From: Vulcaniibacterium thermophilum
GTDB taxonomy: Bacteria; Pseudomonadota; Gammaproteobacteria; Xanthomonadales; Xanthomonadaceae
NCBI RefSeq assembly: GCF_007923255.1
Contig: NZ_VOHJ01000007.1
Coordinates: 30,462 to 62,461, forward strand
Direction of reading: 5' to 3'
DNA: 32,000 nucleotides
Part shown: positions 1 through 32,000 of the stretch, one piece after another
How positions within the stretch are numbered: the first letter of the stretch is position 1
How the letters are laid out: every line of letters begins with the position of its first letter
Notes under the pieces: model-generated
Told to the model about the DNA's origin: nothing
What the model saw: only the letters and a program-made list of their open reading frames with translations
Databases searched by the model: none
Position numbers and translations under genes: made by a program

Positions 1-9
1 TCTGCGCGC

Positions 10-1281
10 ATGAACGATACGGACACGCTCGCCCGCCTGCGTGAGGAAGCGGGTTCGGGGGATCCCGAGGCGCTCTACCGCCTTGCCGTCCACCTCGTGC
101 TCGCCCATGAGACCGACGAGGCTCTGTCGCTGCATCGCCGCGCCGCGGAGGCCGGCCACTCCAATGCGCAGGTCGAGCTGGCGCGCATGCTGATGCATGG
201 CATCTCGACATCCGCGTCGCCCAAGGCTGCCGTGCATTGGCTGCAGCGCGCGGAAAGCGCCGGCAACGTCGCCGCGGCGTACTACCTGGCGCTGATCGCA
301 TTGGGCGGGGTGGCGCTCGCGCGTGACGGCCGCATCAACGAACGCGTGTACGCGGCGGTCGGCGCAGGATTCGCCCCCGCGTTGCTGGCCGCGGCCTTGC
401 ATTTCGGGCGCAAGCCGGACCCCGCCGATCAGACGCTCTGCCTCCAGCTTCTGGAGAAGGCGGCCGCACGCGGCGAGACGACCGCGGCATTGCTGCTCGC
501 CGAGCGGCTCCGCCTCGGCGAAGGCTGCGCCGCCGACCCGGAAGCGGCTGCCGACGTGTACAGGCAACTGGCGCGCTTCGGCATCGCCCCGTTGCCGGAA
601 ATCCGCGCCCAGCCGCCTCTGGGGGCCGTGACCGCTGCGGCGCCGTGCACGCTGGCGCTGGAGGACGTGTTCGTGCCGCCGCCCGCGCGGCCGCTCGCGG
701 CGAAGCCGCGCGTAGCGGTCGTCGACCGTTTGCTGTCCGCCGACGAATGCCGTCTGCTGGTCGCGCGCGCGCGTCCCCATCTGCGCGAATCGCAGACCGT
801 CGATCCGGCAACCGGCTTGCCGATCAAGCTGCCGATCCGCACCAGCAGCGACGCGAGCTTCGACCCGGTCGGCGAGGACCTGGCGCTGCGCCTGGTGCAA
901 CTGCGAATGGCCGTCGCCGCAGGCCGCGAGCTGGTCGATGCCGAGCACCTGACCGTGCTGCGTTACGCACCCGGGCAGGAGTACCGTCCGCATCGCGATT
1001 ACCGCCCTCCCGGGTCGATCGAACGCGACCGCCCCGCGGCCGGAAATCGCGCCCGCACGATCTGCGTCTATCTGAACGACGTGGACGCCGGCGGCGGCAC
1101 CGAATTTCCGCTGGCGGGAATAAGTGTCGAGCCGAAGGCGGGACGCGCGGTGGTGTTCGACAACCTGCACCCGGACGGCACGCCCGACCCCGATTCGCTG
1201 CACGCGGGCCTGCCGGTCGAGCGCGGCGAGAAGTGGTTGGCGACGCTGTGGATCCGCGAGCGGCGGTATCGGGACTTCTGA
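10..1281 (+). CDS. Sel1-repeat / prolyl 4-hydroxylase-type 2OG-Fe(II) oxygenase fusion protein
   Basis: 423-aa ORF from ATG 10. The N-terminal half has Sel1/TPR-like repeats (AEAGHSNAQVELARMLMHG, AESGNVAAAYYLALI, AARGETTAALLLAERLRLGEG). The C-terminal half has P4H-type motifs: His-x-Asp (PHRDY), distal His (SLHAGLPV) and 2OG-binding Lys (GEKWLATLWI). Confidence 0.8.
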   Translation: MNDTDTLARLREEAGSGDPEALYRLAVHLVLAHETDEALSLHRRAAEAGHSNAQVELARMLMHGISTSASPKAAVHWLQRAESAGNVAAAYYLALIALGGVALARDGRINERVYAAVGAGFAPALLAAALHFGRKPDPADQTLCLQLLEKAAARGETTAALLLAERLRLGEGCAADPEAAADVYRQLARFGIAPLPEIRAQPPLGAVTAAAPCTLALEDVFVPPPARPLAAKPRVAVVDRLLSADECRLLVARARPHLRESQTVDPATGLPIKLPIRTSSDASFDPVGEDLALRLVQLRMAVAAGRELVDAEHLTVLRYAPGQEYRPHRDYRPPGSIERDRPAAGNRARTICVYLNDVDAGGGTEFPLAGISVEPKAGRAVVFDNLHPDGTPDPDSLHAGLPVERGEKWLATLWIRERRYRDF

Positions 1282-1512
1282 GTCGGCGGCAGGCGAACCC
1301 GGAACCGTTTCCGCCCGCCGCACGGCGGACATACGCGACCGTACCGTCGCGCCTACACGGGCCCGCTGAAGACGATTGCATTACACTTCGCGCCGGCGAC
1401 GACCGGCCCGATGCCGTCTTCCGCGCCTGTTTCCTTTCTCTTCAAAGACTTATACCCACCGTTGGCACTCGTTCGCCTTGCGCGAATCGGTCGCCTCCGT
1501 CCGGAGCACCCG

Positions 1513-2616
1513 ATGATCTTCGAAACCATCGACACCACCGGCCACGAGCAGGTCGTGTTCTGCCACAACAAGGATGCTGGCCTGAAGGCCATCATCGCCA
1601 TCCACAACACCGTGCTCGGCCCGGCGCTGGGCGGTCTGCGGATGTGGCCGTACAAGTCGGAGGCGGAGGCGCTGAACGACGTGCTGCGCCTGTCGCGCGG
1701 CATGACCTACAAGAACGCGGTCGCGGGCCTGAACATCGGCGGCGGCAAGGCGGTGATCATCGGCGATCCGTCGAAGGACAAGTCCGAGGCGCTGTTCCGC
1801 GCGTTCGGCAAGTTCGTCGATTCGCTCGGCGGCCGCTACATCACGGCCGAGGACGTCGGCATCGACGTCAACGACATGGAGTACGTCTACCGCGAAACCG
1901 AATACGTCACCGGCGTGCACCAGGTGCATGGCGGCTCGGGCGACCCCTCGCCGTTCACCGCCTACGGCACCCTGCAGGGCCTGATGGCGACGCTGAACCG
2001 CAAGTTCGGCAACGAGGAAGTCGGCCACTACAGCTACGCCGTGCAGGGCCTGGGCCATGTCGGCATGGAGTTCGTCAAGCTGCTGCGCGAGCGCGGCGCC
2101 AAGATCTTCGTCACCGACATCAACAAGACGCTGATCGACCGCGCGGTCGACGAGTACGGCGCCGAGGCGGTGGCCCCCGAGGAGATCTACGACGTGCCGT
2201 GCGACGTCTACTCGCCGTGCGCGCTCGGCGGCACCGTGAACGAGCAGACCCTGCCGCGCCTGAAGGCCAAGGTCATCTGCGGCGCGGCCAACAACCAGCT
2301 CGCCAACAACGAGATCGGCGACGAGGTCGAGCGCCGCGGCATCCTCTACGCGCCGGACTACGCGGTGAACGCCGGCGGTGTGATGAACGTGTCGCTGGAG
2401 ATCGACGGCTACAACCGCGAACGCGCGATGCGCATGATGCGGACGATCTACCACAACCTCACCCGCATCTACGAGATCGCCGACCGCGACCGCATCCCGA
2501 CCTACAAGGCCGCCGACCGCATGGCCGAGGAGCGCATCGCCATGATCGGCAAGCTCAAGCTGCCGATGGGCCGCACCGCGCCGCGTTTCCACGGCCGCAT
2601 CCGCGGCGGGCACTGA
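1513..2616 (+). CDS. ldh: Leucine dehydrogenase (Glu/Leu/Phe/Val dehydrogenase family)
   Basis: Track ORF 1411..2616 trimmed to ATG 1513, where homology starts. MIFETIDTTGHEQVVFCHNKDAGLKAIIAIHNTVLGPALGGLRMWPY parallels the Bacillus leucine dehydrogenase N-terminus as I recall it. Catalytic-Lys motif GLNIGGGKAVIIGDP, NAD fold VQGLGHVG, and C-terminal PDYAVNAGGV. Confidence 0.9.
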   Translation: MIFETIDTTGHEQVVFCHNKDAGLKAIIAIHNTVLGPALGGLRMWPYKSEAEALNDVLRLSRGMTYKNAVAGLNIGGGKAVIIGDPSKDKSEALFRAFGKFVDSLGGRYITAEDVGIDVNDMEYVYRETEYVTGVHQVHGGSGDPSPFTAYGTLQGLMATLNRKFGNEEVGHYSYAVQGLGHVGMEFVKLLRERGAKIFVTDINKTLIDRAVDEYGAEAVAPEEIYDVPCDVYSPCALGGTVNEQTLPRLKAKVICGAANNQLANNEIGDEVERRGILYAPDYAVNAGGVMNVSLEIDGYNRERAMRMMRTIYHNLTRIYEIADRDRIPTYKAADRMAEERIAMIGKLKLPMGRTAPRFHGRIRGGH

Positions 2617-2628
2617 TCGCTCGCGACT

Positions 2629-2729
2629 CGGGAATCGGAAATGGGGAATCGGTGAAGCCGCTCCCCGTTCCACTCGAGGTTCCTGATCGACCCGTGCGCG
2701 TTGCGTCCGATTCCCGATTCCCCATTCCC
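2629..2729. repeat. Imperfect inverted repeat built from GGGAATCGG / GGGAATGG units (REP-like) in the ldh-ivd spacer
   Basis: Left arm cgggaatcggaaatggggaatcgg (2629-2652) and right arm ccgattcccgattccccattccc (2707-2729). The arms are imperfect reverse complements; the terminal 9-10 nt pair exactly and the inner units are permuted. The element lies between the ldh stop (2616) and the next start (2749). Confidence 0.45.
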
Positions 2730-2748
2730 TTTTGCCGGCCACTGACCC

Positions 2749-3906
2749 ATGCGCCCCTTCCCCCTCGGTGAAGACATCGACGCCCTCCGCGAGGCCGTGC
2801 GCCGCTTCGCCGAGGCGGAAATCGCGCCGCGCGCGGCGCAGATCGACCACGACAACGCGTTCCCGCAGGATCTGTGGCCGAAGCTCGGCGAGATGGGCCT
2901 GCTCGGCATGACCGTGCCGGGCGAATACGGCGGCAGCGACATGGGCTACCTCGCCCATCTGGTCGCGATGGAGGAGATCTCGCGCGCGTCCGGTTCGGTC
3001 GGCCTGAGCTACGGCGCGCACTCCAACCTGTGCGTGAGCAACCTGTACGCCAACGGCACCGAGGCGCAGCGGCGGAAGTACCTGCCGAGGCTGTGCAGCG
3101 GCGAGTGGAAGGGCGCGCTGGCGATGAGCGAGCCGGGCGCAGGGTCGGATGTCGTCGGCTCCATGAGCTGTCGCGCCGAGAAGCGCGGCGATGTCTGGGT
3201 GGCCAACGGCAACAAGATGTGGATCACCAACGGCCCCGAGGCCGACGTTCTGGTGGTCTACATGCGCACGGCGGGCAAGGAGGCCGGCAGCCGCTGCATC
3301 ACCGCGTTCATCGTCGAGCGCGGCATGAAGGGCTTCCGCACCGCGCAGAAGCTCGACAAGCTCGGCATGCGCGGCTCCAACACCTGCGAGCTGGTGTTCG
3401 AGGACTGCGAGATCCCCGACGAGAACGTGCTCGGCGAGGTCAACCAGGGCGTCAGGGTGCTGATGAGCGGGCTCAACACCGAGCGGCTGGTGCTCACCGG
3501 CGGCCCGCTCGGGCTGATGCAGGCCGCGCTCGACGTCGCCCTGCCCTACGTGCGCGAACGCAAGCAGTTCGACGCGCCGATCGGCACCTTCGGGCTGATG
3601 CAGGGCAAGATCGCCGACATGTACACCGCGCTGCAGTCCAGCCGCGCGTTCGCCTACCAGGTCGCGCGCGACTACGACGCCGGCCACCGCAGCCGCGTCG
3701 ACGCGGCGGCCTGCCTGCTGCACGCCTCGGAAGCCGCGGTGCAGGTCGCACTGGAAGCGATCCAGGCGCTCGGCGGCAACGGCTACATCAACGAGTACCC
3801 GACCGGCCGCATCCTGCGCGACGCCAAGCTCTACGCGATCGGCGCGGGCACCAACGAGATCCGCCGCATGCTGATCGGCCGCGAACTGTTCGAAGGCCGC
3901 GACTGA
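2749..3906 (+). CDS. liuA: Isovaleryl-CoA dehydrogenase (acyl-CoA dehydrogenase family; LiuA/Ivd)
   Basis: 385 aa with the acyl-CoA dehydrogenase fold. IVD-like stretches include [26 protein letters not shown] and the catalytic-Glu region [20 protein letters not shown]. Context with ldh and MCCase beta supports the call. Confidence 0.9.
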
Positions 3907-3912
3907 TCTAGC

Positions 3913-4509
3913 ATGGCGGTCGCGATGGCGACCGCCGTGCCCCCGCTCGTCACCCGACCGCTGGCCCGCGACGACTGGCCGGCGATCGAGCGCCTGTTCG
4001 GCGCCAACGGCGCCTGCGGCGGCTGCTGGTGCATGTGGTGGCGGGTGCCGATGGGCGGCAGGACCTGGGACGCCGCCAAGGGCGAACCCAACCGCCGCGC
4101 CTTCCGTGCGCTGGTGGAGTCGGGCCGGGCTTCGGGCGTGCTCGCGTTCGCGCAGGACGAGCCGGTGGGCTGGTGCGCGGTCGGGCCGCGCGGCGAGTTC
4201 CCACGGCTCGAGCGCAGCAGGGGGCTCGCGCGCGACTGGGACGCGCGCACCTGGTCGCTGAACTGCCTGTTCGTGCCGGCCAAGCATCGCGGTCGCGGCG
4301 TGGCCTCGGCGCTGGTGGCCGCCGCGGTGGCGCATGCGCGGACGCGGGGCGCGCGCGAACTGGAGGCCTATCCGCAGGCGGTGCGTCCCGGCGTGCCGCT
4401 GGCCGGTGCGTTCGCGTGGACCGGCGTGCCCAGCCTGTTCCTGGCGCAGGGCTTCGAGCCCGTCGTCCCGCACGAACGCGGGCGCGGGCTCTACCTGCTG
4501 CGCCTGTGA
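3913..4509 (+). CDS. GNAT-family N-acetyltransferase
   Basis: 198 aa, starting 7 nt after the ivd stop. Acetyl-CoA-binding beta4-alpha3 region of the GNAT fold (LFVPAKHRGRGVASALVAAAVAHAR). N-terminal Cys/Trp motif CGGCWCMWWR. Substrate unknown. Confidence 0.7.
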   Translation: MAVAMATAVPPLVTRPLARDDWPAIERLFGANGACGGCWCMWWRVPMGGRTWDAAKGEPNRRAFRALVESGRASGVLAFAQDEPVGWCAVGPRGEFPRLERSRGLARDWDARTWSLNCLFVPAKHRGRGVASALVAAAVAHARTRGARELEAYPQAVRPGVPLAGAFAWTGVPSLFLAQGFEPVVPHERGRGLYLLRL

Positions 4510-4554
4510 GGCGCAGACCTCGCGCACTTCGCACGACGCCCCTGCCGGGGCTCG

Positions 4555-5262
4555 CTACACCTGCCGCGGCGCCGCGATCGCAGGCGCCCGGCCGTCCGCG
4601 AAGTACTTCCGGTCCAGCCACGCCACCGCCGCCAGCGAGGCCAGCAGTGGCCCGAACCAGGCGATCAGGGAGTACCAGGACGGCGGCGCGAAGCCGAGCG
4701 CCTGCACGATCCGGTTGAGCCCGATCGACAGGAAAGCGACGTGGGTGGCGACGCCGCAGCCCATCATCGCGCTGTAGTGTTCCTTCAACCACCAGCGTGC
4801 GGACTGCAACGGACGTGCACGGCGATACAGCATCTCGACGCCGGTGGCGGCGCCGACCAGGCTGAAACCCATCAGCAGGGGCTGCGAGACCCGCCAACCG
4901 GCCGCGAACACCGCCACCGACGCGACGAGATTGAGTAAAGCCACCGTCAGATACGCGCGATCGCGAAAAGCCGCCTGGTCGCGCTTGCGGCGCACCGCGC
5001 GCCATCCCAGCCACATCACGGTCGCGGTGATCAGCACCAGATAGGCGAGAAACGTCCCGGTCACGTCGTGCCCGCGGGCGAACGCCATCGCGGTGATCGG
5101 CAGCGCGCTGATCGTCACGCCGACCATCGCCAGCAGGTAGACCTTGCCGCTGCCCCGATGCAGCGGGCCGCCCTTGCGCGCGAACGCGGCGGACCAGAAC
5201 GTCAGCAGCGCCGCGGTCCCGAACAGTGCATGCGCCAGCACCAGTGTGCGATATGCGTCCAT
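4555..5262 (-). CDS. Polytopic integral membrane protein, function unknown
   Basis: 235-aa ORF from ATG at 5262 with about six hydrophobic helices (e.g. LVLAHALFGTAALLTFWSAAF, VYLLAMVGVTISALPITAMAF, AYLVLITATVMWLGW). No catalytic motif recognised. Divergent from the two-component genes. Confidence 0.6.
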   Translation of the reverse strand: MDAYRTLVLAHALFGTAALLTFWSAAFARKGGPLHRGSGKVYLLAMVGVTISALPITAMAFARGHDVTGTFLAYLVLITATVMWLGWRAVRRKRDQAAFRDRAYLTVALLNLVASVAVFAAGWRVSQPLLMGFSLVGAATGVEMLYRRARPLQSARWWLKEHYSAMMGCGVATHVAFLSIGLNRIVQALGFAPPSWYSLIAWFGPLLASLAAVAWLDRKYFADGRAPAIAAPRQV

Positions 5263-5421
5263 CGATCCGACTCCATCGCCGGCGACGGCCGGCGCACGAT
5301 CGCAGTCTCCGTTCGCGCGTCCGCCCGCGGCAGAGGCATGAAGTCACCCGACGGGGGTGAGAAAAGTCACCTCCTGCGCCAGCGGCCGCGTACGGCGGTT
5401 GCACGCTCCTATACTCGCCGC

Positions 5422-6639
5422 ATGCACGCCGATGCCGCCCGCGAACACGATGCCGAGCCGGCGCCCGAACGCGCCGTCGACGTTCCGTCGGCGACCGCCT
5501 CGATCTGGCACGGCGGACTGCTCTCGCCGCTCAACCTCGCCGCGTACGCCACCTGGCTGCCGGTCGCCCTGGTGATGCTGGCCTCGGCGCGGCGCGACGG
5601 CCTCGACCGCGGCGAACTGTTCGGCCTGGGCTGCCTGCTCGGCTTCATGGCGCTGTTCCTGACGCGCATCGCGATGGAACGCGCGCCCGCGCTGCACGAT
5701 CGCTGGTGCGCATCGCTGCTGCTGGCGCAGGGTGCGCTCGCGCTGCTCGCGACATGGCTGCTGCGCGGCGGCATGGGCGCGATCCTGCTGGTGCTGGTGG
5801 CGGTGCAACTGTTCGCCGCCCTGCCCTGGCGCCGCGCGCTGGGATGGCTGGCGGTGTTCAACCTCGGGCTGGTGGCGATCTGGCGCTTCGGCTTCGGTCT
5901 GGAGTGGGCGCGCGTTCCGCTCGAGCTGTTGCCGATCCTCGGCTTCCAGGCGTTCGCCGGGCTGACCGCGCATTACGCCACCGCGATCGAACGCACCCGC
6001 GACGAGCTGGCGCGGGTCAACGCGCAACTGCTGGCGACGCGGCGCCTGCTCGAGGAAAGCGCGCGCGGCGAGGAGCGGCTGAAGCTCTCGCGCGAACTGC
6101 ACGACGTCGCCGGCCACAAGCTGACCGCGCTCAAGCTCAATCTGGCGCGCCTGCATCGCAACGGCGATGCGCCGGTGCGCGAGGAGGTGACGATCGCCGC
6201 CCAGCTCGCGCACGAGCTGCTGGACGACATCCGCGCCGTGGTCGGCGCGCTGCGCCGCCACGACGGCATCGATCTGCGCGGCGCGCTGCAGACGCTCACC
6301 GCGCGCATTCCCGGCCCGCGCTTTTGCATCGACGTTTCCGACGATGCGCGGCCGGGCAGCGTCGCCGCCGCGGAGACGCTGCTGCGTTGCGCGCAGGAAG
6401 CGATCACCAACGCGCTGCGCCACGGCCACCCGCGCGAGATCGCGATCGTCTGCCGCCGCGAATCCGGCGGCGTCACGCTGCGCGTGCTCGACGACGGCGC
6501 GCAGGCACCGGAGCTGACGTTCGGCAACGGCCTCACCGGCATGCGCGAGCGGCTGCAGCAGCTCGGCGGCACCCTGCACGTGGCCGCGCGCGCGCCGCGC
6601 GGCGTGGAACTGGTCGCGCGGCTTCCCGCGGGCGTCTGA
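5422..6639 (+). CDS. Sensor histidine kinase, HisKA_3 (NarL/DesK-type) with polytopic membrane N-terminus
   Basis: H-box LSRELHDVAGHKLTALKLNL and HATPase_c motifs (EAITNALRHG, LDDG, GNGLTGMRERLQQLGG). Several N-terminal TM helices. The start is ambiguous: ATG 5422 was chosen, in-frame ATG 5338 is possible, and the track start at 5068 overlaps the divergent membrane-protein gene and was rejected. Confidence 0.8.
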   Translation: MHADAAREHDAEPAPERAVDVPSATASIWHGGLLSPLNLAAYATWLPVALVMLASARRDGLDRGELFGLGCLLGFMALFLTRIAMERAPALHDRWCASLLLAQGALALLATWLLRGGMGAILLVLVAVQLFAALPWRRALGWLAVFNLGLVAIWRFGFGLEWARVPLELLPILGFQAFAGLTAHYATAIERTRDELARVNAQLLATRRLLEESARGEERLKLSRELHDVAGHKLTALKLNLARLHRNGDAPVREEVTIAAQLAHELLDDIRAVVGALRRHDGIDLRGALQTLTARIPGPRFCIDVSDDARPGSVAAAETLLRCAQEAITNALRHGHPREIAIVCRRESGGVTLRVLDDGAQAPELTFGNGLTGMRERLQQLGGTLHVAARAPRGVELVARLPAGV

Positions 6640-7274
6640 TGACCGCGCCGGTCCGCATCGCCATCGCCGACGACCAGGCCCTGGTGCGCCGCGGGCTGTC
6701 GGCGCTGCTCGCCGATCTGGGATTGCACATCGCCCTGGAGGCCGACGACGGCGCCGCGCTGCTGGCGGGCGTGGCGAAGCGTCCGGTCGATGTGATCCTC
6801 AGCGACATCCGCATGCCGGGCATGGACGGCATCGCACTGGTGCGCGCGCTGCGCGAGCGTCGCGACGCCACGCCGGTGATCCTGCTGACCACCTTCGACG
6901 ACAGCGCGCTGATGCTGGCGGCGGTCGACGCCGGCGCGCAGGGTTTCCTGCTCAAGGACGCCTCGCCCGAGGATCTGCGCGAAGCGATCCTGCGCGTGGC
7001 CGCCGGCGAAACCCTGCTGCAGCCCGTCAGCCTCGGGCCGGTGCGCGCCGCGTGGCCCGACCGCGACGCCGGACCGGCCGACCCGCACCTCACCGAACGC
7101 GAACGCAGCATCCTGCGTCTGGTCGCCGGCGGCTATTCCAACAAGGAGATCGGCCGCAGCCTGCACCTGTCCGAGGGCACGGTGAAGAACTACATCTCCG
7201 ACATCCTGCTGAAGCTGGACTGCCGTGACCGCACCCACGCGGTCCTGAAGGCGATCACCCGGCGTCTGCTGTGA
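6639..7274 (+). CDS. Response regulator, REC + LuxR/NarL-type HTH
   Basis: 211 aa. REC motifs (IAIADDQALVRRGL, DVILSDIRMPGMDG, ILLTTF, LLKDA). C-terminal HTH ERERSILRLVAGGYSNKEIGRSLHLSEGTVKNYISDILLKL. The ATG overlaps the kinase stop (TGATG), implying translational coupling. Confidence 0.9.
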   Translation: MTAPVRIAIADDQALVRRGLSALLADLGLHIALEADDGAALLAGVAKRPVDVILSDIRMPGMDGIALVRALRERRDATPVILLTTFDDSALMLAAVDAGAQGFLLKDASPEDLREAILRVAAGETLLQPVSLGPVRAAWPDRDAGPADPHLTERERSILRLVAGGYSNKEIGRSLHLSEGTVKNYISDILLKLDCRDRTHAVLKAITRRLL

Positions 7275-7311
7275 GCGGCGACGGGCGCCGCCAGCCGCGC
7301 GCGCCGCCCGA

Positions 7312-7340
7312 TTGCTCCTCATGCTGCAGCGCCGCATAAT
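7312..7340 (+). promoter_or_regulatory. Candidate sigma70-type promoter for the thiolase gene
   Basis: TTGCTC (7312-7317), a 17-nt spacer, then CATAAT (7335-7340). The AT-rich hexamer stands out in GC-rich DNA. GGAG Shine-Dalgarno at 7376-7379 lies ahead of ATG 7386. Sequence match only. Confidence 0.3.
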
Positions 7341-7385
7341 CGACCGATTCCGGCTCACCCGCCAGCCCCGCACACGGAGCCCGCC

Positions 7386-8555
7386 ATGAGCGACATCGTC
7401 ATCGTCGGTGCCAAGCGCACCGCCATCGGTTCCTTCCTCGGCCAGTTCACCGGCGTGCCGACGCCGACCCTCGGCGCGGCGGCGATCCGCGGCGCGCTGG
7501 AGCAGGCGGGCGTCGCGCCCGACCAGGTCGACGAGGTGTTCATGGGCTGCGTGCTGCCGGCCGGCCTCGGCCAGGCGCCCGCCCGCCAGGCCGCGCTCGC
7601 TGCCGGCCTGCCCGCCGCCACCGGCTGCACCACGGTCAACAAGGTGTGCGGCTCGGGCATGAAGGCGATCATGCTGGGGCACGACCTGATCAGGGCCGGC
7701 TCCGCCAGCGTCGTCGTCGCCGGCGGCATGGAGTCGATGACCAACGCGCCGCACCTGCTCAACGGCTCGCGCACCGGCATCCGCTACGGCGCCGCCGAGT
7801 TCCTCGACCACATGGCGTGGGATGGCCTGACCAACCCCTACGACGGCAAGGCGATGGGCGTGTTCGGCGACATGATGTGCGAGAAGTACGGCTTCGACCG
7901 CGCCGCGCTCGACGCCTTCTCCGCCGAGAGCGTGCGCCGCGCGCAGGCGGCGGTGTCCGGCGGCGCCTTCCGCGACGAGATCGTCCCGGTGACCGTCAAG
8001 GGCCGCAAGGGCGAGGTCGTGGTCGACACCGACGAGGAGCCGGGCAAGATCGATCCCTCCAAGATTCCGACCCTGCGCCCGGCGTTCGGCGGCGTGATCA
8101 CCGCGGCCGCCTCCTCCAAGATCTCCGACGGCGCCGCGGCGACCGTGCTGATGCGCGCCGAGGACGCCGCCGCGCGCGGGGTGCGGCCGCTCGCGCGGAT
8201 CGTCGCCCACGCCACCCAGTCGCAGGCCCCGGAGTGGTTCACGACCGCGCCGGTGGGCGCGATCGAGAAGGTGCTGCGCAAGGCCGGCTGGTCGGTCGCC
8301 GACGTCGATCTGTTCGAAGTCAACGAAGCGTTCGCGAGCGTGGCGATGGCGCCGATGAAGGATCTCGGCATCGCGCACGAGAAGCTCAACGTGCATGGCG
8401 GCGCGTGCGCGCTCGGCCATCCGATCGGCGCCAGCGGCGCGCGCCTGGTGGTGACGCTGCTCAACGCGATGCGCCAGCGCGGCGCGAAGCGCGGCGTGGC
8501 GACGCTGTGCATCGGCGGCGGCGAAGCGACCGCGCTCGCGGTGGAACTCATTTGA
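7386..8555 (+). CDS. Acetyl-CoA C-acetyltransferase (thiolase II family)
   Basis: 389 aa. Nucleophile Cys motif VNKVCGSGMKA. C-terminal His/Cys motifs NVHGGACALGHPIGASGAR and LCIGGGEATA. N-terminus MSDIVIVGAKRTAIGSF is typical of thiolases. Confidence 0.9.
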   Translation: MSDIVIVGAKRTAIGSFLGQFTGVPTPTLGAAAIRGALEQAGVAPDQVDEVFMGCVLPAGLGQAPARQAALAAGLPAATGCTTVNKVCGSGMKAIMLGHDLIRAGSASVVVAGGMESMTNAPHLLNGSRTGIRYGAAEFLDHMAWDGLTNPYDGKAMGVFGDMMCEKYGFDRAALDAFSAESVRRAQAAVSGGAFRDEIVPVTVKGRKGEVVVDTDEEPGKIDPSKIPTLRPAFGGVITAAASSKISDGAAATVLMRAEDAAARGVRPLARIVAHATQSQAPEWFTTAPVGAIEKVLRKAGWSVADVDLFEVNEAFASVAMAPMKDLGIAHEKLNVHGGACALGHPIGASGARLVVTLLNAMRQRGAKRGVATLCIGGGEATALAVELI

Positions 8556-8602
8556 TCGTCCGGAGTTAACGCCGGACTAACGAATTGGTGGCGGCCACCC
8601 GC

Positions 8603-8630
8603 TTGACACGCGTAATTGGCTTGTCATCAT
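8603..8630 (+). promoter_or_regulatory. Candidate sigma70-type promoter for the first Ala-rich lipoprotein gene
   Basis: Perfect -35 TTGACA (8603-8608), a 16-nt spacer, then CATCAT (8625-8630), within an unusually AT-rich spacer (8556-8683). GAGGAA Shine-Dalgarno lies 9 nt before ATG 8684. Sequence match only. Confidence 0.3.
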
Positions 8631-8683
8631 GTCATTGGCGCGCATTTTGCGCGTTGCCAAACTAACGACGAGGAAACTAGACC

Positions 8684-9037
8684 ATGTCCATGAACAAGGC
8701 GCTGATCGCCCTGGCCCTGGGTTTCGCCCTGGCCGCGTGCTCGAACCAGAAGCAGGCTGAAGACGCCGCTGCCGACGCCAACGCCGCGGCCACCGAGGCC
8801 CAGGCTGCCGCCGACCAGGCCGCCGCTTCGACCGACGCCGCCGCCGCTGACGCCGCCCAGGCTTCGGCCGACGCCGCCGCCCAGGCTGCCGACGCCGCCG
8901 CGACCCAGGCCGACGCCGCTGCCGCTGCTCCGACCGCCGGCGCTGCCGACGCCGCCGCCGACGCTGCCCAGCAGTCCGCCGACGCCGCCGAGCAGGCGAA
9001 GGACGCGGCCGAAGAGACCGCCGAAGAGAAGAAGTAA
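8684..9037 (+). CDS. Small Ala/Asp/Gln-rich lipoprotein (paralogue 1)
   Basis: 117 aa. Signal peptide plus lipobox MSMNKALIALALGFALAAC. The mature part is low-complexity (AADAA/AAQAA repeats) and ends in EETAEEKK. It has a Shine-Dalgarno sequence and its own intrinsic terminator. Confidence 0.75.
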   Translation: MSMNKALIALALGFALAACSNQKQAEDAAADANAAATEAQAAADQAAASTDAAAADAAQASADAAAQAADAAATQADAAAAAPTAGAADAAADAAQQSADAAEQAKDAAEETAEEKK

Positions 9038-9063
9038 TCTCCTCTTCACGCGGTACACGCGAA

Positions 9064-9100
9064 AAGGAAGGCCGCCGGTAACCCCGGCGGCTTTTCCGTT
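9064..9100 (+). terminator. Rho-independent terminator after lipoprotein 1
   Basis: Stem GCCGCCGG (9071-9078), loop TAACC, stem CCGGCGGC (9084-9091), followed by TTTTCCGTTT. An A-rich tract lies upstream. Confidence 0.7.
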
Positions 9101-9184
9101 TGCGGGGCCGGTGCGACGACGCGCTCGCCTCCACCGTTGTGGTAATAAGCCCACCGTGTGACCCACACATCGGAGACCAACCCC

Positions 9185-9568
9185 ATGAACACCAAGCTCT
9201 TCGTGCTCGTCGCCGCTGCCGCGCTCGCGCTGTCGGCCTGCAAGAACGAGACCCCGACCGCCCAGAGCGAGGCCAACGAGGCCGAAGCCTCCGCGCAGCA
9301 GGCGGCCGACGCCGCCGCCCAGGCCGCCGATGCCGCGGGCAACGCCGCCGCCGAGGGCGCCGAGGCCGCGGCCGCCGCCACGGGCGAGGCGGTGGGCGAG
9401 GCCGCGCAGAACGTCGACGAGGCCACCGACCAGGCCCAGGCCGCCGCCGCCGAAGCGGCTGCGGGCGCCGCCAACGCCACCGCCGAAGCCGCGCAGAACG
9501 TCGCCAACAAGGCGGAGAACGCCGCCGAGAAGGCCGAAGCGAAGGCCGAAGAAGAGAAGAAGGACTGA
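9185..9568 (+). CDS. Small Ala/Glu-rich lipoprotein (paralogue 2)
   Basis: Track ORF 9158..9568 trimmed to ATG 9185, which follows a GGAG Shine-Dalgarno. Signal peptide plus lipobox [19 protein letters not shown]. Ala-rich low-complexity mature region ending in KAEEEKKD. Same architecture as 8684..9037. Confidence 0.75.
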
Positions 9569-9586
9569 CGTCCCCGCAGCACGCAC

Positions 9587-9616
9587 GAAGGCCCGCGCAA
9601 GCGGGCCTTCTTTTTT
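9587..9616 (+). terminator. Rho-independent terminator after lipoprotein 2
   Basis: Perfect 10-bp stem GAAGGCCCGC (9587-9596), tetraloop GCAA, stem GCGGGCCTTC (9601-9610), followed by TTTTTT (9611-9616). Confidence 0.85.
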
Positions 9617-9692
9617 CGCCCTCTGGTCCGCGATATTGGCCGCGCGCGCACTCTGTGGTCTTATGCGCGGCCCGACCCGACACGCATCGACC

Positions 9693-11303
9693 ATGCCGAT
9701 CCTCGCCTCGCAGATCGATCCGCGTTCCCAGGATTTCCGGGACAACGCCGCCTACCACCGCGCGCTCGTCGAGGAGCTCGAGGCGCGGCTCGCGCGCGCC
9801 GCGCAGGGCGGCGGCGAGAAGGCGCGCGCCAAGCACACCGAGCGCGGCAAGCTGCTGGTGCGCGACCGCATCACCGCCCTCCTCGATCCCGGTTCGCCCT
9901 TCCTCGAGATCGCGCCGCTCGCGGCCGAGGGCATGTACGACGACCAGGCGCCCGCGGCCGGCATCGTCTGCGGCATCGGCCGGGTGATTGGGCAGGAAGT
10001 GGTGGTGGTCGCCAACGACGCCACCGTCAAGGGCGGCACCTACTTCCCGATGACGGTGAAGAAGCACCTGCGCGCGCAGGAGATCGCGCGCGAGAACCGC
10101 CTGCCCTGCGTCTACCTGGTCGATTCCGGCGGCGCGTTCCTGCCGCTGCAGGACGAAGTGTTTCCGGACAAGGAGCACTTCGGCCGCATCTTCTACAACC
10201 AGGCGCGGCTGAGCGCGGAGAACATCCCGCAGATCGCGGTGGTGATGGGCTCCTGCACCGCGGGAGGCGCGTACGTGCCGGCGATGTGCGACGAGAGCGT
10301 GATCGTCAAGGAACAGGGCACGATCTTCCTCGGCGGCCCGCCGCTGGTGAAGGCGGCGACCGGCGAGGTGGTGGACGCCGAGGCGCTCGGCGGCGCCGAC
10401 GTGCACACCAGCGTGTCCGGCGTGGCCGACCACTTCGCCGAGGACGATCGGCATGCGCTCGCGATCGCGCGCGAGATCGTCGGCCATCTCAACCGGCGCA
10501 AGCAGCCGCCGGTGGCGATCCGCGAGGCGCGCGAACCGCTCTACCCGGCCGAGGAGCTGTACGGCATCGTGCCGAAGGACATGCGCCGGCCGTTCGACAT
10601 CCGCGAGGTGATCGCGCGCATCGTCGACGGCAGCGAGTTGCAGGAATTCAAGGCGCGCTACGGCAAGACGCTGGTCACCGGCTTCGCGCACATCCACGGC
10701 TACCCGGTCGGCATCGTCGCCAACAACGGCATCCTGTTCTCCGAGAGCGCGCTCAAGGGCGCGCACTTCATCGAGCTGTGCAACCAGCGCGGCATCCCGT
10801 TGGTGTTCCTGCAGAACATCACCGGCTTCATGGTGGGCCGCAAGTACGAGAACGCCGGCATCGCCAAGGACGGGGCCAAGATGGTGACCGCGGTGGCGTG
10901 CTCGCACGTGCCGAAGTTCACCGTGGTGATCGGCGGCAGCTTCGGCGCCGGCAACTACGCGATGTGCGGCCGCGCGTACGGCGCGCGCTTCCTGTGGATG
11001 TGGCCGAACGCGCGCATCTCGGTGATGGGCGGCGAGCAGGCGGCGAGCGTGCTCGCCACCGTCAAGCGCGATGCGCTGGAAGCCGCCGGCAAGACCTGGA
11101 GCGCGGAGGAGGAAGAGGCGTTCAAGGCGCCGATCCGCGAGCAGTACGAGACGCAGGGCAATCCGTACTATGCCACCGCGCGGCTGTGGGACGACGGCAT
11201 CATCGACCCGGCCGACACGCGCCGGGTGCTGGGCCTTGCCCTGTCGGCCGCGCTCAACGCGCCGATCGAAGGGCCGTCGCGCTTCGGGGTGTTCCGCATG
11301 TGA
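9693..11303 (+). CDS. liuB: Methylcrotonyl-CoA carboxylase beta subunit (carboxyltransferase; LiuB/MccB)
   Basis: 536 aa from ATG 9693. The upstream part of track ORF 9330.. overlaps the lipoprotein gene and terminator. Two-domain carboxyltransferase with stretches such as [38 protein letters not shown] and [15 protein letters not shown]. Confidence 0.9.
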
Positions 11304-11520
11304 CCTGGCGGTGGCGGCCGGCGCGGGGCCGGGCCGCACCGCAGCGGGGGCGCCACAGGCGACGACCGCGCGTCCACCCGGCCGTGCGGTCGAGTACCGG
11401 CGCGCCAAACGTGATCGCCCGATGAACGTCGGGCCCGCGGCGCGGAGGAACGGCGACCGCCGTCCCAACCGCGCATGGCCGCGCTGCTAGCCTCGACGGA
11501 CGCTCCCTCACGAGACCGTC

Positions 11521-12054
11521 ATGGCCATCTTCAATCCCCCGTCGAACCCGAAGAAGGACGCCGCCCCCGCCCCGCCCGCCAGCGCGCTGCCCAGGGAACC
11601 GGACCCGCGCACCGAGATCGGGTTCGGCCCGCCCGTCGCCGCGCCGCCGGGACCTTCGGCCGCGCCCGCCGCGACCGCGCGCGCCGCCGAGCCGGCCGCC
11701 AAGGAATCGCTGATCGCCGCGGACCTGACCATCGAGGGCCGGATCCAGGGCGCCGGGCATGTGCGCATCGCCGGACGGTTCAAGGGCGACATCACGGTCG
11801 ACGGCGACCTGACCATCGAGGTGGGCGCCAAGGTCGACGGCGGCGTGCGCGCGCGCCGCGTCACCGTGGCGGGCGAGCTGGAAGGCAACGTCGAAAGCGC
11901 GCAGCGCGTCGAGCTGCTGGAGACCGGCGTGATCGCCGGCGACGTCAAGGCCGGCACGGTGGTGGTCGCCTCCGGCGCGCGCATGCGCGGTCACGTCGAG
12001 TTCGGCTGGGAAGACGGCGCGCCCGCAAGGCCGGAGCACGGCAGCCGCGAATGA
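11521..12054 (+). CDS. Bactofilin (DUF583 polymer-forming cytoskeletal protein)
   Basis: 177 aa. A Pro/Ala-rich N-terminal tail is followed by bactofilin beta-helix repeats (IEGRIQGAGHVRIAGRFKGDITVDGDLTIEVGAKVDGGVRARRVTVAGELEGNVES...GVIAGDVKAGTVVVASGARMRGHVEF). Confidence 0.85.
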   Translation: MAIFNPPSNPKKDAAPAPPASALPREPDPRTEIGFGPPVAAPPGPSAAPAATARAAEPAAKESLIAADLTIEGRIQGAGHVRIAGRFKGDITVDGDLTIEVGAKVDGGVRARRVTVAGELEGNVESAQRVELLETGVIAGDVKAGTVVVASGARMRGHVEFGWEDGAPARPEHGSRE

Positions 12055-12416
12055 ACGCCGGACGCACCGCCGCGCCCGGCGCCACGCGCGTGTGTCCGCA
12101 TTGCCGGGCGACGATCCTGGAGAGCGCGGCGGTGTGTCCGGCCTGCCGGCATCACCTGCGCTTCGAGGATGCCGCCGCCCGCACCGCCGCCCGGCGCACG
12201 ACGCCGCTTCAGGTGGAAGGCACGCTGTGCGGCCCGTCCGGCGAGCGGGCGTGGGAGTACACCGTGGTGGTGGCGATCCGCGACGAGCGCGGCGAGGAGA
12301 TCGCGCGCCACGTGGTGGGCGTGGGCGCGCTGGCGGAGGGCGAATCGCGCACCTTCTCGCTGGGCGTGGAGGCGGTCGAAGTGGCGGCGCCGGCGCGGGT
12401 GCGACGCCGGCGGTGA
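12051..12416 (+). CDS. Zinc-ribbon protein with C-terminal beta-rich domain, coupled to bactofilin
   Basis: 121 aa in the frame of track ORF 11475..12416. ATG 12051 overlaps the bactofilin stop (ATGA). CPHC-x10-CPAC zinc ribbon, then a roughly 70-aa beta-rich segment (WEYTVVVAIRDERGEEIARHVVGVGALAEGESRTFSLGVEA) and an Arg-rich tail. Family not assigned. Confidence 0.6.
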   Translation: MNAGRTAAPGATRVCPHCRATILESAAVCPACRHHLRFEDAAARTAARRTTPLQVEGTLCGPSGERAWEYTVVVAIRDERGEEIARHVVGVGALAEGESRTFSLGVEAVEVAAPARVRRRR

Positions 12417-12442
12417 GCGCGGCGGGCCTCGCCCGGCCGCGC
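12417..12442. terminator. GC-rich hairpin between convergent genes (possible bidirectional terminator)
   Basis: GCGCGGCGGGC (12417-12427), loop CTC, GCCCGGCCGCGC (12431-12442) with one bulged G. No U-tract, so this is weak evidence. Confidence 0.25.
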
Positions 12443-12463
12443 GGCACGCGCTCCGGGGCCCGC

Positions 12464-13519
12464 TCAGCCCCCGAACGCCGCGCGCATCGCCGCCTCGTCG
12501 GGACGTTCGATCACCCCGCGCTCGGTGACGATGGCGTCGATCAGCGTGTGCGGCGTCACGTCGAACACCGGATTCCAGGCGCCGACCCGCTCGGCCGCCG
12601 TACGCACGCCGCCCAGCGAGAACAGCTCGGCGGCATCGCGCTCCTCGATGTGGATGGCGTCGCCGTCGGGGGTGTGCATGTCGACCGTTGACGAAGGCGC
12701 CACCACCATGAAACGCACGCCGTGGTGACGCGCGGCGATCGCGAGCTGGTAGGTGCCGATCTTGTTGGCGGTATCGCCGTTGGCGCAGATGCGGTCGGCG
12801 CCGACGATCACCCACCGCACCGCGCCGGTCTTCATCAGGTGGGACGCGGCGGCGTCGGCGATCAGCACCGGCGCGATGCCGTCCTGCTGCAGCTCCCAGA
12901 CCGTCAGCCGCGCGCCCTGCAGCCACGGCCGCGTCTCGCCCGCGTACACGCGCTCGATGCGGCCCTGCGCCACGCCGGCGCGGATCACGCCGAGCGCGGT
13001 GCCGAAGCCGGCGGTGGCCAGCGAGCCGGTGTTGCAGTGGGTGAGCACGCCGCTGCCGGGTTCGATCAGCGCCGCGCCGAGCGCGCCCATGCGGCGGTTG
13101 GCGGCGAGATCCTCCTCGGCGATCGCCTGCGCCTCGCGCTCGAGCACGCCGCGCCAGTCGGCGCCCGCGCCCTGCAGCGCGCGCCGCATGCGGGCGAGCG
13201 CCCACGCCAGATTCACCGCGGTGGGCCGCGCCGCGTTGAGGCGCTGCATCGCCGGTTCCAGCGCGACCGCCGCCTGCGCGCCGTCGGCGGCCTCCACGCG
13301 GCGCGCGGCCAGCACCACGCCCCAGGCCGCGGCGATGCCGATCGCCGGCGCGCCGCGCACCACCAACTGACGGATCGCCTCGGCGACGCCGTCGCTGTCC
13401 TCGTAGCGCAGATGCTTCACCTCGAACGGCAGCGTGCGCTGGTCCAGCAGTTCGAGGGCCTCGCCCGTCCAGCGGATCGGGCGGATGCGGTCGTAGCGGT
13501 CGAAATCGAAAGCGTCCAT
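12464..13519 (-). CDS. mtnA: S-methyl-5-thioribose-1-phosphate isomerase
   Basis: 351 aa from ATG at 13519. The track ORF extension to 14080 overlaps the DUF3011 gene and is Arg/Ala-rich junk. MtnA/eIF-2B-like hallmarks: [74 protein letters not shown]. Confidence 0.9.
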
Positions 13520-13577
13520 CGCGCCATTGTAGGCGCGTGCCTCCGTGCGCCCCGCGACGATGGACGCGGGCCGGCCG

Positions 13578-14357
13578 TCAGCGGTCTTCCTCGACCCAGG
13601 GGCCGCTCTCCTCCTCCGGCGCGCCCCACGGGCGGGGGTGGTCGTCGCGCCAGCCCCATCCGCCGCGCCGGCCGACCTCGAACTCGCCGCGGCAACCGTG
13701 ATCGACCCAGATCCCGCCGCGCTGCACGCCCCACGAGCGGCCTTCGATGCACGGGCTGCGCGAGAACTGCCGCACCAGCCGCACGCCGCCGCGGATATCG
13801 ACCGGACAGAAGCGCGAGCGGTTGTCGCCCGACTCGCAGCGCACCAGGCGCGCCGGTTCCTGCCAGCCGCGCCGCACGCGGAACTCGGCGCGGCAGCCGC
13901 CGGCGACCCAGACGCCGCGGCGGTCCTGGCCCCAGGTCTGGCCCTCGATGCACGGCGATGCGGAAAGCTGGCGCAGCAGGCGCACGCCGCCGCGGGCGCT
14001 GACCGGGCAATGCGTCCAGCGGTTGTTGCGCGACTCGCAACGCACCACGTCGCCGCCGCCCCAGCCCGGGGATCCGCCATAGCCGATCACGAACTCGGCG
14101 CGGCAGCCGTCGTCCACCCACACGCCGTCCCGGCGCACGCCCCAGGAGCGGCCTTCCACGCACGGCGTGTCCGACAGTTGGCGCGCCAGCCGCACGCCGC
14201 CGCGGGTGTCGGCGGGGCAGAAGCGCGAACGGTTGTCGTCGGACTCGCAGCGCACGACGTTCTCGCCGTAGTGCTGACCGGCGTACTGCGCGCGCGCGGC
14301 CGGCGCGCAGGCGGCCGCCGCGAACGTGGCGATCATCAGGACCCAAGCGGCACGCAT
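13578..14357 (-). CDS. Secreted Cys-rich DUF3011-type protein with three tandem modules
   Basis: 259 aa from ATG at 14357, preceded by a GGGAG Shine-Dalgarno. Signal peptide [23 protein letters not shown]. Three roughly 65-aa repeats of RCES..NR..CP....GGVRL.RQ.S..PC.EG..WG....G.WV..GCR.EF, then an acidic Trp/Pro-rich tail. Confidence 0.8.
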
Positions 14358-14463
14358 CGTCGTCGCTCCCAGGTTGGACACCGCCGAATCTAGCCCGTGC
14401 AAATGAACCCCGTCCGAAAACTTCACGGGCGGGTAACGCGCGTGCAGTCGCCGTTCACCCGGC

Positions 14464-15465
14464 TCAGGCGCGGTCGAACGCGAAGGCAAGCACGTCGGCG
14501 ATGCGGTCGGTGTCCAGCATCGCCATCAGCAGGCGGTCGACGCCGAGCGCGACCCCCGCACAGGCCGGCATGCCCGCTTCCAGCGCGGCCAGCAGACGCT
14601 CGTCCTGCGGCGGCGCAACATGACCGCGCGCCAGACGCGTGGCGCGGTCGCGCTCGAAGCGCGCGCGTTGCTCGGCCGCATCGAGCAGCTCGTGATAACC
14701 GTTGGCGAGTTCCAGCGGACCGAGGTAGAGCTCGAAACGCTCGGCGACCGGCGGATCGCCGTGGCGGATACGCGCCAGCGCGCATTGCGAAGCGGGGTAG
14801 TCGATCACCGCCAGCAGTTGCTCGCGCGGGAACGCCGGCTGGATGCGATGGGTCATCAGCAGGTCGAGCCAGTCGTCGCGGGCCAGTCCGTCGGGATCGA
14901 TGCGGACGTCGCCGAGCGCCGCGCGCAGTTCGGCTTCGCTGGCGGTGAAGGGGTCGAGGCCGAGTGCGTCGCGGTAGAGATCGCGGAACGTGGTCTCGCG
15001 CAGGCGAGCCTCGCGCCCGACCAGCGCCAGCGCGGCCTGCACCAGTTCGGCGGTCTCGCGCGCCAGCCGGCGGTGGTCCCAGCCGACGCGGTACCACTCC
15101 AGCATGGTGAACTCGGGGTTGTGCCGGCCGCCGGCCTCGCCGTCGCGGAACACGCGGCCCAGCTCGTAGCAGTCGCCGATGCCGGCGGCGAGCAGACGCT
15201 TGAGCGCGAACTCCGGCGAGGTGCGCAGCCAGCGCGTGCGCGGCGCGCCGTCGGTGCGACCGGAGAACTCCAGCGAGAACGAGGCGATGTTGGGGTCGGT
15301 GTTGCCGGCCATCGACAGGACCGGCGTCTCCACTTCCAGCACGCCGCGTCGGGCGAAGAAGTCGCGGATCGACGCGTTGAGGCGGGCGCGCAGGCGGAGC
15401 GCTTCGACGGGCGCCGAGGGGCGCCAGTCGGCGGGCGGTGCGTCGCCGGCGCTTGTCCCCCTCAC
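14464..15465 (-). CDS. epmA: Elongation factor P--(R)-beta-lysine ligase (EpmA/PoxA/GenX); start uncertain
   Basis: Collinear with E. coli EpmA from DWRPSAPVEALRLRARLNASIRDFFARRGVLEVETPVLS onward. Class-II aaRS motifs FRDGEAGGRHNPEFTMLEWY and GVALGVDRLLM. There is no stop upstream in this frame. The preferred start is GTG at 15465, preceded by GGAGAGGG, both inside a REP arm. The alternative is ATG at 15585. Confidence 0.85.
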   Translation of the reverse strand: MRGTSAGDAPPADWRPSAPVEALRLRARLNASIRDFFARRGVLEVETPVLSMAGNTDPNIASFSLEFSGRTDGAPRTRWLRTSPEFALKRLLAAGIGDCYELGRVFRDGEAGGRHNPEFTMLEWYRVGWDHRRLARETAELVQAALALVGREARLRETTFRDLYRDALGLDPFTASEAELRAALGDVRIDPDGLARDDWLDLLMTHRIQPAFPREQLLAVIDYPASQCALARIRHGDPPVAERFELYLGPLELANGYHELLDAAEQRARFERDRATRLARGHVAPPQDERLLAALEAGMPACAGVALGVDRLLMAMLDTDRIADVLAFAFDRA

Positions 15466-15645
15466 CCCGGCCCTCTCCCCCGCAAGCGGGGGAGAGGGGG
15501 ACGAAGCGGCGAGGCGAGAAGACGAAACGTCGCTGGCGCTTGCCCCCCTCACCCCAGAGGAGCCTTCAAAGCACTCGCGTTCCATGCGACGCCCGCCGTA
15601 TCCCCCTCTCCCCCGCTTGCGGGGGAGAGGGCCGGGGTGAGGGGG
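15457..15645. repeat. 189-bp REP/MITE-like unit: two 45-bp perfectly inverted arms flanking a 99-bp core
   Basis: Arm A (15457-15501) ccccctcaccccggccctctcccccgcaagcgggggagaggggga is the exact reverse complement of arm B (15601-15645). Each arm contains its own 11-bp-stem palindrome (ccctctccccc gcaagc gggggagaggg). A partial third copy, cccccctcacccc, lies at 15543-15555. Confidence 0.9.
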
Positions 15646-15648
15646 GCG

Positions 15649-15972
15649 CGCCTGCAAGGCGCGCCAGATCGCATCGACCACCGCCTCCGGGTGCTGCAAC
15701 ACCTCGTGATCCCAGAAGCGCAGCACCCGCCATCCAGCCGCTTCAAGCCGCGCGGTACGTCGGCGATCGGCCGCCGCATGGCCAGCCTCCGCATGCTGTC
15801 CACCGTCGAGCTCCACTGCGAGCGCCCTTTCGACGCAAGCGAAATCGAGGATGAAGCCCAACGCGCGGTGCTGCCGCCGGAACTTCGCGCCAAGCTGATG
15901 GTTGCGCAGATGCCGCCACAGCAGTGCCTCGGCGTCGGTCTGTTCCTTGCGCAATCGTCTGGCGTGATCCAT
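15649..15972 (-). CDS. DUF559 (Vsr-like) endonuclease-domain ORF; 3' end undefined because it has no stop before epmA
   Basis: ATG at 15972, 20 nt after the ligA stop, with GAGG/GGGAG upstream. The 108-aa domain is MDHARRLRKEQTDAEALLWRHLRNHQLGAKFRRQHRALGFILDFACVERALAVELDGGQH...WRVLRFWDHEVL. Coordinates cover the recognisable domain only. The frame continues open through the REP unit into epmA. Confidence 0.7.
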
Positions 15973-15992
15973 CTCCCTCGCCTCGGCCGGAT

Positions 15993-18086
<2,094 letters not shown>

Positions 18087-18178
18087 TTAACGCGGGCCGC
18101 GCACCCTCGGGTCGGCCCCAGGTGGCCGCGGCGCGTGCGGCGGGCGAGCCTGAGCGCGGAAGCGACGGAGTCGAGGCC

Positions 18179-19483
18179 ATGACGCAACTGGCGCGGATCG
18201 GCGGCAGCACGCCGCAGTTCCACCGGTGGGACGATCTTCTGCGCGACGCCGCGGGCGATGCCGGCGCGCTGCTGGCCGCGTTGCAGCAGGCGCCGGCCGC
18301 GGACCGCGCGGGGCTGGCGGCACGCACGCTCGATGCCCTTAGCGATGCGCAGTTGTCCGCGCTCGCGGCGCAACCGCGCGGCGCCGAGACCCTGCGCGCC
18401 CTGCGCGACGCGGCGGCGGACGCGCCCGCCGGCGCGCCGGGCGCGGATGCGCGCGTGGCACGTGCGGACGGCGCGCTGCGGCAGGCCGACGAGGCCCGGT
18501 TGGCGAAGGAGAAACAGGAGCTGCTGCTCGATCTGGGCCAGATCGCGCTCGACATCGTCGGCATCTTCGAACCTACGCCGTTCGCCGATCTGACCAACGC
18601 CGGCATCTCGATCTGGCGCGGCAACTGGCTCGATGCCGGGCTGTCGGCCGTGGGCGTGATCCCCTACCTCGGCGATGCGGCCAAGCTGGGCAAGCTCGGC
18701 AAGTTCGGCAAGGTGATCGAACGGGCGGTCGAACTGGCGAAACTCGACCCCGGCTTCGCCGACCAGCTTCGGCCCGCGCTGAGGAAGATCAAGGACGCCA
18801 TCGACGCCGCGCCGGTCGATTCCCTGCCCGGCCCGGCGCGCGATGCCGTGCGGTCGATGAAGGGCAAGCTGGACGAGTTCTTCTCCGGCGCGGCCAAGAC
18901 CCCCACGACCGGTCCGCGAATGGCGGATGGCACGCCGCTTCCGGCCAACGTGAAGTTGGATCTGCGTGGAACGAGCGTGATCGATCCCGCTGCCGCTAGC
19001 CGCTTGACGGACGCCTCACGTTTGCCGCAGGTGAGCAATGGTAAGGTCGAGGTGACCCACGGACCCGAAGCAGGGACCACGAAGACCGTGATTCTTTCGA
19101 AGGAGGCGGGGCAGACGGTGACCAAGGACGGTTACACCATCACCAAGGACGCGAACGGCTTCCCGATCTTCAACAGCAGGTTCGACACCTTCGTTCCCGA
19201 TCATCTGCTGGGCACGGGCAAGGAGGCCGATCATTTCCGCTACGCCAACGAGCGTCTAGGCACTCTACTGCGTCAGAACCCCGAGCTCGCCAAAGACATG
19301 GGGCTCGACGCGGCGCAAGTGAAGCATCTGACCAAGCAGCCGCCCTCCTCGGCGCCGCCACCGGGTTTGACGTGGCACCATCACCAGGACGTCGGCCGCA
19401 TGCAGCTGGTCGTGCGTGCCGAGCACCAGGCCCATGTGCCGCACACCGGTGGCATGTCGATCTGGGGCGGTGGCTACAAGTAG
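18179..19483 (+). CDS. Polymorphic-toxin-like protein: unassigned N-terminus + PT-TG-like segment + C-terminal WHH-type HNH/EndoVII nuclease
   Basis: 434 aa from ATG 18179, with GGAG upstream; the track start at 18122 is a GTG extension. The C-terminus reads GFPIFNSRFDTF...DHFRYANERLG...GLTWHHHQDVGRMQLVVRAEHQAHVPHTGGMSIWGG, which matches the WHH-clade pattern. The mid region reads DIVGIFEPTPFADLTNAGISIWRGNWLDAGLSAVGVIPYLGDAAKLGKLGK and is pre-toxin-like. No signal peptide. Followed by immunity-type genes. Confidence 0.8.
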   Translation: MTQLARIGGSTPQFHRWDDLLRDAAGDAGALLAALQQAPAADRAGLAARTLDALSDAQLSALAAQPRGAETLRALRDAAADAPAGAPGADARVARADGALRQADEARLAKEKQELLLDLGQIALDIVGIFEPTPFADLTNAGISIWRGNWLDAGLSAVGVIPYLGDAAKLGKLGKFGKVIERAVELAKLDPGFADQLRPALRKIKDAIDAAPVDSLPGPARDAVRSMKGKLDEFFSGAAKTPTTGPRMADGTPLPANVKLDLRGTSVIDPAAASRLTDASRLPQVSNGKVEVTHGPEAGTTKTVILSKEAGQTVTKDGYTITKDANGFPIFNSRFDTFVPDHLLGTGKEADHFRYANERLGTLLRQNPELAKDMGLDAAQVKHLTKQPPSSAPPPGLTWHHHQDVGRMQLVVRAEHQAHVPHTGGMSIWGGGYK

Positions 19484-19516
19484 ACTCAGGCGCCCGATTC
19501 CTTTCGACCCTGGGCC

Positions 19517-19972
19517 ATGACCATCGACTGGGAAGAGTATCTCGACGTTCCGCCGGCGAGCGATGCCGACATCGCTCGCGTGGAGCACACGTTGGGCGTC
19601 ACGCTGCCGGATGATTTCCGCGATGCCTTGCGCCGGCATCAGGGCCGCCTGCCGACACGGAACGTCCTGCATGCCGACGCAATGAATCCCGTGACGTTCG
19701 GACCGCTGCTGCACGTCAGCAGCACGGCAGATGGCTATGCGGCCGACTACGAGATGACGCGGGTGGCGGCCGTGTGGCGGCGGTTGTATCCGAAGGTCGT
19801 GCCGATCGCCGACAACGGTGGCGGCAGTTGCTTCGCCTACGACTACGCCGCTGGAGAAAGGCAGCCGCCGATCGTTTTTCTCAACCACGAAGCCGAGCCC
19901 ACCGACCCGGCAGGAAAAATCCGCGTGGCGGATTCGTTTGCCGAGCTTCTTGCGAAGCTTCGCGAACAGTGA
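19517..19972 (+). CDS. SMI1/KNR4 (SUKH-1) family protein, putative cognate immunity protein
   Basis: 151 aa. SUKH-1 hallmarks: IARVEHTLGVTLPDDFRDALRRHQG near the N-terminus and VVPIADNGGGSCFAYDY near the C-terminus. Starts 34 nt after the toxin stop. Confidence 0.85.
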   Translation: MTIDWEEYLDVPPASDADIARVEHTLGVTLPDDFRDALRRHQGRLPTRNVLHADAMNPVTFGPLLHVSSTADGYAADYEMTRVAAVWRRLYPKVVPIADNGGGSCFAYDYAAGERQPPIVFLNHEAEPTDPAGKIRVADSFAELLAKLREQ

Positions 19973-19999
19973 CCCACCGGTCCCCGGAAGCGACGGAGC

Positions 20000-20356
20000 A
20001 TGTCCGAGCAGAGGATTTCACCCGAGTTGAAGCCGAGCGATGTGCGGTTGGAGAGAATCGGCGCGATCCTCGGAACGCTCCTGCCTGCAGAGGCGGACTG
20101 GATCACGGCCGAAGCGACCGTCGGCGACGACTGGTCGGAAGTCCGCTTTACCTACGGCGGCGCCGATGGAACGCCGCGGTATTTCTCGATGGCCGAGCAT
20201 CCGGCGACCGCGGCCGGCGATATCGGCGATGTCCTCATCGACATGCGCGAGCGGTTGCGGCAGGACGGCGGTGAGGTGTGGAACGGTTGCCGCTTCACCT
20301 TGCAGCGCGATGGGCGCTTCTCGCTCGACTTCGCCTTCGACCAGGCGACTTCGTAG
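20000..20356 (+). CDS. YezG/DUF600-like immunity-type protein
   Basis: 118 aa with GGAG 4 nt before the ATG. The pattern LPAEADWITAEATVGDDWSEVRFTY ... GGEVWNGCRFTLQRDGRFSLDFAFD mirrors the DUF600/YezG layout as I recall it (P.eW...a.v.dd.sev.F.y ... eW....l.l...G.f..df.y). Needs HMM confirmation. Confidence 0.65.
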   Translation: MSEQRISPELKPSDVRLERIGAILGTLLPAEADWITAEATVGDDWSEVRFTYGGADGTPRYFSMAEHPATAAGDIGDVLIDMRERLRQDGGEVWNGCRFTLQRDGRFSLDFAFDQATS

Positions 20357-20378
20357 CGGGCGCATGCAGGAGGCCCGC

Positions 20379-20810
20379 GTGAAGTCGTCCGATCTCATCC
20401 TCGCCTCGATCGCGGAGCGCCTGGCGACCGATCCGAAGGTCAACGCCGCGCCGTGGGATCAGTACGCACTCGTCGCCTGGTACGGCGACGGCGTGAGCAA
20501 GCTCAACGGGTTCCGCTACCGCGGCGATGCGCCAGGCGAGCCTGCCACTCCGGCCTCGTTCGAGATCGAGGACCTGCTGGACGATCTGCGTGCGGCAACG
20601 CAGGTGGAAGGCAAGGGGCCGTGGCGCGCGTGCGTGGTTCGGCTGGATCGCGCCGATGGGAAGGTGACGGTGGATTTCGAGTACGAGCGGCCCGAGGTGT
20701 GGGAGGTCACGCCGGCGACGGTGCGCCGGGTCGCGGAGCGCGCGAGATCCGCGGACGCCCTCACCCCAACCCCTCGTCCGCAGCACGGGAGAGGGGCCAC
20801 GTTGCCGTAG
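20379..20810 (+). CDS. Second YezG/DUF600-like immunity-type protein (diverged); C-terminus encoded by a REP copy
   Basis: In the frame of track ORF 20040..20810. The preferred start is GTG 20379, 6 nt after AGGAGG; ATG 20364 is the alternative. Layout PWDQYALVAWYGDGVSKLNGFRY ... GPWRACVVRLDRADGKVTVDFEYE parallels the previous ORF. The last roughly 17 codons (ALTPTPRPQHGRGATLP) lie in REP sequence. Confidence 0.55.
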   Translation: MKSSDLILASIAERLATDPKVNAAPWDQYALVAWYGDGVSKLNGFRYRGDAPGEPATPASFEIEDLLDDLRAATQVEGKGPWRACVVRLDRADGKVTVDFEYERPEVWEVTPATVRRVAERARSADALTPTPRPQHGRGATLP

Positions 20811-21012
20811 GTTGGGCTGAGCGCAGCGAAGCCCAACATCGCGCGGCCTCGTACATCAAACATCGCTTCAGGTGCAGACGAGCCATGCGCGCCTGCGGCG
20901 CGCGCCCTCACCCCGACCCCTCTCCGGCCCGCCGCAGCGCGGCGGGCGTTCGTCGGCGCGCGAGCCTGCGGCTTGCAAGCGCGCCTCCCCACCCCGCACG
21001 CGGGAGAGGGGC
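20757..21012. repeat. REP cluster at the island/zipA junction (two repeat families)
   Basis: CCCTCACCCC-type copies at 20757-20797 and 20904-20925, with a GGGAGAGGGG partner at 21002-21011; this is the same family as 15457-15645. An 8-bp-stem hairpin GTTGGGCT-N11-AGCCCAAC lies at 20811-20837. A perfect 9-bp hairpin GCCCGCCGC-AGC-GCGGCGGGC lies at 20927-20947. Confidence 0.75.
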
Positions 21013-21062
21013 TCAAACGCGGTGAGCGCTCGGTCGCGGCTGAAGCCGTTCCTGCAACGGGG

Positions 21063-21788
21063 TTACCAGCGGGTGGGTCTGGTGAGCGGCGGGGCTTCGC
21101 GCTGGCGGTCGTAGGCGCGCATCTCGTCGCGGATGTGGGCGATGCGCTGGCGGCCGAGGGCGTTGCGCTGGTCGTCGAGCACCACGCCGTCGAGCAGCTC
21201 GGCCATGCGCTGGGCGGTCGGCAGCATCGTTTCCCAGGCGTCGAGTGCGGAGATCGGCGCCGGCAGCGTGAGAAAGAACGCCAGCGCGGGCGTCTCCAGC
21301 GCCTGGATGTTGGCCATGTCGAAGCTGCCCGGCTTCATGATGTTGGCGACGCTGAAGATCGGGCCGCGCTCGGGGTGGTTCTCGATCAGGCGGTGGAACA
21401 CGCCCATATGGCCGTACACCAGACCGGCCTTCTCGGCGGCGACCACGATGTCGGGGCCATGCAGCTTGCGGCCGGCGCGCGCGGCGAGGTAGACGGTGAC
21501 GATCTTGTCGAACTCCTCGCTGACGCGGCGGCCGAGTTCGCTGTGCGGCGGCGCCGGGCGCTCGCGCGGCGCGAGGTCGAGTTCGGGCTGGGCGATGGCG
21601 GGTTCGGCGCCGATCTCGCGTTCGAGCTGCTCGGCGAGCGTCGGCTCGTCGGCCGCCTCCGCGCGCGTCTCGCGCGGCATGCGGCGGCCCTGCCCCGGCT
21701 TGCGCGGGCGACCGAAGAAGTAGATCGCGCCGATCAGCAGCAGGCCGGCGACGAGGATGCCCAGCCGCAGCAGCATCATGTCAGACAT
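21063..21788 (-). CDS. zipA: Cell division protein ZipA
   Basis: 241 aa. N-terminal TM anchor LRLGILVAGLLLIGAIYFF, a charged/Pro-rich linker, and a C-terminal FtsZ-binding domain (VTVYLAARAGRKLHGPDIVVAAEKAGLVYGHMGVFHR...FFLTLP). A strong GAGGAGG Shine-Dalgarno lies between the smc stop and this ATG. Confidence 0.9.
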   Translation of the reverse strand: MSDMMLLRLGILVAGLLLIGAIYFFGRPRKPGQGRRMPRETRAEAADEPTLAEQLEREIGAEPAIAQPELDLAPRERPAPPHSELGRRVSEEFDKIVTVYLAARAGRKLHGPDIVVAAEKAGLVYGHMGVFHRLIENHPERGPIFSVANIMKPGSFDMANIQALETPALAFFLTLPAPISALDAWETMLPTAQRMAELLDGVVLDDQRNALGRQRIAHIRDEMRAYDRQREAPPLTRPTRW

Positions 21789-21805
21789 CGGATCCTCCTC
21801 GGCCC

Positions 21806-24800
21806 TCAGGCGGCGCCGGCCAGGCGCGTGGCCTCGGCCAGATCGACCGACACCAGGCGGCTCACGCCGGGCTCGCGCATGGTCACGCCCATGAGCTGGC
21901 GCGCCGCCTCCATGGTGGCCTTGTTGTGGGTCACGAACAGGAACTGTACCTGTTCACTCATCTCGGACACCATCGCGCAGAAGCGGCCGACGTTGGCCTC
22001 GTCGAGCGGCGCGTCGACCTCGTCGAGCAGACAGAACGGCGCCGGATTCAGGCGGAAGATCGCGAACACCAGCGCCACCGCGGTCATCGCCTTCTCGCCG
22101 CCGGACAGCAGCGAGATGTTGGACACCCGCTTGCCCGGCGGGCGCGCCATGATCGCAACGCCGGTGTCGAGCAGGTCCTCGCCGGTCAGCTCCAGATAGG
22201 CGTGGCCGCCGCCGAACAGGCGCGGATACAGCTCCTGGATGCCGGCGTTGACGCGGTCGAAGGTGTCCTTGAAGCGGCCGCGCGTCTCGCGGTCGATCTT
22301 GCGGATCGCATCCTCGAGCGTCTCCAGCGCGGTGGTGAGGTCGGCGTGCTGGGCGTCCAGGTACTCCTTGCGCTGCGCGGCCTCGGCGTGTTCCTGGATC
22401 GCCGCGAGGTTGACCGGCTCGAGCCGGCGCAGGCGCGCATCGAGGTCGGCGACCGCCTTTTCCCAGGTCGCCGCGTCGGCGTCGTCGGACAGGCCGTTGA
22501 GCACGTCATCGAGCACGAAGCCGCCTTCCTGGATCGCCTGCGTCAGGCCTTCGGCCTTCAGCATCAGCGCCTGCAGTTCCAGCCGGCGCTGACCGATCGC
22601 CTCGCGCTGCTGGATCGCCTGCTCGTCGCGCTGCTGGCGGATCTGCTCGAAGCGGCGCAGCTCGTGGTCGATGCCGTCGAGCGCGCTGCGCGCGGACGCG
22701 AGGTGCTGCTCGGCCAGCACGCGCTGCTCCAGCGCGACCTGCCGCTGCTGCTCCAGCTCGCGCACCGGCGCGTCGCCCTCGGCGAGCTGGCGGCCGAGTT
22801 CCTCCAGCCGCAGGTCGAGCTGGCCGCGCTGGCCGCCCATGCGTTCCAGCGCCTGCGACAGCGCGGCGATCTGGGTGCGCTGCGATTCCAGCGTGAGCGC
22901 GAGCGCATGCGCGGCGTCGCGCACCTCGCGCGCGGCGGTGCGGGCATGGTCGCGGGCTTCGCCGAGCGTGCGGCGCTCGGCTTCGAGCCGCTGGCGGGTC
23001 TCTTCCAGCTCGGCCATGCGCGTGACCGCGTCCTCCTGCCGCGCGCGGGCCTCGCGCGCCTGCTCGCGGGCGGTCTCCAGCGTGGCCGCGAGCTGCGCGA
23101 GTTCGGCATCGATCTTCTCGATGCGTCCGCGCGCGGAATCGATGCGGCCCTGCTGGCTCTGGATCTGCCCGGCCAGTTCCGACACCCCGCGGTGCGCCAG
23201 GTACAGGCTGCGCTGGGCGTCCTCGCGCTGCTGCTCGCTGGCGAGCAGGCGGTCGCGCAGTTCGGTCAGGCGCGCTTCGAGCTCGCGCTCGCGCGCCTGC
23301 AGCGATTCGATCTCGGCGCGCAGGGCGTGGATCTCTTTTTCGCGCAGCAGCGCGCCGGAGGTCGGCGCGGTGGCGCGCGACACCCGCAGCCAGCCGCTGC
23401 CGAGGCGCTCGCCGGAGCGGGTGATGACCGACTCGTGCGGCCCGAGCGACGGCAGCAGCGCGCGCGCGGCGGCGAGGTCGTCGGCCACGTGCAGCGGCGC
23501 CAGCAGCGCGCGGATCGCGGCCGGGCCCTGCACTTTCGATGCGAGCGACGTGGCGGAATACGTCGCGGCGTCGCGCTGCGGCGACACCAGCGCCAGACGG
23601 CCATCGGCCAGTTCGGCCAGCGCATCGACCAGCGTCTCCGGCGCATCGACCAGCACCGCCTCGATCAGTTGGCCGAGTGCGGCCTCCACCGCCCCTTCCC
23701 AGCCGGCCTCGACGTCGAGCGCCTCGCCGACGCGGGTGGCGTTATCGAGCCCGCGCGCCTGCAGCCAGGCCAGCGCGGCGCCCTGCTCCTGGCCGAGTGC
23801 GGCATGCTGCAGCGTCTCCAGCGAGGACAGCCGGCCGCGCGCGGCCTGCGCCTGCTTGCGCACGTCGGCCAGCTCCTGCTGGGTCGCGCGCTGCTGCTCC
23901 TGCACCTCGGCGACCGCGCGCTTGCGGGCTTCCAGGTCCTCGGTCAGCACCTCGAGCGCGGCCTTGCGCTCCTCGTGCTGAAGCTGCAGTTCGGCGAACG
24001 CTTCGCTGAGCGCGGTGAGGTCGAGCCCGGCCCGCTCGGCGGTGAGCGCCTCGCGGCGGCGTTCGGCGTCCAGCGCCTGGCGGTCGAGGTGCTCGATGCG
24101 GGTGCGCTCGACGTCGGCCGCACGCGCGGCCTCGGCCTGCGCGCGGCTGTGCGCCTCCCACCGCTGCTGCCAGTCGGCCAGCTTCGCCTCGGCCTCGCGC
24201 AGCGCCTCCTGGCGCGCCTCGTCCTCCTCGCGCAGCTGCTCCAGGCGCGGTTCGTCGCGCTCGACCGCCTCGCGCAGCACCTGCAGCTTGGTCGCGTCGC
24301 TGCCGATGTGCTGGCCGAGTTCGGCCAGCGCCTGTTCGGCCTCCTCGCGCGCGCGCTGCAGGCGCGCGGTCATCTCGCGCTGGTGCTGGATCTGCTGTTC
24401 GATACGCGCCAGCGTGGCGCTGACCTCGTAGCTGGCGGCCTGCGCCTTGCTCAGCGCCTCGGCGGCCTCGTCGCGGCGGGCGCGGCCGGTTTCCAGTTCG
24501 CGCTCGGCCTCGCGCTGCTCGGCGATCAGCTGCTGCAGGCGGGTCTCCTGCTGCGAGAGCTTCTCGCGCTGGGCCTGCAACTTCGCATCGAGCGCGCGGT
24601 ATTCCAGCGCCTTCCACTCCGCATCCTTGACCTTGCGCTCGGCCTGCAGCGCCTGGTACTGCTCGGCCTGGCGCGCCTGGCGGCGCAGGTGTTCGAGCTG
24701 CTTGCCGACTTCCTCGCGCAGGTCGTTGAGGCGGTCGAGGTTCTCGCGGGTGTGGCGGATGCGGGTCTCGGTCTCCTTGCGGCGCTCCTTGTACTTGGAG

Positions 24801-25309
24801 ATGCCGGCCGCTTCTTCGAGGTAGACGCGCAGTTCCTCGGGCTTGGCCTCGATGATCTGGCTGATCATCCCCTGCTCGATGATCGAGTAGCTGCGCGGAC
24901 CGAGGCCGGTGCCGAGGAACAGGTCGGTGATGTCGCGCCGGCGGCAGCGCGTGCCGTTGAGGTAGTAGTTGCTCTGGCCATCGCGGCCGACCGTGCGCTT
25001 GACCGAGATCTCGTTGAACGCGGCGTACTCGCCGGTGATCGTGCGGTCGGAGTTGTCGAAGATCAGCTCGACGGTGGCCTGCGACACCGGCTTGCGGGTG
25101 GTGCTGCCCGCGAAGATCACGTCGGTCAGCGAATCGCCGCGCAGGCGGCTGGCCGAGCTTTCGCCCATCACCCAGCGCACCGCGTCGATGATGTTCGACT
25201 TGCCGCAGCCGTTGGGCCCGACGATGCCGGTCATGTTGGTCGGCAGGTGCAGCGTGGTCGGATCGACGAACGATTTGAACCCGGACAGCTTGATGGTGGA
25301 CAGACGCAT
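21806..25309 (-). CDS. smc: Chromosome partition protein Smc
   Basis: 1167 aa from ATG at 25309; the track start at 25399 adds an Arg-rich extension. Walker A GPNGCGKSN, long coiled coils, a hinge, signature LSGGEKA and Walker B FCLLDEVDAPLD. Confidence 0.95.
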   Translation of the reverse strand: MRLSTIKLSGFKSFVDPTTLHLPTNMTGIVGPNGCGKSNIIDAVRWVMGESSASRLRGDSLTDVIFAGSTTRKPVSQATVELIFDNSDRTITGEYAAFNEISVKRTVGRDGQSNYYLNGTRCRRRDITDLFLGTGLGPRSYSIIEQGMISQIIEAKPEELRVYLEEAAGISKYKERRKETETRIRHTRENLDRLNDLREEVGKQLEHLRRQARQAEQYQALQAERKVKDAEWKALEYRALDAKLQAQREKLSQQETRLQQLIAEQREAERELETGRARRDEAAEALSKAQAASYEVSATLARIEQQIQHQREMTARLQRAREEAEQALAELGQHIGSDATKLQVLREAVERDEPRLEQLREEDEARQEALREAEAKLADWQQRWEAHSRAQAEAARAADVERTRIEHLDRQALDAERRREALTAERAGLDLTALSEAFAELQLQHEERKAALEVLTEDLEARKRAVAEVQEQQRATQQELADVRKQAQAARGRLSSLETLQHAALGQEQGAALAWLQARGLDNATRVGEALDVEAGWEGAVEAALGQLIEAVLVDAPETLVDALAELADGRLALVSPQRDAATYSATSLASKVQGPAAIRALLAPLHVADDLAAARALLPSLGPHESVITRSGERLGSGWLRVSRATAPTSGALLREKEIHALRAEIESLQARERELEARLTELRDRLLASEQQREDAQRSLYLAHRGVSELAGQIQSQQGRIDSARGRIEKIDAELAQLAATLETAREQAREARARQEDAVTRMAELEETRQRLEAERRTLGEARDHARTAAREVRDAAHALALTLESQRTQIAALSQALERMGGQRGQLDLRLEELGRQLAEGDAPVRELEQQRQVALEQRVLAEQHLASARSALDGIDHELRRFEQIRQQRDEQAIQQREAIGQRRLELQALMLKAEGLTQAIQEGGFVLDDVLNGLSDDADAATWEKAVADLDARLRRLEPVNLAAIQEHAEAAQRKEYLDAQHADLTTALETLEDAIRKIDRETRGRFKDTFDRVNAGIQELYPRLFGGGHAYLELTGEDLLDTGVAIMARPPGKRVSNISLLSGGEKAMTAVALVFAIFRLNPAPFCLLDEVDAPLDEANVGRFCAMVSEMSEQVQFLFVTHNKATMEAARQLMGVTMREPGVSRLVSVDLAEATRLAGAA

Positions 25310-25466
25310 GCGGCGGACGGCCCCTCGCCGGCGCGGGTCGCGCCGTCGGTGAGAAACGGGATCAACTTGATCGCCCAACCCCCTGATCGGACTGGGCACG
25401 ACGGCCGCGGCTGCACCGCGGTTTCACGCGAGTATACCGGCGGGCCCGACCCTGCGCGGACGCGGT

Positions 25467-26552
25467 TCAGACGCCCAGGCGGGCACCGCTCGCGGCGTCG
25501 AACAGATGCACACAGGCGCCGTCGAACGTCAGCCCGATGCGCGCGCCGGGCTCGGGCATGGGGCCGGGCGGCGTGCGCGCGACCAGCGCATCGCGGCCGC
25601 ATCGCAGGTTCAGGAACATCTCGTTGCCGACCGGCTCCACCAGCTCCAGCTCGGCCTGCAGCGGCGCGTGCGGCCCCGCGGGGCGCAGGTGCTCGGGCCG
25701 GATGCCGAGCGCCACCTCGGCCTCCAGCGCCGCGGCGGGCGGCCGGAAGCCGTCGGGCAGCGGCACCTGCGAACCGTCCGCGCGCCGCAGGCGCAGGCCG
25801 TCGGCGCGCACCAGCCGGCCGCGCAGCACGTTCATGGCCGGACTGCCGAGGAAGGTGGCCACGAACAGGTTGGCCGGCCGGTCGTACAGCGCCATCGGGG
25901 TGTCGATCTGCTGGATGCGCCCGTCGCGCAGGACGACGATGCGCTGGCCGAGCGTCATCGCCTCGATCTGGTCGTGGGTGACGTAGATCATGGTCGCGCC
26001 CAGTTGCCGGTGCAGCCGCGCGATCTCCACCCGCATGCCGGCGCGCAGACGGGCGTCGAGGTTGGACAGCGGCTCGTCGAGCAGGAACACCTGCGGCTCG
26101 CGCACCAGCGCGCGGCCGAGCGCGACACGCTGCCGCTGCCCGCCCGACAGCGCCGCCGGGCGGCGGTCGAGCAGATCGCCCAGCTCCAGCATCGCCGCCA
26201 CCGCCCGCACCCGCGCGTCGATGGCGGCGCGCGGCGCACCGCGCAGGCGCAGCGCGAAGCCCAGGTTCTCGGCCACCGTCATGTGCGGATAGAGCGCATA
26301 GCTCTGGAACACCATGGCGATGTCGCGGTCGCGGGGCGGAACGTCGTTCACCCGCCGCCCGCCGATCCGCAGCTCGCCGGAGGTGATCGATTCCAGCCCC
26401 GCGATCATGCGCAGCAGGGTCGACTTGCCGCAGCCGGAGGGCCCCACCAGCGCCAGCAGCTCGCCGTCGGCGACCTCGAAGGTGGCCTCGTCCACGGCCG
26501 CGTGGCCGTTGCCGTAGACCTTGCGCAGCCGCTCCAGGGTGACACCCGCCAT
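25467..26552 (-). CDS. ABC transporter ATP-binding protein, MalK/UgpC/MsiK-type (sugar import)
   Basis: 361 aa from ATG at 26552. Walker A GPSGCGKST, Q-loop, signature LSGGQRQRVALGRAL, Walker B FLLDEPLSNLD, and a C-terminal MalK-type regulatory/TOBE domain. No permease or binding-protein gene is adjacent. Confidence 0.9.
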   Translation of the reverse strand: MAGVTLERLRKVYGNGHAAVDEATFEVADGELLALVGPSGCGKSTLLRMIAGLESITSGELRIGGRRVNDVPPRDRDIAMVFQSYALYPHMTVAENLGFALRLRGAPRAAIDARVRAVAAMLELGDLLDRRPAALSGGQRQRVALGRALVREPQVFLLDEPLSNLDARLRAGMRVEIARLHRQLGATMIYVTHDQIEAMTLGQRIVVLRDGRIQQIDTPMALYDRPANLFVATFLGSPAMNVLRGRLVRADGLRLRRADGSQVPLPDGFRPPAAALEAEVALGIRPEHLRPAGPHAPLQAELELVEPVGNEMFLNLRCGRDALVARTPPGPMPEPGARIGLTFDGACVHLFDAASGARLGV

Positions 26553-26622
26553 CGGTCCGCCTCGCTGGGGAAAGTGCGCCCGGGTCCGGTGCAACGGGCG
26601 CCAAGGTCCGCTATTCTGCCCA

Positions 26623-26636
26623 TGTAACCGTTTTCA
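26623..26636. promoter_or_regulatory. Candidate LacI/GalR-family operator in the divergent ABC-ATPase / beta-glucosidase spacer
   Basis: TGTAACCGTTTTCA fits the generic LacI-family/cre-like pattern TGWAANCGNTNWCA. It is an imperfect palindrome with 5 of 7 half-site matches, 35 nt upstream of the GH1 ATG. No LacI-family regulator gene is in the window. Confidence 0.35.
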
Positions 26637-26670
26637 CGCATGCCGCCGTGCAGCACGTCCGGAGCCCGCG

Positions 26671-28032
26671 ATGACCGACGCCTTCGCCTTTCCCGACGGT
26701 TTCCTGTGGGGAGCCGCGACCGCCGCGCACCAGATCGAAGGCTCGCCGCTGGCCGACGGCGCCGGTCCCAGCATCTGGACCCGGTTCGCGCACACGCCCG
26801 GCCTCACCCACAACGGCGATACCGGCGACGTCGCCTGCGATCACTACCGGCGCTGGAAGGACGACGTGCGGCTGATGCGCGAGCTGGGGCTGACGGCGTA
26901 CCGGTTCAGCGTGTCGTGGAGCCGCGTGCTGCCGGAGGGCACCGGGCGGGTCAATCCTGCCGGGCTCGATTTCTACTCGCGGCTGGTCGATGCGCTGCTG
27001 GAAGCCGGCATCGAGCCGCTGCTCACCCTCTACCACTGGGATCTGCCCGCGGCGCTGGACGACCGCGGCGGCTGGCTCAACCGCGACTGCGCGGGCTGGT
27101 TCGCCGAGTACGCGACGGTGATGGCCAAGGCGCTGGACGGCCGCGTGCGCAAGTGGGTCACGCTCAACGAGCCTTGGGTGATCACCGACGGCGGCTACCT
27201 GCACGGCGCGCTCGCCCCCGGTCATCGCAACAAGTACGAAGCGCCGATCGCCAGCCACAACCTGATGCGCGCGCACGGCGCCGCGGTGCAGGCCTACCGC
27301 GCGGTCGGCCGCCACGAGATCGGCCTGGTGGTGAACATCGAGCCGAAGTACCCCGCAAGCGACGCGCCCGAGGACCAGACGGCCACCCGGCGCGCGCACG
27401 CGTACATGAACGAGCAGTACCTGCACCCCGCCCTGCTCGGCCACTACCCGCCCGAGCTGCGCGAGATCTTCGGCGATGCCTGGCCCGACTGGCCCGCGGA
27501 GGATTTCGCGCTGATCCGCCAGCCGCTCGATTTCTTGGGCATCAACTACTACACGCGCAACGTCACCCGCGCCGACGGGAGCTGGCCGCTGAAGGCGGGC
27601 GCGGTGAAGCAGCCGTCGGCCACCTACACCGAGACCGGCTGGGAAGTGTTCCCGCAGGGGCTGACCGACACCCTGCTGTGGGTCAGGCGCACCTACGGCG
27701 ACATTCCGCTGTACGTCACCGAGAACGGCGCGGCGTTCTTCGACCCGCCGGTGGCCGAGGGCGGGCGCGTGCGCGACCCGCTGCGCATCGATTACCTGCG
27801 CAGGCACCTGCGCGCCGTGCACGAGGCCATCCGCGCCGGCTGCGACATCCGCGGCTACATGGTGTGGTCGCTGCTGGACAACCTGGAGTGGTCGCTGGGC
27901 TACTCCAAGCGCTTCGGCATCGTCCACGTGAACTACGCCACGCAGCAGCGCACGGTGAAGGACAGCGGTCGCTGGTACGCGAACGTCGTGCGCAGCCACG
28001 GCCGCGCGCTGGGCGAGCCGCTGCCCTACTGA
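26671..28032 (+). CDS. GH1 beta-glucosidase
   Basis: 453 aa from ATG 26671. FPDGFLWGAATAAHQIEG N-terminus, acid/base TLNEPW and nucleophile YVTENGAAF motifs. The C-terminal WSLLDNLEWSLGYSKRFG is typical of family 1. Confidence 0.9.
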   Translation: MTDAFAFPDGFLWGAATAAHQIEGSPLADGAGPSIWTRFAHTPGLTHNGDTGDVACDHYRRWKDDVRLMRELGLTAYRFSVSWSRVLPEGTGRVNPAGLDFYSRLVDALLEAGIEPLLTLYHWDLPAALDDRGGWLNRDCAGWFAEYATVMAKALDGRVRKWVTLNEPWVITDGGYLHGALAPGHRNKYEAPIASHNLMRAHGAAVQAYRAVGRHEIGLVVNIEPKYPASDAPEDQTATRRAHAYMNEQYLHPALLGHYPPELREIFGDAWPDWPAEDFALIRQPLDFLGINYYTRNVTRADGSWPLKAGAVKQPSATYTETGWEVFPQGLTDTLLWVRRTYGDIPLYVTENGAAFFDPPVAEGGRVRDPLRIDYLRRHLRAVHEAIRAGCDIRGYMVWSLLDNLEWSLGYSKRFGIVHVNYATQQRTVKDSGRWYANVVRSHGRALGEPLPY

Positions 28033-28038
28033 CGCGCC

Positions 28039-28836
28039 TCAGCGCAGCTCGAAGGCGTCGGCATCCAGCATCGCCGGGAAGTGCCGGCGGTGCTCGTCGA
28101 GGGTCGGGCCGATCAGCGTCGTGGTGACCACGACCTCCTCGTCCGCGCATTCGCTGACCGGATGGCCCATGAAATCGATGATCGCGCTCTCGCCGTCGTA
28201 GCGCAGGCCGTTGCCGTCGGTGCCGACCCGATTGAGGCCGGCGACGAAGCAGAGGTTTTCGATCGCGCGCGCGCGCAGCAGCGTGCGCCAGGCGTAGGAA
28301 CGCGCCGCCGGCCAGTTGGCGACGTAGACCAGCAGGTCGTAATCCAGACCGCCCGGCCGCTCGACGTCGTAACGGTTGCGCGAGAACACCGGGAAACGCA
28401 GGTCGTAGCAGATCAGCGGACAGATCCGCCAGCCGCGCCACTCCACCGTCAGCCGGTCGCGGCCCGGCGCGTAGCGCTCGTGTTCCTTCGCGTAGCGGAA
28501 CAGGTGGCGCTTGTCGTAGGTCTGCACGTCGCCGTCGGGCGTGACGAACAGCAGACGGTTGTAGATCTGCCCGTCCGCCCGCAACTGCACGCTGCCGCAC
28601 AGCGCGGCATCGAGTTCGGCCGCCCGTTCGCGCATCCACGCCACCGTCGGACCGTCCATGGTCTCGGCGTTGCGCACCGCCTCGTTGCTGAAGCCGCTGG
28701 TGAACGTCTCCGGCAGCAGCACCAGGTCGGTCTGCCCATGCAGCGGCGCGATCAGATGCCCGTAGTAGTCGCGATTGCCGGCCGGATCGAGCCAGCGGGT
28801 ATCGCCCTGGACCATCGAGACGCGGAGGTTCTTCAT
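28039..28836 (-). CDS. yafV: Omega-amidase (carbon-nitrogen hydrolase, YafV-type)
   Basis: 265 aa, collinear with E. coli YafV as I recall it (LLPETFTSGF; YDKRHLFR; EWRGWRICPLICYDLRFPVFSRN; YVANWPAARSYAWRTLLRARAIEN; FPAMLDADAFELR). The Glu-Lys-Cys triad is present. Confidence 0.85.
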   Translation of the reverse strand: MKNLRVSMVQGDTRWLDPAGNRDYYGHLIAPLHGQTDLVLLPETFTSGFSNEAVRNAETMDGPTVAWMRERAAELDAALCGSVQLRADGQIYNRLLFVTPDGDVQTYDKRHLFRYAKEHERYAPGRDRLTVEWRGWRICPLICYDLRFPVFSRNRYDVERPGGLDYDLLVYVANWPAARSYAWRTLLRARAIENLCFVAGLNRVGTDGNGLRYDGESAIIDFMGHPVSECADEEVVVTTTLIGPTLDEHRRHFPAMLDADAFELR

Positions 28837-28849
28837 CGGCAGTTCCCGC

Positions 28850-30010
28850 TCAGAGCGCCTTCAGCCGCTCGATGGCGGCGTCCAGCGTGGATTCGTTCTT
28901 GGCGAAGCACAGGCGCGCCAGGCGCTGGCCCTCGGGCGCGATGGCGTAGAACGGCGACAACGGAATCGCCGCCACGCCCTTCTCGGCGGTCAGCCAGCGG
29001 CAGAACGCGAGATCGTCGAGATCGCTCACCGCCGAGTAGTCGACCAGTTGGAAATAGCCGCCCGGCACCGGCAGCGGGCGCAGCCGGGTCTGCGCGAGCT
29101 GGCGCTGGAAGCGGTCGCGCTTGGCCTGGTAGAACGCGCCGAGCCGTTCGTAGTGCTCCGGCTCGTGCGCGATCATCTCGGCGAACGCCCATTGCGCCGG
29201 CGCGAACGTGCAGAACACGTTGTACTGGTGCACCTTGCGGAACTCCGCCGACAGCAGCGGCGGCGCGATGCAGTAGCCGACTTTCCAGCCGGTGCAGTGG
29301 TAGGTCTTGCCGAAGCTGGACACCACGAACGCACGCTCGCGCAGCTCCGGATAACGCAGTACCGACTCGTGCCGGCGGCCGTCGAACACGATGTGCTCGT
29401 AGACCTCGTCGGACAGCAGGTACAGGCCCGCCGACTGCACCAGCCGCGTCAGCTCCGCCATGTCCTCGGGCGTCAGCATCGCGCCGGACGGGTTGTGCGG
29501 GCTGTTGATCATCAGCATCCGCGTGCTGGGGGTGATCGCGCGCTCCACGCGCTCCCAGTCGGGCGCGAAGGTGAGCGGATCCAGCGGCACGTGCACCGCG
29601 CGCCCGCCGGCCAGCTCGATCGCGGGCTCGTAGCAGTCGTAGCAGGGGTCGAGCACGACGACCTCGTCGCCCGGCCGCACCACCGCGTGCACGGCATCGA
29701 AGATGGCCTCGGTCGCGCCGGAGGTGACGGTGATTTCGGTGTCGGCGTCCGGGCGCCAGCCGTAGCAGCGCTCGGTCTTGCCGGCGATGGCCTCGCGCAG
29801 CGCGGGCACGCCGGTCATGGGCGCGTACTGGTTCCTGCCTTCGCGCATGGCGCGCGCGAGCGCCTCGACCAGCCGCGGCGGCACCTCGAAGTCCGGAAAG
29901 CCCTGGCCGAGGTTCACCGCGCCGTGCTCCATCGCCAGTTGCGACATGACGGTGAAGATGGTCGTGCCGACCTTCGGCAGCTTGGTCTCGGGGACGACGG
30001 TGTCGGTCAT
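28850..30010 (-). CDS. ybdL: Methionine/glutamine aminotransferase, class I PLP enzyme (YbdL-type)
   Basis: 386 aa from ATG at 30010, collinear with E. coli YbdL as I recall it (KLPKVGTTIFTVMSQLA, NLGQGFPDF, NQYAPMTGVPALREAIAGKTER, PLP-Lys SSFGKTYHCTGWKVGYC, LCFAKNESTL). Its stop lies 13 nt upstream of the yafV start. Confidence 0.85.
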   Translation of the reverse strand: MTDTVVPETKLPKVGTTIFTVMSQLAMEHGAVNLGQGFPDFEVPPRLVEALARAMREGRNQYAPMTGVPALREAIAGKTERCYGWRPDADTEITVTSGATEAIFDAVHAVVRPGDEVVVLDPCYDCYEPAIELAGGRAVHVPLDPLTFAPDWERVERAITPSTRMLMINSPHNPSGAMLTPEDMAELTRLVQSAGLYLLSDEVYEHIVFDGRRHESVLRYPELRERAFVVSSFGKTYHCTGWKVGYCIAPPLLSAEFRKVHQYNVFCTFAPAQWAFAEMIAHEPEHYERLGAFYQAKRDRFQRQLAQTRLRPLPVPGGYFQLVDYSAVSDLDDLAFCRWLTAEKGVAAIPLSPFYAIAPEGQRLARLCFAKNESTLDAAIERLKAL

Positions 30011-30115
30011 CGCGCGCTCGGCGGTGGAGGGAGTGCCGAAGTGTACGGAAAGCCGGTGAACCGGTTGCGCGCGTCGCGTTTGCGGGACGACGGCGGCGCA
30101 CGGGACACTGTGGCG

Positions 30116-30586
30116 ATGAACGAGCCCGTCCAGCCCGATCCGTCCGCCCTCGCCGAGGCCTACCGCAACGCGCGTTATGGCGTTTCGCTCGACGGCGACC
30201 GCTTCGATCTGCGCGTCGGCGCGCGCACGCGCGATCTGGAGGCGTACTGGCCGGCGGCACGCTACGTTCTGTTGACCGCGTGGAATCCGCGCTCGCTGCC
30301 GCAGCCGGCGGAGGCCAACCGGCTCGCCGACGATCTGCTCCGCGAGCGCCTGCGCCAGGCCGGCGTCCTGCACGCGCGCGCCTGGGCCAGCGCCGAGGAC
30401 GGCGCGTGGCACGAGGACGGCTGGCTGCTGGGCGAGATCGCGTTCGACGAGGCGCACGCGCTGGCGCGCGAATTCGGCCAGGCCGGCGTGCTGGCATGGA
30501 CGCGCGGCGAGCCGGTGCGTCTTCACATGCTGCTGCCACGGCCGCCGCACGCGCCGCCGGCCGACTGGACCGAGTGGGTAGAATGA
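30116..30586 (+). CDS. DUF3293-like hypothetical protein
   Basis: 156 aa from ATG 30116 in the frame of track ORF 28775..30586. The [11 protein letters not shown] segment resembles the (I/L)TAxNP core of DUF3293 as I recall it. Divergent from ybdL. Family assignment is tentative. Confidence 0.55.
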
Positions 30587-30623
30587 CCGGCTCTCGCGGC
30601 CCGCTCCGCCGCCGAACCCGCCG

Positions 30624-31277
30624 ATGACCCCGACCGCTTCCGCCGCGCCGCCGCTGCTCGAGGCCCGCGGCCTGCGCTTCACGCGCAACGACGAGCCCGT
30701 GTTCGGTCCGCTCGACTTCGCCGTCGACGCGGGCGAGGCGCTGCTGGTGCAGGGCGAGAACGGCTCCGGCAAGACCACCCTGCTGCGCGTGCTGGCCGGC
30801 CTGCTGCGCGCGGACGCCGGCGAGATCCGCATCGACGGCGAACCGGCCAGCGCGGCGCGGCGCGCGCGGGCGATCGCCTACCTGGGCCATCTGCCGGCGT
30901 TCAAGGCCGACCTCACCGCGCTGGAGAACCTGCGTTTCCTGTGCGGCCTGCACGGCCGCCGGCGCGCGCAGCTTCCGGAGCAGGCGATCGCGATGGTCGG
31001 CCTCGCCGGCTACGAGGACGCGCTGGCGCGGCAACTGTCGGCCGGTCAGAAGAAACGGCTGTCGCTCGCCCGCATGTGGCTGGCGCCGGCGCCGCTGTGG
31101 CTGCTCGACGAACCGTACGCGAACCTCGACCTGCCCGGCATCGAACTGGTGAACCGGATGGTGCAGGCGCACCTGCGCGGCGGCGGCGCGGCCCTCGTCA
31201 CCACCCACGGCGCCTACGCCGCGCCGCCGGTGCGCACGCGCATGCTGGTGCTGGAACGGACGGGAGCGGCCGCATGA
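30624..31277 (+). CDS. ccmA: Heme exporter ATP-binding protein CcmA (cytochrome c maturation)
   Basis: 217 aa. Walker [10 protein letters not shown], signature [14 protein letters not shown], Walker [13 protein letters not shown]. Small size and a coupled ccmB downstream. Confidence 0.9.
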
Positions 31278-31966
31278 GCAACGCCCTCGTGCCCACCCTC
31301 GCCGGCACCGCGCGCGCGCTGCTCGCGCGCGACCTGCGTCTGCTCTGGCGTCGCCGCGGCGATGCGCTGCAGCCGGCGCTGTTCGCGCTGCTGGTGGTGG
31401 TGCTGTTCGCGCTCGGCCTGGGCGGCGAGCCGCAGGCGCTGGCGAAGGTCGCCCCCGCCGTGCTGTGGCTGGCGGTGCTGCTGGCGGGCCTGCTGGCGCT
31501 CGACTCCCTGTTCCGTGGCGATGCCGAGGACGGCTCGCTCGAACAATGGATGCTGGCGCCGGTGCCGCTGGCCTGGCTGGTCGCGGTGCGCACGGCCGTG
31601 CACTGGGCCACCACCGCGCTGCCGCTGCTGCTGGCCACGCCGCTGCTGGGCGAGCTGCTCTACCTGCCGCGCGCGCAACTGCCCGTGCTGATGGTGTCGC
31701 TGGCGCTCGGCACGCCGCTGTTGAGCCTGCTGGGCGCGGTGGTGGCGGCGCTGACCGTGGGCATGCGCCGCTCGGGCGTGCTGGTCGCGCTGCTGGCGCT
31801 GCCGCTGTACGTGCCGGTGCTGGTGTTCGGCGCCGGCAGCGTGGCCGCGGCCGCGCAGGGGCTCGATCCCGTCGGCGCCCTGCTGCTGCTCGCGGCGGGG
31901 CTGGCGGTGGCGGTGGTGCTGGCGCCGCTCGCCGCCGCGGCCGCGATCCGCATCGCCCTGAGCTGA
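31274..31966 (+). CDS. ccmB: Heme exporter membrane protein CcmB
   Basis: 230 aa from ATG 31274, overlapping the ccmA stop (ATGA). Six hydrophobic helices. CcmB-typical stretches [35 protein letters not shown] and [14 protein letters not shown]. Confidence 0.9.
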
Positions 31967-32000
31967 ACCGCTTGAGCCCGATCAAACGGCCGACCTGCCG

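Follow-up and report, generated by a model that had tools for sequence, protein, structure and literature searches.

A WHH nuclease toxin gene with a SUKH-1 immunity gene in Vulcaniibacterium thermophilum belongs to an unannotated polymorphic-toxin family linked to type III secretion in relatives

The DNA analyzed is a 32,000-nucleotide stretch of the Vulcaniibacterium thermophilum genome (contig NZ_VOHJ01000007.1, positions 30,462 to 62,461), referred to here as the window. Between ligA and zipA it carries a cassette consisting of a nuclease toxin gene, an adjoining immunity gene and two further genes of immunity type, all on the plus strand. The GC content of the cassette is 0.64, as opposed to 0.71-0.72 in its flanks, and the cassette is bordered by REP-like elements, with one REP-like motif at 20740-20775. 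The toxin gene (18179..19483) opens with an ATG at 18179, closes with a stop codon ending at 19483 and encodes 434 amino acids, in agreement with a preliminary description of this DNA. By the ORF list and Pfam, its product is composed of a leader, a conserved N-terminal module (hereafter the N-module), a linker and a WHH nuclease. A Shine-Dalgarno-like GGAG was read in the sequence at 18167..18170, 8 nt upstream of the ATG. A GTG at 18122 offers an alternative, longer start; the public annotation places the start at the ATG at 18179, and this record and the GGAG together support the 434-residue form. Comparison with the protein database showed the product to be 100% identical to P0001, named by NCBI as “HNH endonuclease [Vulcaniibacterium thermophilum]”. 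Promoter and terminator scans of the 71% GC window DNA returned nothing useful.

Residues 291-434 (19049..19480, plus strand) form the toxin domain, which was delimited using Pfam, alignment A2, AF2 and Foldseek and comprises a beta-rich pre-toxin part and a WHH beta-beta-alpha-metal core. The preliminary description had assigned this end of the protein to the WHH type of HNH/EndoVII nucleases and had proposed a profile search and an AlphaFold model with Foldseek as checks; both confirm a predicted WHH-clade HNH/EndoVII His-Me finger nuclease. Pfam WHH (PF14414) matched residues 391-431 at 3.6e-14 (52.6 bits; gathering cut-off 25.1) and Colicin-DNase (PF12639) matched residues 323-424 at 6.8e-17 (62.5 bits; cut-off 25). 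W399, H400, H401, H402, H416 and H422 are invariant among the 20 diverse homologues of alignment A2. The C-terminal string quoted earlier is present in the protein, and the numbering then given for H400 and H401 agrees with the translation, which reads W399 H400 H401 H402. The AF2 model of the toxin domain (pLDDT 88.9) contains strands at 397-401 and 407-412, followed by a helix at 413-418, a predicted beta-beta-alpha fold whose best Foldseek match, and only significant PDB fold, was the RhsP-WHH crystal structure (8bd1_A; E 1.3e-4, prob 1.00). The same chain was matched by sequence profile at E 5e-4 with approximately 23% identity. With a dN/dS of 0.17-0.18, the toxin domain is under purifying selection.

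The domain is homologous to the toxin domains of the Rhs-WHH/SUKH-1 systems (V. parahaemolyticus RhsP, PDB 8BD1/8H8A-C, and YPO3609-YPO3610 of Y. pestis) and keeps their W-H-H...H motif; a crystal structure of RhsP-WHH with its immunity protein exists (8BD1). The Y. pestis Rhs pair YPO3609/YPO3610 was shown experimentally to be a WHH DNase with SUKH-1 immunity, encoded, as in the window, with the SUKH-1 gene directly 3' of the toxin, and the metal-dependent DNase activity of WHH homologues is lost on His mutation (PMC13515810). By homology to these tested WHH/SUKH pairs, the window toxin would be a DNase that its SUKH-1 protein neutralizes. An earlier remark that no member of this exact architecture has been characterized stands insofar as we found none, but the WHH plus SUKH-1 pair has been characterized in the Rhs architecture (PMC13515810). 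Rhs-WHH toxins form the C-terminal ends of Rhs proteins, which are T6SS-associated (RhsP), whereas the window protein has an unannotated N-module and is without Rhs repeats, PAAR and the DPxGL motif. The WHH C-terminal domain is also held in common with the myxobacterial SitA5 outer-membrane-exchange toxins (48-53% identity over approximately 29% of the query; P0118 bears the SitA5 family name). This likeness is limited to the toxin domain, however, and the window protein has neither a lipoprotein signal nor an NCBIfam match.

The SUKH-1 gene (19517..19972, plus strand; 151 aa) begins 33 nt after the toxin stop and is, as had been expected of it, the cognate immunity gene. Its product matches SMI1_KNR4 at 5.7e-21 and SUKH_6 at 3.4e-12, SUKH genes 60-61% identical to it follow the WHH orthologues of loci L001/L002, and a SUKH gene also comes next after the WHH members of L084 and L085. 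The reading of these two genes as a nuclease toxin and its immunity is solid. The two genes that follow are likewise of immunity type, as stated previously. The first (20000..20356, plus strand; 118 aa) is YezG-like/DUF600 (PF04634, 1.2e-5, above cut-off), and its product is 53-54% identical to that of the gene immediately following the N-module/Endonuclea_NS_2 toxins of Luteimonas in L003-L007, a gene that is itself YezG-like (1.7e-11). The second (20364..20810, plus strand; 148 aa), identified by homology, enters REP-like sequence at its 3' end and has a YezG-like match of 6e-3, below cut-off. Its product is 25-37% identical to an immunity family whose genes immediately follow those of N-module toxins in 17 loci, in tandem arrays at some of them. 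This gene and its end had been located correctly, but its start had been set at 20379; the ATG at 20364, which is that of the public record and yields the 148 residues, is the better one. Because both products match the cognates of Endonuclea_NS_2 sister toxins, we regard these two genes as orphan immunities. The suggestion that any of the three downstream genes might protect against the window toxin was therefore too broad, since only SUKH-1 co-varies with WHH.

Upstream of the nuclease, the protein is divided into parts of very different character. The leader (residues 1-112; 18179..18514, plus strand), defined by homology and dN/dS, is Ala-rich, has no Sec-type signal and evolves fast: homologous leaders occur only in the closest relatives (33-41% identity), and dN/dS is 0.53-0.62, compared with 0.24-0.27 for the N-module, which relative to those relatives is under purifying selection. 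N-termini in the family as a whole are rich in Ser, Pro and Thr and poor in Leu and Lys, and 217 of 222 members are without a hydrophobic core. Family-wide, this composition and the lack of a Sec signal would fit a T3SS-type signal, although the window N-terminus is atypical. In place of the usual leader motif M-V-[DN]-P, the window protein has MTQLARI, which is similar to the MTEVARN of P0026, a relative encoded in a T3SS operon (see below). The N-module (residues ~113-243, LDLGQIALDIVGIFEPTPFAD...IPYLGDAAKLGKLGK...LP..AR...KLDEFF; 18515..18907, plus strand), presumed to serve in delivery, was defined in alignment A1, and all 15 of the invariant columns of that alignment are conserved in the window protein. 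The N-module had no NCBIfam match at E<=1, and the N-terminal 326 residues had no Pfam match at E<=10. A PDB sequence search with the N-module returned only weak helical noise (best match a designed helical protein, E 4e-4), and Foldseek gave no meaningful fold match. AF2 predicts a confident three-helix bundle at residues 165-240; for the best-conserved motif, at residues 134-167, pLDDT is <50.

The N-module ends in KLDEFF (18890..18907, plus strand), which alignment A1 and the comparison of P0001 with P0005 mark as the swap point of the C-terminal toxin modules. These two proteins are 92% identical over residues 35-242 and share nothing beyond, the break after KLDEFF being abrupt, and GC content drops from 0.68-0.78 upstream of the motif to 0.64 downstream. 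A variable linker follows (residues 244-290; 18908..19048, plus strand; GC 0.64, no profile match). DUF1521 (NopE-type) proteins, which are found as neighbors of family members, self-cleave at a GD'PH motif; the idea that the N-module might be an autoprocessing domain of this kind was set aside, there being no sequence resemblance.

The N-module is common to 95 of the 120 closest homologues, and a profile search with it yielded 3,355 representatives at 50% identity. In 115 of the representatives, at least 13 C-terminal toxin Pfam families occur behind it, the cargo including Endonuclea_NS_2, WHH, CdiA_C, Ntox46, HNH, RNase A, Colicin D and TNT as well as EndoU, REase-5/7, AHH and other domains. 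The family extends over at least five phyla, and its N-module hardly varies between Proteobacteria, Acidobacteriota and Planctomycetota; none of the loci retrieved for it came from Myxococcota. By Pfam, known trafficking domains occur neither in the 115 representatives nor in the window protein. The preliminary description had called the toxin stand-alone, which is apt in that no known trafficking domain is present, but its N-terminal 243 residues hold a module shared by thousands of toxins. Since these toxins are differently tipped, the window protein is a member of a defined, unannotated family with a presumed delivery module. The marks of polymorphic toxins are found together here: a common N-terminal region, swapped C-terminal toxins with a break after KLDEFF, a cognate immunity gene directly downstream and orphan immunity genes. 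A nuclease with a SUKH immunity protein is made of textbook polymorphic-toxin parts and in that respect unremarkable, unlike the conserved, unannotated front half. The earlier interpretation thus holds for the WHH-clade toxin, its SUKH-1 partner and the immunity-type genes downstream, and is revised here as to stand-alone status, the three-immunity reading and prior characterization. The combination of a conserved delivery part with swappable toxins follows the same logic as MIX/FIX (T6SS), LXG (T7SS), XVIPCD (X-T4SS) and VENN-delimited CdiA, and the window family, with KLDEFF as its junction motif, has cognate and orphan immunities as those marker-domain systems do. Nevertheless, the N-module has no sequence or fold relation to any of these, and its linked machinery is a T3SS.

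In 19 of 80 genome loci, in varying gene orders, a family member has T3SS core genes no more than 10 kb away, and a complete T3SS, with operons shared, is the only recurrent genomic partner of the N-module. The 19 loci come from at least six genera, the T3SS-linked genera being Sphingomonas, Novosphingobium, Erythrobacter, Parasphingorhabdus, Caulobacter, Rubrivivax and Ottowia; T3SS genes also adjoin P0067 (Parasphingorhabdus) and P0026. The linked clusters are complete, FliO-containing T3SS of injectisome type, with the family toxins inside or beside them. P0026 pairs WHH with SUKH as the window toxin does and is 39% identical to that toxin over residues 115-432; its gene is the final cistron of the operon sctU-fliO-sctQ-sctRST-luxR. 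The T3SS at the P0026 locus is complete, with secretin, SctD, SctJ, SctN, needle-like proteins and SctV, the last nearer to injectisome SctV than to FlhA. The T3SS-linked loci also hold pairs of antibacterial type, namely lysozyme-LysM-amidase and a class-3 lipase with an ankyrin protein. In a protein-database search with the Rubrivivax SctV, all of the 120 matches listed were at least 65% identical, and the few that were named came from Burkholderiales. No T3SS gene was found nearby in 56 of the 80 loci, including those of all Planctomycetota and Acidobacteriota members, and the N-module may therefore not be tied to one route. Markers of T6SS, T4SS and CDI were absent from the examined loci of the family, and an adjacent chaperone gene was not seen. 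Secretion genes were likewise absent within 10 kb of the window toxin gene and in the seven closest loci, those of the Luteimonas group (L001-L007).

FliO-bearing non-flagellar T3SS operons are reported from Caulobacterales, Sphingomonadales, Burkholderiales, Granulosicoccales and Xanthomonadales, among the last Luteimonas, and the FliO-type T3SS* of Myxococcus xanthus contributes to prey-cell disintegration (PMC12248157). The text consulted names no effectors of FliO-type T3SS, and the supplements searched have no Vulcaniibacterium or Luteimonas entries (PMC12248157). The clusters linked to the family likewise have FliO and a secretin in the same orders, but they also encode needle-like proteins, unlike the FliO-type systems compared (Myxococcus xanthus T3SS*). 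A 2012 survey associated Tox-WHH with T6SS among other routes; T3SS was not one of them, although it is given there for a small number of further toxin domains (PMC3482391).

We give a probability of roughly 0.5 to the locus being an orphan cassette of effector and immunity genes from a family of antibacterial polymorphic toxins with an unannotated N-module, a T3SS being the most likely export route. The leader and N-module would be the delivery part of the toxin, and export would run through a non-flagellar T3SS of injectisome type that contains FliO and whose genes would lie at another place in the genome; in many relatives, such toxins belong to the operons of that T3SS. Judged from those operons, a T3SS would be the best-supported, though unproven, delivery route of the window toxin. 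Once delivered, the WHH domain would act as a His-Me-finger DNase and kill by degrading target-cell DNA, and the co-transcribed SUKH-1 protein would bind and neutralize the toxin inside the producer; the antibacterial role is itself inferred. The two orphan immunities may guard against competitors' Endonuclea_NS_2-bearing alleles of the same family, or alternatively they may be relics from the time before the WHH-SUKH module took the place of an earlier C-terminus at KLDEFF.

The same toxin and immunities could instead make up a soluble bacteriocin resembling colicins or S-pyocins, set free through cell lysis or by some unspecific path. Translocation and receptor binding for uptake into target cells would then be the tasks of the disordered leader and the helical N-module, and a T3SS would provide at most an export step. 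The layout does mirror that of nuclease colicins, with a disordered N-terminus, a helical middle, a C-terminal DNase and an immunity gene downstream, and the Colicin-DNase match and HNH beta-beta-alpha site are held in common with colicin E7/E9 and the S-type pyocins. Most family loci, moreover, are orphan cassettes amid housekeeping genes, and the most conserved N-module motif is predicted to be unstructured alone, as binding epitopes often are. Even so, we consider a bacteriocin rather unlikely. Only the cytotoxic-domain profile matches, Pfam showing none of the translocation or receptor domains of colicins and pyocins, the cassette is without a lysis gene, and the immunity protein is SUKH-1 and not the Im-type four-helix protein of colicins. 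Uptake domains of the colicin type vary with the receptor, whereas the N-module is near-invariant across phyla, and membership in T3SS-cluster operons across six genera would be left unexplained. The lack of secretion genes near the window gene is also what would be seen if the effector were stranded, its matching secretion system lost or never present and the cassette persisting through useful immunity genes or toxin-immunity addiction. The diverged leader motif and leader dN/dS are in keeping with this, and the low GC content and REP-like borders are consistent with acquisition as a mobile cassette. The gene is intact, however, with every invariant position of the N-module and every catalytic residue of the WHH domain kept and the N-module under purifying selection, and P0026 has a similarly non-canonical N-terminus within a T3SS operon. 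We therefore hold it improbable that the toxin is no longer delivered.

Other routes fit the locus less well. Loading on a VgrG/PAAR encoded elsewhere, with the N-module as a new MIX/FIX/RIX-like marker, would agree with the survey's T6SS assignment of Tox-WHH, with the orphan effector-immunity cassettes common in that system and with P0041, in which the WHH unit, including its pre-toxin part, is fused to PAAR. P0041 is without the N-module, though, and PAAR, VgrG, Rhs, MIX and adaptor domains are absent from the 115 family representatives. No T6SS gene was found among the conserved neighbors in the 80 loci or in Pfam-annotated contexts, and neither the window protein nor the annotated neighborhoods show a PAAR/VgrG/Hcp fusion, a MIX/FIX marker or an Rhs cage; a T6SS cargo effector is thus very unlikely. 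That the genes act only inside the producing cell, as a toxin-antitoxin or anti-phage abortive-infection module without export, appears more unlikely still. An HNH nuclease with a tightly linked inhibitor does resemble a toxin-antitoxin pair, and the SUKH protein matches the PADLOC candidate defense family PDC-M40A (5.7e-10), but the toxin itself has no PADLOC match. Its 290-residue non-catalytic N-terminal region and C-terminal swapping are hallmarks of exported polymorphic toxins, as are, in contrast to toxin-antitoxin pairs, the orphan immunity genes and the secretion-system linkage. The reading to which we attach the least weight, as extremely unlikely, is an effector of the bacteria-killing type IV secretion system of Xanthomonadales (X-T4SS). 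Vulcaniibacterium proteins with the XVIPCD T4SS signal are on record, and an X-T4SS therefore probably exists in the genus (PMC11253643). An XVIPCD would sit C-terminally, however, where the window protein has WHH and no other Pfam domain at E<=1. The family also reaches into phyla for which, to our knowledge, no X-T4SS is known. Of CdiA/two-partner secretion there is no sign, the window protein being without a TPS domain, FHA repeats or VENN motif and without a cdiB neighbor.

T3SS injectisomes are regarded as host-directed, and the predation phenotype of the Myxococcus T3SS* is the only hint of an antibacterial T3SS known to us. The linkage of N-module toxins to T3SS operons hints that needle-type secretion systems kill rival bacteria. 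It is possible, and we put this forward tentatively, that the N-module marks the first recognizable effector family of a widespread FliO-type injectisome T3SS aimed at bacteria and not at eukaryotic hosts. If so, type III secretion would join types IV, V, VI and VII as a route for polymorphic antibacterial toxins, and the cassette in Vulcaniibacterium would be an orphan island of effector and immunity genes belonging to that T3SS, its extra immunities recording past encounters with rivals' nuclease alleles. Were the T3SS link to hold, antibacterial T3SS effectors could be recognized from their sequence, effector-immunity pairs would be at hand for testing, and the question of how a needle system might intoxicate a second bacterium could be approached. 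A literature search that lay largely outside subscription journals turned up no published description of an antibacterial T3SS or of the N-module, which is weak evidence of novelty. Because thousands of these toxins are labelled only “HNH endonuclease” or “hypothetical protein”, the N-module merits family definition whatever the route.

As to genomic position, sharing of the ligA-zipA site by the Luteimonas cassettes was ruled out by tblastn; those cassettes adjoin TonB-receptor, regulator and capsule genes.

The proposed open reading frame at 18179-19483 (+ strand) is present as the preliminary description had it, with an ATG start and a GGAG eight bases upstream, and its product of 434 aa matches, at 100% identity, a public protein that bears only the name 'HNH endonuclease'. 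The window is identical to V. thermophilum contig BNCF01000001.1, whose public annotation was used for comparison. The C-terminal string quoted earlier and its H400/H401 numbering were also right, W399-H400-H401-H402 being read in the product. Three ORFs follow on the + strand at gaps of 33, 27 and 7 nt: a SUKH-1 gene (19517-19972; Pfam 5.7e-21), a YezG-like gene (20000-20356; Pfam 1.2e-5) and a gene with a weaker YezG-like match (20364-20810, its start taken from the public annotation). The cassette is flanked by ligA (15993-18077, - strand) and zipA-smc (21063-25399, - strand), window GC is about 0.71, and the annotated neighbourhood holds no secretion genes within 10 kb of the cassette.

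The C-terminal WHH-type HNH nuclease recognized in the preliminary description was borne out by both profiles and a predicted structure. Pfam placed WHH (PF14414) on residues 391-431 (3.6e-14) and Colicin-DNase (PF12639) on residues 323-424 (6.8e-17), each far over its gathering score, and the toxin-domain alignment of 20 diverse homologues is invariant at W399, H400-402, Q403, D404, G406, R407, H416, H422, G424-425, W429 and G430. The AlphaFold2 model built from this alignment is confident (pLDDT 88.9), with a beta-rich N-terminal part followed by the anticipated beta-beta-alpha unit at residues 397-418. Its sole significant PDB fold match, which is the best PDB sequence match too, is 8bd1_A (E 1.3e-4, probability 1.00), the RhsP-WHH/RhsPI toxin-immunity crystal structure. 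In the WHH and SUKH-1 pair YPO3609/YPO3610 of Yersinia pestis, DNA is degraded, SOS is induced, the partner neutralizes the toxin, and toxicity is abolished in a His-to-Ala mutant (PMC13515810). Because of this tested pair and the fold and sequence match to 8bd1_A, DNase activity and SUKH neutralization can be inferred for the window pair on good grounds. We assign the toxin-immunity reading of the locus a probability of about 0.9.

Many of the best 120 homologues align only over residues ~35-250 and have different domains at the C-terminus, and a local search found a conserved, unannotated region (the N-module, residues ~113-243 of the window protein) in 95 of the 120. Its alignment (33 non-redundant copies) has 15 invariant columns and the consensus LDLTQxALDIVGIFEPTPFADGxNxxISxxRGDWLGAGLSAxGxIPYxGDAAKLGKLGKWA...LPxSAR...KLDEFF. 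The N-module had no match in Pfam (E<=10) or NCBIfam (E<=1), weak helical noise only among PDB sequences (best E 4e-4, a designed helical protein) and no match in a fold search (best Foldseek E 0.7). AlphaFold2 predicted a confident three-helix bundle for its second half and pLDDT <50 for its most conserved stretch (PTPFAD...IPYLGD), which, speculatively, may be a motif that folds upon a partner. Searched with a profile, 1.84 billion representatives yielded 3,355 proteins at E<=1e-3, of which 292 reached E<=1e-30; most have 250-500 aa, with the N-module 30-200 residues from the N-terminus. When C-terminal domains were counted by Pfam on 115 family representatives, Endonuclea_NS_2 (23) and WHH (14) led, followed by CdiA_C (4), Ntox46 and HNH (3 each), RNase A, Colicin D, TNT and EndoU (2 each), and Tox-REase-5, Tox-REase-7, AHH and ADP-ribosyl cyclase (1 each); PAAR, VgrG, Rhs, LXG, TPS and XVIPCD were found in none of the 115. 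The homologue P0005 shares 92% identity with the window protein across residues 35-242 and is unrelated directly past KLDEFF, where it carries Endonuclea_NS_2, and GC across this junction goes from 0.68-0.78 to 0.64. One N-module common to many C-terminal toxins and the identity break past KLDEFF uphold the polymorphic-toxin interpretation proposed earlier; N-module proteins are a bona fide polymorphic-toxin family, the presumed delivery part of which had no description in the resources searched.

The window protein keeps every invariant residue, and dN/dS against its two WHH orthologues (L001 and L002) is 0.24-0.27 for the N-module, 0.17-0.18 for the toxin domain and 0.53-0.62 for the leader (residues 1-112), values that are rough with dS near saturation; for these reasons the toxin gene looks functional. 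Two very long family members, P0267 (1181 aa) and P0335 (1165 aa), have the N-module around residue 880; the long region that precedes it contains lysine-rich repeats and a metallopeptidase-like motif, (E/E)xGHAxD. The C-terminal domain of P0267 is Endonuclea_NS_2, and no known trafficking domain was found in this protein.

All three downstream genes had been put forward as candidate immunities. This is supported for SUKH-1, since in both L001 and L002 the WHH orthologue is followed by a SUKH gene 60-61% identical to it, and SUKH genes also follow WHH members in L084 and L085. The other two instead match immunities of sister toxins. The 20000-20356 product is 53-54% identical to that of the gene directly 3' of the Luteimonas N-module/Endonuclea_NS_2 toxins (L003-L007), these counterparts being YezG-like (1.7e-11), and the DUF600 family (Pfam's YezG-like) was tied chiefly to NucA-type toxins in a 2012 survey (PMC3482391). 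The gene at 20364-20810 belongs to an immunity family whose genes come after N-module toxins at 17 loci, in some cases as arrays of seven; in L052 (~10860-14650) and L048 (~3000-5680), about seven paralogues stand in tandem downstream of a single toxin. Because of these matches, only SUKH-1 is expected to neutralize the window toxin, and the other two would be orphan immunities that protect against sister alleles or are remnants of C-terminal displacement. In Luteimonas, a second, shorter toxin (L003:8470-9579; L006:8284-9356; RNAse_A_bac 1.3e-30) lies directly upstream of the main one; all that it keeps of the N-module is weak similarity to the helical half, and a CdiI_2 immunity gene (3.2e-26) follows it.

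As a toxin/immunity locus alone, the cassette is a further representative of already known polymorphic-toxin parts. What the analysis adds is an unannotated, very widespread N-terminal module that is repeatedly linked, at operon level, to a complete FliO-type injectisome, so the locus is a variant on the polymorphic-toxin theme and also a lead towards antibacterial type III secretion. Of 157 N-module genome loci found, 80 were fetched and every neighbouring ORF was clustered; the sole widely conserved neighbours were type III secretion system (T3SS) genes. By Pfam these comprise FlhB/SctU (8.5e-101), FliO, FliN/SctQ, FliP, FliQ, FliR, FHIPEP/SctV (2e-178), SctJ, the SctN ATPase, SctD (YscD/Y4YQ_C), an SctI-like protein, a secretin with a T3S N0 domain, needle-family domains and an SLT transglycosylase. 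T3SS core genes lie within 10 kb in 19 of the 80 loci (tblastn), from Rubrivivax, Ottowia, Sphingomonas, Novosphingobium, Erythrobacter, Caulobacter and an unclassified MAG, and five more Sphingomonas loci have an accessory set of DUF1521/NopE-like protein and lipase. Gene orders differ among lineages, and the linkage is therefore not one inherited arrangement. Separate look-ups found an N-module/HNH toxin and its immunity gene adjoining fliR-fliQ-fliP-fliN-fliO-flhB in Parasphingorhabdus litoris, with SLT-sctV-secretin beyond, and, in GCA_947496975.1, an N-module and WHH twin of the window gene as last cistron of sctU-fliO-sctQ-sctR-sctS-sctT-luxR. This twin shares 39% identity with the window protein over residues 115-432, is followed by SUKH-1, and begins with MTEVARN, resembling MTQLARI in the window.

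Since the linked SctV is nearer to injectisome SctV (496 and 422 bits) than to FlhA (334), SctU is nearer to FlhB and FliO is kept, the linked system is, judging from its genes, an atypical non-flagellar T3SS. FliO-bearing non-flagellar T3SSs are reported in the same taxonomic orders as these loci, and FliO is also reported in the Myxococcus T3SS contributing to the disintegration of prey cells (PMC12248157). No T3SS gene lies within 10 kb of the window cassette or of the seven relatives closest to it, which form the Luteimonas group, and this is also true of 56 of the 80 loci, among them every Planctomycetota and Acidobacteriota member. An orphan effector-immunity island is nothing unusual for a secretion-system effector, and Ottowia flava has one family member within its T3SS cluster and two elsewhere. 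T3SS delivery of the whole family has, in our estimate, close to but not quite even odds, and that of the orphan window copy somewhat lower ones; possibly, the cassette is a stranded effector left without its machine.

A colicin-like soluble bacteriocin is the rival suggested by the overall layout and the Colicin-DNase match, but it leaves T3SS operon membership, the missing lysis gene and the missing uptake domains unexplained. Carriage by a T6SS is suggested only by a PAAR-WHH fusion protein (P0041), which is without the N-module, and neither the 115 architectures nor any neighbourhood supports it. Delivery by an X-T4SS is conceivable in a genus with XVIPCD proteins (PMC11253643), although the window protein has no XVIPCD. 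A purely intracellular toxin-antitoxin or defence role does not fit the modular, exported-toxin anatomy of the family, and the toxin had no PADLOC match.

The T3SS loci hold further antibacterial-type genes. With signals judged by eye, a lysozyme-LysM-amidase protein adjoins a small protein whose N-terminus is hydrophobic, the neighbour of a class-3 lipase is an ankyrin protein with a lipobox-like N-terminus, and a DUF6683 protein has a Sec-type leader; together these resemble the cargo of a bacteria-targeting system. Such antibacterial-looking pairs (lipase/ankyrin; lysozyme, LysM and amidase/CHAP; DUF6683) occur at L024:13372-15148 (-), L047:3505-4980 (-) with L047:2877-3317 (-), L008:11304-13104, L088:444-2597 (-) and L033:4466-5230. 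The N-termini of family members are rich in Ser, Pro and Thr and poor in Leu and Lys; a Sec-type core is absent in 217 of 222, and about 15% start with M-x-[DN]-P. A second family of 473-502 aa in T3SS loci (L024:11526-12947; L078:11471-12979; L080:11500-12942; L071:3629-5077 (-)), with neither N-module nor Pfam match, shares this type of start (M-[AVT]-D-P-[VI]); over its first ~200 residues it has 35-42% identity with long leaders of some toxins (P0280, P0346), and it may be another substrate with the same leader. A DUF1521 (NopE-like) protein (1.5e-66) often lies directly upstream of the N-module toxin (L024:8803-9684; L008:8724-9611; ~8700-9680 in L016, L017, L019, L022 and L023); in Bradyrhizobium and Vibrio coralliilyticus, proteins of the NopE type are known to be T3SS substrates. 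A conserved ~215-230-aa protein is encoded between luxR and the toxin at 17 loci (e.g. L008:5671-6756; L024:6725-7429); it has a T3SS needle-family domain at its C-terminus (PF09392, 7.7e-8 in L008) and N-termini (MSGGFNPV, MSGIFSGG) like those of some toxins, and may serve as a subunit of an extended needle or of a filament.

Within the window, REP-like GC-rich palindromes (CCCTCTCCCCCGCAAGCGGGGGAGAGGG) occur at 15457-15501/15601-15645, 20984-21011 and 20740-20775/20887-20922; they include a perfect 45-nt inverted pair and flank the ligA-toxin block on both sides, and one copy covers the 3' end of the fourth cassette gene, which thus has a REP-derived tail. Directly downstream of ligA, a DUF559 endonuclease-like ORF (15646-15972, - strand; 2.7e-35) lacks its own stop codon and runs in frame via REP-like sequence into an epmA-like gene, as part of a 1386-aa ORF (14464-18624, - strand); the public record has an unannotated gap here. 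A DUF3011 protein (13578-14489, - strand) contains three internal cysteine-motif repeats (VRCES..NR...CP...GGVRL.RQLS..PC.EG..WG).

Follow-up and report, generated by a model that had tools for sequence, protein, structure and literature searches.

The window, a stretch of 32,000 nucleotides from Vulcaniibacterium thermophilum, contains a toxin island inserted between ligA and zipA; apart from this island it carries only housekeeping, metabolic and regulatory genes. The list of open reading frames includes a complete toxin gene at 18179..19483 on the forward strand, which starts with ATG, has a GGAG at 18167-18170, 8 nt upstream, and encodes a product of 434 aa that is 100% identical to a protein named "HNH endonuclease" by NCBI in the same species. 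The product is made up of a leader, a pre-toxin module, a linker and a WHH/colicin-type DNase. One option in the original prediction was that this is an orphan cassette waiting to recombine with a full-length locus. This option can be set aside. The toxins of the family measure 300-450 aa, and the gene is a full-length example of typical size that has a start, a leader and a cognate immunity gene of its own. What is orphan at the locus is a pair of extra immunity genes.

The DNase toxin domain (19145..19471, forward strand) is the only part of the 434-aa protein recognized by Pfam. Colicin-DNase (PF12639) matches residues 323-424 with an E-value of 6.8e-17 and 62.5 bits (cut-off 25), and WHH (PF14414) matches residues 391-431 with an E-value of 3.6e-14 and 52.6 bits (cut-off 25.1), both above the gathering score. 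Residues 1-259 had no Pfam match at E ≤ 10, and an NCBIfam scan of the whole protein gave no match. Inspection by eye had found no PAAR, Rhs, LXG or TPS/FHA features, and the Pfam search agrees, with no match in the toxin protein to PAAR, VgrG, Hcp, Rhs or a known T6SS marker domain, nor to a TPS domain, FHA repeats or an LXG domain. The absence of a signal peptide or lipobox is likewise borne out, since Kyte-Doolittle analysis in 19-residue windows detected neither an N-terminal hydrophobic region nor any other signal-peptide-like hydrophobic stretch. An XVIPCD can also be discounted, as had been proposed, because the DNase reaches residue 431 of 434 and leaves no room at the C-terminus. The C-terminal domain and the downstream gene both resemble the colicin E-type/WHH HNH-EndoVII DNases with SUKH immunity, each past the Pfam gathering score. 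However, the front of the protein is without the receptor-binding or translocation domains of colicins. Taken by itself, the Vulcaniibacterium toxin-immunity locus is ordinary.

The leader comprises residues 1-112 (18179..18514, forward strand). In the full-length AF2 model, residues 1-11 are disordered, residues 13-85 form a confident helical bundle and a long helix begins after it, with pLDDT values of 79-95 across residues 20-110. The early reading of residues 1-110 as probably helical is thus well founded, whereas their treatment as a conserved unit is not: the conserved part of the protein lies at about 113-240. Alignments indicate that residues 1-112 are a lineage-specific leader common only to Lysobacteraceae relatives, as they can be aligned only with Luteimonas and MAG relatives. 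A protein search with this leader returned nothing at E ≤ 1e-3, where Ala-rich low-complexity candidates probably crowded the word filter, and a metagenome scan found no further loci carrying it. No relation to the T3SS-linked or T6SS-linked leaders of the family could be detected. For example, homology to the "type-A" leader of alpha- and beta-proteobacterial members was rejected, with an hhalign probability of 1.6% and HMM scores within the shuffle range. An internal repeat between leader and module was also considered and was not significant (E 0.24).

The conserved pre-toxin module occupies residues of about 113-240 (18515..18898, forward strand), as delimited by two alignments (A1 and A2), a profile search and the AF2 model. 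Its core, residues 115-178 (18521..18712, forward strand), has the consensus LDxxQxxLDxxGIxEPTPFADxxNxxISxxRGxWxxAGLSxxGxxPYxGDxAKLGK. The segment LLLDLGQ...KFGK, to which attention had been drawn at about 113-176, is present, though it lies two residues later, at 115-178. In the two alignments D118, Q121, L124, G128, P132, T133, P134, D137, I143, S144, R147, S156, P162, G165, D166 and K169 are invariant, and the RG noted in place of TG is the invariant pair R147-G148. The AF2 model of the module has a pLDDT of 77.8 and places a three-helix bundle after the invariant stretch. In the AF2 models the leader is confidently helical, and the most conserved stretch of the module is a loop with a pLDDT below 50.

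An exhaustive profile search with the segment matched at least 3812 representative clusters at E ≤ 1e-3, 323 of them at E ≤ 1e-30, so that its conservation is far beyond chance. The matches range over five phyla, namely Proteobacteria, Planctomycetota, Acidobacteriota, Nitrospirota and Verrucomicrobiota, while Pfam, PDB and fold searches with the module gave no match. Judged by these searches, the module represents a large and so far unannotated family, which comprises thousands of clusters and extends over at least five diderm phyla. Across the family the module is conserved, and the leader and toxin are variable. It is always positioned directly upstream of exchangeable nuclease, RNase or NADase domains, and in this respect behaves like a pre-toxin domain. 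The core of ~55 aa also follows the "DPxG" motif in two giant YD proteins (L131 and L135), which we assigned to Rhs by reading the YD/DPxG motifs, and it is found in other large proteins. The two best 19-residue Kyte-Doolittle windows of the protein, at 1.27 and 0.99, both fall within the module. We considered a transmembrane hairpin formed by these stretches; this simple model is weak, because the stretches are only moderately hydrophobic (≤1.27) and themselves include invariant acidic residues.

The segment had originally been likened to the PT-TG pre-toxin domain (PF14449), a resemblance that the Pfam model does not reproduce. In several respects the comparison is apt. Like PT-TG (Zhang, Iyer & Aravind 2011), the module is alpha-helical in the AF2 model, is found directly N-terminal to diverse, interchangeable nuclease toxins, has a conserved Gly-containing loop, and occurs both with several unrelated delivery systems (here T3SS, T6SS and Rhs contexts) and in short "pre-toxin plus toxin" proteins in diderms. 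PT-TG has been reported alongside VgrG, LXG/WXG and CDI proteins and, in diderms, in the form of "PT-TG-toxin" proteins, and its conserved loop is poorly modelled (Pandoomain survey, PMC13483458), as is the loop of the module. The segment could then be a divergent member of PT-TG, and nothing new would be seen here beyond a gap in Pfam sensitivity. However, PF14449 had no match at E ≤ 10 in residues 1-259, a 74-aa segment, 41 module sequences or the Rhs-linked cores, and none at E ≤ 1e-3 in 115 full-length representatives, with about 160 members tested overall. The invariant motif EPTPFxD...RG...PYxGD is unlike the TG signature; the module as a whole differs from PT-TG in its longer signature (EPTPFxD...RG...PYxGD...AKLGK), its length of about 130 aa, the added three-helix bundle and a known range of diderm phyla. 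On the strength of the Pfam-model search and the motif, we regard the module as PT-TG-like in role and not in sequence, and membership in PT-TG as conceivable, if somewhat improbable.

Downstream of the module lie a flexible linker and the start of the variable region (18899..19144, forward strand), with pLDDT values below 50 over residues 239-310 of the AF2 model. The close relative P0002 shares 92.5% identity over residues 43-242, after which Endonuclea_NS_2 takes the place of WHH; this puts the recombination junction just after "...KLDEFF(S/A)G". A related MAG has a deletion allele (P0003). At least 15 different toxin families are found downstream of the module, and in 115 full-length representatives every payload is a nuclease, an RNase, an NADase-type enzyme or a deamidase; no known trafficking domain was found in these 115 proteins. 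Close relatives that keep the N-terminal region and differ in the C-terminal toxin are characteristic of a polymorphic toxin system, as is the presence of a cognate immunity gene immediately downstream together with orphan immunity genes.

All three of these genes are on the forward strand. The cognate immunity gene (19517..19972) encodes a SUKH-1/SMI1_KNR4 protein (Pfam E 5.7e-21); in L006, the orthologous WHH toxin is followed by an immunity gene with 61% identity to it. The cognate gene is succeeded by an orphan YezG-like immunity gene (20000..20356; Pfam E 1.2e-5), which is 53-54% identical to immunity genes 3' of Luteimonas toxins and corresponds to the immunity gene paired with Endonuclea_NS_2 toxins in the module family. 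The second orphan immunity-like gene, called at 20364..20810, encodes 148 aa with no Pfam match. Sixteen other loci have a homologue of it directly behind a family toxin; among them is L070, whose toxin is part of a T3SS operon and whose homologue has 34% identity (E 2.7e-17). That the locus keeps orphan immunity genes directed at further toxins of this family implies incoming attack.

How the Vulcaniibacterium toxin might leave the cell can be approached through its relatives. The original prediction that the 32 kb hold no secretion-system gene was confirmed by the gene content of the window, and no secretion genes lie within 10 kb in the window or at any Lysobacteraceae locus. Elsewhere in the family, complete, Rhc-like non-flagellar T3SS clusters adjoin 20 of 136 related loci, which belong to alpha- and beta-proteobacteria and metagenome relatives and have long leaders. 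These represent about 10 independent arrangements, and the association is significant even with related loci collapsed (binomial P ~1e-8). In some cases the toxin is inside the operon; for example, it ends the sctN operon in L070 and lies between sctT and sctU in L035. In at least 11 loci, often with a T3SS, a DUF1521 gene of the T3-secreted type (PMC6506597) is found immediately upstream of the toxin, and the T3SS-linked members are accompanied by immunity genes and LysM peptidoglycan hydrolases. This arrangement recalls the rhizobial-type T3SS (Rhc) with its DUF1521 effectors NopE1 and NopE2, in that complete SctC/D/J/L/N/Q/R/S/T/U/V clusters with DUF1521 genes contain or adjoin the toxin relatives. 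Adjacency to secretion clusters could, on the other hand, reflect shared islands and not shared function. By extension, the Vulcaniibacterium toxin may be the substrate of a non-flagellar T3SS used against bacteria, with the module as a chaperone-binding or docking element, and its disordered residues 1-11 are like T3 signals. We consider this unlikely. The module is also present behind Rhs cores and in T6SS-linked toxins whose leader is short or missing, so that it cannot alone be a T3SS address; the leader of Lysobacteraceae has no detectable relation to the T3SS-linked one; and, unlike the Rhc-linked relatives, neither the Vulcaniibacterium copy nor any other Lysobacteraceae member has a T3SS gene nearby. 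An SctV profile search for Lysobacteraceae T3SS gave Ottowia, Caulobacter and Erythrobacter-like sequences among the matches listed, with the Ottowia-like ones dominating.

T6SS genes (VgrG, PAAR, DUF2169, ClpV or TssM) adjoin 9 of the 136 loci, and family members are linked to a T3SS twice as often; both linkages were replicated in an independent metagenome sample. L015 was rejected as T6SS-linked, as its ClpV-like match reaches no more than 32% identity and probably represents ClpB. Rhs proteins, in which the core was also read by motif, are frequent T6SS cargo, and a small N-terminal marker with a polymorphic toxin and an immunity gene is the typical architecture of orphan T6SS effectors, which the Vulcaniibacterium locus fits. 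The toxin might accordingly be a cargo effector encoded away from its T6SS cluster, with the module as a loading handle for VgrG, PAAR or an adaptor. Effectors with the T6SS marker domains MIX, FIX, RIX and PIX offer a close parallel: they are small polymorphic effectors with a conserved N-terminal domain, a C-terminal toxin and a neighbouring immunity gene, and their loci are often distant from the machine. The module differs from these domains in having no sequence match to them, in adjoining T3SS loci more commonly than T6SS loci, and in its presence inside Rhs proteins. Moreover, the leaders of T6SS-linked members are all short or of the "MAGxRIPGP" type, as against 112 aa in Vulcaniibacterium, and no vgrG, PAAR or adaptor gene is present in the 32-kb window or at the Luteimonas loci; the twofold excess of T3SS linkage also speaks against this route, which we likewise hold to be improbable. 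Effectors of the bacteria-killing Xanthomonadales T4SS bear a C-terminal XVIPCD of about 120 aa. Vulcaniibacterium and Luteimonas have been reported to encode XVIPCD proteins or an X-T4SS (PMC11253643; PMC6536674). Nevertheless, with the DNase spanning residues 323-431 of 434 and the module widespread in phyla that have no X-T4SS, it is hard to believe that the toxin is a substrate of this system. Finally, the gene could belong to an intracellular toxin-antitoxin-like or decaying module, or need recombination with a full-length gene, and its product would not be exported at all. The lack of a nearby secretion system and of a signal peptide, and the deletion allele in the related MAG, could be read in this way. 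Such a reading is very doubtful in view of the full-length ORF with its ribosome-binding site and typical length, the conservation of the leader among Lysobacteraceae, the attack implied by the orphan immunity genes, and the location of relatives inside secretion operons.

The reading that we prefer, at a probability of about 0.55, is that the Vulcaniibacterium locus is an orphan effector island whose delivery machine would be encoded elsewhere, and that its product is a complete polymorphic DNase toxin of four pieces: the lineage-specific leader (1-112), the module (about 113-240), the flexible linker and the WHH/colicin-type DNase. Toxin domains are exchanged by recombination at the linker, and the SUKH protein encoded next door would neutralise the DNase. 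The analysis shows directly the domain anatomy, the size of the family, the swapping of payloads, the immunity genes and the genomic linkages of relatives, whereas export, an interbacterial target, a role of the module after export and the choice of machine for the Vulcaniibacterium copy are inferred. The module would be a portable element common to different contact-dependent delivery systems, being found in small T3SS-linked and T6SS-linked toxins and in Rhs C-terminal toxins. Relatives in T3SS, T6SS and Rhs contexts show that the module does not belong to a single trafficking route; it is probably not the address for one secretion system, and the leader in front of it is most likely the system-specific part. 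The suggestion that the N-terminus is an unrecognised trafficking domain is thus correct in pointing to a conserved, unrecognised domain, here one of polymorphic toxins, and fails in that no single trafficking route goes with it. Because all recognisable payloads act in the cytoplasm and, in Rhs proteins, the released toxin fragment begins with the core, we infer that the module acts after export. It may assist the nuclease in crossing the envelope or the inner membrane of the recipient, or have a conserved recipient factor as its binding partner. In this it would be comparable to the cytoplasm-entry domains of CdiA-CT, the N-terminal membrane segments of Tse6/prePAAR proteins and the N-terminal part of Rhs-CT, which are also conserved and immediately precede a variable toxin that acts in the cytoplasm; the module core comes right after the autoproteolysis site in Rhs proteins. 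It differs from these entry regions in being less hydrophobic than typical transmembrane segments.

The module family is a marker of small antibacterial toxins in which current profile libraries recognise only the payload. As the module is common to T3SS-, T6SS- and Rhs-linked toxins, it points to a common post-export step, that is, how delivered nucleases reach the recipient cytoplasm, and it provides a compact element of 55-130 aa for testing nuclease entry into recipients. The most novel lead is the T3SS linkage in the relatives, by which some injectisomes may be interbacterial weapons. We know of no T3SS that delivers toxin-immunity pairs between bacteria. The literature searched for T3SS-delivered antibacterial toxins yielded none, the only related case being the T3SS* of Myxococcus, for which effectors are not known. 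Participation of this T3SS-like system in the killing of bacteria is documented (PMC10433427). A bolder and more tentative proposal is that the long-leader alpha- and beta-proteobacterial members are polymorphic nuclease toxins which Rhc-like injectisomes fire into neighbouring bacteria, and that the EPTPFAD module is a universal device for entry into the recipient cytoplasm, common to T3SS, T6SS and Rhs toxins. In Vulcaniibacterium, the gene would then be an orphan of this arsenal. If this were true, a T3SS would be a bona fide interbacterial weapon with toxin-immunity pairs.

The toxin is the 434-aa product of ORF 18179-19483 (+), which starts with ATG, with a GGAG eight bases upstream, and matches at 100% an 'HNH endonuclease' annotated in Vulcaniibacterium thermophilum. 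Its Pfam matches are confined to the C-terminus, namely Colicin-DNase (residues 323-424, E 6.8e-17) and WHH (residues 391-431, E 3.6e-14). The N-terminus had been described from the sequence as unassigned, and this is real: residues 1-259 have no Pfam match at E<=10, and NCBIfam matched nothing anywhere in the whole protein. The predicted absence of a signal peptide was borne out by the hydropathy profile, which contains no hydrophobic region of that kind. Directly after the toxin lies a SUKH-1/SMI1_KNR4 immunity gene (19517-19972, Pfam E 5.7e-21), followed by a YezG-like gene (20000-20356, assigned by Pfam) and a called gene for a 148-aa protein (20364-20810). The island has ligA on one side and zipA-smc on the other, and the other genes of the 32 kb encode a thiolase, a carboxyltransferase, a bactofilin, EpmA, a two-component pair, dehydrogenases, CcmA/B and similar proteins. 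No secretion-system component is found among the genes of the window, as originally predicted.

GC-rich, palindromic REP-like elements (CCCTCACCCC...CCCTCTCCCCCGCAAGCGGGGGAGAGGG) were seen at 15457-15645, 20740-20775, 20887-20922 and 20984-21011; one, upstream of ligA, is a perfect 45-nt inverted repeat, and diverged copies lie before zipA at the 3' edge of the island. Running into these elements is a minus-strand ORF at ~15598-15972, reading MDHARRLRKEQTDAEALLWRHLRNHQLGAKFRRQH...RVLRFWDHEV, which we take to resemble a DUF559/Vsr-like endonuclease-domain protein and for which the public annotation-derived list has no called gene.

Residues 1-259 as a query returned 99 proteins, most aligning over only about half of it and with C-terminal toxins that included Endonuclea_NS_2, CdiA-CT tRNase, RNase A, Ntox46, Tox-REase-7 and EndoU. 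The alignments define a conserved unit, here called the module, at residues ~113-240. It begins with an amphipathic helix (LxLDxxQxxLDxxGI), followed by an invariant EPTPFxD turn and a Gly-rich stretch (ISxxRGxWxxAGLSxxGxxPYxGDxAKLGKLGK), and ends in a three-helix bundle. The preceding leader (residues 1-112) is weakly conserved outside the Lysobacteraceae, where its consensus is MVDPxRV...PPP...RPQLA..LL.GLDDAALA.LAA.EDGRATLQALD.ALAEAPP. In AlphaFold2 models, residues 1-11 are disordered, 13-85 form a confident helical bundle, and a long helix at 89-130 extends into the module; the best-conserved stretch, residues 149-164, is a loop modelled with low confidence, and a confident bundle (164-238) and a disordered linker (239-310) lead to the nuclease. 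Foldseek against the PDB gave no significant match for either AlphaFold2 model, and the module profile matched nothing real among PDB sequences.

The original prediction had likened part of this region to PT-TG, the helical domain that immediately precedes nuclease modules (PMC3113570). The segment it quoted, LLLDLGQ...KFGK, does exist, at residues 115-178, two residues away from the estimated position; membership in PT-TG is unsupported, since the protein matches neither the defining HMM nor the TG motif. PT-TG itself accompanies T6SS, T7SS and CDI proteins, 'PT-TG-toxin' proteins occur in diderms with an unknown delivery route, and its conserved loop is poorly modelled (PMC13483458). In its role, the module is the diderm equivalent of PT-TG. 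The N-terminus resolves into a lineage-specific leader and a pre-toxin family that is large and has no annotation.

When 1.84 billion representatives were searched exhaustively with the profile, 3812 clusters contained the module (E<=1e-3); of these, 1249 passed E<=1e-10 and 323 passed E<=1e-30. In 231 collected members, 0-190 residues precede the module and 100-200 follow it. All recognisable payloads among 115 diverse representatives have cytoplasmic targets: Endonuclea_NS_2 (21 of the 115), Colicin-DNase/WHH (10), Ntox46, DUF6883, HNH, EndoU, CdiA_C, RNase A, colicin D, REase-5, AHH, a glutamine deamidase and an ADP-ribosyl cyclase. PT-TG, PAAR, VgrG, LXG and TPS domains were absent from all 115. 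A GTDB sample of 80 loci, one species per locus, included Luteimonas, many Sphingomonadales, Caulobacter, Paracoccus and Ottowia, as well as Planctomycetota, Pyrinomonadaceae, Verrucomicrobiota and Nitrospirota. In Luteimonas L005, a gene for a ~250-aa RNase A-type toxin (8796-9560, with a CdiI_2 immunity gene; equivalents in L008-L012) lies shortly before the family toxin; the similarity of its product to the module is limited to the helical second half (profile positions ~62-133), and the EPTPFAD core is missing. Some large family proteins (L090 1-3121; P0122 and P0164, ~1150-1180 aa) carry ~870 unannotated residues ahead of the module.

Several findings are evidence that this is a recombining polymorphic toxin locus. 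Over residues 43-242 the family protein P0002 and the window protein share 92.5% identity, after which P0002 continues into an Endonuclea_NS_2 toxin instead, one with 62% overall identity to the Luteimonas toxin P0010. The YezG-like gene of the window is 53-54% identical to those following these Luteimonas toxins, and elsewhere YezG-like immunity genes are paired with Endonuclea_NS_2 toxins. In 16 other loci a homologue of the 148-aa gene directly follows a family toxin; in one of them that toxin belongs to a type III secretion (T3SS) operon. The window therefore holds two orphan immunity genes behind the cognate SUKH gene, so that the cell retains protection from two toxins that it does not itself produce, an argument that relatives attack it. 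Within 18179-20356 the leader has a G+C of 0.78, but the value is only 0.63-0.65 in the linker, the toxin and the first two immunity genes (window average 0.715), a pattern that fits the import of a toxin-immunity cassette onto a 5' end that was already resident. The suggestion that the toxin is an orphan cassette does not hold, because the ORF is intact over its whole length, which is the usual one in the family; the locus is a genuine but typical toxin-immunity island. In a related MAG, the 189-aa chimeric ORF P0003, compared with window 18500-20356, is a deletion allele in which residues ~108-243 (the module) run in frame into the last 54 residues of the YezG-like protein; the DNase domain, the SUKH gene and half of the second immunity gene are gone.

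When all flanking ORFs of 85 loci were clustered, the only neighbours common across taxa, besides immunity genes and lineage synteny, were non-flagellar T3SS genes, encoding the SctC secretin, SctV, an SLT transglycosylase, SctU, a FliO-like protein, SctQ, SctR/S/T, SctD (YscD/Y4YQ_C), SctJ, SctL and the SctN ATPase. For example, the sctN operon of Sphingomonas sp. CCH21-G11 (L070) ends with the toxin and immunity gene, which in Ottowia flava (L035) lie between sctT and sctU, and L001 and L086 have different toxin-immunity pairs in the identical position beside sctT. At least 11 loci have, directly upstream of the toxin, a gene for DUF1521, the autocleaving domain of the T3-secreted NopE1/NopE2 (PMC6506597). 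Of 136 loci, 16 have LysM-lysozyme or VgrG3-like peptidoglycan hydrolases in the neighbourhood. T3SS genes adjoin 20 and T6SS genes 9 of these 136 loci, only 88 of which are >=12 kb. Even ten independent T3SS-adjacent arrangements in 60 give P ~1e-8 against a generous background of 1.4%. The T6SS-adjacent cases include Planctomyces L028, Nitrospiraceae L052, the gammaproteobacterial MAG L075, Manganitrophaceae L081 and L088, where the neighbours are ClpV, VgrG, PAAR, DUF2169, a PAAR-like GHH2 toxin or TssM. Metagenome contigs, scanned independently, added 45 loci, most of them short, and both patterns recur there.

Complete Rhc-like non-flagellar T3SS clusters were observed at L070 1-11400, L035 2800-19400, L044 1-11000 and L086 1-21281, in Sphingomonadales, Caulobacter and Ottowia. 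Alongside module toxins and immunity genes they carry DUF1521 proteins, a LuxR-type regulator, LysM-lysozyme/VgrG3-like hydrolases with small downstream ORFs, and phospholipase-like and MACPF proteins, a content that looks like an antibacterial arsenal.

The ~55-aa core around EPTPFAD also occurs in much larger proteins. In L131 and L135 (the latter a YD-repeat protein of 3481 aa), both putative Rhs proteins as judged by their motifs, it starts a few residues past the canonical end of the Rhs core, which was identified by motif reading (...NLYGFVGNSPINFVDPYGE and ...NPYIYTYQNPIRYIDPNGK). L132 and L136 have it within other large proteins, and in P0217 an SLT-like region and an eCIS_core/DUF4157 domain immediately precede the module. 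None of these core variants matches PT-TG or any Pfam family.

The module is thus a portable pre-toxin element with at least three delivery contexts, and for that reason cannot direct the toxin to one secretion system alone. A better candidate for such an address is the variable leader, the type of which goes with the machine. In T3SS-linked members the leader is 90-190 aa long (M-V-x-P...A..LL..N..G.D...L..DL..L...DP..A......L.P.ErGELaR); in T6SS-linked members it is absent or has ~45 aa and begins 'MAGxRIPGP'. The motif MAGxRIPGPxG, common to toxins of L013, L052, L081 and L116 (T6SS-linked or other non-proteobacterial), resembles no named motif that we recognised and may be a separate loading signal. 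The Vulcaniibacterium leader has no detectable relation to either type, and all Lysobacteraceae loci are orphans, without secretion genes alongside. A bacterium-killing T4SS of the Xanthomonadales is present in the lineage (PMC11253643; PMC6536674) and could be proposed as the route, but there is no room in the window protein for the C-terminal XVIPCD it requires. Since all identified payloads have cytoplasmic targets and the core starts the released Rhs fragment, we infer that the module has its role after export, when it might bring the nuclease through the envelope or inner membrane of the recipient, or bind some conserved factor there. The modest hydrophobicity (KD at most 1.27) and the acidic or polar character of several invariant residues make a plain transmembrane hairpin improbable.

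Like MIX/FIX/RIX-type markers, the module marks orphan effectors, but unlike them it is not specific to the T6SS. In the literature searched, T3SS linkage of such toxins had no counterpart, and the only bacterium-killing T3SS-like system was the Myxococcus T3SS*, the effectors of which are unknown (PMC10433427). The T3SS association in the relatives is the sole lead that could be categorically new.

Follow-up and report, generated by a model that had tools for sequence, protein, structure and literature searches.

The polymorphic toxin locus described here has very probably changed its toxic tip at least once while keeping its old immunity genes: comparison with related loci indicates that ORF1 would neutralise the present WHH tip and that ORF2 and ORF3 would be left over from Endonuclea_NS_2 (NS_2) tips. 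The locus lies in a window of 32,000 nucleotides, the whole stretch of DNA analysed. One toxin gene is followed by three small genes, as the initial annotation had it; all four are on the + strand, the short spacers of 27 and 22 nt stand, and the first, from the toxin stop to the ORF1 start, is 33 rather than 34 nt. The ORFs are not chance frames in GC-rich DNA: all of them have homologues elsewhere and match HMMs significantly. The features of the locus, with the evidence on which each was placed, are:

18179-19483, + strand: polymorphic toxin gene, 434 aa according to public gene callers (ORF list, Pfam, 167 homologues)
18500-18889, + strand: conserved pre-toxin core, approximately aa 108-237 of the 434-aa toxin (homologue alignments)
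18896-20056, + strand: cassette apparently swapped in relative to locus L018, made up of the WHH tip, ORF1 and codons 1-19 of ORF2 (blastn comparison with L018 and L016, mismatch map, composition profile)
19145-19471, + strand: C-terminal DNase tip of Colicin-DNase/WHH type, HNH/EndoVII superfamily (Pfam, PDB sequence match)
19517-19972, + strand: ORF1, predicted SUKH-1 (SMI1/KNR4) immunity protein, 151 aa (Pfam, conserved adjacency to WHH)
20000-20356, + strand: ORF2, predicted short YezG/EsaG-like (DUF600/Imm36) immunity protein, 118 aa (Pfam, EsaG sequence match, AF2/Foldseek, neighbours of homologues)
20379-20810, + strand: ORF3, predicted divergent YezG/EsaG-like immunity protein, 143 aa (family HMM matches, hhalign, AF2/Foldseek, neighbours of homologues)
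20751-20839, no strand assigned: REP-like repeat (CCCTCACCCC...GGGAGAGGGG + GTTGGGCTGAGCGCAGCGAAGCCCAAC) overlapping ORF3 at its 3' end and lengthening it (repeat search, ORF3 homologue alignment)

The toxin and its constant region

The toxin gene has an in-frame upstream GTG at 18122, from which an alternative protein of 453 aa would be made. Its pre-toxin core carries the motifs GIFEPTPF and IPYxGDAAKLGKLGK and ends at DEFFSG, the boundary between the constant and the variable part of the toxin. For 64 of the 119 toxin homologues the N-terminal core is all that is held in common, and their alignments all end at aa 231-237; the tips found on homologues that share the core include NS_2, CdiA_C, Tox-REase-7, Ntox46 and HNH. 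As in other polymorphic toxins, a common N-terminus is followed, past a sharp boundary, by unrelated C-terminal toxin domains. The core-headed family spans Proteobacteria, Planctomycetota, Acidobacteriota and Verrucomicrobiota. In the window the tip matches two Pfam models, Colicin-DNase (PF12639; 62.4 bits against a cut-off of 25, E = 7.4e-17) and WHH (PF14414; 52.6 bits against 25.1, E = 3.9e-14), shows LTWHHHQD (the WHHH motif) and HVPHTGG in its sequence, and has PDB sequence matches in 8bd1 (E = 3e-5) and 8h8a, both of them C-terminal domains of Rhs toxins.

The trafficking or secretion domain or signal expected of a polymorphic toxin was not found in the window protein. No signal peptide is visible by eye, the N-terminal 239 aa have no Pfam match at E <= 10, and the core has neither an NCBIfam match nor a PDB sequence match. 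PT-TG, LXG, PAAR, Rhs and other trafficking families are absent from the 65 members sharing the N-core that were scanned (E <= 0.01), and PAAR (PF05488) occurs in one homologue that shares only the WHH domain (P0085). No secretion-gene neighbour is conserved across 80 loci, and no neighbours are common across taxa. Two candidate relationships were rejected. A PT-TG (pre-toxin TG) identity for the N-terminus, presumed by us from a like motif layout, found no Pfam match in the window protein or in 65 relatives, and the NS_2 toxin of Luteimonas aquatica, of a different N-terminal family, showed no similarity to the window toxin. By these searches it is the constant region of the toxin, not the immunity array, that appears to be the part of the locus without a known counterpart.

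The three small proteins downstream

The assignment of ORF1 to SUKH-1 in the initial annotation was borne out by a match to SMI1_KNR4 (PF09346) at 75.9 bits (cut-off 25.4, E = 5.7e-21) that covers model positions 1-124 of 125; ORF1 also lies above the SUKH_6 cut-off (47.4 bits against 27). A weak PDC-M40A match for this protein is the sole PADLOC result, with nothing for ORF2, ORF3 or the toxin, and by that library the locus is not a phage-defence system.

ORF2 had been likened to YezG/DUF600, and a profile search agrees: it scores 26.0 bits against Pfam YezG-like (PF04634; gathering cut-off 21.7, E = 1.2e-5) and is matched by sequence over residues 21-113 by EsaG (8guo, E = 0.0026). Its AF2 model (pLDDT 88.2) has EsaG (8gup) as its best Foldseek match (E = 1.1e-7, TM 0.69, rmsd 2.8), and the best six matches are all EsaG or BH3703. 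A word-indexed search recovered 3 relatives of ORF2 and an exhaustive profile search 67 representatives, some long low-complexity proteins being discarded; the YezG-like model matches 48 of 53 relatives, with a best E of 6.2e-20.

ORF3 begins with GTG at 20379, behind the Shine-Dalgarno sequence AGGAGG at 20367-20372. This start is backed by 38 homologues and by public gene calls; the mechanical ORF start is the in-frame ATG at 20364. The likeness to YezG/DUF600 proposed for this protein holds in fold and in homology to ORF2 but falls short of Pfam's own limit, the score being 17.1 bits against 21.7 (E = 0.006). By the HMM criterion ORF3 would therefore be a divergent relative and not a Pfam-defined YezG-like member; the same model nevertheless matches 38 of the 39 members of the ORF3 family at E <= 1, the best at 3.8e-5. 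Fold comparison was needed because searches of the PDB by sequence, with ORF3 alone and with its family profile, gave nothing significant (EsaG, E = 0.98). The AF2 model of ORF3 (pLDDT 86.5) finds EsaG (8guo) as its best Foldseek match (E = 1.6e-6, TM 0.50); the best four matches are EsaG or BH3703, and the next has E = 0.05. Homologues of ORF3 stop at ...RARP, at 123 aa, and the last approximately 20 residues of the window protein (ALTPTPRPQHGRGATLP), disordered in the model, are a read-through into the REP-like repeat. Related REP-like copies lie at 20887-21010 and 15441-15645.

The layout shared by ORF2 and ORF3, noted from the sequence at the outset, reflects homology: in BLASTP (E = 2e-7) the two are 35% identical along their C-terminal 51 residues, and hhalign aligns their families over 120 columns (98.2%, E = 3.4e-14). 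Both predicted models have the BH3703-like alpha+beta fold, with TM-scores to EsaG that are moderate (0.5-0.7). Neither is a full-length DUF600 protein (146 model positions, approximately 150-160 aa): at 118 aa for ORF2 and 123 aa for the ORF3 family, their matches cover YezG-like model positions ~13-117, and they form short sub-families some 30 residues under the canonical length. Nor do they belong to TIGR01741, the staphylococcal tandem DUF600 subfamily and the only model returned by the NCBIfam search, for which ORF2 scores 29.9 and ORF3 19.7 bits, far under the cut-off of 82.05.

Pairing, tip exchange and the fate of the older genes

Among 80 genomes with this toxin N-terminus, 28 of the 29 NS_2 tips have a YezG-like gene behind them, and the remaining locus is interrupted by a contig end; the 28 pairs come from Luteimonas, Rubrivivax, Ottowia, Sphingomonas, Caulobacter and Novosphingobium. 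The partner of NS_2 subtype A is the ORF2 family, whose members lie directly downstream of NS_2 toxins in L016, L017, L018 and L020; subtype B pairs with the ORF3 family, whose members are preceded by NS_2 toxins in L009, L012 and L013. The relatives of both proteins thus have a NucA/NS_2 partner. YezG-like proteins had been thought unusual in a high-GC Gram-negative organism, a view that neither these pairs nor the literature support, since by 2012 Imm36 (DUF600) was on record from the alpha, beta, gamma and delta classes of proteobacteria, chiefly as the partner of Tox-NucA, and from both homogeneous and heterogeneous polyimmunity loci (PMC3482391).

Behind the WHH tip, all six genome loci and L019 have a SUKH gene, and none has a YezG-like one; Tox-WHH has likewise been listed with Imm-SUKH (PMC3482391). 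Which ORF neutralises the WHH domain had been left open at first, and this conserved adjacency points to ORF1. From the co-occurrence of WHH with SUKH and of NS_2 with YezG-like genes we infer that ORF1 is the cognate immunity of the WHH tip and that ORF2 and ORF3 would be retained orphan immunities to two NS_2 subtypes, orphans in the window because no NS_2 domain is present in any frame of its 32 kb.

The history that could have produced this arrangement can be read from close relatives. L018, the nearest allele with an NS_2 tip, is 91% identical to the window over 18089-18895 and 87% over 20057-20745 (blastn); between these stretches it has an NS_2 tip in place of WHH and SUKH, and ORF2-like and ORF3-like genes lie behind. 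L016 shows the same swap pattern. The segment that differs, approximately 1.16 kb, has a GC content of 0.64-0.65 against ~0.72 in its flanks, and the mosaic junction reaches ~20196; a diverged allele supplied the 5' ~200 nt of ORF2, which makes the protein a mosaic (mismatch map). A separate case is offered by L014/L015, where RNase_A_bac and CdiI_2 are followed by an orphan ORF3 homologue at the chromosomal site that holds an NS_2 toxin and an ORF3 homologue in L012/L013; this appears to be an independent displacement with the orphan kept. Of the two readings first offered for the surplus immunity genes, defence against the toxins of neighbours and remnants of displaced tips, these loci directly support the second.

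The simplest course of events would be that a ~1.16-kb cassette recombined between the constant region and ORF2, by which the NS_2 tip was lost and its immunity gene left. WHH and ORF1 would have arrived together, and ORF1 would bind and neutralise the tip in the producer cell. ORF2 and ORF3 would be EsaG/YezG-type inhibitors of another nuclease class, Endonuclea_NS_2 (Tox-NucA): ORF2 would fit NS_2 subtype A, still at this locus in close relatives, and ORF3 would fit subtype B and probably stems from an older tip. The array would then be layered, with the newest immunity adjoining the toxin and older ones downstream. By analogy with EsaG (PMC9616950), ORF2 and ORF3 may insert into the nuclease fold and deform its beta-beta-alpha metal finger, and the retained genes most likely still guard the cell against NS_2-armed relatives. 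What the sequences show is the gene content, the families and folds, the breakpoints and which immunity genes accompany which tips; physical neutralisation, expression and present-day protective value of the immunity genes are what we infer. Promoter scans found no promoter-like site and terminator scans one site on the opposite strand, but at a genomic GC of 70% both results are uninformative. The window gave no match in Rfam and tRNA scans.

The genes are tightly spaced on one strand and no terminator-like site separates them, which makes co-transcription likely and would suit a joint action of all three small proteins on the WHH toxin, as a complex or as redundant immunities. We regard this as highly improbable: WHH alleles of the same toxin have the SUKH gene alone in all six genomes and L019, the ORF2 and ORF3 families are found alone behind NS_2 toxins, and inhibition of the EsaG type is confined to the NS_2 fold (PMC9616950). 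Somewhat less remote, though still improbable, is that ORF2 and ORF3 are not orphans and serve as working immunities for NS_2 toxins elsewhere in the genome. Our view is confined to 32 kb, and several members of the toxin family per genome are common (three loci in Ottowia flava, two in Glacieibacterium frigidum); yet the YezG-like gene lies directly behind its own NS_2 toxin in nearly every locus surveyed, the window has no NS_2 domain, and synteny with L018 accounts for the position of ORF2 and ORF3 without a distant partner.

A reading that we consider unlikely, but less so than either of these, is that ORF2 and ORF3 are non-functional relics of the tip swap, unselected and decaying. Signs of decay exist: in the sister MAG allele (L010, also L011) ORF2 lacks its N-terminal half and the toxin tip is gone, the ORF3 copy in L018 has a 1-nt frameshift, the repeat insertion displaced the ORF3 stop codon, and the ORF2 core has a dN/dS of 0.48 relative to L018, a value drawn from few changes, as changes on the orphans are too few or saturated for this measure. 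Against this, the window and 8 metagenome contigs all carry ORF2 and ORF3 as unbroken frames, their structural models are confident (pLDDT 86-88), and ORF3 has a strong Shine-Dalgarno sequence. ORF3 is intact even in the MAG that lost all else, with 1 non-synonymous and 3 synonymous differences in its first 121 codons, a stretch that stops short of the REP-derived tail disrupted by indels, and the L018 copy of ORF2, whose toxin partner is still present, agrees with the window protein in all of the last 53 residues. NS_2-armed alleles of the locus still circulate (L018, L016), which makes selection for immunity plausible. Overall, the evidence that selection still acts on the two putative orphans is weak.

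Relation to known toxin-immunity systems

The locus is a well-resolved natural example of polymorphic toxin evolution, ordinary but very clean, and it leaves knowledge of these systems unchanged. Ancestral-type (NS_2), swapped (WHH and SUKH) and decayed (MAG, tip deleted) alleles appear in near-identical backgrounds with breakpoints within a few bases, and the comparison yields specificity predictions: SUKH for WHH, the ORF2 family for NS_2 subtype A and the ORF3 family for subtype B. EsaG/YezG-type immunity, so far studied only in Firmicutes T7SS, is routinely paired with NS_2 nucleases in Proteobacteria.

The closest known systems are EsaD-EsaG of Staphylococcus aureus and YeeF-YezG of Bacillus subtilis, in which Endonuclease_NS_2-type toxins have DUF600 immunity proteins; sequence and fold are common to ORF2/ORF3, EsaG and BH3703. 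As in those systems, the ORF2 and ORF3 families stand directly behind Endonuclea_NS_2 tips, and tandem paralogue arrays like those of S. aureus occur in L069 and L072. Unlike them, the window proteins are 111-123 rather than ~150-160 aa long, the hosts are diderm Proteobacteria, the toxins have no LXG/T7SS domains and a different, unannotated N-terminal core, and the partner toxin is absent from the window. Tentatively, the ~125-residue core could be an undescribed delivery or membrane-translocation module, and the short YezG-like proteins (100-123 aa) a minimal EsaG 'toxin-deformation' inhibitor in diderms.

The Imm36 polyimmunity loci of Zhang, de Souza, Anantharaman, Iyer and Aravind (2012; PMC3482391) involve the same family and the same main partner, Tox-NucA. 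The array here differs from them in having three genes joined to a complete toxin gene rather than forming a stand-alone island, and in that the tip replacement from which it probably arose can be followed nucleotide by nucleotide. CDI and Rhs loci offer the other parallel: their N-terminus is constant and is set off from the tip by a sharp boundary motif, for which DEFFSG stands here. Behind the toxin genes of these loci lie orphan cdiA-CT/cdiI and rhs-CT/rhsI modules, reportedly described by Poole et al. in 2011. In those systems, as apparently here, incoming tip-immunity cassettes oust resident ones while older immunity genes pile up downstream, and L072, which keeps orphan NS_2 tips, resembles them further. 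The present toxin is distinguished by its small size (~430 aa), without FHA, Rhs, PAAR or VENN elements, and the window by having kept immunity genes only, not the displaced tips.

Layout of the locus and families of its genes

The locus is flanked by ligA (15993-18077, minus strand) on one side and zipA/smc on the other, and the composition profile falls from ~72% GC in the surrounding DNA to 0.64-0.65 over 18500-20500. The array proposed in the initial annotation is present: the toxin gene is followed by three small plus-strand genes with spacers of 33, 27 and 22 nt, and a terminator scan found no terminator-like site between the four genes.

Features of the locus and its surroundings
18179-19483, plus strand: toxin gene, 434 aa per public assembly calls
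18500-18889, plus strand: conserved N-terminal core of the toxin (aa ~108-237), with GIFEPTPF, IPYxGDAAKLGKLGK and DEFFSG
19517-19972, plus strand: ORF1, SUKH-1
20000-20356, plus strand: ORF2, YezG-like
20379-20810, plus strand: ORF3, divergent YezG-like
20751-20839, 20887-21010 and 15441-15645: REP-like GC-rich repeats, CCCTCACCCC...GGGGAGAGGG
~15650-15990, minus strand: DUF559 (Vsr-like endonuclease domain) gene, Pfam E = 1.6e-35
13578-14360, minus strand: cysteine-rich DUF3011 protein, Pfam E = 3.5e-68

A further in-frame GTG lies upstream of the toxin start at 18122. We place the ORF3 start at the GTG at 20379, preceded by AGGAGG, because 38 homologues have an equivalent start and the public gene calls use the same one. 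Homologues of ORF3 end at ...RARP (123 aa); here one REP-like copy takes the place of the stop codon, and the C-terminal ~20 residues, disordered in the AlphaFold model, are read-through into this repeat. The repeats translate to PHPxPLPRKRGRGG-like peptides, and one pair (15457-15501 and 15601-15645) forms a perfect 45-nt inverted repeat. The DUF559 gene adjoins these inverted repeats, between an epmA-like gene and ligA, and the syntenic metagenome-assembled genome (MAG) locus L010 has no gene annotated at its position. The DUF3011 protein carries three internal repeats (VRCES..NR...CP...RGGVRL.RQLS.SPC.EG.SWG).

The toxin C-terminus is a Colicin-DNase/WHH nuclease (Pfam, E = 7e-17 and 4e-14) with similarity to Rhs toxin tips of known structure (8bd1, E = 3e-5). 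The Pfam, profile-profile and Foldseek results for the three small genes bear out the family calls made earlier. ORF1 is a SUKH-1 protein (75.9 bits; cut-off 25.4), as had been claimed. ORF2, called YezG/DUF600-like, passes the Pfam YezG-like cut-off (26.0 versus 21.7 bits) and matches the immunity protein EsaG (8guo) by sequence (E = 0.0026); an exhaustive profile search gathered 67 representatives of its family, mostly 100-117 aa, and 48 of 53 aligned relatives match YezG-like (best E = 6e-20). The same call for ORF3 held for homology and fold, but not for the Pfam cut-off, which its 17.1 bits miss (21.7); 38 of its 39 family members give sub-threshold to significant YezG-like matches. The profile alignment of ORF2 against ORF3 that had been suggested joins the two families over 120 columns (98.2% probability, E = 3.4e-14). 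Their AlphaFold models, both of high confidence (pLDDT 88.2 and 86.5), share one layout—helix, two-strand, helix, two-strand—and the only significant Foldseek matches of either in the PDB are the DUF600 structures EsaG and BH3703 (ORF2, E = 1e-7, TM 0.69; ORF3, E = 2e-6, TM 0.50). ORF3 is thus a divergent, short relative of the YezG-like family.

Exchange of the toxin tip on a constant core

Judged from its homologues, the toxin is polymorphic: among 119, 30 match it from end to end, 25 in the WHH tip alone and 64 in the N-terminal core alone. All 64 core-only alignments end at residues 231-237, at the motif DEFFSG, and the tips of these homologues include Endonuclea_NS_2 (NS_2), CdiA_C, Tox-REase-7 and Ntox46. 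With each species represented by one genome, a scan gave 80 core loci (L021-L100), found in Luteimonas, Rubrivivax, Ottowia, Sphingomonas, Caulobacter, Novosphingobium, Qipengyuania and Paracoccus and also in Planctomycetota, Acidobacteriota and Verrucomicrobiota. The core has no match in Pfam, NCBIfam or PDB sequence searches; domain searches match no known trafficking domain in the toxin or core family, no signal peptide is apparent by eye in the toxin, and the neighbours in the 80 loci include no conserved secretion genes. Ten related loci from Rubrivivax, Sphingomonas and Novosphingobium (L029, ~2830-3697; L031, L035, L037, L038, L040, L041, L042, L089, L091) carry, directly upstream of the toxin and on the same strand, a gene missing from the window that encodes a DUF1521 protein with a GDPH motif (Pfam E = 6.6e-35), a possible accessory or co-secreted protein.

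Metagenome contig L018 carries the closest NS_2-armed allele. Its identity to the window is 91% across 18089-18895 and 87% across 20057-20745; in between, a 579-nt NS_2 tip in L018 corresponds to 1161 nt in the window that comprise the WHH tip, ORF1 and 19 codons from the start of ORF2. At the level of sequence, this comparison shows a tip swap at this locus, and it supports the earlier proposal that surplus immunity genes are relics of displaced tips. In L018, L016, L017 and L020 a 111-aa ORF2 homologue starts 1-3 nt after the NS_2 tip, and in L018 an ORF3 homologue lies downstream of it. The right-hand junction is mosaic: 20057-20196 differs from L018 at 25 positions, 20197-20356 at just 2. 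Because the diverged 5' part of ORF2 still codes for the N-terminal helix of the family, the incoming DNA probably brought its own YezG-like gene, within which homologous recombination would have resolved the exchange. In Luteimonas aquatica (L009) and in L012/L013, the closest homologues of ORF3 sit behind a different, shorter NS_2 toxin. L014/L015 have an RNase_A_bac toxin with CdiI_2 at the chromosomal site that the NS_2 toxin occupies in L012/L013, and next to these an orphan ORF3 homologue, an independent instance of displacement with the immunity gene kept.

A decayed allele occurs in the sister MAG GCA_049323175.1 (L010, 8859-9428), ~98-99% identical to the window over shared stretches, and in an independent metagenome contig (L011, 1243-1812). 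A deletion of ~18904-20190 joins the toxin constant region to the C-terminal half of ORF2 in one reading frame. Also missing are 163 nt including the toxin start (18122-18284) and a further 4 nt; ORF3 is intact in L010. NCBI annotates the fusion as a 'YezG family' protein. The right-hand deletion endpoint (20190) falls at the mosaic junction within the window's ORF2 (~20196).

Pairing of tips with immunity genes

Local HMMs were applied to the 80 core loci. A SUKH gene lies downstream of the WHH tip in 6/6 cases and a YezG-like gene in 0/6; a YezG-like gene follows 28 of the 29 NS_2 tips, the lone exception being a contig that ends 23 nt past the toxin domain. The NS_2 tips form two subtypes (identity 40-90% and 47-86% within, 29-41% between), A partnered by the ORF2 family and B by the ORF3 family. 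The 32-kb window itself encodes no NS_2 domain in any frame. Four loci have arrays of 2-7 YezG-like genes. A homogeneous array of seven (L069, 3007-5635, Proteobacteria MAG) and one of six that retains two orphan NS_2 tips (L072, 4862-8220, Ottowia MAG) show that staphylococcal-style DUF600 arrays exist in Betaproteobacteria.

From the invariant WHH-SUKH adjacency and the published Tox-WHH/Imm-SUKH association (PMC3482391), we infer that ORF1 neutralises the resident WHH DNase. By the same pairing rules, ORF2 would be immunity to NS_2 subtype A and ORF3 to subtype B, both having remained after tip replacement, with the older immunity gene farther from the toxin. Their mode of action, by analogy with EsaG (PMC9616950), would be insertion into the nuclease, leaving its beta-beta-alpha metal finger disordered. 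Since the NS_2 allele of this locus occurs in other samples, ORF2 and ORF3 probably still protect against NS_2-armed relatives. Signals for their maintenance are mixed. On one side, both frames are intact, and a good ribosome-binding site precedes ORF3, which the decayed MAG has kept. On the other, this MAG has lost half of ORF2, and the L018 copy of ORF3 is frameshifted by a 1-nt insertion (~1860-1880), either a true pseudogene or a metagenome assembly error. dN/dS, with too few or saturated changes, favours neither side.

Comparison with known polyimmunity loci

Imm36, which is DUF600, has a BH3703-like fold and Tox-NucA, the class of the NS_2 tips, as its main partner, and occurs in homogeneous and heterogeneous polyimmunity loci; Imm-SUKH is listed as immunity for Tox-WHH (Zhang et al. 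2012, PMC3482391). With these 2012 listings the array type is already known. Imm36 was also listed there for alpha-, beta-, gamma- and delta-proteobacteria, which overturns the initial view of YezG-like proteins as a rarity in high-GC Gram-negatives. The pairs studied by experiment, EsaD-EsaG and YeeF-YezG, come from Firmicutes. The novelty of the locus is low, and of its elements the toxin constant domain alone has some prospect of being new. The window differs from the known systems in the shortness of its two YezG-like sub-families, in its unannotated N-terminal core and in bringing together WHH, SUKH and two YezG-like genes, a combination absent from the six WHH loci of other genomes; its value lies in offering a clean, testable case of tip replacement with immunity genes kept.
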